DNA of 64,000 bases, taken from the NCBI GenBank assembly GCA_963747275.1, contig CAVVEI010000015.1, forward strand, positions 1,604 through 65,603. The letters run 5' to 3'. Position numbers and translations under genes: made by a program. Shown in pieces: positions 1-64,000 of this stretch. Within the stretch, counting starts at the first letter, position 1. Every line of letters begins with the position of its first letter. The stretch comes from an uncultured Actinomycetes bacterium. Its GTDB lineage: Bacteria > Actinomycetota > Thermoleophilia > RBG-16-64-13. A model generated the notes under the pieces. The model had not been told where the DNA came from. It did not search any database and saw only the letters and a program-made list of their open reading frames with translations.

Positions 1-561
1 AGGCCCCGTCGCATCATCTTCTTCGGCGCATGTGCGCGCTTCCCCTCCGGCGGTCGCGCCTCCATTCCCATCAAGAAATTGGTGGCGCAGCTGGCATGCC
101 GGTGTCCAACATTCATGACACCACAGCCATACAGTTCCGCCTCGTGCCTGGTGTGTGGGCGGCCCACGCGGGGCGGCGGCGATGAGTTCGGGCACAGAAA
201 CAGGGTTTGCCGGAACGAGGACTGCGCTCTCGCTCAGGCGGCGGAGGGGGGGGTTGCTGTCATCGACCGCGACACCAATGCGCGTGCCAACCTCGGCATG
301 CGCGGCGTCTATGCCACGTGCGGCGTTGATGACATCATCCCGGGGTATGTCCCGGCGGATCAAGAAGAGGAGGAGGACACCGAAGAGGAGGAAAGCGACG
401 AGGAGGACGACGATGAGGAGGACGGCGACGAGGAAGACGACGAGGAGGAGGATGGCGAGGAGGGCGGCGACGGCGACGAGGGCGGTGATGGGGGGGGCCT
501 GTCGATGACGGAGAGGGCGGTGGTGACGAGGAGGGGGTCGACGAGGAGGGGGATGCCATAA
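1..561 (+). CDS. TnpB/Fanzor-like RNA-guided endonuclease, C-terminal part (5' end lies outside the window), with a poly-acidic tail
   Basis: Frame 1 is open from nt 1, so the listed 79..561 ORF is only the tail of a longer gene. The translation reads ..IIFFGACARFPSGGRASIPIKKLVAQL..FMTPQPYSSASCLVCGRPTRGGGDEFGHRNRVCRNEDC..VIDRDTNARANLG. This fits the TnpB/Fanzor C-terminal layout: a Y-[ST]-S-x-x-C motif, a CxxC..CxxxxC zinc ribbon, and a D-R-D-x-N-A-x-x-N RuvC-III motif. It is followed by a ~45-aa Asp/Glu/Gly tail. Confidence 0.55.
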   Translation, partial: RPRRIIFFGACARFPSGGRASIPIKKLVAQLACRCPTFMTPQPYSSASCLVCGRPTRGGGDEFGHRNRVCRNEDCALAQAAEGGVAVIDRDTNARANLGMRGVYATCGVDDIIPGYVPADQEEEEDTEEEESDEEDDDEEDGDEEDDEEEDGEEGGDGDEGGDGGGLSMTERAVVTRRGSTRRGMP

Positions 562-594
562 TGGCATGAGGGGCAGTATTGAGGTTATGCAGCC

Positions 595-646
595 GGGGCG
601 GGGGGAGGGGGAAGGGGGGTAGGGGGGGGGGGACAGGCACGGGGGG
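595..646 (+). repeat. G-run tract (G4-capable), including an 11-G homopolymer
   Basis: Sequence is ggggcgggggggagggggaaggggggtagggggggggggacaggcacgggggg, read directly. It has at least five runs of G4 or longer separated by 1-8 nt. Confidence 0.7.
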
Positions 647-780
647 TTCGTCACGCGGTGTGCGGGACTGCTGCAGCAGTACATATCACCAGCCACAGTT
701 GCAAAAGCAGCAGACACAGGGTAGAAGTAGTGTACATCCTGCATTTGTGTTTGCAGGCGGGCGGGCAGTAGCACAATGCT

Positions 781-2094
781 CTACCCCCGCCAGAATTCTG
801 GGCTGGTGTGCCTTCGGGCCTTGGTCAACCAAGGAAACCTGGAGAGCAAGCCTGCCACGTGCTGCAGCTTGCCGCGCGTCTCGGCGAGGTCGGGCGGGAG
901 GTTGCGCGCGGCGGTCGCAAGCTCCAGGCCGGCCGCAGTGAGCGATTGCAGCAGGCCATCATGAAGCTCCAGCGCCGTTCTCATCCTCTGGTCTCTCACT
1001 GCTGCGTCACGAAGGCGATCTACGGCGCGTACCGAACCCATACGGGCGAGAAGCTCGCCTGCGATGATCTCGGCGGTGAAGAGGGAGTCGACCACCGCGG
1101 CGGGATGCTCCAAGAAGAACAGGCGCCCTTTGAACTCGGTGCCGGCCAGCGGCACCGACACAGCGTCGGTCACCGAGAATTCAGAGCGCAATTGAGGGTC
1201 TAGGCCCTCTCCCGCGAGCGACCGGATCTCCTCCGTCTTTGGCCAAGACGATCACGCCTGGGCGTGAGAAACATATGAACCCTACATCGGCCAGATCAGG
1301 GGTGACCAGGTCGCCGAAGGTGTCGGGCGGCGGCGGGTAAGCGTGACTCCGGCCGAGTCGCTGTATGCGATGAACCTGTAGGGTTCCTCTGCCTGATCCC
1401 ACACGAGCAGACCGCGCCGAGCTCCGATGATCGCGACGGCTTCTGGGAGCGAGACCTCAAGCAGCGAGGGTATGTCAGTGTGGCTCGAGCGCCTCCAATT
1501 GGCAAGCCGCTCAAGCTCACCGCGCACGGCGCGCTCGAAGCGCTCGAACTGGGTCAGGAGGACTGCCACTATGCCCAAGTAAGCCGCCCTGACAACGAAG
1601 CGGCTGAGCTGGAACTCCGGATCGCCCAGCCATCTGGAGGTGAGGAAGCCAAGAGCCAAGAAGGCCAGGATCGAGCCGGCTGCGGTGGCGATGGTGCCCC
1701 GAGTGCGCCAGCGGAGAGTCGCGACCACCATGGCAAACACGAAGTAGACGTAGAACGGGCTGGTAGACCCCTCGGTGAAGTACATGATCACTACGAACAT
1801 GGCGAGATCGATCACGTGGGTTCCGAGCTGTATCCCCCTGAGCGGGCGATGAACGCGCCAGACTGTGATCCCCAAGACCAGGGCGTAGAGCAGGTAGGTG
1901 CCCAGCAGAGCGTAGGCGGTATTCTGATAGCGTCCCGGCTGGGTCTGGTCGAGGTAGATGGTGAGCAAGGAGAGCGCCGCTAGTACGAGGCGGGCAAGCG
2001 CGACAACGCGCTCGGTACGTTCTCGGTATGGGTAGTGGAGCGCCAATCTCTCTCCAGACGCAGAGAAGCCGTGCGTGTCCGGGCAGTGTAGCAC
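781..2094 (-). pseudogene. Sensor histidine kinase (polytopic membrane N-terminus, GAF-like region, HisKA_3 dimerisation domain), frameshifted and lacking the HATPase domain
   Basis: ORF 1282..2094 has hydrophobic TM segments. ORF 781..1191 carries QRMRTALELHDGLLQSLTAAGLEL, a HisKA_3 H-box. The frames are broken around 1190-1400. After ..KLQHVAGLL (about nt 843) the sequence no longer looks like a kinase, and no N/G1/G2 boxes follow. Confidence 0.6.
819..834 (+). other. Perfect 6-bp stem / 4-nt loop hairpin (ccttgg tcaa ccaagg) at the putative element end
   Basis: Read directly. It sits immediately before the point where kinase homology begins on the opposite strand. Confidence 0.4.
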
Positions 2095-2132
2095 TGGTCA
2101 TCCGCGCAGGAGCGGCTTGGGGCCCCGTTGTT

Positions 2133-3404
2133 CTACAGAGTGGTCTGCGAGTCGGCCACGGCTATCTGGGGGTCCAGCGCCGGCGCCAACTTGGCCTCGT
2201 CCAGCGCCACGCGGGCAGCGGTCCGCTGGGCCTGCGGATCTAGGCGCCGCGTCACGAACACGGTGACCAGGGCGACTCCACAGGCTATAAAGAAGGGGAC
2301 CTCGTAGCCGACGAAGTGCAGTATGAACCCGGCCGCCACCGGCACCACCACGGCTGTGGCGTGCAGTATGGTGACTCCCATGGCCAGGCTGGGAGCGACG
2401 TCTTGGGGCACGGCGATCTTGCGCAGGTAGATGCTGGCTCCCATGCCCGAGAAGATGGCTACGAACGAGTAGAGCACGTAGAACACACAGGCCAGATAGA
2501 CGCTATTGGCCAGCGCATAGCCGCCCAGAGCGAAGATGTAGCCCACGTTTATGGCCTGCAGCACGCGGCGCTCACCCACGCGGTCGATGAGCTTGCCCAC
2601 ATACGATGAAGAGAAGATGGTGACGAACGTCACCGTCATCAGGATGACCGATAGCTGAGCCACACCGAGCTCGAACCGATGTACCAGCACCCACAGACCA
2701 AAAGAGAAGAAGATCTGTTGGCGCACCCCGTCCAGCAGGTTGAGCCAGTAGAAGTACTTGTAGTCTTTGCGCCAGACCATGCGCTCTCGTTTGGGCGCCA
2801 CTTTGCGCAGTTCGCCCTCGTGCAGATGGGGGAAGCGGAAGATGGCCATCGCGCCCACCACTCCGGCGAGGCCCGCGATCATGAAGGTGAGCTCATAAGA
2901 CAGGAGCTGGAAGTGGAAGATGAAGAACACCGCCACAAGCGCGGCGAAGGTGCCGGCCTGGCCGTAGCCGGTAAGGCGGCCAAGGGTGCGGCCTACTCTG
3001 TCTTGCTTGGTGAGGGTCATGCCGAGTGAGTACTGGGTCTGGAGTATGGTGTGCATGCCGAAGCTGCTTATGAGTATCCAAGGGATCATCGTCGCGAAAC
3101 GGTTGGCGGTACCCATGAACCCGTACCCCACGGCCATCAGGAGCATGGCTCCTACCGTCAGCCACTGCAGTGAGACTCGGTAGAGCAGGGCCATGAGTAG
3201 TATGAGAAGCAGGCCGCCGACTTCGCGCACGGCAGTCATATAGCCGAACTGCGGGCCTCCGAAGTGCAGCACGTTCTCGAAGTAGTTGGTTATTATCCCG
3301 TTGCTGAGGCTGTTGGCCACGCCCACCGTCACCTGCATAGTGGCGAGCATGATGAAGCCGCGGGATGCCGGGTTCTTCCAGGATTCGCGTAGGCGCTCGA
3401 TCAT
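2133..3404 (-). CDS. MFS-type transporter
   Basis: Intact 423-aa ORF with about 12 hydrophobic segments and MFS-like loop spacing. Confidence 0.6.
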   Translation of the reverse strand: MIERLRESWKNPASRGFIMLATMQVTVGVANSLSNGIITNYFENVLHFGGPQFGYMTAVREVGGLLLILLMALLYRVSLQWLTVGAMLLMAVGYGFMGTANRFATMIPWILISSFGMHTILQTQYSLGMTLTKQDRVGRTLGRLTGYGQAGTFAALVAVFFIFHFQLLSYELTFMIAGLAGVVGAMAIFRFPHLHEGELRKVAPKRERMVWRKDYKYFYWLNLLDGVRQQIFFSFGLWVLVHRFELGVAQLSVILMTVTFVTIFSSSYVGKLIDRVGERRVLQAINVGYIFALGGYALANSVYLACVFYVLYSFVAIFSGMGASIYLRKIAVPQDVAPSLAMGVTILHATAVVVPVAAGFILHFVGYEVPFFIACGVALVTVFVTRRLDPQAQRTAARVALDEAKLAPALDPQIAVADSQTTL

Positions 3405-3520
3405 CGGGCCGCTACCGTGGCGGCTTCAGTATCTATACTTAGGCATATTGGGAAGTATCTTAGGCAGGCAGCGTGGGAAGATGCAAGTGTGAGAGCTAGA
3501 GTCGCGACTTAGGAGGGGCC

Positions 3521-4069
3521 ATGGACTGGGAGAGCATCGTCTTGCTGGTGATAATCGCTCTGGGGGGAGTGGCGGTAGTAGGCAGCTACGTGGTGGGGCT
3601 CAGGGCCAAGGCCGGGGGCTCACAGGCTTTGTGGGGCGGGGTGCCCACCAAGGTGCGGCCCATGTACGGAGTCTCGATGATCCTATCGGCCATCGGGTTC
3701 TTGGCGGTGCTCTACTACCTGTTCCTGGTGTTGGAGCCGGCGGAGGTAGTCATAGCTGGAAGTCTCGGCTTCAACATCTACTTTCCGATCTTCATACTGA
3801 TCCTTGCGCCCTCAACGCTGTGGCTGCGGCTGAGCAAGGCCTACCTGAACAAGCCCGGGCTGGGCAGGTGGATCGCCGTGCGGTTGGTGCTCTTTGTGGT
3901 GGGGCTTGCCTCTATCGCCCTTGCGTGGACGTTCTTTGCGCTGGAAGGGGAGCAGAGTGGGGTGGCGTACTGGTTCGCCACGGCGGGCAGCTGCTACTTC
4001 GCCTTTCACACTTTCGTCCTGGATGCGCTGCTCTGGGCGGCGCTGTTCAGGCGGCCCCTGGAGGGCTGA
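3521..4069 (+). CDS. Hypothetical integral membrane protein
   Basis: Intact 182-aa ORF with 5-6 hydrophobic helices and a GGAGG-like RBS upstream (aggagggg). Confidence 0.5.
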   Translation: MDWESIVLLVIIALGGVAVVGSYVVGLRAKAGGSQALWGGVPTKVRPMYGVSMILSAIGFLAVLYYLFLVLEPAEVVIAGSLGFNIYFPIFILILAPSTLWLRLSKAYLNKPGLGRWIAVRLVLFVVGLASIALAWTFFALEGEQSGVAYWFATAGSCYFAFHTFVLDALLWAALFRRPLEG

Positions 4070-4167
4070 GCGCCAGAACCGGCGCGTATGCTAAAGCTCG
4101 ACTTGAGGTAGAGAGTAGCTGAGATCACACTGGTTGGGCGGAGCAGAAGCCGCTATGCTGCCCAGTT

Positions 4168-5745
4168 ATGAACAGTGACCAAGCCAGCGGCCATCGCGTC
4201 CTGCTGCAGTCTATCGCTCACAGAGCGATGTTGGAGCGAGGGATGCTGCCTGAGTTCTCGCCCGCCGCGCTGGCCGAGTTGCAGACTATCCAGGCGCAGG
4301 CAGCCCGGGGTGGGCCGGGCGCCACCGCGGAGGCTGGCGTAGCGGGCGGCGGCCAGGACGGCGCTGAGGGTGGCGCACAGGGCGCGACGCGCGACCTCAC
4401 CGAGCTGCTGTGGTGCTCTATAGACAACGACGACTCCCTGGACCTAGACCAGCTTACCGTCGCCCGGCAGCGGGCCGACGGCAAGATAGACATCCTGGTG
4501 GCGGTGGCCGATGTCGACTCGCTCGTGGTGAGCGGTGCGGCCATAGACCAGCATGCCGGCCACAACACCACCTCGGTGTACACGGCGGCGCAGGTATTCC
4601 CCATGTTGCCCGAAGCGCTCTCCACAGGGCTCACGTCGCTTAACGAGGCCCAAGAGCGGCGGGCCGTGGTGGTAGAAATGGTGGCAAATGGCGACGGCTC
4701 GCTGGGCGACTCGGCCATCTACAGGGCCAGAGTGCGCAACCACGCCAAGTTGGCTTACGGTGCAGTGGCCGCCTGGCTTGAGGGCACCGGCGCCGAGCCC
4801 CGGGCGCTGGCCGCGGTGCCGGGGCTGGCCGACAACCTGCGGCTGCAAGACAAGGTGGCTCAGCGCCTCAAGGCCTATATGCAGACTCTGGGAGCCCTGA
4901 CCCTGGAGACTACCCAAGCCGTGGTCACCTTTGCCGGCGAGAGCGTCAGTGACCTTAGTGCTGAGGGCAAGAACCGGGCCAAGGAGATAATCAGCGGGTT
5001 CATGATCTCTGCGAACGGCTCTACGGCGAGGTTCCTGGCGGGCCAAGGTTATCCCTCTATCCGCAGGGTGGTGCGCGCTCCCGCCCGGTGGGACCGCATA
5101 GCGCAGTTGGCCGCCGAGCACGGGGCCGCGCTGCCTGCGCAGCCTGACTCGCAAGCTCTGGAGGAGTTCCTCAGGGCGGCCAAGGCCGCCGATCCGCTGC
5201 GTTTTCCGGACCTGTCGCTTGCCGTGGTGAAGCTGCTGGGGCCTGGCGAGTACGTGGCCGAGGCTGTGGAGGGTGTCCCACCGGGGCACTTCGGGCTGGC
5301 GGTGAAAGACTACGGTCACTCCACAGCGCCCAACCGGCGTTACACCGACCTCATCACCCAGCGGCTGCTCAAGGCGGCGCTGCAGGGGGCCGCCTCGCCC
5401 TACGACCTCGACGAGCTGGGCGGGCTGGCAGAGCGCTGCACGCAGATGGAAGACGCCGCCAACAAGGTGGAGCGGCAGGTGGGCAAGGCCGCGGCCGCAC
5501 TCTTCATACGCGACAAGGTGGGTGAGGAGTTCGACGCGCTGGTCACCGGCGCTGCCGCCAAGGGTACCTGGGTGCGTCTGCTGGCCCTGCCGGTAGAGGG
5601 CAGGCTGGTGGAGGGCACGCGCGGGCTGGATGTAGGCGACCGGCTGCGGGTACGCCTGCTAAGAGTGGACGTGGAGCGAGGCTACATAGACTTTGCGCGC
5701 GCGGCTGCGCCCGCCGGGCGGGCCGGGCCGCGCCCCCTAGGCTAG
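4168..5745 (+). CDS. RNB-domain ribonuclease (RNase II/R family)
   Basis: IDNDDSLDLDQL and HFGLAVKDYGHSTAPNRRYTDLITQRLL match the RNB catalytic motifs (DD..D and H.GL..Y.H.T.P.RRY.DL). Confidence 0.8.
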   Translation: MNSDQASGHRVLLQSIAHRAMLERGMLPEFSPAALAELQTIQAQAARGGPGATAEAGVAGGGQDGAEGGAQGATRDLTELLWCSIDNDDSLDLDQLTVARQRADGKIDILVAVADVDSLVVSGAAIDQHAGHNTTSVYTAAQVFPMLPEALSTGLTSLNEAQERRAVVVEMVANGDGSLGDSAIYRARVRNHAKLAYGAVAAWLEGTGAEPRALAAVPGLADNLRLQDKVAQRLKAYMQTLGALTLETTQAVVTFAGESVSDLSAEGKNRAKEIISGFMISANGSTARFLAGQGYPSIRRVVRAPARWDRIAQLAAEHGAALPAQPDSQALEEFLRAAKAADPLRFPDLSLAVVKLLGPGEYVAEAVEGVPPGHFGLAVKDYGHSTAPNRRYTDLITQRLLKAALQGAASPYDLDELGGLAERCTQMEDAANKVERQVGKAAAALFIRDKVGEEFDALVTGAAAKGTWVRLLALPVEGRLVEGTRGLDVGDRLRVRLLRVDVERGYIDFARAAAPAGRAGPRPLG

Positions 5746-5789
5746 CCCCGTCTGCGGGCAGCAGCCCGCAGCCCTGGTAACATACCCGC

Positions 5790-7596
5790 ATGCCCGAAGA
5801 GGATTATCCGAGATACCTCTACAGCTACGACAGCCAGAGGCGCCGGCGTAAGAAGCGCAAGGTATTCTTCCGCAGGTTCATGGCCCTGGCGCTCTTCTGC
5901 TGCTTTGTAGTGGCGACGGTGCTGGTGGTAAGGGCGATAGCCTTTCCGCATGTGCCGGGCGCCGACTCGGGCGAGCCCACCACCACTACCGAGCCCATGC
6001 TCAACATGACGGTGGCCCCCATCGCCTCGACCACACCGGCGGCCTTCAACTTCACCACCGAAGTGTTTCGAGGTATCACCAAGCTTCCTACTTACAAGCG
6101 CGATCCGGGCATATCGTTCGGCTCGGGTAAGAACTACACCGATCTAGAAGGCATCATCACCTTCAGGGGCAACAACTATCGCGAGGGGTCCAGCTACGGC
6201 ACGGCCGTGGTAGACACGGCGGAGCTGGAGATCACCTGGCAGGTGACCACAGGGTCTGTGGAGCGCAGCGAGACTGCTGGCCCCGGCATCTGGGAGGGTA
6301 GTGGTTGGACCGGCCAACCCCTCGTGGTCAAGTGGCCCGAAGACGTGAAGCAGAAGATGAACATAGACGTCGTCAAGAAGGCCGCCCCTGACCTGGTGGA
6401 GGTCATCTATCCGTGTCTCGACGGCAAGATCTACTTCTTAGACCTCAAAGACGGTTCGCGCACCCGGCGGGTGATCGACACCAAAGGTGGAGCTATCAAG
6501 GGGACGGCCAGCATATACCCCGACGGCACTCCGCTACTCTTCGTGGGTCAAGGCGACGCTTTACCTGCCAGCCAACCCCGAAGGAGTGGTGAAGTACCGC
6601 ATCTACAGCCTGGTGACCAGAAGCTGCTACACACCTTTGGCACCGACGACCCGGTGGCCTACCGCAAGGCTTGGCAGGCGTACGACTGCCAGCGCCCTCA
6701 TAGACGTCGAGACCGACACCCTCATAGAACCCGGCGAGAACGGGCTTCTCTATACGGTCAAGCTGAACACCAAGTGGGACAAGGCGGCCGGCACGCTGTC
6801 GATAGACCCGGACGAGCCTGTGAAGATGCGCTACACCACGCCGGAGTACGGTGACGGCCCCGAACCAGGCAACTCGCGCACCAATCGCTGGTGGGGCATA
6901 GAGACCTCGCCGGCCGCGTGGCGCAACTACCTGTATGTGGGCGACAACGGTGGCAGACTCATGTGTATAGACCTCAACACCATGACCACGGTGTGGGTGC
7001 AGGACATCGTCGACGACACCAACTCGTCGCCCCTGTTCGAGGAATCGGTCGCCGACGGCACGGGCTACATCTACATCGCTCCGTCGCTCCATATAACCGG
7101 CTCGGGGAATCCCCCGGGCGGGCAGATATCCATAATGAAGATCAACGCAGCCACGGGTGAGAAGGTCTGGAGCTCCCAGGAGTATGAGTGCTACTCAAGG
7201 TCTGGCATCTCGGGGGGCGTGCAGGGCACCGGGCTGCTGGGCCAGGGCGATATCTCGAACCTGGTCATCTACCCGGTGGCAGGGTCGCCGGCCGTGGCCC
7301 CGGGCCTACTGGTGGCGCTCGACAAGGCGACGGGCAACGAGGTGTGGCGCTTCACCATGGGCAACTATGCCTGGAGCTCGCCGGTGGCCGTGTATACGGC
7401 TGAGGGCAAGTCGTACATAGTAATCTGCGACAGCGTGGGCACGGTCTACTTGCTGGAGGGCGCCACCGGCCTGAAGATGTCCGATGTGCCCACCAGCACC
7501 CAAGAGCGCGCTATCGAGGCCACTCCCGTGGTGTACAACAACACCATAGTCATAGGCACCAAGGGCAAGAGGATCTACGGCATAACCATCAAGTGA
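5790..7596 (+). CDS. Membrane-anchored PQQ-like / BamB-like beta-propeller repeat protein, frameshifted
   Basis: N-terminal basic stretch plus a TM segment. The C-terminal half has repeated ..G.l.alD..TG...W.. propeller blades (LMCIDLNTMTTVW, LVALDKATGNEVW). Conserved sequence alternates between the frames of ORFs 5790..6854 and 6487..7596 around 6540-6700. Confidence 0.6.
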
Positions 7597-7635
7597 CGCT
7601 GGGCGCCGCGGGTGGCGTACCCGGCGCAGGCGGAG

Positions 7636-9151
7636 CTACCCCAGAACCAGAGTGTGGGTGGCAAACTGCGGGTCGCTGGTGGCTTTGAGTCCCAGCCGAC
7701 GCAGGCCCGCTTCGTCGCCCGCCGTGGGTAGGTGAGTGGTGTGGAACTCGCAGCCCGACAGCTGGGTGAGGTGCGCTACCGCCTTCTGCGTAGCAGGGTT
7801 GGTGGTCGCGCTTATGGCAAGAGCGATGAGCATCTCGTCCAAGTCGAGGCTGGCCGACTTGAGGTTGAGTATGTCCTTCTTCATGGCGGCTATCGACTCG
7901 ATCACGTTGGGCGTGAGTAGCGGGAGGTCGTCAGGGATGCCGGACAGCTGCTTTACGGCGTTCAAGACCGCCGCCGAAGCGGCGTGCATGAGGGGGGAGT
8001 TCTTACCGGCGACTATCTGGCCACCGGGCAGCGCTAGAGCTGCTCCGCAGAAGACCCCGTTGTTGCCCTTACCCAGGGCCTCTCCCTCGGCAGCCGCCTG
8101 GCGCGCAGGGAGCACTACCGCCCGCAGCTCTTCGTTCAGGCCGAGGTCCTTCATTATGAGTTCGGCTCTCTCGGCGTCGTCATGGTCGACCAAGCCCAGA
8201 GCGTACTCGCAGGCGTAGCGGAAGTACCGGCGGATGACCTCCTGCTCGGCTGCAGCACGCACCACAGCATCGTCTACGATGGCGAATCCGGCTCGGTTTA
8301 CCCCCATGTCGGTGGGCGAGAGGTAGAGGCCTCCCACGCCTATGCGTTCGAGGATACGGGCGACCAGGGGGAAGGCTTCTATGTCGCGGTTGTAGTTGAC
8401 CGCCTGCTCGCCGTGGGCCGCCAGGTGAAAGGGGTCTATCTGGTTGACGTCGCGTAGCTCTACGGTGGCGGCTTCGTAGGCGACGTTCACGGGGTGCTTG
8501 AGCGGCAGGTTCCAGATGGGAAAGGTCTCGAACTTGGCGTATCCGGTCGCATTGCCGCGTTGGTGCTCGTGATACACCTGCGAGAGGCAGGTGGCCAGCT
8601 TGCCGCTGCCGGGCCCTGGGCCTGCGACTATCACCACCGGGCGTTCGGTGGCGATGTATTCGTTGGCGCCGTAGCCCTCGCTACTCACTATGCGGTCGAC
8701 ATCGGTGGGGTACCCGCGGGTAAGACCGTGGGTGTACACGGGTAGACCGCGACGTTCGAGCCGGGCTCTGAACACGCGGGCGGAGGGCTGGTCTTCGAAG
8801 CGGGTTATGACCACGGCCCGCACCAAGAGGCCCCACTCGCGCAGGTCGTCTATGAGCTTGAGGGCGTCTACGTCGTAGGGTATGCCGAAGTCGGCCCGCA
8901 CCTTGCGTCGCTCGATGGCTCCGGCGTAGATGCAGATTATGATCTCGGCCTGGCTCTTGAGCTTCTGCAGAAGGCGGATCTTCACGTTGGGGTCGTAGCC
9001 AGGCAGCACGCGGGCGGCGTGGTAGTCGAAGGCGATCTTGCCGCCGAACTCCAGGTAGAGCTTGCCGCCTATGCGCTCGGCGCGCTCCATGATGGCCCGG
9101 CTCTGCTCCTCGAGATACTTGCTCGTTGTCGAAGCCGGCGGTGTTCTTCAC
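7636..9151 (-). CDS. UPF0371 / DUF1846 family protein, one frameshift near the 5' end
   Basis: GKLYLEFGGKIAFDYHAARVLPGYDPNVKIRLL is typical of DUF1846. The N-terminus MKNTAGFDNE (start 9151) joins KYLEEQSRAIMERAE if the base at about 9121 is removed. Confidence 0.8.
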
Positions 9152-9162
9152 TTAAGGCGCCG

Positions 9163-10441
9163 CTACTGCCGCGGGGGTGCCGGCGCGTCTCTTGCTTCTG
9201 CGCTTCTTTTCGCCGACGAGACCATCTCTTTGCCGCCGGTAAGGAACATCGAGAGAACGGCGTGCTCTCGTAGGAGTCGAAGACGAGCAGCTTGACCATG
9301 AGGGTCAGCGGCACCGAGATAAGGGCGCCCACAGGCCCGAGTATCCACGCCCAGACGAGCAGGGAGAGAAAGACGGAGAGGGTGGTGAGGCCCACGCTCT
9401 TGCTCATGAAACGCGGGGCCAAGACGTTGTCGACGATGGTGTTCAGGACGAATATCACCCCGACCACCAGGATGGCTCTGGTGAAGCCCGACTCAAGTAG
9501 GGTGACGGTGAACGGGGGGATAAGCGAGAGGATGAAACCGAAGTTGGGGATGAAGCTGAGGACGAAGAACACCAGGCCCCACAGTAGGGCGAAGTCCACT
9601 CCGAAGGCGATAGTAGATGCCGGTGCTGGCCAGAGTGGCCAGTAGAGCCAGCCAGCCCTTGGTGAAGAGGTACGAGCGAGTGAAGTCGGTGAAGTCCTTG
9701 AAGCTCCGCTCGAACCTCTTCGAGAGGGACAATTGCGAGTAGGCCTTGCGGGGGAACGAGTAGACCTGAGCGATCATGAACAGGACGATCAGGAGAATAA
9801 GCACCACGTTGCTGAAGGCGTCTACTACGGAGCTCAGCACCGTAGACACCGAGCTGGTGATGCGGTCGACATCCACGTAGCTGGCGAAGAAGTCAGTCGT
9901 GTCGACGCCGTGACCGGCAAACCAAGTCTGTATGCCGTTGAGCATCTCGGTGAGTGCTGACCTGGTACTTGTTCAGGCTTTCGGTCAAGTCGGTAGCGTA
10001 CGAGGCCAGGATTCCGCCTAGCGCGGCGGCGAGGGCCAAGAAGAATATGAGCACCAGCGTGATGGCCAGCCAGCCCGGCACCTTCTTGCGGCGCATCCAG
10101 TCAAGCACGGGGCTTATGCCCATGACCACGAAGAGGGCCACCAGGATGGGGTTGATCACCCCGGCGGCGTAGCGCACGCCAAAGATGACTACCACCAGGC
10201 AGGCGAGAGTGAGCAGTGGCTGGGTAGGGTTGTCGCGCAGCTGACGCGTGCGCGCCCGGCCGCCCGCGGCGGGCGGCGCGTCGCCCATCAGCTCCTTGGT
10301 GAGGTCTACGGGGGGCTCTGCCTGCTTGGGCGAAGATCCTTCCGTCTCGTCGGGCGATTTGGGCGCGTCGTCTATCTGCTCTTCCTCCACCGGGATTGAT
10401 CTTCTAAATAGATACCATAATACATCAGGCCATATCGCCAC
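9163..10441 (-). CDS. AI-2E family transporter (PerM/UPF0118), frameshifted
   Basis: Three overlapping ORF pieces (9893..10441, 9493..9945, 9069..9599) together give the AI-2E topology. The conserved ..IPNFGFILSLIPP.. and LVWAWILGPVGALISVPLT motifs are present. Confidence 0.7.
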
Positions 10442-10530
10442 AGGCGCGGCACAAGTGGCCTTGTCAGGGTAGACTTGACCCGCGAGACCGTTGCGGGGGC
10501 GGTCTCCGGTGCGTGGTCAGGGGAGGGGCC

Positions 10531-10917
10531 ATGCCTACTGAGACACAGCTGACCATTGAATACGATGAAGCGCGCGACCTGTTCACAGTCGTGCCCAGAG
10601 GTCCTGTGGGCGCCGAGGGCTTCGTCGCGGGCTTCAGGAACATGCTGTGCCATCCTGGTTACCATCCTGGTGTGAAGGTGCTGGTCAACATGCTCGAACA
10701 CGTGCATGCTGTGGACGGAGAGGGCATAAGACAGATCGCCGCAGTCTTCGCCGAAGAAGTGGAGGCACTCAGAGGGGTGGCGGTGGCGTCGGTGGTGAGT
10801 AAGGCCGTGTCGTACGGCATGCTTCGCATGCTCCAGACGATGGTCAGTGGTCTGCCCTTCAGCTTCTCGGTGTTCTACGACCTCAAAGAGGCTGAGGAGT
10901 CGCTAGGTCTTACCTGA
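10531..10917 (+). CDS. Hypothetical protein (possibly a STAS-like fold)
   Basis: Intact ORF with a good RBS (aggggagggg) before the ATG at 10531. I recognise no diagnostic motif. Confidence 0.4.
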   Translation: MPTETQLTIEYDEARDLFTVVPRGPVGAEGFVAGFRNMLCHPGYHPGVKVLVNMLEHVHAVDGEGIRQIAAVFAEEVEALRGVAVASVVSKAVSYGMLRMLQTMVSGLPFSFSVFYDLKEAEESLGLT

Positions 10918-11715
10918 GCGCCGCTCCGCGACAGGGGGTCTCGACAGCAAGTTCGTGCGCATGCGCACAACATGCACGAGCCACCGCGGGGTCAACGCGG
11001 CCCCCACTGCCATGAGCTTGGCGCCCATGCCGGGCAACACCAGCCTCTTGCCGCGGAGCATACCCTTGACGCCTGCCTGTGCGACCGCGGCCGCATCGCC
11101 CAGTAGACCCAGCTTGGCCGCCTTGGCTGCCGCGCCGCCGCCTTGGCCGTAGAGTCCCGTGGCCACGGCACCGGGGGCGAGGCAGGTGACATTGACCCTC
11201 CAGGGTGCCAGCTCCTCCCGCATAGAAGCGGCGAAGCTGCGCAGGTAACGCTTGGTGCCGCCGTAAAGGGCGACGCCAGGGAAGTCGCACCAGGTAGAAG
11301 CGCTTGAGACGAAGATTATGTGCCCGCTCCTGCGCTGGCGCATGTCGGCGCCGAAGTAGCGCGCCAGCAGTGACGGGGTGGTCACATGAAGCTGAAGCAG
11401 GGCGGCCATGCGGGCGGGGTCGGTGTCGACCACCTCGCCGAACAAGAGCATGCCCGCGTTGTTGATCAGCACCTCGACCTCCAGGCCGAGTCTCCGCACC
11501 GAGTCGTACACCGCGACCGCGGCATCGGGCTGCGCTAGGTCGAAAGTAAGAGCGTGGGTGGGCACGCCATGTTCGGCGGCCAACCTCTGTGCGGCGAGCT
11601 GCAGTTCGGCCGTGCGGTTGCTCACCAGCACTAGTGCGTAGCCGCGTTTGGCCAGCTCGCGCGCCAGCTCGAGACCGATGCCAGAACAAGCTCCTGTGAC
11701 GAGTGCCCACTGCAA
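10903..11715 (-). CDS. SDR family oxidoreductase
   Basis: N-terminal ALVTGACSGIGLELARELAKRG (TGxxxGIG Rossmann motif), NNAG, and S..Y..K spacing. Confidence 0.8.
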   Translation of the reverse strand: MQWALVTGACSGIGLELARELAKRGYALVLVSNRTAELQLAAQRLAAEHGVPTHALTFDLAQPDAAVAVYDSVRRLGLEVEVLINNAGMLLFGEVVDTDPARMAALLQLHVTTPSLLARYFGADMRQRRSGHIIFVSSASTWCDFPGVALYGGTKRYLRSFAASMREELAPWRVNVTCLAPGAVATGLYGQGGGAAAKAAKLGLLGDAAAVAQAGVKGMLRGKRLVLPGMGAKLMAVGAALTPRWLVHVVRMRTNLLSRPPVAERRSGKT

Positions 11716-11773
11716 AGGGATACGACCTCCAGGGTCGAAGAATCTGCCGCAGGGAAAACAGACTACCTACAAC

Positions 11774-11803
11774 GCGGCGCCCTCCCAGCCGGGAGGGCGC
11801 CGC
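11774..11803 (-). terminator. GC-rich hairpin downstream of the SPFH gene
   Basis: gcggcgccctccc agcc gggagggcgccgc, a 13-bp perfect stem. Confidence 0.45.
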
Positions 11804-11853
11804 GCTTTCTTACCAGAGCGACCGCCACAGCTTGGGGTGGCGCGTCTGTGCTT

Positions 11854-12791
11854 CTAGCGGTTCGGCGCCGCGGGGCCGCTCGACGGACCGGCACCGGCCC
11901 TGGGGGCCGCGGTCTCGCCGACCGTCACAGGCGTGATGCCCGCGAGGTCGCCTATGACGTTGACCAGCTGGGAGTCGCCGGGCACCACGATCTTGGCGTT
12001 CTGGCTGAGCGACGCGCTCCATGGCCTCCAGCTTGCGGAGCACCTGGGCGTTGCCGATGAAGTACTTGTCGGCGGCTTCGTTGACCAGTCTGATGGCTTC
12101 GGCCTGGCCTTCGGCCTCGAGGATGCGGGCCTGCCTGCTGGCCTTCGGCCTGCTTGATGGAGGCGCGGCGCTGGCCGTCTGCCTGAGTCTCGGTGGCGGT
12201 AGCGAAGTCGACAGCCGCGACCTTCTCGTTCTCGGCCTTGACCACCTTGTTCATGGTCACCTGGACGTCCTCGGGCGGGTCGATCTCTTTGAGCTCGGTG
12301 CGCAGGATCTCGATGCCCCAGCTGGCCGTCTCGCTGAGCAGGGTGTTGCGTAGCTCTTCGTTGATCTTGCCGCGCTCGCTGTTGGCCGACTTGAGGGTCA
12401 GGGTGCCGATGATGTTACGCAGCGTGGTGCGGGCCAGGTTGACTATCTGCATCTCGTAGTTGTACACGTTGTACTGAGACGCCTTGACGTTCGCTTCGTC
12501 GGCCTTGACCTTGAGGTACACCTGCGCGTCCACACGGGCGTTCAGGTTGTCGTTGGTGATGATCATCTGGGGCTGGGCTTCCACCAGCATCTCGCGGATG
12601 TCTACCCGGTACATCTTCTCGATGCCGAGCGGCCAGATGACGTGGAATCCGGGGTTGGAGTAGCGCACGTACTTGCCGAAACGCTCAACCAGACCGCGGT
12701 GGGTAGGCCGGATGATCCTGATGCCGGTGGCGAGCAGGATAAGGAATACCACTATCCCTACCACTAGCCCCACGGTTGCCACTGTACTCAC
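11854..12791 (-). CDS. SPFH / band-7 (stomatin-prohibitin-like) membrane protein, C-terminal frameshifts
   Basis: N-terminal TM segment, then IRIIRPTHRGLVERFGKY..PGFH.IWP, an SPFH signature. The C-terminal coiled-coil (..AEGQ..VLRKLEAME..) continues in other frames down to the TAG at 11854-11856. Confidence 0.7.
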
Positions 12792-12912
12792 GCGCTCCCC
12801 CTTCTTTGTGGTTGCCCGCCAGCCCCGATGGGTGCGCTCGGCGGCTACGTTCTTGTCAGACTCCCCCCATGCTAAGGGCTGGCGCGTCAGGAGTCAAAGG
12901 GGAGCGCTCCCG

Positions 12913-14270
12913 CTAGAGGAAGAACACCACCGTGACTATCGCAAAGATGGGGAACAGCACAGCGCAGGAGTAGGCCATGTAGCCGAAGAACGAGGGCATC
13001 TTTATGCCCGAGCGCTCGGCGATGCACTTCACCGTGAAGTTGGGCGCGTTGCCTATGTAGGTGTTGGCTCCCATGAAGACCGCGCCGCACGAGATAGCAG
13101 CCAGCAGACCGCCGGCAGACTTCGCCAGCTCGCCGACCGAGGCCACTATCTCACCGGTAGCCGCGGAGACCTGCCCCTGGGCCACCGAGGTGAAGGTCAG
13201 GTAGGTGGGGGCGTTGTCGAGGAACGACGAGAGCACTCCGCGTGCTCCAGAAGTACTGCCAGGGTTGGGTGAAGCCTATCTGGGCCCCATGCGCTTCAAG
13301 CAGCGCCAGCGCCGGCGCCATGGTGGCGAAGATGCCGGCGAACAGCACGGCCACCTCTATGAAGGGCGGCCAGCAGAAGTTGTTGCACTCGCGCGGGCCG
13401 CGGGGGCAGAGCTTGTGCGAGATGAGGGCGAGGGCTATGAGTATCACCTCGCGTATGAACGGGAAGTGGATGAAGTCTCCGGCCCTTCCCAGCTCCTTGG
13501 AGAACAGCACGGCGGCTATGACCAGGCCTAGGAGCAACAGGTTTATCCAGCCCCTCAGTCTCATGGGCACGTAGTCTTCGACATCCTGTTTGATGGCCGT
13601 CTTGGGCTCTTTGCGGTGGTAGACATAGAGCTCCCAGACCGCGTAGACAAGCAACAAGAGGCCCACCGTGAGCAGCCACTGAGGCCAGAGGCGCAGAGTC
13701 CAGGCAAACGGCACGCCTCGCAAGAAGCCCAAGAAGAGCGGAGGGTCGCCCAGAGGCGTGAGTAGGCCACCGCAGTTGCTTACAGCAAAGATGAAGAAGA
13801 TCACCGTATGGCGCGCGTACTTGCGCTCGGAGTTGGCTCTGAGCAGAGGCCGTATGAGCACCATGGAGGCGCCCATGGTGCCTATGAGGTTGGCCAGCAC
13901 TGAGCCGACGGCCAGGTAGGTGAGGTTGTGGCGGGGGGTGGCGACGGCGTTGCCGGTGAGGTGGATGCCCCCAGAGATGGTGAAGAGAGCAAAGAGCAGC
14001 ACTATGAACTGGATGTACTCTCGGCCGGTGTGCCAGGCGAGCTCGAAGCCATGGCCGCCGAAGGCCACCAACAGGTAGATGATGCGTGGGAGCTCCGAGG
14101 ATGAAGGCGACGTAGGCTTTGTGGCGGTTGCGCTCGAACCAGTGCCCGCAGATGAGGGGCAGCAGCGCTATGGAGAGCAGCATCAATACGAAGGGGGTGA
14201 TGGTCCACCAGCCCAGCTGACCACCTACTATGAGGCTCGCGCTCTCTTCCAGACTGGCGCTCTCTGGCAC
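12913..14270 (-). CDS. ArsB/NhaD-superfamily ion transporter (citrate-transporter-like permease), frameshifted
   Basis: Pieces 13296..14363, 13151..14071 and 12913..13236 are collinear. ..[19 protein letters not shown].. and ..[14 protein letters not shown].. are typical of this superfamily. A GTG start at 14270 is preceded by gggaga. Confidence 0.6.
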
Positions 14271-14417
14271 TTGATCTCCCGTTCGCTCGCTAGAAGCTAC
14301 AAAACGCGAGCTCGAAAACTTCAAGTCGCGCCACCGGACCGTGCGGCCTAGGGTAGCGCACACGTTTCATTCGGCGCAATAGCCGGTAGTAGCTAACTTT
14401 AGTTGGTGGCGAGGGGC

Positions 14418-15079
14418 CTACGTCTGGCGACGACTGGCGGCGGCGTCGTAGATCTGCTTGCCGCCGCTGACCATGGCCAGGCCCAGCGCTAGCCAGAACA
14501 GGTAGAGAGAGACTTCGGTCAAGGTCGTCAAGCTCCAGCATCCCGGCGAGCAAGAACAAGAACAGCGCCAGGCTTTGCATGATCATCTTGCCTTTGCCAA
14601 AGAAGTTGGACGACTGCGTGGTCTGCGCGCGCAGCAGCAGGGGCACCCCCACGGCGGTGAAGATGAGCTCCAAGACGATGAAGCCCAAGAAGATAGGACC
14701 ACCAGCCCAGTATGGGGGTAGGGCCGCCAGCCCACCCAGGCGAGCACCGCGCCGACCAGGAGTTTGTCGGCTATGGGGTCGACATAGGTGCCAAAGGTGC
14801 TGGTCTGCTTGCGTTCGCGGGCCATGGCCCCGTCGATGAGGTCGGTGGCGGTGGCGACGCAGAACATGCCCAGGGCCCAGCCGCGGCGCTCGAAGTAGCA
14901 GCAGCACCAGTATCACCGGGATAAAGAGCAGGCGGAGTACCGTGAGGTGGTTGGGCTTGATCCAGCGGGGGAAGGCCCACAGCATGGTCTTGACAACGAT
15001 CTTGTCCGAGATGCGCTGCACCGCGGGTTGGCGTCTTTGCGCTCCTGGTCCTCTGCTGTGTCTTCTGCCATTCGCGCAT
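14418..15079 (-). CDS. CDP-alcohol phosphatidyltransferase family protein (PgsA-like), frameshifted
   Basis: ATDLIDGAMARERKQTSTFGTYVDPIADKL matches D-x2-DG-x2-AR-x8-G-x3-D-x3-D. Flanking TM segments lie in two other frames. The start is uncertain. Confidence 0.65.
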
Positions 15080-15107
15080 CGTACAGGGCGGGGGCGGTTA
15101 TGTCGAC

Positions 15108-15538
15108 TGCCGTGCCGCGCTGGTGTAGTATCGGCGCATGCGCTCATAAGACAGTCCTTACCTACGGAACCTACGATCTGCTCCACAAGGGCCACGTGCT
15201 CCTGTTGGAGCGCGCCAAACAGTTGGGCGACTATCTCATCGTCGGTCTGTCGACCGACGCCTTCAACCGCGTCAAGAACAAGAACTGTGTCTATCCTTAT
15301 GAGGACAGGTTGTTGATCGTCTCCGCGATAAGGTACGTGGACAAGGTGATACCTGAAGAGAATTGGGAACAGAAGGTCGACGACATAAAGCGCTACAAGG
15401 TGGACGTTCTCGTCATGGGTGACGATTGGCAAGGGCAGTTCGACTCGCTTGAGCGAGTACTGCGAGGTCGTGTATCTGCCCAGGACACCGGGTATCTCTA
15501 CTACCGCGATCAAGACAGGGCTGGGTGGTAAGGGTTGA
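15108..15538 (+). CDS. tagD: Glycerol-3-phosphate cytidylyltransferase
   Basis: KTVLTYGTYDLLHKGHVLLLERAKQLGDYLIVGLSTDAFN..IRYVDKVIPEENWEQK..VLVMGDDWQGQFD is near-collinear with TagD (HxGH motif). The C-terminal ..YCEVVYLPRTPGISTT.. is reached after a 1-nt shift near 15455. The exact start is uncertain. Confidence 0.8.
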
Positions 15539-16690
15539 GCCCTGCCAGGTGGCTTGGACAGCTAGTCTATTGCGTGGTGCCCAAGCGGAGGATCGCGGTC
15601 TTCAACGGCCAACCCGCTTACTGCGACGATGTTCTGGCCTTGGAGAAGGTGCTTGCGCGAGACCGACCTGCGCAAGCTGGTGATCCTCTGCTCTTCGCAC
15701 AAGGAGGCCAAGGCGCGGTCGAGGTATCCGGAGTTGTCGCCCGACACGCTGGCGGTGCCCAAGAGGACACTTCCGGGGCGTCTGGTACGTCATGACCGCC
15801 AAGTACGTGTTCTTCACCCATTCGTTCGCCATGCAGCGGTGTCCCAAGCTCGGTGGAGTCGGTCAACGTGTGGCACGGCATGCCGGTGAAGCGGGTAGGG
15901 TGGATGACCGACTCGGGTCCGCTGCTGCCGGTAGTCAAGTACTCGCTGGCCACCTCGCCCTTCTGGGCAAGTGGTGGTGCAGGAGTCGCTGCGTCCCACC
16001 GTGAGCACCTTCGTGACGGGGCTGCCCAGAAACGACCGTCTGTTGCTCGGCGACAGGGGGGTGCTCGACGCAGCTGGGCTATCCGCCGGAGTCTGGCACC
16101 CGGTTGATCGCCTGGCTGCCCACCTATCGCTACGAGTGGACAAGGCAGGAACCTGCGCACGCACTGCTCCCACGTGCTGGGCCTTTCGGCGGAGGAGTTG
16201 CGAGAGATCAACGAGCTGCTCGAGCAGCACAACGCCCTGCTGGTGGTGAAGCGGCACCCCATGGCCGAGCGTGAGAAGACGCCGGAGCTGAGCCGCATAC
16301 GGTACGTGAGCGACGAGTGGCTGCACGAGCGGGCTTTCACCCTGCACGAGCTCCTGGGGGAGTCGTGCGCCTTGGTCACCGATGTCTCGAGCGCCTACGT
16401 GGACTACTTGATCGTCGACCGTCCGATAGTGCACCACTTTCCCGGACATCGAGGCGTACGGCCAGTCTCGCGGGTACTCGTTCACTCCCATCCAGGAGTA
16501 TCTGGCCGGTCCGGTGGTGGACGATCCGGCAGGGCTGGCCGGAGCCCTCTCTGCGATCCTGCAAGGCAAAGACACTCACGCCGAGCAGCGGCGCCAGGTG
16601 CGTGACCTCTTTCACGAGCCTCTGGGCGGGTCGGCGGCCGAGCGTTTGGCGCAGGAGTTGGGACTGGTAGCGCGCTCGCCGGGTCTGTAA
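15535..16690 (+). CDS. CDP-glycerol glycerophosphotransferase family protein (TagB/TagF type), multiply frameshifted
   Basis: Fragments ..VNVWHGMPVKRVG.., ..FVTGLPRNDRLL.., ..LLVVKRHPMAE.. and ..ESCALVTDVSSAYVDYLIVDRPIV.. are spread over three frames in the order expected for TagF-like transferases. Confidence 0.65.
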
Positions 16691-16779
16691 GAGCAGGGTG
16701 TTAGATGGCTCTCGGCAAATGCTCTCCGGCGCAGGGCGCCGGTGCTTCACCCGTACATGCGACCACTGGAGCGAAGAAG

Positions 16780-18230
16780 ATGAAGAACCCCGATCTCAGC
16801 CTGTCCGACCTCAGCTCGTACTTTCCTGACGACTTCACGCCCGAGCAGAAGGCCAAGGCTCAGACCATCTTCCTGAAGGAACTTGCGGCTACCGTCCACA
16901 AGTACTACCGCGGCAAGATCGTCACCATGCCCAAGGCCGGCATCTACGGCTTCAACTGGTTCAACGTCTACTACACGCCCGGCGTGTCCATGGTCTCCAC
17001 CAGCATCCGCGACAACCAGGATGCTTCGTTCGACCTCAGCAACCGGGGCAACCTGGTGGCCGTGGTCTCTGACTCCACCCGCGTGCTGGGCGACGGCGAC
17101 GTGACCCCTCCCGGTGGCCTGGGCGTCATGGAGGGCAAGGCCTTTCTCATGAAGTACCTGGGCGGCGTGGACGGCATGGCTCTCTGCGTGAACAGCTACA
17201 ACAAAGAGGGCAAGCACGACCCCGACAAGATCATCGAGTTCGTCAAGATGCTCGAGCCCAGCGTGGGCGCCGTCAACCTGGAAGACATCAGCCAGCCCAA
17301 CTGCTTCAAGGTGCTGGACACCCTGCGCGAGGAGTGCGACATCCCGGTGTGGCACGATGACGCTCAGGGCACTGCCAGCGTGACCTTGGCCGGTCTGCTG
17401 AACGCCCTCAAGGTGGTGGGCAAGGAGCTCAAGGACGCGAAGATCGTGCTGATAGGCGCCGGCGCTGCCAACAGCACCATCGCGCGGCTGCATCCTGGCC
17501 GACGGGGCCGACCCGGCGAAGATGATCGTCTTCGACAGCAAGGGTGGTCTGCACAAGGGTCGCGACGACGTCAAGGCCGACAAGGCCTACTACCGCAAGT
17601 GGGAGCTGTGCGAGCAGACCAACCCCAAGAAGATCGACACCGAGGCTGAGGCCTTCAAGGGTGCCGACGTGGTCATCGGCGCTTCACAGCCCGGCTCCAT
17701 CAAGCCGGAGTGGATCAAGACCATGGCCGACAAGGCCATCGTCTTCGCCTGCGCCAACCCGGTGCCCGAGATCTACCCGTACGCCGCCAAAGAGGCCGGC
17801 GCCTACGTGGTGGCCACCGGCCGCGGCGACTTCCCCAACCAGGTGAACAACTCCATGGGCTTCCCGGGCATCCTCAAGGGCGCCCTCCTGGTGCGGGCCC
17901 GCAAGATCACCGACGAGATGGCCATAGCCGCCGCGCACGCCGTGGCCGGCTTCGCCGAGAAGAAGGGCATCAGCCCCGACTACATCATGCCCACCATGCA
18001 GGAGACTCGAGGTCTTCGCGGTGGAGGCCGCCGACGTGGCCATGCAGGCCATCAAAGACGGCGTGGCCCGCATCGACCTGACCTGGGACGAGGTCTACAA
18101 GACCACCTTGGCCGACGTCAAAGAGGCGCGGGCGACCATCGACCTGATGCAGAAGAAGGACTTCATCAAGGCCCCTGATCTAAGCTTGCTCAAGGCCGCC
18201 CGCGACAAAGCGGTGGCCGCGGTCAAGTAG
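16780..18230 (+). CDS. NAD(P)-dependent malic enzyme, two frameshifts
   Basis: YYTPGVS.., SDSTRVLGDGDV.PPGGLGVMEGKA.L.KYLGG.D, EDISQPNCF, VWHDDAQGTA and GAGAAN are malic-enzyme motifs. Removing the base at about 17491 joins ..IARL to ILADGADPAKMIVFD. A second shift lies near 18010. Confidence 0.85.
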
Positions 18231-18245
18231 CACATGCGCTTTTCA

Positions 18246-18281
18246 CCGAGGCGCCGCGGCCCAGCGGCCGCGGCGCCTCGG
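18246..18281 (+). terminator. 16-bp perfect GC hairpin after the malic enzyme gene
   Basis: ccgaggcgccgcggcc cagc ggccgcggcgcctcgg. Confidence 0.55.
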
Positions 18282-18323
18282 CTATGCTATGAAGGTCCCG
18301 ACGGAGGGCGGTAAGGAGGCAGG

Positions 18324-18767
18324 ATGGACTTCTTGGAAAATGGTCTGGGCTTAGCGGTATGGACTACGCTCACACTCGGCCTTGTGGCTGTCTACGTCGT
18401 AGTCGCTGTCTTCTTCCTACTGAACCTGCGCGATCTCCTGCGTCATGTAGCTCCGCACAACCGGATGATGCGACCCGACCAGGTGTGGCTGAACCTCATC
18501 CCCCTGTTCAACCTCGTCTGGATCTTCATCACCATCATCAAGGTCCGTGACTCGGTGCGGTATGAGTTCCAGAGCCGCAACTGGGCACAAAACGGTGACT
18601 TCGGCTACGGTGTGGGCTTGGCCGCGGCCATTCTCAGCATCGTGAGTTGGGGTCCGCTTGGGTTGGCCGCCTTCGTGTGCTGGATAATCTACTGGGTCAG
18701 GACATCGGAGCTCAAGAACCAGTTGGCGCAACCGCCGGCGGGCTGGGTACCTCCGGCCGGTAACTAG
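18324..18767 (+). CDS. Hypothetical membrane protein, paralogue 1 of a tandem pair
   Basis: Intact ORF with RBS aaggagg. It shares LLNLRDLLRHV..NR.MRPD.VWLNLIP.F...WI.IT..KVR.S.. and a C-terminal ..IAYW/IIYW....LKNQL with the next gene. Confidence 0.55.
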   Translation: MDFLENGLGLAVWTTLTLGLVAVYVVVAVFFLLNLRDLLRHVAPHNRMMRPDQVWLNLIPLFNLVWIFITIIKVRDSVRYEFQSRNWAQNGDFGYGVGLAAAILSIVSWGPLGLAAFVCWIIYWVRTSELKNQLAQPPAGWVPPAGN

Positions 18768-18783
18768 AGGGGGGATCGACAGG

Positions 18784-19413
18784 ATGGATCGGAGCTACTG
18801 GATCAACCAGCTCGTAGGTCTGTTGATCAGGACGTTGCTGCTGATCCTCTTCTTGAACACTCTGAGGGGGCTGCTGAGACAGGTGAGCGATAAGAACCGG
18901 GCCCTTCGGCCCGATCTGGTGTGGCTCAACCTGATCCCCTATTTCGACTACGCCTGGATCCTCATCACCTTGCTGAAGGTCAGGGCCTCTCTGCGCGCCG
19001 AACTCACAGCACGAGGCAGATCGACCGCCCAGGCGGATTCGGCGTTCACCGTGGGGCTGGTCTCCTGGATCCTCTATGTGGTGACATTCGCCCTGATCTG
19101 GCTGTTGCTGCTCGCACCTGACCTGTTGATCCCCGTGGTGGGGATTACCAGTCTAGTCATGATCGCGTTCTGGATAGCCTACTGGTCGAAGATAGCGAGC
19201 CTCAAGAATCAGTTGGTGTCGTTTGACGTAGTGGGGGCGCCGGTTGCCTTGCCTCCCGGCAGTGCCTACCAACCTGGCGCGGCCATGCCCGCGCAGGTCG
19301 CGGGAAGTGGGGCGCCTGTTCAGGCTGCCGAGGGAGCCACCTGTCCGTTCTGCGGGGGCGTGTGCCGGCCGAACGCCCAGTTCTGCTCTGTCTGTGGGCG
19401 GCCGGTGGCTTAG
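18784..19413 (+). CDS. Hypothetical membrane protein, paralogue 2, with a C-terminal zinc ribbon
   Basis: Has the same motif set as 18324..18767, plus CPFCGGVCRPNAQFCSVCGRP at the C-terminus. Confidence 0.55.
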   Translation: MDRSYWINQLVGLLIRTLLLILFLNTLRGLLRQVSDKNRALRPDLVWLNLIPYFDYAWILITLLKVRASLRAELTARGRSTAQADSAFTVGLVSWILYVVTFALIWLLLLAPDLLIPVVGITSLVMIAFWIAYWSKIASLKNQLVSFDVVGAPVALPPGSAYQPGAAMPAQVAGSGAPVQAAEGATCPFCGGVCRPNAQFCSVCGRPVA

Positions 19414-19425
19414 GCCTGTGTGCGG

Positions 19426-20334
19426 CTAGGCTTGCCAGCTGAGCTGGTTGCGACCCTGCGACTTGCTCTCGTAGAGCAGGCGATCGGCACGGGCCACGAG
19501 TGATTCGCCGGTATCGCTGGGCCTGATGAGGGTTATACCCACGGACACGGTGACACGCAGTTCGGTGCCATCCTCGAGGGTCAGGTAGGAGCTCGCCACC
19601 AGCGAGCGTAGCTTTTCTGCCAGCAGACGGATGCCTTCTGAGTCTATGCTGCGCAACACGGCCAGGAACTCGTCGCCCCCCCAGCGCCCGATAGAGTCTG
19701 AGGCTCTGAGGTTGTGCCTGAAGGTCTCGGTGACCATCTTGAGCACCCGGTCCCCCGTCTCGTGGCCGAACGTGTCGTTGATGTGCTTGAAGTGATCGAT
19801 GTCGGCGAACAGTACTCCTATGTGTCCCTCCGACTTGCGGCGCTCGGCGATGCCGGTCTCGATGGCACTCTCCATGCTCCTGCGGTTGCCTACACCGGTC
19901 AGGACGTCGGTATCGGCCTCCGCGCTCAGCTCCGCGACCTTCTCCAAAGCATCGAATAGAGGGGAATTGTCGGTGAAGACCTCGACGAGCCCCCGGACGC
20001 TCCCGTCTGCTTCACACACCGGATAGACGCGAACGCTCACGGGCACGCGGTAGCCCTCCTTGTGGTGCAGATAGACCTCGGCCTCCTGCACCAGGCAGTC
20101 GGTGAGAGCGGCGGAGAGCGGGCAACTGGTCTCGCAAAGGGGTTGGCCGGCGACGTCCACATGGGTGAGGATGCCGTCAGCACAGGAGTGGCCGTGAGCC
20201 TCAGCGGCGGAGAAGCCGGTTATGTGCTCGGCCGCTGGGTTCCAGTAGGTGATGCGACGTTGGCTGTCGCAGAAGTACACGCCGTCGGTGACGCTCTGGA
20301 GCGCGATCTTGTAGAAGTCCTGCCGGTCAGTCAT
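19426..20334 (-). CDS. PAS-domain diguanylate cyclase (GGDEF)
   Basis: RITYWNPAAEHITGFSAAEA (PAS), and GVGNRRS..FADIDHFKHINDTFGHETGD..RWGGDEFLAVL (GGDEF with an intact GGDEF motif). Confidence 0.85.
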   Translation of the reverse strand: MTDRQDFYKIALQSVTDGVYFCDSQRRITYWNPAAEHITGFSAAEAHGHSCADGILTHVDVAGQPLCETSCPLSAALTDCLVQEAEVYLHHKEGYRVPVSVRVYPVCEADGSVRGLVEVFTDNSPLFDALEKVAELSAEADTDVLTGVGNRRSMESAIETGIAERRKSEGHIGVLFADIDHFKHINDTFGHETGDRVLKMVTETFRHNLRASDSIGRWGGDEFLAVLRSIDSEGIRLLAEKLRSLVASSYLTLEDGTELRVTVSVGITLIRPSDTGESLVARADRLLYESKSQGRNQLSWQA

Positions 20335-20437
20335 TTCTCTGCTCTCTTAACGCGTCCTCGCACCGGCCATACCCGCGCGCGGGCGGGGCGAAACGTTGTG
20401 TGCTGGGGCAAGCGCAGGCAGATGGCTGCAGTCGCGC

Positions 20438-21577
20438 CTAGCTCTCGCCGTTGACGAAGACTCGCTCCGACCGGTCGAGGGCTATGTCGCAGGTGATCTC
20501 GTAGTTGATGGTGCCCACGCGGTGGGCTATGTCTTCAGCTGTGATGCGCTGATCGCCATCGGCTCCGATAAGAGTGACCACGTCTCCGACTTTGGTCTGA
20601 CCATCTGTCCCTACATCGACTCCAAAGGAATCCATGGACACCCGCCCGACGATCGGGTAACGACGGCCGTTGATGAGTACCTCACCGTTGTTGCTTAGCG
20701 CCCTGAATACGCCATCGCCATAGCCCAGGGGCACCAAGGCGACATCTGTGGGGGCCGCGGGGCGGAAGGTGTGACCGTAGCCCACCCCCTCGAGCATCTG
20801 CACCCGCTTCACCAGAGCCACCTGCGACTTCCAAGCGAGTACTGGAGCCAGACCTTCGGCTATGGGGTCCTTCTGCCAAGGTGATAGGCCATACACGGCG
20901 CATCCGCATCTGACCATGTCCAGGTGGGAGCGGGGGGAATGGACCGTGGCTGCGCTATTGGCGGCATGCGCGAGCGCGTGGGGCCACTCTTTGCGCACCC
21001 GTTCGACCGCGGGCAAGAACCTGTCGAGTTGAAAGTCGATTGTGGCCGGGTCTTCGGTGACGCAGGCGAAGTGGGTCATGACTCCCACCAGTTCGATCTC
21101 GGCTATGCCTCTTATCGAATCCAGAAAGGCGCCGACGTCGGGGGGAAAGAGACCCTGGCGGTTCATCCCGCTATCTATCTTGAGGTGTACGCGCGCTTTG
21201 ACTCCCGTGCCGCGCAGCTCTGGAAGCAGCGAGGCCATCTGGTCGCTGACCACGGCGAAGTCGACCTTGCGGATGGCCATCTCCTGGTACTGGTCGAGGC
21301 TGTAGAGGGGGCCCATGACCAGGATGCTGTCGGCGAACCCGGCGTCACGGAGCGCGACCGCCTCTTCGGCGGTGGCCACCGCGACTCCACTGGCCCCAGC
21401 GGCGGTGGCGGCTTGAGCCACGGGCAGGGTGCCGTGGCCGTACCCGTCGGCCTTCACGGCCACCAACATACGGCCGCCCGGGTGGAGCAAGGCCCGCAGA
21501 TGGGCCACGTTGTGGCGGATCGCCGCCAGATCTATGAGTACGCTACTTCTCGGAGAAGTGTTCATGATCGGTGGCAA
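20438..21577 (-). CDS. alr: Alanine racemase
   Basis: AVKADGYGHG (PLP lysine motif), the expected length, and a conserved C-terminal ..GRVSMD.. motif. Confidence 0.9.
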   Translation of the reverse strand: MPPIMNTSPRSSVLIDLAAIRHNVAHLRALLHPGGRMLVAVKADGYGHGTLPVAQAATAAGASGVAVATAEEAVALRDAGFADSILVMGPLYSLDQYQEMAIRKVDFAVVSDQMASLLPELRGTGVKARVHLKIDSGMNRQGLFPPDVGAFLDSIRGIAEIELVGVMTHFACVTEDPATIDFQLDRFLPAVERVRKEWPHALAHAANSAATVHSPRSHLDMVRCGCAVYGLSPWQKDPIAEGLAPVLAWKSQVALVKRVQMLEGVGYGHTFRPAAPTDVALVPLGYGDGVFRALSNNGEVLINGRRYPIVGRVSMDSFGVDVGTDGQTKVGDVVTLIGADGDQRITAEDIAHRVGTINYEITCDIALDRSERVFVNGES

Positions 21578-21604
21578 AGCCTAACACAAGGGCGCCCGGG
21601 CAGA

Positions 21605-23893
21605 CTACGCCGGTGCATTTGCCTGCGGGCCGTCCTTGGTGCAGATGAGCAGCACCGCCATGTCGTCGGCAAACCGGCTACCACTGGCCGACTCGATGTC
21701 GGTGAGTACGGCGTCCAGGGCGTCTCCGTCAGGCGTGGTACCTATCCAATCCGCGAGACGATGCTGCAGGCGCTCCTCGCCGTAGCGCTGGAGTGCGCCG
21801 GGAGACACCCGCACGTCTACGAGGCCGTCCGTATAGCAGAACAGCGACCAGCGCTCGGGTAGTCGCGTGCGGTGCACCGCGTGGGGCAGGTTCTTACCCA
21901 CTCCCAACGGGGGGATGGGCCTGGAATCGAGCACCGTGACACGGTCGGCGATGAGCAGAGGAGGCAGGTGACCGGCGTTGATCCATTGGAGCAGCCGTCT
22001 CTCGGTGTCGATGCGTCCGATGACGATGGTGGCAAAGGCGTTGGGGGTGCTCCGCTCGCCCATGATCAGACGGGCCATTACGTCGGCCGTCTTAGCAAGA
22101 CCTTCGCCGGCGAGAGTGAGCGCCTTCCAGGTGGAGCGAAGGGTGGCTCCCAGAGCCGCCGCATCGGGTCCATGCCCGCTCACGTCGCCTATGGCGAAGG
22201 AGAGCACGCTGTCGTCGGAGACGGTCGAACCCAGGAAGTCGCCTCCGAGCCGGAGGCGCTGCTCGCCCGTCTGGTAGCGGGTGATCACCTGCAAGCGGGG
22301 GTGCTCGATCGGAGCGGTGGGCAGCAGGCTGGCCTCGAGCCTGGCGTGCAGGCGCTCGGTGGAGGAGTGGGCTAGAGCCAGAGCGGCTTGGTCTGTGAAT
22401 CTCTGCGTAACCGCCAAGAAGCTGTCGTCCGGGGTCTTTCTCGGGGTCTTCCAGGTGAGCACCAGCAGATTTGCCGGGCCGCGCTCATCGAAGTGCAGGG
22501 GAACATACAACGCCGAACGAGTGCCCGCCTGCTTGACCACCTCCTGCGGCCAAGGCCGGACGGTCCGGCTGGGCTCGGAGACGTCCGCGATGAAGGTGGC
22601 GCGGGGAGCACGTATCTCATGCGCCAGCGGCATCGCGCTGGTGAGAGGGAAAGCTCGCCCCGGGGGCATAGAGTCTAGGCGGGGCAGTCGCTCCAGCAGC
22701 AGCAATCTGTCGCCCTCCACCAGGTATAGGGCGGCCCCTGAGCAGCCGAAGGTGGAGAGCGCGGCACGGCAGATGGCCTTTGCGACGACTTCTCTGCTGC
22801 TGCTCATGTGAAAGGTGGGCGCCAGTCTGAGCACGCGGTCCAGGGTACGGCGGAGTCTGTTCGCTCGACGCTGGGCCTCCAGCCTCAAGGCGTTGTGCCA
22901 GGCGATGGCAACCTGGTCGGCGAAGCGCTGCATCACCACCAGCGTATCCTCAGCGGGTCGGTCCACGGTGTGTTGCCAACCGAGCGACAGCACGCCCTCC
23001 GGACCGCTGGGCCCAACTATGGGCAGGCGCACGGACGAGACTATGCCCAGCTCTTGTCGGAGGTGGTCGGCCGGCCCGGTGGGGCGCGTCTCACCCACAT
23101 CGCGCACGAAAAGGGGCCGGCGTCGCGCCATCATGATCTCTAGATCGGGAAAGTCGGTGGCCAAGATCTCGAACCCGGGCTTGATCTTCTTCGAGTTCGG
23201 ACAAAGGGCGAGCAGCTCCATGGTGGAGTCTTTGAGCCTGAAGACGCGGGCGCCATCGGCGCCGAACGTACTACACGCGCTCTCGCAGGCCGTGCGCGCC
23301 ACCTCGACAAGGGTAGCGCCCGTCAGCAGGCGAGGGCTCAGATCTAGGACCTGTTCCAGAGTGTTCTTGGCGGTGAGCGACCGGCTGAGAGCCTCCTGCA
23401 GCCCAGCCTCGCGGCTGCGCACCTGCCGGCGCAGATGACGGCCGATCAGTCCCGTTCCGACCGCGGCGCCACACCAGACGACCGCGGAGATGAGGGCGTT
23501 TACCGATCCGGCCGTGGTAGAGAAGTCGGCAAGCAGGAGGAGCGCGGCCAGGACTCCCGTCAGGGCGACTACTAGCCCCACGATAACGCCCGCGAGCGCG
23601 GCTGCCAGGACCGATACGGTCACGATGACAGAGCCGATGGGGGGGAGGGGGTGGGAGGTCACACCAAGTCGATCGAGCACAAGGATGAAGGCCACCACCA
23701 GGACAACCGCCAACAACAGCACGACCCAGCGATAGTGCCGGAAGCCGCTCTTGGGGGCCAGCAGGAAGCCGGCCGGTGGCCGTTGGTCCTTGGGTCTTCT
23801 TGGACGCCGCATCGTCGCTAGGCTATCAAGAGGGGAAGGGTGGAGCAAGCCTGCGCGGAGTCTATAGCGGCTCTGGGGCATTCGTGTTAGCAT
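21605..23893 (-). CDS. Membrane-anchored GAF-domain PP2C-type (SpoIIE-like) serine phosphatase
   Basis: N-terminal TM block, two GAF-like regions, and C-terminal GDFLG..FAIGDVSGHGPDAAALG..NAGHLPP..TDGLV (SpoIIE/PP2C motifs). An alternative start at 23812 is possible. Confidence 0.8.
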   Translation of the reverse strand: MLTRMPQSRYRLRAGLLHPSPLDSLATMRRPRRPKDQRPPAGFLLAPKSGFRHYRWVVLLLAVVLVVAFILVLDRLGVTSHPLPPIGSVIVTVSVLAAALAGVIVGLVVALTGVLAALLLLADFSTTAGSVNALISAVVWCGAAVGTGLIGRHLRRQVRSREAGLQEALSRSLTAKNTLEQVLDLSPRLLTGATLVEVARTACESACSTFGADGARVFRLKDSTMELLALCPNSKKIKPGFEILATDFPDLEIMMARRRPLFVRDVGETRPTGPADHLRQELGIVSSVRLPIVGPSGPEGVLSLGWQHTVDRPAEDTLVVMQRFADQVAIAWHNALRLEAQRRANRLRRTLDRVLRLAPTFHMSSSREVVAKAICRAALSTFGCSGAALYLVEGDRLLLLERLPRLDSMPPGRAFPLTSAMPLAHEIRAPRATFIADVSEPSRTVRPWPQEVVKQAGTRSALYVPLHFDERGPANLLVLTWKTPRKTPDDSFLAVTQRFTDQAALALAHSSTERLHARLEASLLPTAPIEHPRLQVITRYQTGEQRLRLGGDFLGSTVSDDSVLSFAIGDVSGHGPDAAALGATLRSTWKALTLAGEGLAKTADVMARLIMGERSTPNAFATIVIGRIDTERRLLQWINAGHLPPLLIADRVTVLDSRPIPPLGVGKNLPHAVHRTRLPERWSLFCYTDGLVDVRVSPGALQRYGEERLQHRLADWIGTTPDGDALDAVLTDIESASGSRFADDMAVLLICTKDGPQANAPA

Positions 23894-23958
23894 CTCTCGG
23901 CTGCGGGCCGCACTCCGAGCTGGAATAGAACGGGTGACGGCCGGGCAGCGCCAGATCC

Positions 23959-24031
23959 GCCCCCATCGTCTAGCGGCCTAGGACACCGCCCTTTCAAGGC
24001 GGCGGCGGGGATTCGAATTCCCCTGGGGGCA
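23959..24031 (+). tRNA. tRNA-Glu (anticodon UUC)
   Basis: Hand-folded cloverleaf. Acceptor GCCCCCA/TGGGGGC, anticodon loop CTTTCAA, T-arm GGGGA TTCGAAT TCCCC. CCA is not encoded. Confidence 0.9.
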
Positions 24032-24058
24032 TGTCGCCCTGATTCTCGGGCGGTCAAT

Positions 24059-24130
24059 GGGCGCATAGCTCAGCGGGAGAGCACCTGCCTTACAAGCAGG
24101 GGGTCGCAGGTTCAAATCCTGCTGCGCCCA
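24059..24130 (+). tRNA. tRNA-Val (anticodon UAC)
   Basis: Acceptor GGGCGCA/TGCGCCC, anticodon stem-loop CCTGC CTTACAA GCAGG, T-arm GCAGG TTCAAAT CCTGC. Confidence 0.9.
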
Positions 24131-24189
24131 CTTATGCGCCGACGCTTGCACGGCGCCGGAGACATGCGATAATCTCGCAAGCCCTACGC

Positions 24190-24263
<74 letters not shown>

Positions 24264-24315
24264 CCTCGGGGTACGCCGTCCCGGTCGCTAGGCCGGGCGG
24301 CTGCCCAAACTGCAT

Positions 24316-24388
24316 GGCGGGATAGCTCAGTTGGTAGAGCACATGACTGAAAATCATGGTGTCCCCGGTTCAAATCCGGGTCCCGCCA
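24316..24388 (+). tRNA. tRNA-Phe (anticodon GAA)
   Basis: Acceptor GGCGGGA/TCCCGCC, anticodon loop CTGAAAA, T-arm CCCGG TTCAAAT CCGGG, discriminator A. Confidence 0.9.
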
Positions 24389-24543
24389 CCTGCCGGCCTA
24401 GTTTGTCATGCAAATAGGCACTTCTTGACCCCTGAGACCTTGATTCTAATCGGGGACATACCGCCGAGACGGATTGTTGTTCTCAGCGCCCCCTATTCCC
24501 TACTGGCATTTGCTACAGTGGGAAAAAGGCGGGAGGGGCGGCC

Positions 24544-25419
24544 ATGAATCGGGAAGACCTTTGGGCGGGAGACGTCGCCCGTATCTCCTTGCGACTGGCG
24601 CTCATCGTGTTGGGCGTCTTCATCGCTGTTCTGGGCGTCGTATTCTTCTTCCTCGGCCGTCTGGACAACGCTTACTCCGACACTAGTACTCTCCGGGGCC
24701 TGGCCTATGGCGTGCCCCTACTGGTGATCGGCGGGTTGTTGGTCACATGTTCCCGGTGGCTCGCCTCGCGGCTTCGCTGGCCCGAGCGGCCCAGGGCGGA
24801 GGACGTCGCCGATATCCTCTTGCGATTGGCGCTCATCGTGCTAGGCGTTTTCGTCGTCGTTCTGGGCGTCGTATTCTTCTTCCTCTTCGTGCTGGCTGCC
24901 AAGATGATGAGCTGCTATGCCGGGCCGACGGCCGTCCAGGTCCTTATCCATGTCTTGCCCTTGCTGGTGATCGGCGGGGTGCTGATCACATCTTCCCGGT
25001 GGCTGGCCGTGCTGCTGTACCGGCCGGAACGGCCGGCGCCAAAGGACGTCGCTCGTATCTTCGCGAGACTGGCGCTCATCGTGTTGGGCGTCTTCATCGT
25101 CATTCTCGGCGTGCTCGTCTTTGTCTTCGTCATGCTGCTGGCCCAGAACGCGCAGGATTCAGCAGGGTCGGCTGCTCTTCGGGCCCTGACTTATGTCTTG
25201 TCCCTACTGGTGATCGGCGCATTGCTGGTCACATTTTCCCGGTGGCTGGCCGTGCTCCTATACCGGCCGGAACGGCCGGGGCCGGGCTCGCCGGGGCAAC
25301 CTGACCCCGACCCGCCCGCTGTCTGCCCGTGTTGTGGGGCACCATACAACCGGAGCGACTATGACGTCGACGCCCCCGCGTGGTCTTGCGGTCGCTGCGG
25401 GGCGCGCTTGCGGCCGTAG
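24544..25419 (+). CDS. Hypothetical membrane protein made of three tandem ~80-aa two-TM modules plus a C-terminal zinc ribbon
   Basis: Intact 291-aa ORF. The unit DVA.I..RLALIVLGVF..VLGV.FF........LLVIGG.L.T.SRWLA..LYRPERP occurs three times. The C-terminus is CPCCGAPYN..(13 aa)..CGRCG. Confidence 0.6.
   Translation: MNREDLWAGDVARISLRLALIVLGVFIAVLGVVFFFLGRLDNAYSDTSTLRGLAYGVPLLVIGGLLVTCSRWLASRLRWPERPRAEDVADILLRLALIVLGVFVVVLGVVFFFLFVLAAKMMSCYAGPTAVQVLIHVLPLLVIGGVLITSSRWLAVLLYRPERPAPKDVARIFARLALIVLGVFIVILGVLVFVFVMLLAQNAQDSAGSAALRALTYVLSLLVIGALLVTFSRWLAVLLYRPERPGPGSPGQPDPDPPAVCPCCGAPYNRSDYDVDAPAWSCGRCGARLRP
24571..25287 (+). repeat. Three direct coding repeats (unit starts 24571, 24802, 25045; periods 231 and 243 nt)
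   Basis: The DNA-level repeat gacgtcgc..ctggcgctcatcgtg.t.ggcgt.ttc.tcg is seen three times. Confidence 0.8.
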
Positions 25420-25546
25420 AGAATGGTTCAGCGCCCTCTCACAACGCCCGCAAATTCTGACAATGCCGTCTGTGATTGGTACGAACCGAGGTCCCACCAA
25501 CTAGGTCTTGGACACCGTTGCGCGCGCTCTATATCATGGTGTCCCT

Positions 25547-27013
25547 ATGCTCCTTACATCGTACAAGTACGTTCTCTTCGTCCTGCTGGGATTCTGCGTG
25601 TACTACACTGTCGGATGGTTCGCGCGGCGTGCGCGGGGTGGACGGCATAGTCGGCCGGAGCATGGCGGGCTCGCTCAGAACCTCACGATGTTGGTGCTGG
25701 GATACGGCTTCTACGCGCTGTGGGACTGGCGGTGGTGCCTTCTTCTAGCCGGGGTTACCCTGAGCGGCTTCGGCGGCGCCCTGCTCTTGAGCAAGCTCAA
25801 GAGCCACCGGCGCTTGGTGCTGGTGGCAGCACTGGTGCTGAACCTGGCCGCACTAGGCTTCTTCAAGTACTTCGACTTCTTCGCCGAGTCCTTCGCCTCG
25901 CTCCTGGGCGCGGCCGGGCTGCGCGCCGACTGGGTGACTCTAAACCTGGTTCTGCCTGTGGGCCTTAGCTACTACGTCTTTCAGAACCTCTCGTATGTGA
26001 TCGATGTCTACCGGGGCGACGTGGAGCGTGTCGCGGGCCCGGTGGAGTACGCCGCGGCGCTCAGCTTCTTCCCCGCCCTGCTGGCCGGTCCCATAACCCG
26101 CCCGCGTGACCTGGTGCCCCAGTTGAGAGAACGCCGGGACTTCGACGAAGGGCGCGCCCGGGACGGTCTTCGCCAGATGTTGTGGGGGTTCTTCAAGAAG
26201 ATGCTGGTGGCCGACACCATAGGTCTGCAGATTGACCACGTGTGGGGCGACTTGGGAGCGGCAGACGGCGTGGCCGCGGCCGCTGTCGCGGTGCTCTACT
26301 CGATCCAGATCTACTGCGACTTCTCAGGGTATGCCGACATAGCCATAGGCACGGGCAAGTTGCTGAACCTCCAGCTCTCGAAGAACTTCGACCATCCGTA
26401 CTTCGCCACCTCGGTGCGGGAGTTCTGGCGCCGCTGGCACATGACGCTCTCCGGCTGGATGCGCGACTACCTCTACATACCCTTGGGCGGCAATCGCGTG
26501 AAGGCCGTGCGGAACGCCTTGAACGTACTGGTCACCTTCCTACTGGTGGGGTTGTGGCACGGGGCGGCTTGGACCTTTGTCGTCTGGGGAGCGCTGCACG
26601 GCCTATACCTGGTGGTGGAGAACAGCTTCAGGGCCTGGGGCCGCCGGAGGACCGGCGGGCAGAGCGGCGGCAAAGGCCCTTGGCGGGAGGCACTGGCGGG
26701 GGTAGCGGTCTTCGCGGCGGTGACCATCGCCTGGGTATTCTTCCGCGCGCCGAGTCTGGCGGAGGCCGTTGAGTTCCTGGGGCGCGGCTTCGTACAGCCC
26801 TGGGGTCTTGGTGATCACGCGCGCTATCTGCCCGCGCTGCTTCTCGGGGGAGGCGTCATGGCTTATGAGTGGCTCACGCGTCGCCTCGAGCACGGCCTTG
26901 CGCTCACGGGCCTCCCGGTGGTGGCCCGCTGGGCAGTCTACCTGGTGTGCTGTCTGGCCCTGGTCATATTCGGGCAACTAGGTGGTCGGGAGGGAATCTA
27001 TGTTCAGTTCTAG
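25547..27013 (+). CDS. MBOAT family O-acyltransferase (AlgI/DltB/PatA-like)
   Basis: ..FWRRWHMTLSGWMRDYLYIPLGGNR..LLVGLWHGAAW.. contains the MBOAT catalytic His context. About 10 TM segments. The ATG at 25547 gives the usual MLL.SY.. N-terminus. Confidence 0.85.
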   Translation: MLLTSYKYVLFVLLGFCVYYTVGWFARRARGGRHSRPEHGGLAQNLTMLVLGYGFYALWDWRWCLLLAGVTLSGFGGALLLSKLKSHRRLVLVAALVLNLAALGFFKYFDFFAESFASLLGAAGLRADWVTLNLVLPVGLSYYVFQNLSYVIDVYRGDVERVAGPVEYAAALSFFPALLAGPITRPRDLVPQLRERRDFDEGRARDGLRQMLWGFFKKMLVADTIGLQIDHVWGDLGAADGVAAAAVAVLYSIQIYCDFSGYADIAIGTGKLLNLQLSKNFDHPYFATSVREFWRRWHMTLSGWMRDYLYIPLGGNRVKAVRNALNVLVTFLLVGLWHGAAWTFVVWGALHGLYLVVENSFRAWGRRRTGGQSGGKGPWREALAGVAVFAAVTIAWVFFRAPSLAEAVEFLGRGFVQPWGLGDHARYLPALLLGGGVMAYEWLTRRLEHGLALTGLPVVARWAVYLVCCLALVIFGQLGGREGIYVQF

Positions 27014-28142
27014 GCGCCAAGCGTCACCACGAGGAGCGCTCGCCTTCCTTCTTCGACTGGCTCTGTTCGTGCTGCTGTTCGTGGGTATGGGAGAGTTGTG
27101 GTTCCGCACCGTTATGCCGGCCTGCGAGTACCCCGACTACTTTCAGGACCCGGAGTGGAGTCTCCATCGGTATGACCCTAGCGGCCCCACCGCGGGCGAG
27201 TTCAACGTCGGCAGACTTACTCGTGATCGCGTACCTTGGCTGCTGAACAACGACGGCTGGGTGAGCGCCCGCGACTACCTCCTGGCCACGGAGAGGAGTA
27301 GGCCCCTGGTCGCGCTGCTCGGCGACTCGCAGATAGAAGGCTTCTACACCCCCATGGAGGATCACATAGATCCCGTTCTTGCCTCTTTGCTTGAGACTCC
27401 TACCGACGTGTATGCCTTTGGCGGGTCGGGCTGGCAACTGGAGCAGTTCGTGGCCGTGGGCCGGTACATAAGAGAGAAGTACGCGCCTGACGTGATGGTC
27501 TTGTTCCTGGGTGTGAACGATGTCACCTTCAGCTTCGTCGGGGGCGGTCAGTCATGGGGCCTGTTCTGGCGTATCAAGCCCGAGGGGGAGGGGTTCGCCG
27601 AGGTGGCGCCCGAAGAAGACCACTCGCTCAGGGAGTCGGTCTCTGAGGCGGCCAAGATATCTGCCATCGTGAACTACCTGCGTCTCAACGCCAAGTTGCC
27701 AATCCTTGCTCGAGGGGGCGGCATCCCGGTGGGTGGGGCGCCTATCGCGGATGGGGGGGATCCCAATGAGTCCTGGAAGGCTCTCCTGCCAGCAGCCGAG
27801 TTCATGCTCGGCAGACTGCGCGCAGAGAATCCTGGTGTGCCCATAATCGTAGCCGTGGACGGCGACCGGTACCTGGCTCCTGGGGAGCTCGCCGCCGTCC
27901 CCCTCTATCCCGATGCTCTTGCGGTGCAGGCAGCCTGCCGGGGGATCTCTGACTGCCACTTCGTCGATCTGCGCCAGACGTTCGCTTCTGATTGGGCCAC
28001 CAACCACCGGGGGTTCGAAGCGGCCGATGGCTTCCACTGGAACGCCTACGCGAACCAGCTCGTGGCTCAGACGTTGGCCACCTACATCGCTCAGAACGAT
28101 CTGCTGGGAAGCGCGAAGGCTGCCAACCCGCCGTCGAGGTAG
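27000..28142 (+). CDS. SGNH-hydrolase-fold partner of the MBOAT (AlgJ/PatB/DltD-like role), N-terminal TM anchor
   Basis: The ATG overlaps the MBOAT stop region, with RBS gggaggga. Block I LLGDSQIEG, block III LFLGVNDV and block V ADGFHWN are all present. Confidence 0.65.
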   Translation: MFSSRRQASPRGALAFLLRLALFVLLFVGMGELWFRTVMPACEYPDYFQDPEWSLHRYDPSGPTAGEFNVGRLTRDRVPWLLNNDGWVSARDYLLATERSRPLVALLGDSQIEGFYTPMEDHIDPVLASLLETPTDVYAFGGSGWQLEQFVAVGRYIREKYAPDVMVLFLGVNDVTFSFVGGGQSWGLFWRIKPEGEGFAEVAPEEDHSLRESVSEAAKISAIVNYLRLNAKLPILARGGGIPVGGAPIADGGDPNESWKALLPAAEFMLGRLRAENPGVPIIVAVDGDRYLAPGELAAVPLYPDALAVQAACRGISDCHFVDLRQTFASDWATNHRGFEAADGFHWNAYANQLVAQTLATYIAQNDLLGSAKAANPPSR

Positions 28143-28203
28143 TCCCGCCGGCACTTTTGGGGTAGACTGGTCGCCACGCTTTGACGCTTGTACACCAAGG
28201 TCT

Positions 28204-28276
28204 GCGCCCATAGCTTAGCTGGTAGAGCAGGGGACTCTTAATCCCAAGGTCGAAGGTTCGAATCCTTCTGGGCGCA
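28204..28276 (+). tRNA. tRNA-Lys (anticodon CUU)
   Basis: Acceptor GCGCCCA/TGGGCGC, anticodon loop CTCTTAA, T-arm GAAGG TTCGAAT CCTTC, discriminator A. Confidence 0.9.
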
Positions 28277-28360
28277 CCTCAGGGTGTGGGGGGAGTACTG
28301 TAGCCGGCGAAGTGCGAGGTAGTCCATGCCCACTGAGCTTGTCGTCATCGCAGTGCACTT

Positions 28361-29980
28361 GTGACTCCGACCGTGGAGACCCTCCAGCCACTCACTCGGG
28401 ACGTGTCTTCTAACGACCTGAAGTCCGCCTGCCGCTTCGGCACCTATCTGGGCACGGATTGTGGCTTTCTAGGGACGGGCATGTGGCACAGTCTGTCCGG
28501 TCTCATGGGGGACCCCGATGACTGCCTAGACCTGACCCGCTGCTTTCCGCTGGTGAGGGCGGATCGCCAGTCCATCTGCGTGGGCGCCACCCTCAGGGGC
28601 AAAGGGGCGGGGGCACTCAGATTGCAGCTGAAATCGGCCGACGGCAGAGTCTTGTGGTGGGGCACGGCAGAGCTCCCTCTAGGTGGCGACTGGCAGGACC
28701 TGCATTTCTCGTGGGAGCCGGAGGGTCTGCGCGCGGTCAAGTCGCTCGAGTGGCAGGCCGAACAGGGCACACAGGTGCAGTTGGACGCTCTGAGCCTCAA
28801 CATGCTCATGCCGCAACTGCCTTTGGAGGAGGAGCTCTTTCTCATCTCGTATGCCAAGCTGGCGCGGCTCTACTCGGCCGAGCACGGCATGGTGAGAGAG
28901 CGTGCGTCTCGACCGGCCGGCGAGCGTGATTCAATAGCCTCGGTCGGTCTCTTCTGCTTGGCCACCAGTCTGGCCTGCAGGGTCGGCTTGGTGAAGCAGG
29001 CGCAGGCCGAGCAGATACTCCACAAAGTGCATGCCACCGTCTCTGATATCCAGCGAGCGCACGGGCTGCTGCCCTCGACCGTGACCAGGCAGGGGGGCAG
29101 AGCCACGATCAGCGAGGGGTCTGTCTACAGCACCCTCGACACCAGCCTCTACTATCACGGCATCCTGCTTGCGGCTCAGCTGCTGTGGGACGGCAAGACC
29201 CTGGCGAGCGCCACCAAGGCGGTCAGGGAGATAGACTTCGACCAACTGCGCGATGCCGAGGGGTACGTGCTGGGCGGGCTGGAAGCCGACGGCCGGACGC
29301 CGTCTGGACTCTCGTGGCGCGAGTGGGGTGGGGAGGCGGTACTTGTCCTCCTGCTTGAGCACATGGCGACCGGGGCGATCCGACCCCTCCGACTTGTCGG
29401 CACGGGGACGGTGAAGGGGGGCGTCGGCCTGAGCGCCGAGGCCGGCAGCCTCTTCTACCTGGACTTCTCCACGCCTGACACCGACCTGGTGACAGGGGCC
29501 GACTGGATGGCGGCGCGGCGCGCCCTACTGGAAGAGCAGATAGCCTACTTCCCCCGCAAGCACTCCAAGTCGGCTGCGGCGCGCCTCGGGTTATATGGCC
29601 TCTCCGTGGGTGAGGACCCGCACGGTGAGGGCCTCTTGAGCGGTGGCACCCGCACCCGCGACAAGGACGAGATCATACGGCCCCACTACGTGCTCATGTC
29701 GGCCCTGGCCCAGTCTCGTCCTGAGGCGGCGTATGAGGTGATACGCACGATGCGGGCGCAGGGGCTCATCCACCCCTGGGGCCTGGTGAGCGGGTTCACC
29801 AGAGACCTCGAATACTCGCCGCTGGTTGGCGCCGTCAGCGCAGCCCTGGAATGCCTCGCGGCCTATCACCTCTGGGCCGAGGTGAGCGGACGCCCGGACT
29901 TGATCTATGCGGCGGCAGAGGATTGCGGCCTGACGCGCGAGGCCATCCGGGAGTTCTATCCCAACATCAAGACCTGGTAG
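28361..29980 (+). CDS. Hypothetical protein: N-terminal beta-sandwich-like region plus a possible (alpha/alpha)6-barrel glycoside-hydrolase-like domain (DUF3131/GH144-like guess)
   Basis: Intact 539-aa ORF. The helical repeat pattern with conserved aromatic and acidic residues (..SVYSTLDTSLYYHGILLAA.., ..WREWGGEAVLVLLLEH..) is reminiscent of glucoamylase-like folds. Weak call. GTG start without a clear RBS. Confidence 0.3.
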   Translation: MTPTVETLQPLTRDVSSNDLKSACRFGTYLGTDCGFLGTGMWHSLSGLMGDPDDCLDLTRCFPLVRADRQSICVGATLRGKGAGALRLQLKSADGRVLWWGTAELPLGGDWQDLHFSWEPEGLRAVKSLEWQAEQGTQVQLDALSLNMLMPQLPLEEELFLISYAKLARLYSAEHGMVRERASRPAGERDSIASVGLFCLATSLACRVGLVKQAQAEQILHKVHATVSDIQRAHGLLPSTVTRQGGRATISEGSVYSTLDTSLYYHGILLAAQLLWDGKTLASATKAVREIDFDQLRDAEGYVLGGLEADGRTPSGLSWREWGGEAVLVLLLEHMATGAIRPLRLVGTGTVKGGVGLSAEAGSLFYLDFSTPDTDLVTGADWMAARRALLEEQIAYFPRKHSKSAAARLGLYGLSVGEDPHGEGLLSGGTRTRDKDEIIRPHYVLMSALAQSRPEAAYEVIRTMRAQGLIHPWGLVSGFTRDLEYSPLVGAVSAALECLAAYHLWAEVSGRPDLIYAAAEDCGLTREAIREFYPNIKTW

Positions 29981-30143
29981 GCGGCACCGGCAGTCCCGGC
30001 ATTTGCCTCAGATGCAGGTATCATATACGGGCCTCGCGGGCCGGGGCGGGTCGTAGGGCCCGGTCCGACCGCGTGGCATCAGTGGGGCCGTGGCCCCGGT
30101 TGTGACCGCGGACGACTCCGCTTCAAACAGGGATGGGTGATAG

Positions 30144-30920
30144 ATGAACATCGCAGTGTGCGTGAAGCAGGTGGTAGACACCGAGGCCGAGGTCAAGCTC
30201 GACCCGGCTTCTTGGCGCGTCGACCGCAGCGTGACGAGCGTCCTCAACCCGTACGACGAGTACGCGGTGGAGGAGGCGCTTCGCATCAAGGAAGCTCACG
30301 GCGGCGAAGTGACCGCAGTCTGCATGGGCCCCGAGACTGCCACCGATGCTGTCCGCAAGGCTCTGGCCATGGGCGCCGACAAGGCCGTGCTGGTGAGCGA
30401 CCCCGCTCTGGCCGGCTCCGACGTGCAGGGCACTGCTTACGCGCTCTCCGAGGCTCTCAAGACCCTGGGCGCCGACTTGGTGGTCTTCGGAGTGCGCTCC
30501 ACCGACGGCGAGACGGGCTGCGTACCGGCGGCCGTAGCCGAGCGCATGGGCCTGCCGCTGCTCAGCACTTTGGCCAAGGTGGAGGTAGACGGCTCCAAGG
30601 TCACAGTGAACCGCGAGACCGAGGCGGGCTATGTAAGGCTGGAGTGCCCGACCCCGGCAGTGATATCGGTTATCAAGGGCATCAACGAGCCGCGCTTTCC
30701 CTCTATGAAGGGCATCATGACCGCCAAGACAAAGCCGGTAGACACCAAGGACGCCGCCGCGCTGTCGCTTGACGCGGGCCAGATAGGCTCCGCCGGCGCC
30801 AAGACCAAGGTGCTCTCCGGCCGCGCTCCCGAACCGCGCAAGGCGGGGGAGAAGCTGGAGGATGACGGCGCTGGAGCCGCCAAGATCGCCGATTACCTCT
30901 CGAGCAACAAGCTCGTCTAA
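30144..30920 (+). CDS. etfB: Electron transfer flavoprotein, beta subunit
   Basis: MNIAVCVKQVVDTEA..LNPYDEYAVEEALRIKE.. is the canonical EtfB N-terminus. Intact. Confidence 0.9.
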   Translation: MNIAVCVKQVVDTEAEVKLDPASWRVDRSVTSVLNPYDEYAVEEALRIKEAHGGEVTAVCMGPETATDAVRKALAMGADKAVLVSDPALAGSDVQGTAYALSEALKTLGADLVVFGVRSTDGETGCVPAAVAERMGLPLLSTLAKVEVDGSKVTVNRETEAGYVRLECPTPAVISVIKGINEPRFPSMKGIMTAKTKPVDTKDAAALSLDAGQIGSAGAKTKVLSGRAPEPRKAGEKLEDDGAGAAKIADYLSSNKLV

Positions 30921-30938
30921 GTCAAGGAGACTAGAACA

Positions 30939-31922
30939 GTGAGTGACAAGAAAGGCATCCTTGTCGTAGCCGAACTGAAGGGTGACAAGCTCGCCAACGT
31001 GACCCTGGAGAGTCTCACCAAGGCCCGCGGATTGGCCGGTGCTGTGGGCGGTCCTGTGAGCGTGGTGATCGCGGCAGCCGACGCCAAGCCATATGTGGCC
31101 GAGGCCGGCAAGTACGGCGCCGAGCGTGTGTACGCGGCCGAGAGCCCCGAACTCGCCACCTTCCGCTCCGGCCCGTTCACCGACGCAGCCGTGGCGGCCG
31201 TCAAGGCCGCCGACCCGGCTGTGGTGCTCTGCTCGGGCTCGCCCGACGGGCGCGACGTGGCCGCCGCTTGCGCGGCCCGGCTGGGGGTGGGCGTTCTGGT
31301 GGATGTGACCGGCATCGAGGCGGCCGGGGGCAAGGTCACCGTGACGCACCCCTGCTTCGGCGGCAGCATCATAGTGGACAAAGAAGCGGCCACCAGCCCG
31401 GTGGTAGCTACCGTGCGGTCCAACGTGCTGGAGCGCAGCGAAGCTCCTTGCGACCCCGAGGTGGTGTCGTTGGCCGTGGACTTCACGCCTGCCGGACTGC
31501 TTGCCAAGATAGTGGACGTCGTCACCGAGAACGCCGGCACCCTGAGCCTCGAAGAGGCCACCATAGTCGTGGCCGGTGGCCGCGGCCTAGGCAGCGCCGA
31601 CAACTTGAAGCTCATCCAAGACCTGGCCGACGCGCTGGGTGCCGCGGTGGGCGCCAGCCGCGCCATCGTCGACGAGGGCTGGATACACCATCAGGCTCAG
31701 GTGGGGCAGACCGGCAAGACCGTCTCGCCACAACTCTACATAGCCTGCGGCATCTCCGGTTCGATCCAGCACCGCGCGGGCATGCAGAGCTCCAAGTGCA
31801 TCATCGCCATCAACCGCGACCCCGACGCGCCCATCTTCGACTTCGCCGACTACGGCATAGTGGGCGACCTCTGCACGGTGGTGCCGGCGCTGACCGAAGA
31901 GCTCAAGAAGCGCAAGGGTTAG
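30939..31922 (+). CDS. etfA: Electron transfer flavoprotein, alpha subunit
   Basis: ..[28 protein letters not shown]....[22 protein letters not shown] is the EtfA FAD-binding signature. Confidence 0.9.
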
Positions 31923-31931
31923 GGAGAGACT

Positions 31932-33617
31932 GTGGCCGATAGAGAAGTCATGGAGGTCGACGTCCTCTTCGTAGGGGGCGGCATAGCCTCGCTGAGCGGT
32001 GCGCTGCATCTGTCGAATCTGCTCGCCGAACACAAGAAGAGGGGCGAGGGCAAGAAGCTGGACGAGGTGTTCATAGTCGTCCTGGAAAAGGGTGCTTCTC
32101 CGGGTGCGCACGGCATCTCAGGCGCTGTGATGGCCCCCGGCCCGCTGAAAGAGCTGGTGCCCGACTTCGCGGAGAAGGGTGCGCCTCTGGAGGGGGAGGT
32201 CAAGAAAGAGTCGATCTACTTCTTGACCAAGACGGGCAAGGTCAAGATGCCCCTCACTCCGCCGCCGCTGGGCAACCACGGCAACTACGTGGTCTCTATG
32301 TCTAAGCTCAACCAGTGGCTGGCCGGGTTGGCAGAGAAGGCAGGCGTCAACATCTTCCCCGAGTTTGCCGGGACCGAGGTGCTGTACGAGGGCGACCGCG
32401 TCTTAGGCGTACGCACGGGCGACAAGGGTCTGGATGCTCAGGGCAACAAGAAGGGCAACTATGAGCCCGGCACCGACCTGCACGCCAAGGTGACCGTGCT
32501 GGGTGAAGGATCGCGGGGCAACCTGACCAAGGATGTGATCTCTCACTTCAAGCTGGATGCCGGCAAGAACCCGTCCGGCTACGAACTAGGCGTCAAGGAG
32601 GTCTGGCAGCTACCCGAGGCTCGACTGGCGCCGGGCGAAGTGGTGCACACCATGGGCTACCCGCTGGCGGCCGACGCCTTCGGCGGTGGCTTCTTGTACG
32701 GCATGAAGGGCGACCAGGTGGCGGTGGGGCACCTCACCAGCCTGGACTACGCCGACCCGTTCTTGGATCCACACCGCGAGTTTCAGAAGTTCAAGCTGCA
32801 CCCCCTGGTGAGTGGCATTCTTGAGGGGGGCAAGCTGGTGCAGTACGGCGCCAAGACCACCCCGGTTGGTGGCTACTACTCGGTGCCTGAGTTGAGTTTC
32901 CCTGGCGGCATGATAATCGGCGACTCTGCCAACCTGTTCAACGCCCAGAAGATCAAGGGTATCGACCTAGCCATGCGGTCCGGCATGTTGGCCGCTGAGG
33001 CCGCGTTCGCGGCGCTGTTGGACGACGAGGTCACCGACGCGCGGCTGGCCGGCTACGCGGCGGCCATGGCCGCGACCCCCGAGATGAAGGCCCTGCGCAA
33101 GGTGCGCAACTTCCATCAGGCGATGGCGCGGGGCCTGTGGCGCGGCCTGGCTACCGCCGGCGCGCAGTTCTTCTTGGGCGGCCGGGTGCTCACCGATCGT
33201 CTCTCCGCCGACCCCGACCACAGCCATCTGGATACCATCGCCCAGCGGTACGGCACGCCCACGGTCTCCGAAGAGACCAAGGGCGACCTCAAGTACGACG
33301 GCAAGCTGACCTTCGACAAAGAGACCGACGTCTATCACTCGGGCGCCACGCACGAGGAGGCGCAGCCCTGCCATCTCAAGGTGCTCGATCTGGAGACCTG
33401 CTACGGCCCCTGCGCCGAGTACTACGGCAGCCCCTGCGTACGTTTCTGCCCGGCGGGTGTCTATGAGATGCAGACCGACGCCACCGGCAAGAAGACGCTC
33501 AAGGTCAACTTCAGCAACTGCGTGCACTGCAAGACCTGCGACATCAAGGACCCGTTTGAGAACATCCAGTGGGTCCCGCCGGAAGGCGGGGGCGGTCCCA
33601 AGTACACCGTGATGTAG
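31932..33617 (+). CDS. Electron-transfer flavoprotein:quinone oxidoreductase (ETF-QO / FixCX-like fusion)
   Basis: N-terminal DVLFVGGGIASLSGA (FAD GxGxxG-type motif). C-terminal CPAGVYE..NCVHCKTCDIKDP (4Fe-4S motif). Ends ..GGGPKYT.M as in ETF-QO. Confidence 0.85.
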   Translation: MADREVMEVDVLFVGGGIASLSGALHLSNLLAEHKKRGEGKKLDEVFIVVLEKGASPGAHGISGAVMAPGPLKELVPDFAEKGAPLEGEVKKESIYFLTKTGKVKMPLTPPPLGNHGNYVVSMSKLNQWLAGLAEKAGVNIFPEFAGTEVLYEGDRVLGVRTGDKGLDAQGNKKGNYEPGTDLHAKVTVLGEGSRGNLTKDVISHFKLDAGKNPSGYELGVKEVWQLPEARLAPGEVVHTMGYPLAADAFGGGFLYGMKGDQVAVGHLTSLDYADPFLDPHREFQKFKLHPLVSGILEGGKLVQYGAKTTPVGGYYSVPELSFPGGMIIGDSANLFNAQKIKGIDLAMRSGMLAAEAAFAALLDDEVTDARLAGYAAAMAATPEMKALRKVRNFHQAMARGLWRGLATAGAQFFLGGRVLTDRLSADPDHSHLDTIAQRYGTPTVSEETKGDLKYDGKLTFDKETDVYHSGATHEEAQPCHLKVLDLETCYGPCAEYYGSPCVRFCPAGVYEMQTDATGKKTLKVNFSNCVHCKTCDIKDPFENIQWVPPEGGGGPKYTVM

Positions 33618-33660
33618 ACCCGCGGGCCGAGGGGGCCTGAGCACTGGGGGGAACGAAAAC

Positions 33661-33688
33661 GGCGCCGCCGGCTTTGGCCGGCGGCGCC
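33661..33688. terminator. Bidirectional GC hairpin between convergent ETF-QO and MFS genes
   Basis: ggcgccgccggc tttg gccggcggcgcc, a 12-bp perfect stem. Confidence 0.55.
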
Positions 33689-33714
33689 GCACGTTTCAGG
33701 TGGTCCTGAGTGGT

Positions 33715-35335
33715 CTAGTTATTGCGGGGGAAGGTGAAGTACGCCACTATGCCTGAGGCGATGATGATGCCTCCTGCTACCCACAGCGACCAGCTGACGC
33801 CGTTGCCCACGGCGTCGAACGCGGCCTGCGTGGCCTTCACTATGCCCTCGGCTATCTCACGTTGCGGCGCAGCCGGGTCGGGAAACAGCGCGTTGACCGT
33901 CTCCATGGTGGGGTTGTCTATCACCGGTTGATAGTCGCTCAAGTAGGGGGGTACCACGCCCGTGAGAACGCCATCGATGACGGTCTGCTGCTGGCCTTCT
34001 GGCCAACCGTACGACGCCAGACGGTCTGATAGGAACGTCAGCAGCCTGTTGTTGAAGAGCGAGCCCAGGACGGCCACCCCGAGCACGGTGCCCACCTCGC
34101 GGGTGGTGGTGGTGGCCGAGGCTGCCATGCCGGAGTGCTTGGAGGGAAGGGCTGAAAGAGCCACAGTGGTTATGGGCACCACCGCCACACCGAAGCCTAT
34201 GCCGGCCACCACGAGCGCGAGTACCAAGAAGGCGAAGTTGGGGTCTCTGCTGAGGGCGAACTCGGTGAAGAGCACGCCCAGACCGGCGGCCATGCAGCCC
34301 ATGGTGACCGGGGCCTGCGCGCCCTGTCCGGCTACCCACTTGCCGGCCAACGCAGACGACGATGATCATGACTGCGGCCATCGGCACGAAGAGCAGCGCC
34401 AGTCTGAGTGCCGAGTAGTTGGCCACTACCTGCAGGTAGATGGCAGTGAGGAAGAAGATCGAGAACACGCCGAAGTAGGTCGCAAAAGCCACGGTGAGCG
34501 AGCCTGAGAAGGGAGCTCGGCGGAAGTACTTCACCTCCAGCATGGGGGCATCGGCGCGGGACTCGTTGAGCACGAAGAGGACTAGCGCCACCACGCCCAG
34601 CGCCGAACAGCGTGAGCACCTTCCAGGAGGTGTAGCCCATGGTCTCGCCCAGGATGATGGCGAAGACCACCAGGCCGAGCGCCACGGGGCCAAGCACGTA
34701 GCCCACAAAGTCGGTCTTGCCGGTCTCGGGGTCGGAGCTCTCGGTTACGCAGCGGGATCGCGGCCGCCATCACGACCACACAAGCGGCCAGGTTGAACCA
34801 GAAGATCGCCGGCCAGCCGCCTATGCCCACCAGGATGCCACCGATGACCGGACCCATGGCCAACGCCAGACCGGCCATGGCCGCCCACCAACCCACGGCG
34901 CGGGCCAGAGACTTGCGGTCGGGATAGATCTGCCTGATGACCGAGAGCGTGCCCGGCTCGCAGGCAGCGGCGCCGACGCCCATGATGGCCGCGGGCGGCG
35001 ATGAGTTGCGGGATGCTCTGGGCCAGGGCGCCGAAGAGCGAGCCGGCGGCGAACACGGCGAGCCCGCCCAGCATGACCTTCTTGCGTCCCACTCGGTCGC
35101 CCAAGGTGCCGAAGGCCAGCATCAGGGCGGCGAACAGGAGGGCGTAGGCGTTGATGATCCACTGCAGGTCGGAGACCGAGGTCTGCAGGGTCTCCTGCAG
35201 GTTCACCGCCGCCACGCTCATGATGGTCGTGTCCAGGAAGGTGAGAAAGAGTATGGCGGTGATGGTGAACAGCACCAACCTTGCTCTTCGTTTGGACACG
35301 GGCGCCTCTTTGGACACTGCTACTTCTTCTGACAT
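33715..35335 (-). CDS. MFS transporter, DHA2 (EmrB/QacA, 14-TMS) type, multiply frameshifted
   Basis: Start ATG at 35335 with RBS ggagag. ..FLDTTIMSVAAVNL.., LGDRVGRKKVMLGG.. and collinear TM pieces lie in ORFs 34745..35614, 34582..34983, 34332..34706, 33857..34708 and 33715..34350. Confidence 0.7.
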
Positions 35336-35513
35336 GTCACCTCTCCGGTAATAGGACGATAAATTGTGGATGATTGGAGGATGAATCCGAACCACGATAT
35401 CAGCCTTCGGTCGAGCTGCGCAATGTAAGCGGGGTCGGCCGGGACGTCGTGATGTTCCCCGGCGCCGAGTGAAGGGTATGATTGCTGTGATTGTTCCCCG
35501 CGAGGAGGTTGGC

Positions 35514-36359
35514 ATGCGTTGGCAGGGTAGGAGACAGAGCAGCAACGTCGAAGACCGACGCGGCATGAGCGCCGGCCCAGTGGCGATAGGTGGGGGCACG
35601 GTGGGCGTGATCATCGCTCTCGTCGTCCTGCTGGTGAGGTTCCTTGGTGATGGGGGTGCCGGCAGCGCCGGAGTTCAAGACACAAGCTTCGCTGGCGGCA
35701 CGGGGACGCTCGACGGCCAGAGCGACTTCGTAAGCGTCGTGCTGGCCGACACCGAGGACTACTGGACCGAAGCAGTTCAAGTCCGTGGGCAAGACCTACA
35801 GTGCGCCCAAGCTGATCCTCTTCAGCGGCATGGTGCAGACCGGCCTCGGGTACGGCCACTTCGGCCACAGGGCCGTTCTACTCGCCGGCCGATCAGATGA
35901 TCTACATCGACCTGAGCTTCTACCGCGAACTGCAGGACACTTATGGCGCGGGCGGCGACGCCGCCCAGGCCTACGTCATCGCTCACGAAGTCGGGCACTG
36001 CCGTGCAGGATCAACTGGGCCTGCTCGACCGGGTGGCGGCTCAGGAGCGGACGGCGAGCAGCGAGCTCAAGAGCCAACTCTCGGTGCGTACCGAGCTGCA
36101 GGCCGACTTCTACGCCGGGTTGGTGGCCCGCTATCAAGGCGACAACAAGTGGCTGGAGCCCGGAGACGTCGAGGAGGCTCTGAACGCCGCCAACGCCATC
36201 GGCGACGACCGGCTGCAGCAGCAGGCGCAGGGCTACGTGGTGCCCGACTCGTTCACGCACGGCACCTCGGCGCAGCGCGTGCGCTGGTTCAGGCTGGGCT
36301 ACGAGACCGGCGACTTCGCCAGCGGAGACACCTTCTCTATCCCGTACGACGAACTGTAG
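35514..36359 (+). CDS. YpfJ-like putative neutral zinc metallopeptidase, frameshifted
   Basis: [17 protein letters not shown].. N-terminus with RBS gaggagg. HExxH is present as VIAHEVGH. The C-terminal ..[11 protein letters not shown]. lies in ORF 35943..36359. Confidence 0.75.
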
Positions 36360-36402
36360 GGCGGCTCGCCGAGCGCCACGGCCTCGTGCTGCGCGGCCTC
36401 GC

Positions 36403-37153
36403 CTAGGCGGTCACTATGGGCGAGGGCGAGTCCTGGAACGGGTGCGTGCGCACCACCAGCGAGAACAGGTAGGGGTAGTCGGTCTTGAGGTGCTGCACGT
36501 AGAGGACCCACTCAGCCAGGAGCGCGTTGAACGCGCGGCGGACGTCGACCTCCAGGTGAGCCTCGTCGGCCGGGGTCAGCTCGGTGAGCGTCGTCCTCGC
36601 CTCTAGCTCCTCCTCCAGGTGGTGCACGGCCCACAAGAGGTCGGTGAAGCGCTCGTGCTCCATGAGGTTGGGGTTCTCCAGCAGGCGCAGTACGAACTGC
36701 CGCTGGTCGACCAGATGCGTCTCGCAGGGCCGCCCGGTCTATCTGGTCCAGGTCGACCTTGCAGTCGAGGCCGCGTGCGAAGCGCGAGAGCCGTGGCGAA
36801 GTCGTCGCTCTTCCAGGAGGCCTTGAGGTGGAGTTGCTCGCGTATCTCGGGGGCCGTCTGCATGGTGGGCAGCAGCTCGGCCAGCAGCGGCGTGCCCAAC
36901 TCGCTGAAGAAGATGCCCACCACCATGTTCAGCTTGTGCACCAGCGACCCGCTTCTCGCGTAGCGAGATGAGCCGCTCGATGAAGCAGGCCCACTATCAG
37001 CACCGTGAGCGGCAAAAAGGCAAGGTCTTGAAAGAGGTAGAAGAAGGTGTCGCTGGTCTTTCGGAAGAGGCTATCTGGACGGCGTAGATGACCACCGACG
37101 CGGCCAGGAGGGCCACGGCCAGCGCCCACAGCCAGCGACGGTCCTTGCTCTTC
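36403..37153 (-). CDS. Hypothetical membrane-anchored protein, frameshifted
   Basis: N-terminal [24 protein letters not shown] (TM) at 37153. Collinear pieces are in ORFs 36929..37129, 36603..36941 and 36403..36663. No family recognised. Confidence 0.35.
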
Positions 37154-37315
37154 ATCGGGCGATCAGCGCCGGTACCTTGGCGCAGCGCAGCACTCGTTCG
37201 GCGGTAGAACCCGGGAGTATCCTGCAGAAGCCCGTCTCGTCCATCACACTCCTCTCGTCCCACCTGACGCAAGCTTGGTCACCGGGGCAATATAGCAGCA
37301 AGGTATACTTCCCTC

Positions 37316-37747
37316 ATGGAACAAAGCCCTAACACGAGCGACACCGGCGGGGCGTCCGCGGGCGCGGCTGAGCCGTACGGCACTGCAGCCATCACGCAGA
37401 ACCAGCTGGAGCGGTGGCCCAACCCGGAACCCGGCCGACCCTATCTGGTCTCCATGGACATGCCCGAGTTCACCTGTGTCTGTCCGCGCTCGGGCTTTCC
37501 TGACTTCGCTCTCATCAAGGTCCGCTATCAGCCCCGCGACTGGATAGTGGAGCTGAAGTCGCTCAAGCTCTACATCAACGGCTTTCGCGACCGCGCCATC
37601 TCGCACGAGGCGGCCGCCAACCAGATCTTGGACGACCTGGTGGCTCTGCTGCAACCTCGCTGGATGCGGGTGACCGCCGACTTCAACGTGCGGGGCAACA
37701 TCAAGACCGTGGTCCGCGCCGAGCACGGCACGCGGGAGAGGGCGTGA
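37316..37747 (+). CDS. queF: NADPH-dependent 7-cyano-7-deazaguanine (preQ0) reductase
   Basis: ..MPEFTCVCPRSGFPDFA.I.V.Y.P....VELKSLKLY...FR....SHE.. are unimodular QueF motifs, including the catalytic Cys and QueF motif. Confidence 0.9.
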   Translation: MEQSPNTSDTGGASAGAAEPYGTAAITQNQLERWPNPEPGRPYLVSMDMPEFTCVCPRSGFPDFALIKVRYQPRDWIVELKSLKLYINGFRDRAISHEAAANQILDDLVALLQPRWMRVTADFNVRGNIKTVVRAEHGTRERA

Positions 37748-38542
37748 ACGGTCGGCGCGCCTGCGCGCGAGGCCGCGGCCGGCGGCCCGGGCCGGCCGGC
37801 GCCGCAGGCGCACTGCCTGCTCCTGAGCGGGGGTCTCGACTCGGCCACCTTGGCGGCTTGGATGCAGCACCATCATCCCGGGTGAGCCGGTGATGGCCTA
37901 CACCTTTCTCTACGGACAGAAGCACGCGGTGGAGCTGGAGGCCGCGCAGGCCGTGGCCGGGTTCTACGGTCTGGAGCACCACGTCAGGGAGCTCGAGCCC
38001 ATCCCGGCTCGGCGCTCACCGACGAGCGGCACCCCGCTGCCGGTGGGGCGCGACCTGGCCGGCGCTGGCCGGTGTCGCTCCCTCCTACGTGCCGGCGCGC
38101 AATCTGATGTTCTTGGCGCAGGTGGCCACCGTGCAGGATGCTGTCGGCCCGGCCACCATCTGGCTGGGAGTGCATCACGACGACTACACCGGCTATCCGG
38201 ACTGCCGGCCGGAGTTCGTGCAGGCCGCCGACGAGGCGGTGCGGCTGGGCACCCAGTACGAGCTGCGGGTGCAGGGCCCCGTTCGTGCACCTCTCCAAGG
38301 CCGACATAGTCCGCTGGGGCCTGGAGCACGGCGTGCCCTACGAGCTGACCCACTCCTGCTACCAGGGCCGCCGGCCCGCCTGCGGCGTGTGTGACACCTG
38401 CCAGGCCCGGCTGGCCGCCTTCGCGGCGGCCGGAGCCGCCGACCCCCTGGCCTACGAAGCGACCCGGCGTCCGCCGCCGCCGCCGCGGGCGCGGGGCAAG
38501 GAGCGGCGCGCTCATGAAGACCACCATCACCGTCTCGCATGA
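37744..38542 (+). CDS. queC: 7-cyano-7-deazaguanine synthase, multiply frameshifted
   Basis: LLLSGGLDSATLAAW (PP-loop SGGxDS), ..YVPARNLMFL.., and ..THSCY.G....CG.CD.C..R (zinc Cys cluster) are spread over three frames. GTG 37744 overlaps the queF stop. The 3' end is uncertain. Confidence 0.8.
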
Positions 38543-38868
38543 CCTTCGCGGCCGCCCACCAGCTGCCCGACCACGAGGGCAAGTGCGCCCGCCTGCACGG
38601 CCACACCTACGGCCTGGAGGTCACGGTGGAGGGCACTCCGCAGGAGTCGGGCCCGGCGGCGGGCATGGTCATGGACTTCGCCGAACTGCGCGAGCGGGTG
38701 GGCCGGCTGATCGTCGACCGCCTGGACCACCAGCTGCTCAACGAGCTCTTCGACCAGGTGCCCACCACCGAGGCGGTGGCCGCTTGGGCGTTCGAGCGGC
38801 TGCGGGAGGACGGACTGCCGGTGGTGCGGGTGCGGCTGGCCGAGGGGCCCAACTCTACGTCGAGGTGA
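38514..38868 (+). CDS. queD: 6-carboxy-5,6,7,8-tetrahydropterin synthase
   Basis: ..TFAAAHQLPDHEGKCARLHGHTY.LEV.V.G has the QueD His and Cys motifs. MKTTITVSH (ATG 38514) joins it if the base at about 38541 is removed. The uninterrupted listed ORF is 38539..38868. Confidence 0.85.
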
Positions 38869-38901
38869 CCGCGTAGCGTCACGGCGGCCTAGGGGGGGCT
38901 C

Positions 38902-39603
38902 GTGACACTGCGCGTGCTCGAGATCTTCGACTCCTTCCAGGGCGAGGGCTACTGGACCGGTACGCCCATGACCTTCGTGCGCCTGGCCGGCTGCAACGCG
39001 CCGGAGCTGGGCCTGGCCTGCGTCGAGTGGTGCGACACCCCCGGCAGCTGGCGCCGGGAGGACGGGACGGACCTGGAGGTCAGCGAGGTCATCCTGCAGG
39101 TGCGGCTGCCGCGAGTGTGCCTCACCGGCGGCGAGCCCCTGCTGCAGAAGGAGGGGGTGGCGCGGCTGGCGGCCGAGGCTCGGGGTCTGGGCATGAAGGT
39201 GCACCTCGAGACCAACGGCACCATCGCTCCGCCGGCGCCCGGGCCCTGGGCGCCGGACGGACGGGCCTTCGACTGGGCCACGGTGAGCCCCAAACCGCCC
39301 GACTACGAGGTCGTCCCGCGGTTGGGCAGGCCTGGTGGACGAACTCAAGCTCATCGTCGACGACCACCTCACGGCGGGCACGGCGGAGCGCGTGGCCGCG
39401 GCTCATCCTGAGGCCGTGGTCTGCGTGCAGCCGCTGTGGGGCGAGGCCGCCGACGGGCGGCATGCGCGGGCCGCCCCGTCGGCCCGGGGCACTGGTCTAC
39501 CGAAGCAGCCATGACGATGGTCATGGACCATCCGGAGTGGCGGTTATCCCTGCAAATGCACAAGTTCTTGGGCATCAAGGTGACCGTCCGGCGATGCGTG
39601 TAG
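38902..39603 (+). CDS. queE: 7-carboxy-7-deazaguanine synthase (radical SAM), two compensating frameshifts
   Basis: EIFDSFQGEGYWTG.PMTFVRLAGCN.., ..CLTGGEPLLQ.., ..LETNGT.. and terminal ..RLSLQMHKFLGIK. Start and end are both in frame 1, with a middle part in another frame. Confidence 0.8.
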
Positions 39604-39652
39604 AATGGGGCAGGTTCGACCTGTTCACCTGGCCACCAGTGAGGAGGCAGAC

Positions 39653-40972
39653 ATGGCGACTCCAGGACAAGACGAGACCGAAGGCCGGCGACCGGCGAGG
39701 CGGCAAGCAGCTGGTAGACGGCCTGGACGCGCACGATGGAGAGGATGCGCAAGAGACCCGCTGCGCGCTCTCGCTGATCGCGCGTGCTGATCGTGTGGTG
39801 GGGCGTCTGCCTGCTGCTCTACGCGGATCGAGCAAGATCAGACACTCGGCGCAGAAGGGCTGGGCCATCTTCGCGTGGGGAGCCGGGGCAGTCGCCCTCG
39901 TCGAGACGCTGCTGAGGTTGATCGTGCCGCGCTGGCGCGAGCCGGTGATGTACTCGTTCGTGTGGGGGGTGGTGGCATCGCGGTCGGCTTCAGCCTCTGG
40001 TACGACAGCTGGGACACCCTCGGGCCCATAGGCATCATCGGCCTGGGGCTGCTCTTGGTGGCCACGGTGGCTATGTGGCAGAGGAAGGGTCTGAGCAGGG
40101 CGCTGGAGGAGCGGGTCAACGAAGGTGCGCGAGGCCCCGCTGCGCTTCGTCTCCGTCGCTGTGCTGGTCGTCTGGTTCGGCGTCAGTCTGCTGCTGAACG
40201 CCCTGGGTACCGTCGCCGGCCGGGTGTCACCCGCGGTAGGTGGACGATATCTCGGCGACCCAGATAGGCTGGGCCATCTTCGCCCTGGGCGGCGCGGCGA
40301 TCTTCTTCTTGGAGACCTTGGTAAGGCTCATCGTGCCGCGTTGGCGGCAGCCGGTGGTCTACTCGTTCCTTTGGGGGTTGGTGTGGCTGGCGGTGGGTCT
40401 CAGCCTCTACTTCAACAACTGGAAGGCTTTGGCTCCCATCGTGTTCATCGGCCTTGGGTGCTGGCTCTTATCGGGCTGCTACTGCCGAAGCCGGTCGAAG
40501 TGACAAGGAGGAGGATGATGACGAACCGGAGACGCAGGGCCCTGACAGCGGCGTTCCGCCGCGTTACGAGAAGCAGGAGAAGGGCCAGGAGAAGCAGGAC
40601 GAGAAGGGCCGGGGTCCGGACGAGAAGTACGAGAAGAACCCCGTGGGCTTCTTGATGTTCGCCGTCGTCTGCTCTTCTGGGTGGGCGTCTTCTTCTTGCT
40701 CAGAAACAGACACGTCATTCGCCGAGACCGACAGGGGCTTGGGCGTCCTGGTGTGGGGAGCGGCGGCCATCGTTCTTTGTGGAGATGGTCATCAGGCTGC
40801 TGGTGCCGCGCTTCCGGCACGCCCATCAGCCGGCACCTTCGTCTGGGTGGCCATCTGGGCGGGAGTGGGCGTCGGGCTGTGGACCGGTGGCGACTGGGAG
40901 ATAGTCGGCCCCATCGTGCTCATCGCCATCGCGCTGGCGCTGGTAGTGGGGCGGCTGCTGCCGCGACGGTAG
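39653..40972 (+). CDS. Hypothetical polytopic membrane protein with three tandem repeat units and Lys/Glu-rich linkers, multiply frameshifted
   Basis: RBS gaggagg precedes ATG 39653. The unit GWAIFAWGAGAVALVETLLRLIVPRWREPVMYSFVWG.. recurs as GWAIFALGGAAIFFLETLVRLIVPRWRQPVVYSFLWG.. and ..VLVWGAAAIVL.VEMVIRLLVPRFRH....FVWVAIWAG... One linker reads PRYEKQEKGQEKQDEKGRGPDEKYEKNP. Confidence 0.45.
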
Positions 40973-41001
40973 GGCGCTGAACCGCCTGCCTGCGAGTGGG
41001 C

Positions 41002-41436
41002 CTAGCGCGGCAAGGTCTCGAACCCCTGCTCGGCGAAGTGCCGGTCGAAGGTGAACGACCCGGCGCAGGCCGAGGCGGCGCATGGCCGCGAAGCTGGCGC
41101 AGTCGACCAGAGAGAGGTCGCGCCGTCGCGCGGCCAGCAGACCGGCGACGGCCTGGGCGTGCAGCGCTGCGTCCACCCAGAGTACGTTCACCCAGGGCAA
41201 GACGTGGGAAGATCAGGGCGTCCGGCCGCGCCGAGCCCAAGTCGCCTTTGCAGCAGAGGCGCTCAGCTCGACCAGCACGTAGTTGCTGGTGTGGAGCGGC
41301 GCGTCGCCTTCGACCAGATCGCGCCAGGCCTGCGGCGGCCGCGGAGTGGGCCGCGTCGTCTGCGTCGAAGAGCGCGAACAGAGCCGATGTGTCGAGATAG
41401 ACCCAGCGTCGCGCGCTCCGCGCGTCGTGGCTTCAC
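41002..41436 (-). CDS. vapC: PIN-domain toxin (VapC-like), frameshifted
   Basis: ..VYLDTSALFALFDADD.. (first acidic PIN motif), ..TSNYVLVEL.., and ..LVDCASFAAMRRLGLRRAFTFDRHFAEQGFETL after removing the base at about 41058. The start is inferred from a GTGA overlap. Confidence 0.6.
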
Positions 41437-41701
41437 GAGCATCCTCTTCGGGCAGATAGGCCTCGTCCAAGATAGTCGTCGTGACGCTCAGAGATGTCGC
41501 GTGAGGCCGCTGCTCCACCGGCCGACGACCTCCAGCATGGCCGAGCCGGGTGGCGCCACCGGGCAGCGCGAGGCGTCCTGCTCCAGGTAGCGGTCGACAC
41601 TGCGCCTGATGACCTCAGCCGTGGACACACCCGACCGGCGAGCCGACCTGGCGCAGGCGCACGCTCTGCTCCTCGGTGAGCTGTATCTGGGTGCGGATCA
41701 C
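41433..41701 (-). CDS. vapB: Ribbon-helix-helix (CopG/VapB-like) antitoxin, frame uncertain at the 3' end
   Basis: GTG start at 41701. (M)IRTQIQLTEEQSVRLRQ..GVSTAEVIRRSVDRYL.. is an RHH signature, recovered across two frames. Confidence 0.5.
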
Positions 41702-41794
41702 GGTCTCACCTCCGCGCGCAGTGACAACAGTGTAATCACTATGCTGCAATGATAACACTAGCGCAGTGCTGCTGAGCCCTGTGCTGCCGCGAGT

Positions 41795-43053
41795 CTACAG
41801 GCGCCCCAGGTTCATGCTGGCGAACTCTCTCCAGTAGTGGTCGAGCTTGGTCCACCAGCGTTCGCGCCCTATGCAGCGGAAGTACGGGGGCTTGAGGGCC
41901 AGGATGATGTCGCCTATGCGGTAGCGGGCCAGGATGGGGGTCGAGACCACCAGGCTGCCGGTCTCGCCGGGCCGCATCTCGTGCAGCATCTTGATGCCCG
42001 AGCGGGTGAGCACCTCGAAGAAGAAGAGGTCGTAGTTGGGCACCCAGGCACGGCGGTCGTCGCGCTGCTGGCCGAACATGCCCTCGGTGGCGCCGTAGAT
42101 CTCGCGGATGGCCACCGGTCCGTACATGGCGGTGAGCTGGGCCGCGTGGCGGGTGTTTATGCCGGGGGTGCTGCCCAGGGTCATCACCTGGGTCTTCCAG
42201 AGCTGCTTGGGATACACCTTGTGACGCCTGGCGCAGATAGCGGCCGAACTCGAGGGCGGTCTGGCAGACTCCGCCCACCAGGGTGACGTTCTGGTCCCGG
42301 CACTGCTCGAGGGCCAGCTCGAAGCGGGCATCCCAGGCGGCGCGGCTGGTGCCGCCGCCTAGGGCGTCGATGTCCTCCTGCGATGGTACCGAGCGGATGG
42401 GCGTGACTCTTGCTGACGAACTTGGTGTAGATGCCCGAGCTGTAGCCGTACTCTATCTGCCGGTCGCCCACCTTGACGGTGCCCACCACCGAGGGGAAGT
42501 TGAGGTTCAGGTTGACTCCCGCGAACAGGTCGAGGCGCTTGGTGGCGGCCACGTAGGCCATCATGGCGCGTCCGGCGCTGACGCGCAGCTTGATGTCGGT
42601 GGGGGTCATGGGGATGAACTTGGGCTCGTCGGCGGTGGTGCCGCGGGTGATGGCCCAACCGAGCGGCTCCTCGCACAGCAAGGCCTTGGTGTCGCCGGAT
42701 AGCACCGTGGTGATGAGCGGTTTGTACTCGGGGTAGGTCATCACGGGGAAGGCCTGGCGATAGGCCTCTACCAACGTGCTGCCCGAGTCGCCGGGCTGGA
42801 GGCCGCCGGCGCCCGCGGGGGCCGCCTCGGCCGTGCGCTCGAGGACACGCGGGGCGTCATGCGCGGCACCGTAGTCGGTGCGGGCGTAGTCGGCCAGGTA
42901 CCGCGCGAGCACTTGGACCTGTGCGGAGGCGGGGTGTTCCACCGCCCTATACCAAGGGTCCAGTTGCCCGCTGAGGGCCTGCATCATGGCCTGTTGGCCC
43001 ACCGGGTCGGTGGCGGCGGTGTCTGACGGCCGTTTCTGTTGCATCTCTGCCAA
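41795..43053 (-). CDS. GH3-family (auxin-responsive GH3 / acyl-acid amido synthetase-like) adenylate-forming enzyme homologue, frameshifted
   Basis: ..GWAITRGTTADEPKFIPMTPTD.. corresponds to the GH3 SSGTT..K.IP phosphate-binding loop. ..YGATEGMFGQQ.. and ..RYRIGDI.. follow in ORF 41795..42331. Pieces are collinear over three frames. Confidence 0.5.
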
Positions 43054-43192
43054 CCTTTCGCCTCAGTGAGACCAAAGCAGCCTCTCGTCGCTTGTACGAT
43101 ACCTGCTCGGTGCGGCCTTTCTCAAGCCGAGAGAAGTTCGGCCGATATACGAGTGAAGTATCAGCTATCGGTATTCCCGTGGGGGGAGCTGC

Positions 43193-45907
43193 TTGGTGAC
43201 CAGTAGGCGGGCGGCAAAGCAGCACTGGACGCTTGTGGCAGGGGGCGTGTTGGTCGCCTGGCTGCTCGCATATGTGTCGGTCTTGGTCGCACTCCCGGAC
43301 CCCTCACGCACACGCGTCGCAGACATCCTAGGCTTGGTGCCCCCGTTCGCGGTGGCCGTGTTCTGCGGTATCGCTGCCCGCGCCGCCGAGGTGCGCAGAG
43401 TCCACTGGTTCTGGGCGCTCTTCGCGGCCGCCCACATCTGCTGGACGTTCGGTGCGGCGGGGCGCGTCTACTATGAGGTACTGCAGCAGGTAGCGACCCC
43501 ATATCCCGCCATTGCCGATATCGGTCTGCTGAGCTACTACGGGTTTGCCTTCGCCGGCCTGCTTCTGCTTGTGCGGCCGCGCGGAAGAGACAAGGCTGCG
43601 GGGGGTACTCTGCTGTTCGACGTCGTGCTCTTTGCCATGACCGCAGCCGCTGTCTGCTGGGAGTTGATCATAGCCCCTAGCTATGAATCCGGGGTCGGTC
43701 TCTATGTGAACCTGGCGAACGTGGCCTACAGCGTGGTAGATACCATGATAGTAGTGGCCCTGGTTACGTTGCTGCTAACCAGTGGCAGTTCTCTGCGGCC
43801 GCGCGGTCTCAGGTGGGTTGCTGGATGCCTGACCATCTGGTTGGTCGCTCACGTGACTTCTGCCGTGATGTCGTGGAACAGCGTACACGAGGCGGGTATG
43901 TGGCTTGACCCCTTCTGGGTGATGGGGTCTACCCTCGCCGGCGTGGGCGCCTTGTTGTTCATAAGAGGTGCCGGTCGGGCTGACGCAGCCCAAGCGGGTG
44001 AGGTAGCGCCCCGTGTGTCGGAGAAGACCATGGAGCTGGTACGCATGGCGATCCCATACGCGGCGATCCCGTCCATCGCGGCTCTACTCTGCGTGCGGTT
44101 CATAATCCGCGACGGCGGGTGGGGCGGCGACCTGGCCACAGTGTGTCTCGCCCTGGTGCTGACAGGTATGACTCTGTTCCGTCAGTGGCTCGCGATGATG
44201 AATACCCGCAGGCTGCAGCTGTCGCTGGCCGCGCTATCCCGCGATCTCGAAGTCCGGGTAGAAGAGCGCACAGCGGAGTTGGCGACCGAGAAGGAGCGTC
44301 TGGCGATGCTCAACCGGGTCGCCGAGGAGCTGAGTCAGTGTCTGACGGCTCGCGAGGTGATCACCAGCGGTCTCCGGCTTGTCTGCGAACCTGCGGGCTG
44401 CAGCCAGAGCGCAATGTGGCTGAACGGGCTGGGGCAACGGGAGAGGCTCTGGGCCGGTGAGGGACTGTCGTCCGGGGGCCGGCAGCAATTCCTGGCGGCC
44501 GTGGAGAGGTCACGTCCCGACGATGAGAGCATGGTCGGTTGGACGACAGTCAGTCTGACCGGCGGCGAACTGCACGCCGAAGGGGTGGACGAGGCTGGAG
44601 GCCCACTGCTGCAGAGGGTCTTGATCCTGCCCCTGGTCTCGAGACGCTCGGTCTTGGGGCTTCTCTGTCTGGGCTTCGGTCCTGCCGATCACCAGCCTGC
44701 AGAAGAGCACATCTCGCTCACGCGCGGGGTGGCCTCGCAGATCGCCGTTGCATTGGAGAACGCCAAACGCTACGACGACGCCCAGCGTTTGGCCGAAAGG
44801 GATCCAGTCACAGAGCTGCTGAACAGCCGCGGCTTGGCCCGCGCTTTGGACCGGGAGTTGGCTCGCGGCCAAAGGTCAGGCAGGCCCTTCACAGTGGTCG
44901 CCATGGATTTGGACAACTTCAAGCTCTTCAACGATATCCATGGACATGCGGCCGGTGACCAAGCCCTCCGGCAGGTCGCCACCGTGCTCAAGAAGACTCT
45001 ACGCCGCTCGGATACGATCGCGCGCCAAGGGGGCGACGAGTTCATGGGTATCCTGCCTGACACGTCCACCTCCAGCGCCATCGACTGCGCTCGTCACATC
45101 CAAGAGGCCATGCACAGCACCGGGTTCCGCGTCGACGCGAAGAACGCTATCCCGTTCTCAATAAGCTTCGGCCTCGCGACCTTTCCTGGCGACGGCCACA
45201 GGGTGGGCGAGTTGTTGGCGGTGGCGGACTCCAATGTCTATCGCTCTAAGCAGAGCGGCGGCAACTGCGTCACGCCTCTGGTCGGAGACAACGAGGGTCC
45301 CGAGGAAGTAGGGGCCAGTGTGTTCACCGTCTTGGAGGGTCTCGTGGTGGCCGTCGACAACAAAGACCACTACACCAGACAGCACTCTGACGATGTCATG
45401 AGCCATGCCCTTAGGCTTGCCGACCATCTCGGCCTCTCCCCGGGGACGCTGCGGCCGCTGCGCTTGGCCGGCCTGCTGCACGACGTCGGCAAGATCGGCA
45501 TACCCGACAGCATCCTGCGCAAGCCGGGGCCACTTGACCCGCACGAGTTCGAGGTCATCAAGCAACACGTGACCTTGGGGGAGGTGATGATCAAGGAGAT
45601 CCCCGACCTCAACGATATCTTGGCCGCCGTCGGCGCTCATCACGAGCGTTGGGACGGTGGGGGCTATCCCCGCGGGCTCTCTGGCGAAGGCATTCCCCTG
45701 CTAGGCCGTGTCCTGGCTGTGGCTGACGCCTACTCGGCCATGACCACCGACCGCCCGTATCGCAAAGCTCTGGGCGAGCGCGAGGCGCGTGACGAGATGC
45801 GCAGGGTCGCTGGTGTGCAGTTGGATCCGGCGCTCGTAGAAGTGTTCTTACGCGTCCTCGAAGAGGAGGCGGACGAGGTGGCACGCGGAGAGCTAGGAGC
45901 GGCTTGA
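43193..45907 (+). CDS. Membrane sensor with GAF, GGDEF and HD-GYP domains (bifunctional c-di-GMP enzyme candidate)
   Basis: Intact 904 aa with about 8 TM segments. Motifs: LNSRGL..MDLDNFKLFNDIHGHAAGD..RQGGDEFMGIL (GGDEF), and HS..V...A..LA..LGL..L..AGLLHDVGKIGIPD..L.KPG.L...E...IK.H...G..HHERWDGGGYPRGL (HD-GYP). Confidence 0.85.
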   Translation: MVTSRRAAKQHWTLVAGGVLVAWLLAYVSVLVALPDPSRTRVADILGLVPPFAVAVFCGIAARAAEVRRVHWFWALFAAAHICWTFGAAGRVYYEVLQQVATPYPAIADIGLLSYYGFAFAGLLLLVRPRGRDKAAGGTLLFDVVLFAMTAAAVCWELIIAPSYESGVGLYVNLANVAYSVVDTMIVVALVTLLLTSGSSLRPRGLRWVAGCLTIWLVAHVTSAVMSWNSVHEAGMWLDPFWVMGSTLAGVGALLFIRGAGRADAAQAGEVAPRVSEKTMELVRMAIPYAAIPSIAALLCVRFIIRDGGWGGDLATVCLALVLTGMTLFRQWLAMMNTRRLQLSLAALSRDLEVRVEERTAELATEKERLAMLNRVAEELSQCLTAREVITSGLRLVCEPAGCSQSAMWLNGLGQRERLWAGEGLSSGGRQQFLAAVERSRPDDESMVGWTTVSLTGGELHAEGVDEAGGPLLQRVLILPLVSRRSVLGLLCLGFGPADHQPAEEHISLTRGVASQIAVALENAKRYDDAQRLAERDPVTELLNSRGLARALDRELARGQRSGRPFTVVAMDLDNFKLFNDIHGHAAGDQALRQVATVLKKTLRRSDTIARQGGDEFMGILPDTSTSSAIDCARHIQEAMHSTGFRVDAKNAIPFSISFGLATFPGDGHRVGELLAVADSNVYRSKQSGGNCVTPLVGDNEGPEEVGASVFTVLEGLVVAVDNKDHYTRQHSDDVMSHALRLADHLGLSPGTLRPLRLAGLLHDVGKIGIPDSILRKPGPLDPHEFEVIKQHVTLGEVMIKEIPDLNDILAAVGAHHERWDGGGYPRGLSGEGIPLLGRVLAVADAYSAMTTDRPYRKALGEREARDEMRRVAGVQLDPALVEVFLRVLEEEADEVARGELGAA

Positions 45908-46002
45908 TCGCATCTGCATCTGCGGGTGGCACGTTCAGGAAACGTTCAGACGGCGTGCGTCACAATGGACCTCCTGGCCAAGACTACGAGGGGAGAATCG
46001 TG

Positions 46003-46281
46003 ATGGGTGTGCCGGCAACTCTGGGCGGACTTTCCTCAGAAATAGCCTATTTGCGGGTACTCTACGATTTGGCCGGCGGTCAAGCCATGCGCGCCGTTTT
46101 CTACGGCGATGTAAGTCGCGAGCTCGACTGGCCACCCGATCGCGCCGATGAGGTGGCCTTCTTCTGGGTCGACCGAGGTGTGCTCGAGTGGACCAACTTC
46201 GGCAACTTGGTGCTCACCCACTTGGGGCTGAAGCGGGCAGCGAGGTTGGCCAGCCACGGGTGGTCGCTGGCCTCCACCTAG
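46003..46281 (+). CDS. Small hypothetical protein
   Basis: ATG 46003 is preceded by gaggggaga. 92 aa, with no recognised motif. Confidence 0.35.
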   Translation: MGVPATLGGLSSEIAYLRVLYDLAGGQAMRAVFYGDVSRELDWPPDRADEVAFFWVDRGVLEWTNFGNLVLTHLGLKRAARLASHGWSLAST

Positions 46282-46406
46282 GCAGTCCCTCCAAGACGAC
46301 CCGGCCAACAGCGTTCGCGATGACGGAGGCTCCGCCGCAGTGCGGGGCTTCGGCGTCTGGCGGCCCGCCGCAGGCGTCGGTGAAGCGCAGTATGGGTATG
46401 GGATAA

Positions 46407-46565
46407 TTCGATCTTGCGTCCTGCGAAAATGGTGAGCAGGTGTACCGCGGCACTCTTTCCACACGCGTCTCGGGCGAGCACGGTCTTGCCGTGAGGGTGC
46501 TGCCGCGCAACGACGAGCTGCTCGTGCCCAACGAGCTGCCCTTGATAGCCTGGGAGGGAGCATGA
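46407..46565 (+). pseudogene. Possible 3' remnant of an alpha-glucan phosphorylase (DUF3417/GlgP-type) gene
   Basis: The frame-3 translation between a TAA at 46404 and the TGA at 46563 reads FDLASCENGEQVYRGTLSTRVSGEHGLAVRVLPRNDELLVPNELPLIAWEGA. The ..Y.g.l.....G.hg..vRvlP.......P.El.li.W ending is how that family terminates. No start codon and no upstream body. Confidence 0.3.
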
Positions 46566-47701
46566 CGAAGCAGGGGTTTGTGGCGTCGAGGTCCGCGCGG
46601 GTCGCGGCGGTCGCCGTGTTGGCCCTAGCCTTGGTGGCGGTCGCGCTGCCGGCGGCAGGGTGCGGGTCGGGGGCGGCCGATGGCGAGTCAGATACCACCG
46701 TGGACTCAGCGTTCGACCAGGCGGTGGCGCTCTATCCGGCGGCCACCAGCGCCGGCAACTATGGCTTCATAGACAAGAACGGGGCACTTGCCATCCCGGC
46801 CAAGTACGCTGAGGCGGCTGCTTTCTCCGGAGGGCTGGCCGCTGTCCGCTTGGAGGTCTTCGGCCGCTGGGGTTACATCGATCAGACCGGAAAGATGGTC
46901 ATAGAGCCGCAGTTCGCCGACGCCTCCGGGTTCTCGGAGGGTCTGGCCCCGGTACGGGTCGACGCCAACGGCTCCTGGGGCTTCGCCGACACCACGGGGG
47001 CGTTGGTCATAGCTCCGCAATTCGCCGACGCGGCCTCGTTCTCTGAGGGTCTGGCGCGGGTGCGCGAAGGCGAGGAGACGGGCTACGTGGACACGGGCGG
47101 CAAGTGGGTCATAAGGCTGGCCGACCAAGAGGCGGTAGGGGAGTTCTCCGGCGGTTTGGCCCTGGTGTATGAACGGGTCACCGACTTGTACGGCTTCATA
47201 GACAAAGACGGCGGCGTGGCCATCACCCCAGCCTATGCCGACGCGTGGAGCTTCTCTGAGGGGGTGGCGGTCGCGAGCCTGCCGGGCGGCAGCACAGAGG
47301 CGCCGGAAGGCGGCCTCTATGGATATATGGACAAGGACGGCGACTGGGTGGTCCAGCCGCAGTTCGCCGACGCCCGTCCGTTCAGAGAGGGGTTGGCGGC
47401 GGCGCAGTCGGCCTCTGATGGCAGCTGGGGTTACGTGGACATCACCGGCGAAACGGTGATCGACGGGCAGTGGGACGAGGCCGGGCCGTTCAGCGAGGGC
47501 ATAGCCCGCGTCGCCCTAGTGGTGGGGGACACCGAAGCCGGAGATCTGCTCTATGGCTACGCCTACGTCGACATGGACGGCAAGATCGTCTGGCAAGACC
47601 AGGTCTTTGCCGACTTCAGAGCCGGCCGGACGACCACCACCATAAATGACGCCGGCGTAACCGGGCCTGTGGGCGGGGCGACGAACACCAGCGGACAGTA
47701 G
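46562..47701 (+). CDS. WG-repeat (KWG-type) lipoprotein
   Basis: Lipobox ..LPAAGC. At least eight repeats of ..YGFIDK.G...I.P.F.DA..FSEGLA.V......WGY.D... Confidence 0.8.
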   Translation: MTKQGFVASRSARVAAVAVLALALVAVALPAAGCGSGAADGESDTTVDSAFDQAVALYPAATSAGNYGFIDKNGALAIPAKYAEAAAFSGGLAAVRLEVFGRWGYIDQTGKMVIEPQFADASGFSEGLAPVRVDANGSWGFADTTGALVIAPQFADAASFSEGLARVREGEETGYVDTGGKWVIRLADQEAVGEFSGGLALVYERVTDLYGFIDKDGGVAITPAYADAWSFSEGVAVASLPGGSTEAPEGGLYGYMDKDGDWVVQPQFADARPFREGLAAAQSASDGSWGYVDITGETVIDGQWDEAGPFSEGIARVALVVGDTEAGDLLYGYAYVDMDGKIVWQDQVFADFRAGRTTTTINDAGVTGPVGGATNTSGQ

Positions 47702-47711
47702 AGCGCCCTAG

Positions 47712-47746
47712 CGCCCGCCGGCGGCACCGGCGCCGCCGGGCGGGCG
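47712..47746. terminator. Imperfect GC hairpin between convergent genes
   Basis: cgcccgccggcggc accg(g) gcgccgccgggcgggcg. Confidence 0.35.
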
Positions 47747-47794
47747 TCGGCCAGGCCCGCGCCGCGGGCCGCGCGTCGGCCCGGACCTGCCGCG

Positions 47795-48512
47795 CTACCT
47801 CACAAAGGTGACATAGTCCTGGGGCAGCACCCGTGACCGCGGGAAGCGGTTGACGATGGCGTCCAGGTCGGGATAGCCGAGGGCTATGCCTATGACCACA
47901 GTCTTGTCCTCCAACCCGGGCACGTACTTGCGCACCAGGTCTGAGTAGCGGATGGGGTTGGCCACTATGCAGGTGCCCAGCCCGTGCTCTTGGGCGGCCA
48001 GCGTGATGGCCATGGCGAAGATGCCCGCGTCGAAGCAGCCGGTGTTGAACGACATGGCCTTGTCGAAGGCCAGCACCAGCAGCAGAGGCGCCCCGTGAAC
48101 GGCGGCTCCGCCCACCGAGGGGTTGGAGGGCGGGGGGTCGGGAGGTACACCCAGTCGCTCCTCTTCGGCGGCGCACCAGGTGGACCTGATCTGCCTGAAC
48201 TCCTTGATGCGGTCCTCTTGGGCCGAAGTCCACGGTCCGCCGATGGGCAGGTCGGACTCGGCCGGCACGTTGTCCTCGGAGCGCTGCGCACTTCGGCCTT
48301 GAACTCCTCGAAGGGCTCACCCGAGAGGACGTACACCAAGGTGGACTGGCTGTTGATGGAGGACGGCGCCCAGCGGGCCTTCACCAGCACCTGCTTCAGC
48401 AGGTCGTCCGGCACCGGGTTGTCCAGGTACTTGCGGATAGACCTGCGGGTCACCAGCGGCGAAGGCGCGCAGTGCACCCTCGTCCGAGTCTGACTTCTCC
48501 CAGAACGTCACG
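47795..48512 (-). CDS. Nitroreductase family protein, frameshifted
   Basis: ..LVTRRSIRKYLDNPVPDDLLKQVLVKARWAPSSINSQS.. plus a C-terminal piece in ORF 47795..48268. A candidate GTG at 48512 forms a GTGA overlap with the upstream MFS stop. The uninterrupted listed start is 48477. Confidence 0.7.
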
Positions 48513-50090
48513 TGCTCACCTGCGTTGCCTCCCTTAGTCGGTCGCGGAGTTCGTTGGTCTGCGCCAGCGGCTTCTCTTTGATGAAGAGCAGCAGCACGAA
48601 GCCTACCACCATAAGCGGCACCAGGTACAGATAGACGGGGGCCAGCGCGTCGTTGTACGAAGAGACCACGACGGTCTCTCACCTGCTCGGGCATCTGGGC
48701 GATGAGCGCCGGGGTGAGCGAGTGCGGGTCTACCGCGCCGGCAGGCGCTCGCCCCCAGAGCCGCCAGCCGCTCGGGCAGCAAGGTCCAAGAGCCGGCCGG
48801 TGAAAAGCGTGCCTATGGCCGCCGAGCCGAGCGAGGCTCCTATCTGGCGAAAGAAGCTGTGGGCGCCGGTGGCCGTGCCCACCTGGCTCACCGGAAAGGA
48901 GTTCTGAACCATGAGCACGAGTATCTGAAAGCCCAGGCCGGTGCCGACGCCGGTGAGAAAGGTGTAGAAGCAGGTGAGCCACACAGAGGTCTCCACGGTC
49001 AGGGTGGAGAGCAGATAGCAGGCTCAGGCCAAGCACGGCGACGCTGGCGAGGGGCATCCACTTGTACCGGCCGGTCTTGCTGGCCAGGGCGCCCGAGCTC
49101 AGCGACGTGGAGAGGATGCCCAGCAGATAGGGGCACCAGCAGCAGACCCGACTTGGTGGCGCTGAGCCCGGTGACCATCTGCAGGTAGGTGGGTATGTAG
49201 ATGATCACCCCGAAGAAGGCTATGGAGCTGAGCAGTCCGCCGATGGTGGCCAGGTTGAAGTTGCGATCGCGAAACAGGGCGAGCGGGATGATCGGCTCGG
49301 CCGCTCTGCGCTCTACCAGGACGAACAGGGCGCCTATGACCACGGCCGCGCCGATGAGGCCCAGGATGAGGGGCGAACTCCACCCGTACTCGCGCCCGCC
49401 CCACGAGGTGACGAGGATTATGGCGGTGGTAGCGAGGGCCATGGTGGCCATGCCCAGGCCGTCCAGCTTGGGGCGCACCTTCTTCTGCAGGGGCATCTTG
49501 AGATAAGGCGGCGGCCATGACGATGGCGAACGCGCCCAGGGGCAGGTTGAACCAGAAGGCCCAGCGCCAGCCGATGCTGTCGGCAAACCAGCCGCCCAAG
49601 ATGGGGCCCAGCACCGAGGAGAACGCCCAAGCACCGCCCATGATGCCCATGTACTTGCCGCGCTGTCGGGGCGGGACGATGTCGGCGATTATGGACATCG
49701 AGAGGATCATCAGCCCGCCGCCGCCCAGGCCCTGTATGCCCCGGGCGGCGATGAGCACCGGCATGTTGTGCGCCAGCCCACCCAGCACCGAGCCGCCCAA
49801 GAAGAGCGTGAGGCCGCTGAAGAAGAGCACCTTGTGGCCGAAGAGGTCGCCCAGCTTGCCGTAGACCGGCATCATGATGGTGGCGGCCAGGATGTAGGCG
49901 GTGGTCACCCAGAGCATCTGTTCGACGCCGTGCAGGTCGCCCACGATGGTGGGCAGCGCGGTGCCGAAGATGGTCGCGTCGAGCGCGGCGAGCAGCATGG
50001 CCACAAATAGCGCGGCTACCACGAAGCCCAGGCTCCGCTTGTCGAGGGCTGCTGGTGCGCCAGGCGTGGCAAGGGTTCTGGGGGGGTCAC
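48508..50090 (-). CDS. MFS transporter, DHA2 (EmrB/QacA) type, multiply frameshifted
   Basis: ..LLAALDATIFGTALPTIVGDL.., ..GKLGDLFGHK.. and ..ARGIQGLGGGG.. lie in ORF 49099..50022. Further TM pieces are in 48999..49634 and 48730..48996. GTG 50090 follows agaggaa. Confidence 0.7.
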
Positions 50091-50111
50091 GAGGATTCCT
50101 CTGGGTTGAGT

Positions 50112-50125
50112 CTGAGCTGGCTCAG
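50112..50125. promoter_or_regulatory. Perfect palindrome ctgagc-tg-gctcag in the divergent MFS/ZIP intergenic region
   Basis: Read directly. Lies 22 nt upstream of the MFS start. Function unknown. Confidence 0.2.
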
Positions 50126-50202
50126 GATGGCTACTTGATATAGCGTCACTGAGTCTTCGTGGGGCGAGCCGCGCGCCTGAGGGTGTCGCCTGTCGGCGCC
50201 GA

Positions 50203-50957
50203 ATGGCTGGACATAGGGCAGCGGGTGGACGAAGCAGTGATAGCGGCTTTCTTTGGGGAGGATTGGCAGCCTGTCGCTGCTCATCGGCTTCGCGTTGGGC
50301 GAATGCCGGCTGTCCAATCGCACCGTGGGCCTGATAATGGGGTTCGGCGCGGGGCGCTCATCAGCGCGCTGGCCTACGAGTTGGTGCCCGAATCGGTCAT
50401 AGAGGGTTGGGACGCGGCCGCGTCTCGTTCGCGGCGGGGGCGTTGGTGTTCTTTGGCGGCGACTGGCTGATAGACCGCTGGGGCGGCCTGCACCGCAAGA
50501 CCATAGCCGGCAAGCAGCACGAGGGCTCGGGCGGGGCGATCTTCTTGGGCACGCTGCTTGGACGCCATACCCGAGTCACTGGTGTTGGGCATGGGTCTGG
50601 CCATGGGCGGCTCCATAGGGGTGGCCTTTCTGGCGGCGGTGTTCGTCTCCAACCTGCCCGAGGGGGTGGCGGGCACGGTCAACCTGGCCGCGGCGGGCCA
50701 TTCGCGGCACAGCATCTTCTGGATGTGGGTGGCGCTGGTGGTGCTTCTCCGCGGGGTGTTCGGCGTTGGGCTACGGTCTGGTGGGGTGGATACCCAGCGC
50801 CGACGACGGCCTGGCGCAGGCCTTCGCCGGAGGCGCCGTGCTCACCATGCTGGCCGACGCCATGATGCCCGAGGCCTACGAACACGGGGGCAGGCTGGCC
50901 GGCCTGATGACGGTGGTGGGATTCTCCGTGGCCGCGACCCTGTCGGTGCTGGCGTAG
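50203..50957 (+). CDS. ZIP family metal (zinc) transporter, multiply frameshifted
   Basis: ..GLIMGFGAGALISALAYELVPES.., ..IPESLVLGMGLA..G.., ..VFVSNLPEG..G.. and ..FAGGAVLTMLADAMMPEAYEHGG.. are ZIP/ZupT motifs spread over three frames. The start is approximate. Confidence 0.65.
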
Positions 50958-51045
50958 GGGGGCAGTGGGTGTCGACGACCGGTGCTGGTAGACTACCCGC
51001 ACACTTATCCCGCACGCGAACTGCGTGGCCTTGCACTGGGAGCCC

Positions 51046-52075
51046 ATGGTGAGTAACGAAAAACAAGCTCGCGAGGCTTTGGAAAAGTTCTTTCCTAAGC
51101 CTTTTACCGATTATCAATGGAGCCTGATCTCGGCTCAGGGCTACGAAGAGGCGCTGCTGTCAGGTGTGCGCAGCGCCGACGAGGTGGCGGAGGAGCTCAA
51201 GGACCTCATGGAGGCCGCCGACAAGCGCGCCTCCGGCGCCGAGCAAGCGCCCCTGGGGCGTCCGGATGAGCCCCTGCTCACCTGGGACGAGATGGAGAAG
51301 CTGGTGCTGGGTCGCATCTTGGCCACCGGGGAGACCAGCGGACCCAAGCCCACGCCCGCCACGCCTGGGAGCGGGGTACGGTTCAGGCGTCTGGTACAGG
51401 GTCGGCAGAGCGGTCGCAGGCTCCGGTGGATCGTGGGCGGCACGGTGGGGTTGTTCGTCGTCGCCCTGGGGTCGACGGTCTTGCTGTTCTTGGGCCCGCA
51501 GTGCGGCGAGGGCGGCGCTTCGGGTACCACGAGCACGTCGGAGGTCACCCAGACCGATGTGCAGAGCTGGAATCGCGACCGGCCTCCCGACGACCACCAG
51601 CCCCTCGCTGCCGCCGGCCACCATACCGGCTCTTGATGTGCCCGAGTACACGGCCATGCTGAGCGGCGCCCAGGTGGTGCCCGCCGTCAACACCTCGGCG
51701 ACCGGCACCCTGGAGCTCAACCTCTCGGAAGATGGCACCAGCTTCGAGTGTGTGCTGACCGTGCAGGGGCTCACCGGTTTCACGCTGGCGCGCCTGCGGG
51801 TGGGCGAGCCCGGGCAGAACGGCGAGGAGATATGTCACCCTGTACAACGAAGGGATGAAGCGAGGCGCTGTTCAGCGGGGTGATCGTGCGGCGGTCGTTC
51901 GAGCGCGGCCGACTTCGTCGGCCCGCTGAAGGGTAAGACCATGGCCGAGTTGATCGCGCTGCTGGACGCCGGCTCGGTGTATGTGAACGTCGGCACCAGC
52001 CGCCACCGGGACGGCGAGCTGCGCGGTCAGTTGACGCCGCTCTCGTCAGAGTCGACGGCTGTGATATTCACGTAG
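51046..52075 (+). CDS. Single-pass membrane protein with a C-terminal CHRD domain, frameshifted
   Basis: Cytoplasmic N-domain, then a TM segment (WIVGGTVGLFVVALGSTVLLFL), then ..MLSGAQVVPAVNTSATGTLELNLSEDGTSFECVLTVQGLTG.. and ..VYVNVGTSRHRDGELRGQL (CHRD signatures). The 3' end is uncertain and would overlap the convergent gene by about 49 nt. Confidence 0.55.
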
Positions 52076-53153
52076 TAGGAGTAGGTGGCCTGGTCCAGGC
52101 CTATCACCTCCAACTCATAGTTTGTGCTCTGCCGGATCTCAACGGTGAGCGAGGAGTCGGTAGGCTGGGGAGTGCCGTTGAGAAAGACCGCGCACACGTT
52201 CTCGGTCGCCCACTCCAGTATCACCAGGGCGCCACGTTCTACCGTGATGGCTTGGACGCCCGGCACGGGACGGTCGCCGTTCTCCCAACCCGTGAAGGCC
52301 ACCACCGGCAGCGGCAGCTCTTCGAGCAGGTTCTCGTCTTCTAACTCGGGCACGTCTTCGTCATTCGGCGGCAGTTCGCTGAGGTTGGTCTCTTCTTCCG
52401 GAGGCGCCACCACCTGGCTGGGTTGCACCGCGGCGACGGCCGGCTTACCCGCGGGCAGGGCTTTGAGTATCTTGTTCACCAGTACGTCGTCCACCCAGGC
52501 GGTGGTGCCGTCGACCGCACCCAGCATGATGGTGCCCGCGGCTAACGGCGCGGTGTCGACCGCGGCCAGCCACAGAGTCCTATCCACGTAGACCTGTATG
52601 GTGCCGTTCTTCTTGGCCACGGTCAGGTAGTGCTGCTCGCCCGCGGCGGGTGCCTGGGCCTGGGTGAGCACGGCCTTGCGCCGGCAGCGTCTTCTTTCAC
52701 CAGCGAGATGAGGTCCTTATCTACGTACACGTAGTAGCGGCCGGTCTGCGTGGCATCGAAGCTGAAACCCAAGGCGCCGGCGCTGAGCGCATAGGAGCAT
52801 TTGAAGGCGTAGTCCCCGGCCCAGCCCACGCCCTTGGGCACGAAGGCGTACCCCTGCCCGGTGGCGTCGAAGGTGTAGAGGTCGCCGTCCTGTTGGACCA
52901 CCCAGGCTCCGCCCACCTGCCAGCCCTGGGCGTCGCCATCTTGAAAGTCGTCGCGAAAGAGGATGTTGTCGGCCGAGATACGGCCCGCGCCGGCGGCTAC
53001 GGTGGTCGGGGCGGTGTCGGGGGCAGAGTCGGTGGTCTGGGTGTCGTCCGACCTCAGGCCTCTGCAAGAGGCGGTCGCAAGAGATAGGCCGAGCACCAGT
53101 GCCAACAAGAGCAGAGGGAGGAGGATCGTCGACCATGGCCGGGAGCGTTTCAT
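52027..53153 (-). CDS. Lipoprotein with a LamG / DUF1080-like concanavalin-type domain and a C-terminal beta-rich domain, one frameshift
   Basis: MKRSRPW..LSLATASC (lipobox). ..ILFRDDFQDGDAQGWQVGGAWVVQQDG.. and ..GTIQVYVDRTLW....G.I.LGA....AWVDDV.V fit the DUF1080/LamG pattern. The break is near 52640-52680. Confidence 0.55.
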
Positions 53154-53170
53154 ATCGACCCCTTTCTGGT

Positions 53171-55047
53171 TCACTTGTCTGCGTACGTCAGCCCGAACCC
53201 GAACGGGAACGCCACCTCTACGCCCAGGTGGTCCAGCAGGGCCTGGCCGTGCAGCGGGCCGTACTCCACCACCTTGGCCTTGTTGTCGAACGGGGGCAGG
53301 TGGCCGCGCTGGTGGGTATGGCGAACGGCAGCCGGCCGGTGGGCTTCTCTTTGCCCAGCACGATGTCGGCCAGGGCGTGGCCGCCCTCCATGCCCGGGTA
53401 CCACAGCATGAGGATGGCCGGCACCACCTGGCGCCAGCGCTCCATGAGCACCGCGCTGCCGGCCACCACCGCGGCCACCGTGCGCGGGTTGGCCGCCGTC
53501 ACGGCCAGCAGCAGGTCTTCGTCCTGGGCGTGCAGGGTGAGCGACTTGCGGTCGCCGCCCTTGGCGTAGCCGTCGGGCACGCAGCTGCTGCTTCAGCAGC
53601 CGCTTGGCCATGCGGCTTAGCGCCCACCGCGGGGGCAGGGGCAGGCGCCGTATGAGCCACCACGGCAGCCCGGTGTCCAGGTTCTCGCCCTCGTCGTCGT
53701 GGTCGTAGCCCACCACCACCACGGCCGCGTCGCAGCCGGCCGCCAGGGCGGCGGCGCGCGCCGCGTCGGAGCCGTCGTCGTACACCACCTCGACCTTCTT
53801 GGGCTTCAGGGCGGCCCGCAGGCCCTCCAGGGGGGTGACCGAGCTGGGCGGGTTGACCCCGCTCGAGCCCCGGTCGCCCAGGTTGGGCAGGCGGCCAACC
53901 GCCCGATGACCGCCAGCCGCTTCAGCTCCGCGGCCTTGAGGGGCAGCACGGGCTTGGGCTGCGCGCGCCGGGCGCGCGGCCCGGCGCCTGCGGCGCCGCG
54001 CCGCGGCGCGCCGCCCGCGCCGCGCGCGCGGCTCCACCGGCTCGTTGCGCAGCAGCACTATGGCCTTGGTGGCCACCTCGCGCGCCAGGGCGCGGTGCTT
54101 CTTGCAGGCGATCACTTCTGGGCCGTACTTGCCGTCGCCCAGCTCGGCCACCCGCAGTTGCTGGCGGATGAGCCTGAGCGCGGCGTCGTCGACGCGCTCC
54201 ATGGGCACCCGGCCGCGCTTGACGGCCCGCAGCAGCCGCTTGCCCAGCATCACGGGGGAGGGCATCTCCAGGTCTAGGCCGGCTCTCACGGCCGCCGGGC
54301 CGTCGTGCACGCCGAACACCCAGTCGCTGACCACGAAGCCGTCGAAGCCCCACTTCTCTTTGAGTATGTCGGTGAGCAGCCGGCGGTTCTGACTGCACCA
54401 CTGGCCGTTGACCGAGTTGTACGCCGACATCACGCTGCCCACGCCCGCGCGCACCACCTGCTCGAAGGCGGGCAGGTAGACGCTGGTGCAGCGCCTCTTC
54501 GCCCACGCGCACGTCCACCTTAAGGCGCGAGTCTTCGATGCTGTTGCAGGCGAAGTGCTTCACGCAGGCCAGGGCGTGCTTCTGCACCCCGCGGGTGAAG
54601 GCCACGCCCATGTCGCCCAGCAGCTGGGGGTCTTCGCCGTAGGTCTCCTGCGCCCGGCCCCAGGCCGGATGGCGCAGCAGGTTTATGCAGGGGGCCAACA
54701 CCAGGTCCACCCCCAGCGCCCGGGCCTCGCGGCCCATGGCCTCGCCCACCCGCTCCTCTAACTCGGGGGAGAAGGTGGCCGCCCGCGCCATGGGCACCGG
54801 GAAGCAGGTGCAGTGGCCCTTGGTTATGCCGCGCGGACCGTCGCTGTAGACGAAGCCCTTGAGCCCCAGGCGGGGCACCTCGGCGGCCGAGGCCGGTCGC
54901 CCTTGGCTGCTCGACCTGGCCGGGAGCGCCCAGGATGAAGCTGTAGAAGCTCTTGCTGCCGGAGAGCATGCGCACCTTCTCCTCCAGGGTCAGCTGGTCG
55001 CGCAGCTTCTGGGCTCGCTTCTCGAGCTTGGCGGAGACGGTGGGCAT
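53171..55047 (-). CDS. Glycoside hydrolase family 3 (BglX-type beta-glucosidase), multiply frameshifted
   Basis: ATG 55047 with AGGAGG. ..GFVYSDGPRG.., ..KHFACNS.E..R.., ..GFDGFVVSDW.. (nucleophile Asp context), ..VVVVGYD...EGE..D.. and ..WYPGMEGG.ALADI..G...P.GRLP are spread over three frames. Confidence 0.8.
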
Positions 55048-55110
55048 GCCTGTGAGCCTCCTTTGGGCGGGTCGGCGGCGGAGATAGGGGCACGGAGCTA
55101 AGCATAGCGC

Positions 55111-55150
55111 GCGGGGGGCGGTGGGGGGGGGGAGGCCGGGGGCGAGGAGG
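55111..55150 (+). repeat. G-run tract with a 10-G homopolymer in the divergent intergenic region
   Basis: gcggggggcggtggggggggggaggccgggggcgaggagg, read directly. The G10 spans 55123-55132. Confidence 0.7.
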
Positions 55151-55387
55151 TCGCAGCCACGCTGGGGTTTCGTTGCAGTGACCAGCGAGGTGCTTGCAGT
55201 CTCGAGTGGAATCTGCGACATTGGCTCGCAGAGCAGTCCTTGACGGGATGTTTGTCGGGGACGTGGTTGCTAGTCCGAAAAACATATGGTTGGGTTAAGG
55301 GGGGGGTCAGTGCAAGCATTGCTTGAACACACTGCTGGCGCAGGGGAGAGCGCAAGGCGGAGGCGATTCCGCTTTGGCCTGTGCATT

Positions 55388-58300
55388 ATGGCGACTCTAT
55401 TCTTTGTACTGATTATCCAGACTGGCTATGCCTCCGCAGATGGCTTCCGATATCCTCTCGGTGATGGTTGGGCAAGACCTGCTAGCCAAAACCTGTGGGC
55501 CGACTCGTTCGATCCATACTATGGGCGCTTGGCGGATGACTGACTTCGGCTCGAGCACGCTGACGGCTACCTATAGGGGTACGGTAGTCAGGTCTGAGTG
55601 GCACAATGACTACGGCAACGTAGTGGTCATACAGCACGATCTTCCGACAGGCACGGTGTATTCGTTCTATGGACACATGGCGAGCCGTGCGGTCGCCGTG
55701 GGGAACTCGGTCGAAACCGGAACCGCCGTCGGAGTGATTGGGGAGACAGGGGCGATTTGCTTTGGCGTGCATGTACACTTTGCAGTCAGCATCGTCCTCG
55801 GGCATAGTCAGAGGCTACTACGGCTCGTCCTTCTCGTCAGCTAACACGAGCATGGTCAAGGATGGGGTGACTTACTACAATCCCTCCTGGTTCATTGAGA
55901 GCAACAGGACGGTAGTTTGGGACACCGCCGGTCCCACCGGCTCCATCACCAGCCCGGGGGCCAATCAGAACGTCCGGTCTCCCGGATATACGACGGTCAC
56001 AGGCAGTTTCAGCGACCCGTCTGGGGTAGCGCGAGTTGCCCTGCAATGGAAGTACGCAGATCAGGCAGACGCCTCGTACGCGGGCGTGGGTGACATGGCC
56101 GCGACCGGTGGGGGCGGCTATAGCTTCACCCTTGACCACTCGGCCACGGGCTTTCAAGCCGGGCGCGCGGTCATTCTGCGGGCAGTCGCCTTTGATGGTT
56201 TGGGCAATGCCAACTGGGGCATAACGACTCGCATCGTCCCGGTCGCCAATCAGAAGCCCACCGGGACCTCAATGACACCCACCGGGGCTATGGCCACAGG
56301 CATCTTCCGCGACTACATCTTCGTGGGTACCGACGGCGACGGGGTCGCCGACATGACCAAGGTCAACCTGATGATCGGTCCCTCCACAGACTACTCCGCT
56401 AATTGGGCCAGCACCATCTACATGACCTATATCAGGTCAGAGAACAAGCTCTATCTGTACGACGCCGCGGGTGCCAACTCCTCCGGTGTCGTGGGGTCGT
56501 CGACTGTTCTCTCCAACGGCCAGGCCGATTTGGAGCTCTCGAAGACCACCGTCACGGCATCCGGCAGCACACTCACTATCAAGGCGCGGGTGCGTCCGCA
56601 CCTGACCGGCAGCAAGACTGCCTACGTGCGGGCCGTGGACCAAGCAGGTATCACCTCCGCGTACAAGAACTGTGGCGCGGTCTCACTCACCAACCAAGCT
56701 CCGGCCGTGGGCACGGTGAGTCCCGCATCGGGCAATATTCCTACAGGGCTGTACAGCAAGGTGACCTTCACTGGCATCGATCCAGACGGGGCGGACCAGA
56801 TCAGGTTGGTGCGTCTGATCATCGGCCCGGACTCCAGTGAAAGCAACTATGCGAACAAGATATCGATCCAGGCCTGGGGAGATGGCCGTATCGTTCTGTT
56901 TACCAAGGCCGGTGGCAGCGTCAGTGGGTATGTGGGTGCTTCGCAAGTGCTGAGCACAGACACATGTTCGATAGATCTGAAGAACTCCACAAAGGTCAAG
57001 ATCGGCACCACCCTCAGTTTCTCGTTGGCGCTTACGCCTGCTGCGCTAGGGAGCTTCAATACCTATCTCAACACCAAGGACCAAGCACTCATAGACTCGG
57101 CCTTTGTGCAGAAGGGCACCCTCTCAGTGGTGGCTGGGCGCTACCAGCAGACCGACTCCCGCCTTACCTATCTGGGCACCTGGTCGTCCGGCGCCACCTG
57201 GTCGGCTTCTGGCGGCAGCTTCGCCTCCGCCTCAGTGCCCGGGGCCGGGGTGGTCGTAGCCTTCACTGGGCCCTCCATCAAGGTGGTGTCACGTACCGCC
57301 CCCTGGTACGGCCAAGCTCTAGTGAGCGTAGACGGCGGGACTCCCACGACTGTCGATATGTACAGCGCCGCCACGGTATACAAGAAGCAGGTCTATGAGA
57401 AGACCGGTCTTTCCTCCGGAGCCCACACCCTCACCATCAAGTGTGCCGGCGCCAAGAGCACGGCTTCGACCGGCTATGGCATAAGTCTCGATGCTCTGGA
57501 TATCGCCGGTAGCCTCACCCAGGCTCCCAAGACCACGCGCTACCAGCAGGACGATGCCAAGCTTGCCTATGCGGGCACCTGGACCACCGCTTCGGGCAAC
57601 TGGTCGTACTCAGGGGGCAGCTTCAAGTCCGGCAGCGGGACCGGTACCAAAGTGACGGTCACCTTCACCGGTAGCTACCTGGCCTGGGTCGCCAAGACCT
57701 GCCCCTGGTACGGCAAGGCCAAGGTGACCTTGGATGGCGATACCGTCAACGCCAAGACCGCAGACCTCTACAGCTCCGCCACCACCTACAAGAAGACCGT
57801 CTACAAGACCGGTCTGCTGGACAACAAGTCCCACACCCTTGTGATCGAGTGGACTGGTAGTAAGTACGGGGCCTCGACCGGCACTGCCATCGGGGTGGAT
57901 GCGTTCGACATCTTGGGGACGCTGACTCAGGGCACGCAGACCAATCCAATCGACCCGGCGAACTTCGGCAACATACTCACGGATGCGGCAACTGGTTCCT
58001 CGTACCTCATTACGTACGCCGGCAAGCGCGCGGGCATACCTACTGGGGGTGACTATCAGTCGATGGTGAACAACGGCGTGCCCGTGGTGAGCACAAGTTG
58101 GTCGGTGATTTCTCAATATCCGGACGCGGGGTACCAAGCGGTTGTCGCTCGTATGGATGACCCCGTCATCGGCGGAGACCCAAAGTGGATCCTCAACTAT
58201 TCTGGCGACGGGCACGGCTATGAGAACGACTACCGCGCTACCCAGTCGGCAGCAGGAAAGCCCACCGCCACCAACTCGGCGACCTGGACGCTGGCAAACG

Positions 58301-58560
58301 GGCGCGGCAAGGTGAAGTTGAACGCGTATATCCCCAGCATGACCGATATCTGGGCCGGTGTGGTCTATGAGGTCTGGGATGGCGGTACCTTGCTGGCAAC
58401 AGTTCCGGTCAATCAGTTCAATTACAAAGGATTCATGACCCTGGGGACCTGGACGTTCTCCTCGGGCAGCATCGTGATCAGATGCTATGACAACCAAGGC
58501 ACAGGCCCCTACGGCGTCCTGATGGGTTGGGACTGCATGGAGGCGGTACCGATAGGCTGA
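55388..58560 (+). CDS. Large secreted multidomain protein A: signal peptide, M23 (LytM) peptidase head, Ig-like repeats, two ~125-aa shared modules, C-terminal golvesin-like domain. Two frameshifts in the first 400 nt.
   Basis: MATLFFVLIIQTGYASA signal. ..YGNVVVIQHD...GTVYSFYGHM....V.VG..V..G..VG.IGETG...GVHVHF (M23 motifs) spans frames 55286/55428/55738. The remainder is the intact 940-aa ORF. Modules are at 57139-57516 and 57538-57924. Confidence 0.7.
57139..57924 (+). repeat. Two copies of the shared ~125-aa module (protein A)
   Basis: Each copy begins RYQQ[TD]D..L.Y.GTW and contains SGGSF, F.G, PWYG.A.V..DG, D.YS, YKK.VY, GL....HTL.I. and S.G..I..DA.DI.G.L. Confidence 0.8.
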
Positions 58561-58582
58561 CGACGGGCACGCACGTAGTCCT

Positions 58583-58633
58583 CTGTGCCGAGGGGACCGC
58601 TGGCCCGGGTTCGGGTCGCGACCCTCGGCACAG
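58583..58633 (+). terminator. Long hairpin after gene A (12-bp stem ctgtgccgaggg/ccctcggcacag with a structured loop)
   Basis: Read directly. Followed by cgtttg. Confidence 0.35.
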
Positions 58634-58865
58634 CGTTTGAGCTTCAGGCGGGGCCACCTGGGCGACCGAGGCCTCTCCCTTGCTCTCGTCGTGGTCGGTA
58701 TCGTGGAGCTTCAGTTGTTCAGCGACGGACTCTGGGCAAGGCGCCCCCTCTGGTTGCGGCCAGGCGCAAATGCCTCTGATATCCTGTTGACGCCCCAGTC
58801 TGCCGATAGAGGCTCGATATGGAGATATCTTCGCCGGCGCAGATCTGGCCGCGGAAGGAGGACGC

Positions 58866-61339
58866 ATGAACAGGTGTAAAGCCGCGTTTCTGGGGATCAC
58901 GCTGGTCGCTCTTGGCCTGCTGGCGGTCCGGCTGAGCACCGCCTCCGCGGCGGAGACCGCGGAGGCCAACCTCATCTTCTTTCACCACAGCGTGGGCAGC
59001 AACTGGCTGGCGAGCGGGCTTGTTGCCGCGCTCAACGATTCTGGCTACTTCGTGTCCGACACCAACTATGGGTGGACGGGCGGCAGCGGGCCCGACTACG
59101 GCAGCTCCACCGACACGGGCGACTGGCCCACCTGGTTCACCGACACGGTGATGGGGCTGGCGTATCCGTGGACAGGATCTGTCGTCGGGCGCCAACGACG
59201 TCGACCTCGACCCGGCGGCCGGCGAGAACACCATGATCATGTTCAAGAGCTGCTACCCCAACAGCGACGTGGGCTACGGCATCGACGACGAGAAGGCCAT
59301 CTACAACAGCCTGCTGCCCTACTTCGAGGATCACCCCGACAAGATGTTCGTGCTCATCACCCCGCCACCCATGCCGACGCATCGCACGACGCCCGCAAGA
59401 CCCGGGAGCTCTGCAACTGGCTGGTCGACCGCGACGCCGGGTGGCTGAAAGACCTGACCACCGGCAACGTCTTCGCCTTCGACCTCTACAACGTGCTGAC
59501 CCACCCCAGCGCGCACCACACCGCGGTGGGCGGCGTCGAGACCCACACGGTCGTCGCGCGGCGCCAACACCCTCTACTCTGGCTACCACAGCAGCGGCGA
59601 CGACCACCCCAACGCGGCCGGCAACGCCAAGGCCACGGCCAAGTTCGTGCCGCTGCTGAACGTCTGGTACGAGGAGTTCTTGGCCGCCTCGGGCACGGCT
59701 CCGCGGCGCTATCAGCAGGACAATAAGCTGCTCACCTACCTGGGGGGGTGGAAGTACCTCGCCAGCAGCGCGGCGTCGGGGGGGAGCCTCACCTACACCA
59801 ACGCCAAGGGCGCCTCGGTGCTCGTCTCGTTCAGCGGCACCTCGGTCGAACTTCTGGCCCGCACGGGGCCCGATTACGGCAAGGTGCTCATCACCTTGGA
59901 CGACGGAGCGGCCGAGAGCTACGACCTCTACAGCTCCAGCCCCGCCCACCAGCAGAGCATCTACGAAGAGGAGGGTCTGGACGACACCACCCACACCCTC
60001 ACCATAACCTGCGAGGGCGACAATAGCACCTTGTCCTCGGGCACCAACATCAGCCTGGACGCTCTGCGCATCCTCGGCACGCTCACGGAGGCCGACAAGC
60101 CCATCCGCTATCAGCAGGACGACGCGGCTCTCGAATACAAGGGCACCTGGGCCACCGCCACCGGCACTTGGGCGCAGTACTCGCTGTCGAGCGCCAAGAG
60201 CGCGGCCGGACCCGGACGATCGGTGAACGTGAGCTTCACGGGCACCTATCTGGCCTGGATAGCTCCCATGACCCCGTGGTACGGCAAGGCCTTGGTGAGC
60301 GTTGACGAAGGTCCGCTGGTGCCGGTAGACCTCTACAGCTCGAGCGTGAAGTACAAGCAGAGGATCTTCGACACCGGCCTGTTGGACGACGCGCCGCACA
60401 CCCTCAGCATCTACTGGACGGGCGATAGGAGGACGGCGGCCAGCGGCACCAACATATCCGTCGATGCCTTCGACGTCATGGGCACGCTCACCGACGCCGA
60501 TGCGGCTCCGCCCATACTGTGGCGCTATCAGCAGACCGACCCCCGCATCACCTACGTGGGCGCTTGGTCGTACGGCTCCACCTGGTCGGCCTCGGGCGGC
60601 AGCTTCGCCTCCACGGGCGCGGCCGGGGCGGGCGCGCTGGTGAACTTCACCGGCACGTCGGTCAAGCTGGTGGCCCGCACCGCTCCGTGGTACGGCCTGG
60701 CCGAGGTCTGCGTGGGCGGCGACACCGAGACCGTAGACTTCTATTCGCCCACCGTGGCCTACAAGCAGGTGGTGTTCGAGAAGACGGGGCTATCACCCGG
60801 CGAGCACACCCTCTCCATCAGAGTGCCTGGGGGACAAGCGCACCGAGTCTAGCGGCTACTCCATAAGCCTGGATGCACTCGACATAACGGGCTACCTGGA
60901 GCAGGGCCCCGTGGCCACCCGAGTGCAAGAGAACGACGCAGTCTGGGTAGGCGAGGGGGCAATAGCCACCGCGGGCACTTGGAGCAGCCACGTGGGCAGC
61001 TGGGCGCTCTACTCGGGCAGCGGCCTCATGACCGCCAACACCGCGGGAGCCAAGATGACCGTCACCTTCGACGGCCGCTACCTGGCCTGGGTGGCCAAGA
61101 CCACCCCCTGGTACGGCAAGGCCAAAGTGACCCTGGACGCCGGCACCCCGGACGAGGTGGTCAAGATAGTGGACCTCTACAGCTGGACACAGGGCTACAA
61201 GAGGACCGTCTACAACACCGGGCTCTTGGATGAGGGGTCGCACACGGTGGTGATCGAGTGGCTGGGCGAGAAGTACTGGCGCTCGGCGGGCACCACCATA
61301 AGCGTGGACGCCTTCGACCTGATACTGGCGCTGCCGTAG
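58866..61339 (+). CDS. Large secreted protein B: signal peptide, SGNH-like esterase-type head (uncertain), four shared ~125-aa modules. At least 5 frameshifts.
   Basis: RBS ggaaggagg. MNRCKAAFLGITLVALGLLAVRLSTASA signal. The head has ..NLIFFHHSVGSNW.., ..MIMFKSCYPNSD.. and ..SSGDDHPNAAGNAKA.. (block-V-like D-x-x-H). Modules are at 59707-60084, 60106-60489, 60523-60898 and 60920-61336. Pieces are ORFs 58866..59726, 59233..59448, 59647..60852 and 60911..61339. Confidence 0.6.
59707..61336 (+). repeat. Four copies of the shared ~125-aa module (protein B)
   Basis: Same motif set as in proteins A and C. Confidence 0.8.
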
Positions 61340-61377
61340 CGCGCTACAGCCAGACACACAGCAGTCTACGACCACGT

Positions 61378-61399
61378 GGGGGCGCCGCAAGGCGCCCCC
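61378..61399 (+). terminator. GC hairpin after gene B (gggggcgcc gcaa ggcgccccc)
   Basis: 9-bp perfect stem. A near-identical element follows gene C. Confidence 0.45.
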
Positions 61400-61512
61400 A
61401 CTGCATCTGGGGCCGCCGGCACGCAGCCCCGCCGTTTGACATGCGTGTTTCGGAGAGTTAGCGTGCTTGGTGGGGGCGTCAGCCCACAACACTTAAGCTA
61501 AGGGGGCGGGCA

Positions 61513-63831
61513 GTGTCGAACATTCGCATCATTCCCTCCGGCCGAACGTGCAAGATCCTCGGTGCAATTGTGCTACTGGTCGCGCTTGCAGTGGCGCTGC
61601 CCACCTTCGTGCTCGCCTCGTCGGAGCCCGCCGATGCTCAGCGCCCAGTGAGAGGCGTGCTGGGCAGCGGCGACCATGCGGCTCCGTTCGCACCAAGTGA
61701 AGCCTCAGGATCAGAGCTCGAGCTCAGCACCCTGGGGCCGAATGTGCTTTTTGACTGGGTGGAGAGCGGCAGCGGCAGCTGGACCGCCACCAGTACCTGG
61801 GCCATCACCACCGAGTGGCTACCGCCCTGGGAGGAGCCGGGCAATCACAGTTGGAGCGACAGCCCGAGCGCGAACTACGCCAACAACGCCGACTCGACCC
61901 TGACGAGCGGCATAATCGACCTTTCGGCGGCGGCGGTAGACCAGGAGGTGATGCTGTATTTCGCATGCAACTACGCGCTGGAACTCAACTCTGACTTTCT
62001 CTACGTGGAGTTGTCAAGCGACGGTGGGTCCAGCTGGTCGTACTTAGGGGACTACTTGACGGGCACCGATCCAGAAGGGTGGTACTTCACGTTCGTCCCA
62101 GCGTCGTTTCACACCAACCAGTTCAGGCTCCGTTTTCGGCTGGTGTCTGACTCGTCGGTGACGGCCGATGGGGTGCACATCGACGGAGTGCAGGTGTACA
62201 CCTCGAATACCGATATGGGGTGGGCCGACGATGCGCGGCTGGCCTACTTTGGCACCTGGGCAACCACCACCCGGCCCTACAGCGACGGAGGCACCTGGAC
62301 CTACAAATCGTCCAACAGAACCGGAGACTTGATCAAGATCGACTTCACCGGGCCTGCCATCATGGTGAACGGCAAGATGGGCCCGACCTCCGGCATCGCG
62401 AGCGTGAGTCTTGATGGGGGGACGCCTACAGAAGCCGACTACTATTGGGATCCGGCTTCGGGCAGTGACTACAATCAGTACCCCATGGGGATCGTCTGGC
62501 TCGAAGGGTTGACGGACGCACCGCATACCCTCACCATCTGCTGTTCGGGCACCAAGAACCCCGCTTCTACCGGCTATACGGTGAGCCTCGAGAGTGTGGC
62601 GGTGTGGGGTAGCCTGGACTCAGCCACCGGCCCCGTGCGCTACCAGCAGGACGACACCCACCTCGCGCGCGAGGGCACCTGGGGCACCAGCAACACCTGG
62701 TTGTGCTCGGGCGGCAGCATGATCTCGGCCGACTCGGCCGGCTCGGCTATAAGGGTCGGCTTCTCGGGCACGTACCTGGCCTGGGTGGCGAAGAAAGGCC
62801 CGGGTTACGGCAAGGCCCAGGTCAGCCTCGACAGCGGCCCACTGGTGCCCGTCGACCTCTACAGATCTTACGACAGCTACAAGCAGCGGGTCTACAACAC
62901 CGGCCTGCTTGCCGACGGAGCTCACACCCTCGACATCTACTGGACAGGGCAGAAGAACTCGGCTTCTTGGGGTACCAAGATCGGCGTGGATGCTCTAGAC
63001 GTGCTGGATACTATCACCGGTACCACCGTGCCGACACCCATCACTTGGCGCTACCAGCAGACCGACCCCAAGCTCACCTGGCTGGGTAGTTGGGCCCTTA
63101 GCTCTACCTGGTCGGCGTCGGGCGGCAGCTTCCGCTCGACCTCCAAAAAGGGCGATGCCGTGATAATCAGCTGGCGAGGCGACGACATCTCCCTGATAGC
63201 CCGAACGGTGCCGTGGGGCGGCAAGGCCGCGGTGACCGTCGATGGCGGCACCGAGGAGCTGGTGAGCTTCTATAGCTCGACGACGCTCTACAAGCAGCCT
63301 GTGTTCTCGACCACAGGCCTATCGCCCGGCGACCACAGACTCATAGTCAAGTGCCTGGGTTCTAATGACGGCCCACCCTCCAGTGGCTACTCCGTCAGCG
63401 TCGACGCCCTAGACATCAAGGGCTGGTTGGTAGACGCGCAACGGACGTCACGCGTGCAGGAGACCGACGCCGTGTACACAGCTCCGTGGACCTCCAACGC
63501 CACTTGGCAGGCTTCGGGCGGTACCTACGCCACTCTCACCGGTATGGGCAGCAAGGTGGTGTATACGTTCTACGGCAGCTACTGTGCGTTGATAGCCAAG
63601 ACCGCCCCGTGGTACGGCAGGGCCGAAGTCACTCTGGACGGCCTCACCACCACTCAGGTGGACTTCTATAGTCCTACGATCACCTGGAAGAAGATGGTGT
63701 ACAACACAGGCCTCTTGAGCAACGCTACGCACACGCTGCAGGTGAAGTACCTGGGCAGCAAGTACTGGGCCTCCACCGGCTACGTGGTCGACGCAGACGC
63801 TTTCGACGTGTTGGGCCCCATACTCTGGTAG
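61513..63831 (+). CDS. Large secreted/anchored protein C: N-terminal TM/signal, MAM-like jelly-roll head, four shared ~125-aa modules. Intact.
   Basis: GTG start after aaggggg. The head ..SWSDSPSANYANNADSTLTSGIIDLS......MLYFACNYALE.NSDFLYVELSSDGGSSWSYLG....RLRFRLVSDSSVTADGVHIDGVQVY follows the MAM-like pattern seen in secreted proteases. Modules are at 62221-62616, 62638-63015, 63049-63429 and 63451-63828. Confidence 0.7.
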   Translation: MSNIRIIPSGRTCKILGAIVLLVALAVALPTFVLASSEPADAQRPVRGVLGSGDHAAPFAPSEASGSELELSTLGPNVLFDWVESGSGSWTATSTWAITTEWLPPWEEPGNHSWSDSPSANYANNADSTLTSGIIDLSAAAVDQEVMLYFACNYALELNSDFLYVELSSDGGSSWSYLGDYLTGTDPEGWYFTFVPASFHTNQFRLRFRLVSDSSVTADGVHIDGVQVYTSNTDMGWADDARLAYFGTWATTTRPYSDGGTWTYKSSNRTGDLIKIDFTGPAIMVNGKMGPTSGIASVSLDGGTPTEADYYWDPASGSDYNQYPMGIVWLEGLTDAPHTLTICCSGTKNPASTGYTVSLESVAVWGSLDSATGPVRYQQDDTHLAREGTWGTSNTWLCSGGSMISADSAGSAIRVGFSGTYLAWVAKKGPGYGKAQVSLDSGPLVPVDLYRSYDSYKQRVYNTGLLADGAHTLDIYWTGQKNSASWGTKIGVDALDVLDTITGTTVPTPITWRYQQTDPKLTWLGSWALSSTWSASGGSFRSTSKKGDAVIISWRGDDISLIARTVPWGGKAAVTVDGGTEELVSFYSSTTLYKQPVFSTTGLSPGDHRLIVKCLGSNDGPPSSGYSVSVDALDIKGWLVDAQRTSRVQETDAVYTAPWTSNATWQASGGTYATLTGMGSKVVYTFYGSYCALIAKTAPWYGRAEVTLDGLTTTQVDFYSPTITWKKMVYNTGLLSNATHTLQVKYLGSKYWASTGYVVDADAFDVLGPILW
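62221..63828 (+). repeat. Four copies of the shared ~125-aa module (protein C)
   Basis: Same motif set as in proteins A and B. The first copy is the most divergent. Confidence 0.8.
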
Positions 63832-63860
63832 ACGGGCGACCGACAAGCGGGTAAGCGTGC

Positions 63861-63965
63861 GGGGGGCGCCGAAAGGCGCCCCCCGCCGCATCTGGGGGCT
63901 CGGCGTCGCGAGGGCCGAGCCCCCAGAAAAGCACTGAGGCCCGCCGGCATAGCCGGCGGGCCTCA
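63861..63965 (+). terminator. Three consecutive GC hairpins after gene C (63861-63884, 63894-63924, 63935-63965)
   Basis: ggggggcgcc gaaa ggcgcccccc; gggggctcggc..gccgagccccc; tgaggcccgccggc atag ccggcgggcctca. Confidence 0.5.
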
Positions 63966-64000
63966 GAGAGTCGCAGCTGAAGAATCAGCTACAAGGTACT

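Follow-up and report, generated by a model that had tools for sequence, protein, structure and literature searches.

Three co-oriented neighbouring genes, A, B and C, were found to carry ten tandem copies of a module of about 133 aa which, judged from profile matches and a predicted structure, is a carbohydrate-binding-type beta-jelly-roll, a divergent branch of CE2_N with the CBM84/CBM35/CBM6 fold. With a probability of roughly one half, the copies make up an array that binds glycan and keeps secreted enzymes on the surface of the cell. We infer secretion, glycan binding and the producer's own wall as the target as follows: the modules would form arrays of tight a-b pairs, N-terminal signal peptides would export all three proteins, and the array would bind an envelope glycan of the producer (peptidoglycan or a secondary wall polysaccharide being the candidates) non-covalently and multivalently, so that the M23 peptidase, the SGNH-like esterase and the MAM-like domain stay on the outside of the cell. 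One tail would be re-used by the lineage on dozens of paralogues, in co-oriented clusters with swapped heads. The fold was known already; the use of the module as a shared tail on different enzymes is so far unstudied.

Gene models and reading frames

The window, which is the whole 64,000-nt stretch of DNA that was analysed, comes from an uncultured soil actinobacterium. Features are listed below in order of position; module types a and b were assigned from an identity matrix, and module scores are profile bit scores.

55286..58560, + strand: gene A, three-frame translation, about 1090 aa once stitched
55557..55790, + strand: Peptidase_M23 of A (PF01551, E 3.6e-16, 59.6 bits, residues 44-121 of ORF 55428-55844)
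55933..56145, + strand: Big_7 bacterial Ig domain of A (PF17957, E 1.8e-6, 28.9 bits, cut-off 24.1)
56248-56691 and 56692-57135, + strand: two 148-aa repeats of A, from internal local alignment
57136-57534, + strand: module A1, type a, 193.9 bits
57535-57942, + strand: module A2, type b, 190.6 bits
57946..58557, + strand: 204-aa C-terminal domain of A, downstream of A1-A2
58866..61339, + strand: gene B, about 825 aa once stitched
58950..59703, + strand: head of B, alpha/beta family with SGNH-like fold; invariant IHHS, FKSC.P.S and D.HP motifs
59704-60102, + strand: module B1, type a, 180.9 bits
60103-60507, + strand: module B2, type b, 191.7 bits
60520-60916, + strand: module B3, type a, 141.6+30.6 bits, split by a frameshift near 60840
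60917-61336, + strand: module B4, type b, 167.5 bits
61376..61401, + strand: GC-rich hairpin after the gene B stop (11-bp stem, GCAA loop, no T-tract; read from sequence), a possible terminator
61436..61464, + strand: promoter-like TTGACA-17 nt-TAGCGT upstream of gene C, a consensus match read from sequence
61513..63831, + strand: gene C, intact 772-aa ORF
61882..62235, + strand: MAM-like jelly-roll head of C (InhA-like_MAM, PF20773, E 2.8e-5)
62212-62634, + strand: module C1, divergent, 156.2 bits
62635-63033, + strand: module C2, type b, 187.5 bits
63046-63447, + strand: module C3, type a, 181.6 bits
63448-63825, + strand: module C4, type b, 169.5 bits
63934..63966, strand not assigned: strong 15-bp GC-rich hairpin about 100 nt past the gene C stop, from a terminator scan

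Gene A encodes, in order, a putative signal peptide, the M23 peptidase, Big_7, the two 148-aa repeats, A1-A2 and the 204-aa domain; gene B a putative Sec signal peptide (MNRCKAAFLGITLVALGLLAVRLSTASA), the SGNH-like head and four modules; and gene C an N-terminal hydrophobic signal, the MAM-like head and four modules. The signal peptides were assessed by eye, and that of B was judged to be of the typical cleavable type (end ASA-A). The motif AGGAGG lies 5 nt upstream of the gene B ATG, and AAGGGGG lies upstream of the gene C GTG start. With lengths of about 770-1090 aa, the proteins count as large, although hardly "giant" as the preliminary description had called them.

Genes A and B had been described as single genes, but neither 55388-58560 (3173 nt) for A nor the 2474 nt of B is a multiple of 3 or a single ORF, and only gene C is intact. 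Gene A runs through three frames with at least two shifts, near 55530 and within 55740-55840, across which the GC3 phase is continuous, and gene B contains four, near 59150, 59390, 59560 and 60840. The start of A is more likely the in-frame 55286 ATG or 55310 GTG, with an RRRRFRF n-region, than 55388. These shifts could mean that A and B are non-functional remnants in a pseudogene cluster, the array having no current role in this organism; this was considered very unlikely, since frameshifts occur throughout the window, housekeeping genes included (breaks occur in the malic enzyme gene, at about 17.5-17.6 kb, and in GH3 and MFS genes), no A or B shift interrupts the coding signal in GC3 or the conservation of residues, gene C is intact, and relatives, which stem from Nanopore MAGs, have similar breaks (PMC12313526). 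Because the whole window is frameshift-ridden, the shifts in A and B are probably long-read assembly indels; expression of the two genes, frameshifted as they are in this assembly, is not assured. Of the envelope genes said to lie nearby or elsewhere, the GH3 gene (53171-54457) and an MBOAT/GDSL pair were confirmed, whereas no Pfam match was obtained for LamG and tagD/tagF were not found among the ORFs scanned.

Module copies, pairing and fold

A profile search of the six-frame translation recovered the ten copies, 2+4+4 in A, B and C, as originally counted, and no further copy in the window. Since the ten copies had themselves gone into the profile, 142-194 bits per copy are expected by construction. 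Pairwise identity among the copies is 28-63%, and the constant motif skeleton described earlier holds, with seven invariant residues (W16, G45, P56, G59, Y76, H97 and G113). Support independent of the profile's make-up was provided by this pairwise identity, by the 9,182 clusters of the module family (E<=1e-10) and by 62 full-length gene C relatives (P0031-P0093), each with 2-6 copies; P0031 shares 59% identity with gene C over 100% of its length. Additional fragments and distant matches were also present besides these. In the identity matrix, odd-position copies A1, B3 and C3 are 52-63% identical to one another and even-position copies A2, B2, B4, C2 and C4 are 39-58% identical. The copy number in relatives is 2, 4 or 6, and pairs, but not the two members of a pair, are separated by a linker of 4 aa.

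The preliminary description had not recognised the module as a named family and had proposed a Pfam search and a structure comparison. Pfam CE2_N (PF17996) detects the module with borderline scores, A and B reaching 31 and 36 bits, over the cut-off of 27.9, and gene C 23 bits, under it; 45 of 46 relatives match CE2_N at E<=1e-5. The AlphaFold model of the module is a beta-jelly-roll (pLDDT 97.4) of carbohydrate-binding-module fold, for which the best Foldseek match in the PDB was 3nqh, the C-domain of glycosidase BT_2959 (3e-7, TM 0.68), with 7ehg (MiXBM, a CBM84 xanthan-binding module; 2e-6, TM 0.67), the CE2 N-domain 2waa (2e-5, TM 0.65), CBM35 2wz8 (5e-5) and CBM6/36 also among the closest solved folds. 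Against PDB sequences, the module profile matched 3nqh at 6e-8 and 7ehg at 0.015, both weak to moderate matches.

Heads, partner domains and the possible target of the array

The three heads differ, largely as first described. The M23 peptidase and Ig-like region of A were borne out by Peptidase_M23 and Big_7. A also has the two 148-aa repeats, which align to each other with a local score of 193 (34+/-6 for 200 shuffles) and have no Pfam match. Gene A does not end in modules, however, as its 204-aa domain follows A1-A2; this domain matched nothing in Pfam at E<=1 and none of the PDB sequences at E<=10. The MAM-like head of C matched PF20773 slightly below threshold (24.2 bits, cut-off 26.9), and InhA-like_MAM is annotated in the gene C relatives P0034 and P0045. 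The B head has no Pfam match, and almost none of its 643 homologues has a precomputed Pfam domain. The stitched head is 68% identical to P0246 over 98% of head length, and the AlphaFold model of this close homologue, an alpha/beta fold with a core mostly above pLDDT 90, gave weak Foldseek matches to the SGNH hydrolases 4h08, 7toh, 2wao and 1fxw. The B head changes its anchor between lineages: at least 56 of 120 homologues are lipoproteins, one (P0248) is fused to CWB2, and the module array, directly joined as four modules also in L007 and L002, is used only by this lineage among B-head homologues.

The module family comprises 9,182 clusters at E<=1e-10, and the array is C-terminal in 99 of 128 top representatives. 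The survey of fused heads suggested earlier returned many peptidoglycan-remodelling and other extracytoplasmic domains (Amidase_3, NlpC/P60, SpoIID, M23, Polysacc_deac_1, S8 proteases, CAP, PD40 and TIG). Arrays reach 14 copies, giant proteins exist in the family, and the sampled parts of one relative's MAG contig hold about 20 arrays, all co-oriented.

Long arrays and giant proteins would also suit a rigid spacer of tandem beta-sandwiches, or self-assembling surface-layer units, without specific glycan binding and retained by, for example, an uncleaved signal anchor, as the N-terminal hydrophobic stretch of gene C could be; stalks of tandem Ig-like or beta-sandwich domains are frequent among the surface proteins of Gram-positive bacteria. 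This explanation was judged improbable. The aromatic-rich positions W16, PWYG, Y76, YK, H97 and D119 are kept across copies of 28-63% identity and across thousands of clusters, a pattern more in keeping with a binding site than with a passive spacer, the arrays usually lie far C-terminal and not between anchor and head, and the B signal appears cleavable.

Alternatively, the array may bind an external polymer (other bacterial or fungal walls, exopolysaccharide or plant glycans), concentrating free lytic enzymes on prey or food in the manner of the lysostaphin cell-wall-targeting domain and classical CBMs. The characterised fold neighbours mostly bind the substrate of the enzyme and not the wall of the producer (CBM84 xanthan; CE2 cellulose/mannan; CBM35/6), and lytic enzymes are numerous among the heads (M23, amidase, NlpC/P60, S8). 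In viruses, the best fold matches of the module fall on minor tail proteins, tail fibres and hydrolases of actinophages. These matches speak for external targeting, in that phage tail proteins recognise another cell's surface by this fold, and also for the envelope-binding array, in that the actinophage proteins must recognise actinobacterial envelopes. External targeting was rated a tentative, rather unlikely alternative, because the array also occurs on heads not obviously lytic (MAM-like, PD40 propeller, CAP, TIG), because no polysaccharide-degrading glycoside hydrolase, plant-polymer enzymes included, is among the partner domains listed for close relatives, and because the B head is membrane-tethered as a lipoprotein elsewhere, which suggests action at the producer's own surface.

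Further observations count against retention on the producer's own wall. CWB2 occurs together with the module in P0071, P0072 and P0081 (homologue search) and in 2 of 46 scanned representatives; should these proteins be anchored by CWB2, the module may have a different role in them. Module pI is wide (4.3-9.3 in the window; median 5.2 over 190 modules), unlike many wall-polymer binders.

Comparison with known anchoring systems

As the preliminary description had noted, known anchor motifs are absent: SLH, LysM, CWB1/2, GW and LPXTG-type gave no Pfam match at E<=1 in genes A-C. SLH, CWB2, GW and choline-binding repeats resemble the array as repeated non-covalent wall-binding units on a large paralogous set of surface enzymes, but are unrelated to the module in fold and sequence, with no Pfam match at E<=1.

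The earlier proposal of a shared non-covalent envelope or glycan anchor with varied heads agrees with all that was computed and is indirectly supported by the CBM fold, the mostly C-terminal arrays, the many heads, the roughly 20 arrays in the sampled parts of one contig and the anchor change of the B head; the principle of a CBM as cell-surface anchor is not new, having precedents in CBM37 and the CBM35 of CsxA. CBM37 of Ruminococcus albus is lineage-restricted, often tandem, and attaches many secreted enzymes to wall carbohydrate of the producer (PMC4081043). The likeness is one of logic, a single module on many secreted heads, as no sequence relationship was found; CBM37 is carried by plant-cell-wall CAZymes of a Firmicute, whereas the heads here are for the most part peptidoglycan hydrolases and proteases of Actinomycetes. 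The CBM35 of the exo-glucosaminidase CsxA from Amycolatopsis orientalis binds the producer's own wall polysaccharide while the catalytic domain acts on something else (PMC11002231, citing Montanier 2009). It is likewise a CBM35/6-fold module in an actinobacterium, and CBM35 2wz8 is a fold neighbour here; it differs in being present once, on one enzyme, and not as a genome-wide multi-head tandem array.

The best structural neighbours, CBM84 MiXBM (7ehg) and the BT_2959 C-terminal domain (3nqh), share only 18-23% identity with the module and are each a single module on a polysaccharide-degrading enzyme. CE2_N, the N-terminal jelly-roll of family 2 carbohydrate esterases (CjCE2 2waa, CtCE2 2wab/2wao), shows a detectable sequence relationship and the same beta-jelly-roll, and accompanies hydrolytic heads in CE2 as here. 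In CE2 one N-terminal copy accompanies one SGNH catalytic domain with plant polysaccharide substrates, whereas here tandem arrays of 2-14 copies, paired a-b and mostly C-terminal, are joined to unrelated heads of dozens of kinds, which include many peptidoglycan hydrolases.

Reading frames and module repeats of genes A, B and C

Three co-oriented + strand coding regions were found to occupy 55.3-63.9 kb of the window. They had been introduced as three genes from the sequence; their co-orientation held and gene C was intact, but A and B were not single ORFs and their models needed correction, the intervals first assigned to A (55388-58560, 3173 nt) and B (58866-61339, 2474 nt) not being divisible by three. 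Three-frame translation spread gene A over three frames (a signal-like N-terminus, an M23 segment, and a 940-aa ORF), and gene B needed four frame changes, near 59150, 59390, 59560, and 60840. In a phase plot of third-position GC (GC3), the coding signal was unbroken across each of the A and B frame changes, and the stitched head of gene B aligned with an independent protein (P0246) at 68% identity over 98% of the head length. The stitched reading was therefore taken as correct.

Coding features and module copies of genes A, B and C
55428-55844, + strand: ORF with the M23 segment of gene A (three-frame translation)
55738-58560, + strand: long ORF of gene A, 940 aa (three-frame translation)
57136-57534, + strand: module A1
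57535-57942, + strand: module A2
57946-58557, + strand: C-terminal domain of gene A, 204 aa, after the modules
59704-60102, + strand: module B1
60103-60507, + strand: module B2
60520-60916, + strand: module B3
60917-61336, + strand: module B4
61513-63831, + strand: gene C, 772 aa, single ORF, the sole intact one of the three
62212-62634, + strand: module C1
62635-63033, + strand: module C2
63046-63447, + strand: module C3
63448-63825, + strand: module C4

Frame breaks of this kind were present throughout the window (for example 16705-18178, 33857-35614, and 53171-55221), which the GC3 phase plot resolved into 125 short coding segments with a median of 270 nt. A malic enzyme was split into 16705-17649 and 17522-18178, and the upstream GH3 glycosidase gene and MFS transporters were likewise divided across frames. 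Comparable breaks were seen in the nearest relatives (e.g. locus L005 of a related MAG), which are metagenome-assembled genomes obtained by the Microflora Danica project with Nanopore sequencing (PMC12313526). Because breaks occur both window-wide and in these Nanopore MAGs, the A and B frameshifts were treated as probable indel errors of long-read assembly; the alternative reading of the same broken frames, that A and B are true pseudogenes, is unlikely, the coding signal continuing through them. Frameshifts as pervasive as these inflate protein databases with fragments: those of long-read MAGs break module genes into many spurious short proteins, and all 30 matches in a word search with the module profile were fragments of 71-244 aa, so that paralogues too were seen to be fragmented.

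The module profile was built from ten hand-cut copies and run on the six-frame translation of the window, where it located exactly ten modules and none elsewhere. Scores were 142-194 bits per copy, the profile being derived from these same ten copies; independent support for the repeats is given by their pairwise identity of 28-63% and by many homologues elsewhere. The ten copies reported in three neighbouring genes are real and far beyond chance. Contrary to what had been stated, the modules are not the last part of gene A, since the 204-aa domain comes after them. The copies fell into two alternating types: type a, with A1, B3, and C3 at 52-63% identity and B1 joining more loosely, and type b, with A2, B2, B4, C2, and C4 at 39-58% identity. 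Among 62 full-length relatives of protein C (P0031-P0093), the copy number was 2-6, most commonly 4 or 6, and copies abutted inside a pair and were separated by a 4-residue linker between pairs, which makes the a-b pair of approximately 266 aa the evolutionary unit.

Family and fold of the module

Although the module had been presented as an unrecognised family, it is detected by a named one. Pfam CE2_N (PF17996) gave borderline scores: it matched ORF pieces of A and B at 31.3 and 36.1 bits, above the gathering cut-off of 27.9, and gene C at 23.2 bits, below it; 45 of 46 multi-copy relatives were matched at E<=1e-5 (best 4.7e-37). Compared with PDB sequences, the module profile matched the Bacteroides glycosidase BT_2959 in its C-terminal domain (3nqh) at E 6e-8 and, weakly, the xanthan-binding MiXBM (7ehg) at E 0.015 and 18 bits. 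Nothing meaningful was obtained against NCBIfam, and neither CBM_6 nor CBM_35 of Pfam matched any of the three proteins at E<=1. An AlphaFold model of module A1, based on 28 aligned homologues, was all-beta with a pLDDT of 97.4, and was compared with PDB structures using Foldseek.

Foldseek neighbours of the module A1 model in the PDB
3nqh, BT_2959 C-terminal domain: E 3e-7, TM 0.68
7ehg, MiXBM (CBM84): E 2e-6, TM 0.67, 23% identity
6f2p, xanthan lyase: E 1.4e-5, TM 0.67
2waa, CE2 esterase: E 2e-5, TM 0.65 (2waa and 2wab, CE2 esterases, together: E 2e-5 to 1e-4, TM 0.58-0.65)
2wao, CE2: E 1e-4
2wz8, CBM35: E 5e-5, TM 0.67
2w46, CBM35: E 2e-4 (CBM35 TM range 0.64-0.67)
8j3x, CBM6: E 5e-4 (TM 0.56-0.60 for 8j3x and 7ay3)
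7ay3, CBM36: E 8.5e-4

MiXBM (7EHG) is listed under the xanthan lyase of Microbacterium sp. XT11, the xanthan-binding module of which is assigned to CBM family 84 (PMC10881899). On the strength of the CE2_N matches, the PDB profile matches, and the Foldseek neighbours, the module is, as modelled, a jelly-roll of carbohydrate-binding type that forms a divergent branch of CE2_N. By fold and weak sequence similarity it groups with CE2_N, CBM84, and CBM35. The modelled beta-jelly-roll is common to the window module and the CE2 N-domain and is also that of the CBM35/CBM6/CBM36 fold group; CBM84 shares the fold and a weak sequence likeness, but sequence-level membership fails at E 0.015. The architecture differs from that of CE2, in which a single N-terminal copy stands ahead of an SGNH esterase catalytic domain, whereas the window arrays have 2-4 copies (up to 14 in relatives) and come after M23, unannotated SGNH-like, or MAM-like heads.

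Head domains, export signals and candidate transcription signals

The M23 peptidase and Ig-like repeats attributed to head A were borne out. Peptidase_M23 (PF01551) reached 59.6 bits, above its cut-off of 28.7 (E 3.6e-16), with an HxH-type motif (GVHVHF) present and the N-terminal part of the domain disrupted by a frameshift; Big_7 was matched at E 1.8e-6, and two 148-aa internal repeats aligned with a score of 193, against 34+/-6 for shuffles. The 204-aa C-terminal domain had no Pfam match at E<=1 and no PDB sequence match. It may resemble the golvesin/Xly-type carbohydrate-binding domains of actinobacterial amidases, an identity that is not claimed here in view of the Pfam result.

Head B (58950-59703) went unmatched in Pfam, in NCBIfam, and among PDB sequences. 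Its family comprised 643 matches, almost none with a Pfam domain, in Clostridia, Christensenellales, Goldbacteria, and Actinomycetes. The invariant motifs were IHHS, FKSC.P.S, and D.HP (D-x-H spacing), and the canonical SGNH/GDSL blocks (GDS, G, GxND, DxxH) were absent among them. The structure was modelled for the homologue P0246 rather than for the frameshifted window sequence and showed a confident alpha/beta core, with weak Foldseek matches to the SGNH proteins 4h08 (E 5e-4, TM by target 0.58), 7toh (1e-3), 2wao (3e-3), and 1fxw (PAF-AH, 8e-3). Given these weak matches and the lack of a sequence-family match, the proposed SGNH-like identity is plausible at fold level only. Of the 120 homologues listed (P0246-P0365), at least 56 were lipoproteins that combine a lipobox with a low-complexity spacer, and one (P0248) was fused to CWB2; the family is a candidate new cell-surface esterase family.

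Head C scored 22.5-24.2 bits (E 3e-5 to 9e-5) against the InhA-like MAM family (PF20773), just under the Pfam cut-off of 26.9; its close homologues P0034 and P0045 carry a precomputed InhA-like MAM annotation.

Signal peptides were judged by eye. Gene B encodes a canonical Sec signal that ends in ASA-A, and in the N-terminus of gene C a charged n-region precedes a hydrophobic stretch of 22 residues. Gene A probably starts upstream of the ATG chosen in the preliminary description, at 55286 or 55310, which gives an RRRRFRF n-region, potentially a Tat motif. Just before a possible GTG start of this gene, at 55298-55310, is a run of eight G, which may belong to the ribosome-binding site and where an error in homopolymer length would be likely. 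No Pfam match at E<=1 to SLH, LysM, CWB2, CW_binding_1, or GW/SH3 was found in A, B, or C, and an LPXTG-type sorting signal was absent from the three C-termini (...MEAVPIG, ...DLILALP, and ...VLGPILW), in agreement with the earlier statement that no SLH, LPXTG, or LysM motif is seen.

A terminator scan returned none between the three genes. The signals below suggest, without being decisive, that the genes are transcribed separately.

Candidate transcription signals around genes B and C
61376-61401: GC-rich hairpin after gene B, 11-bp stem, GCAA loop (by eye)
61436-61464: promoter-like site before gene C, TTGACA-17-TAGCGT (by eye)
63934-63966: GC-rich hairpin after gene C, 15-bp stem

Distribution and proposed function of the arrays

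When 1.84 billion representative proteins were searched exhaustively with the profile, the thresholds E<=1e-3, E<=1e-10, and E<=1e-30 gave 18,158, 9,182, and 1,811 module clusters, respectively, clusters being defined at 50% identity. Architecture was analysed for the 128 of the 150 best matches that had not been retrieved in earlier searches. These contained 3-14 copies per protein, and the array stood at the C-terminus in 99, at the N-terminus in 20, and inside the protein in 9. Partner domains in the close relatives and representatives were as follows.

Partner domains of module arrays (close relatives and representatives)
Peptidoglycan-acting: Amidase_3, NlpC/P60, SpoIID, Polysacc_deac_1
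Proteases: Peptidase_S8, M10, M28, C39-like
Other: CAP/YkwD, PD40 propellers, TIG, Big domains
Occasional: CWB2, CBM_35

No plant-polymer glycoside hydrolase was among the partner domains listed for close relatives. Relatives in the genome collection came only from MAGs labelled 'uncultured Actinomycetes bacterium', a lower bound on distribution obtained with type-a patterns only; a scan of the collection with protein C alone found nothing. Approximately 20 arrays, all co-oriented, were present in the fetched parts of one 1.6-Mb contig of a related MAG (CAWFCL010000004.1; loci L001-L008), forming one cluster at 375-403 kb and another at 451-483 kb. Head B followed directly by four modules, with a C-type (MAM-type) head downstream, recurred in MAG loci L007 and L002, and the contig from which the window comes carries at least two further frameshifted paralogues (P0007 and P0011) beyond the window itself. 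Where named by their source, module proteins were called 'hypothetical protein' or after the head domain.

The array would most likely act as a tail that binds glycan multivalently and non-covalently and retains exported enzymes on the cell surface, which is inferred from four indirect lines of evidence: the partner spectrum, anchor swapping, phage use of the fold, and precedents. Array heads are dominated by enzymes acting on the cell's own wall. On head B, the module array takes the place of the lipid anchor or CWB2 only in this actinobacterial lineage. The best viral fold matches of the module (BFVD) were actinophage minor tail proteins, tail fibres, and hydrolases: a Gordonia phage Beenie protein had the best E (1.2e-8, TM 0.76), Arthrobacter phage and Rhodococcus phage proteins also matched, and TM 0.83 was reached by a protein of an uncultured phage that bears the annotation CE2 N-terminal domain-containing. 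These phage proteins must recognise actinobacterial envelopes. As precedents, CBM37 fastens many R. albus enzymes to the carbohydrate of its own wall (PMC4081043), and the CsxA CBM35 binds Amycolatopsis wall polysaccharide (PMC11002231, citing Montanier 2009). In function, the array would resemble the shared anchors of SLH, CWB2, and CBM37 type.

The main rival explanation is that the array targets freely secreted lytic enzymes to substrate or prey walls. Characterised structural neighbours of the module mostly target the enzyme's substrate and not the producer's wall, which counts against an anchor, as does the co-occurrence of CWB2 and module in a few proteins; the prevalence of own-wall enzymes and the exchange with known anchors on head B are among the grounds for surface retention. 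A passive stalk or lattice is a weaker rival to a tail with a carbohydrate-binding-type fold. Module pI is heterogeneous (4.3-9.3), which also counts against an anchor and excludes electrostatic binding to anionic wall polymers as a general mechanism. The putative retention of exported enzymes by the array is a reasonable interpretation, better supported than when it was first proposed. More specifically, the a-b pair may be the repeat unit of an unrecognised, lineage-wide, non-covalent wall-anchoring system of uncultured soil Actinomycetes, a CBM-type jelly-roll equivalent to SLH/CWB2 that binds a specific secondary wall glycan also targeted by actinophage tail proteins of the same fold; we assign this reading a probability of roughly 0.4.

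The module fold is known already and the principle of such anchoring has precedents. No published description was found of the tandem a-b array or of a link between it and peptidoglycan hydrolases, and no relevant paper was found on PF17996/CE2_N, 'carbohydrate esterase 2 N-terminal', a Pfam label that is misleading on peptidoglycan hydrolases. The family is a large, uncharacterised, and testable candidate wall-binding family, with data drawn from an error-prone MAG. Should the array be a wall anchor, it would represent a new cell-wall-binding repeat family for many uncultured Actinomycetota, make the surface proteome of these organisms predictable, point to an uncharacterised wall glycan as ligand, and provide a modular tag for surface display.

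Of the envelope genes thought to lie nearby, the GH3 glycosidase and an MBOAT/GDSL pair were recovered, but the 'LamG lipoprotein' (52027-53174, - strand; lipobox LATASC, split in two ORFs) had no Pfam match at E<=1e-3, and tagD/tagF were not seen among the window ORFs scanned. The MBOAT acyltransferase (E 2.3e-25) directly precedes the GDSL/SGNH protein (E 1.1e-10) at 25508-28142, a combination characteristic of systems that O-acylate polysaccharides or peptidoglycan. Signalling genes with no obvious link to the module arrays encode a GAF-GAF-SpoIIE phosphatase (21605-23893), a GAF-GGDEF-HD(GYP) protein (43193-45907), and a protein with six WG-containing beta repeats (46562-47701, E 8e-72).
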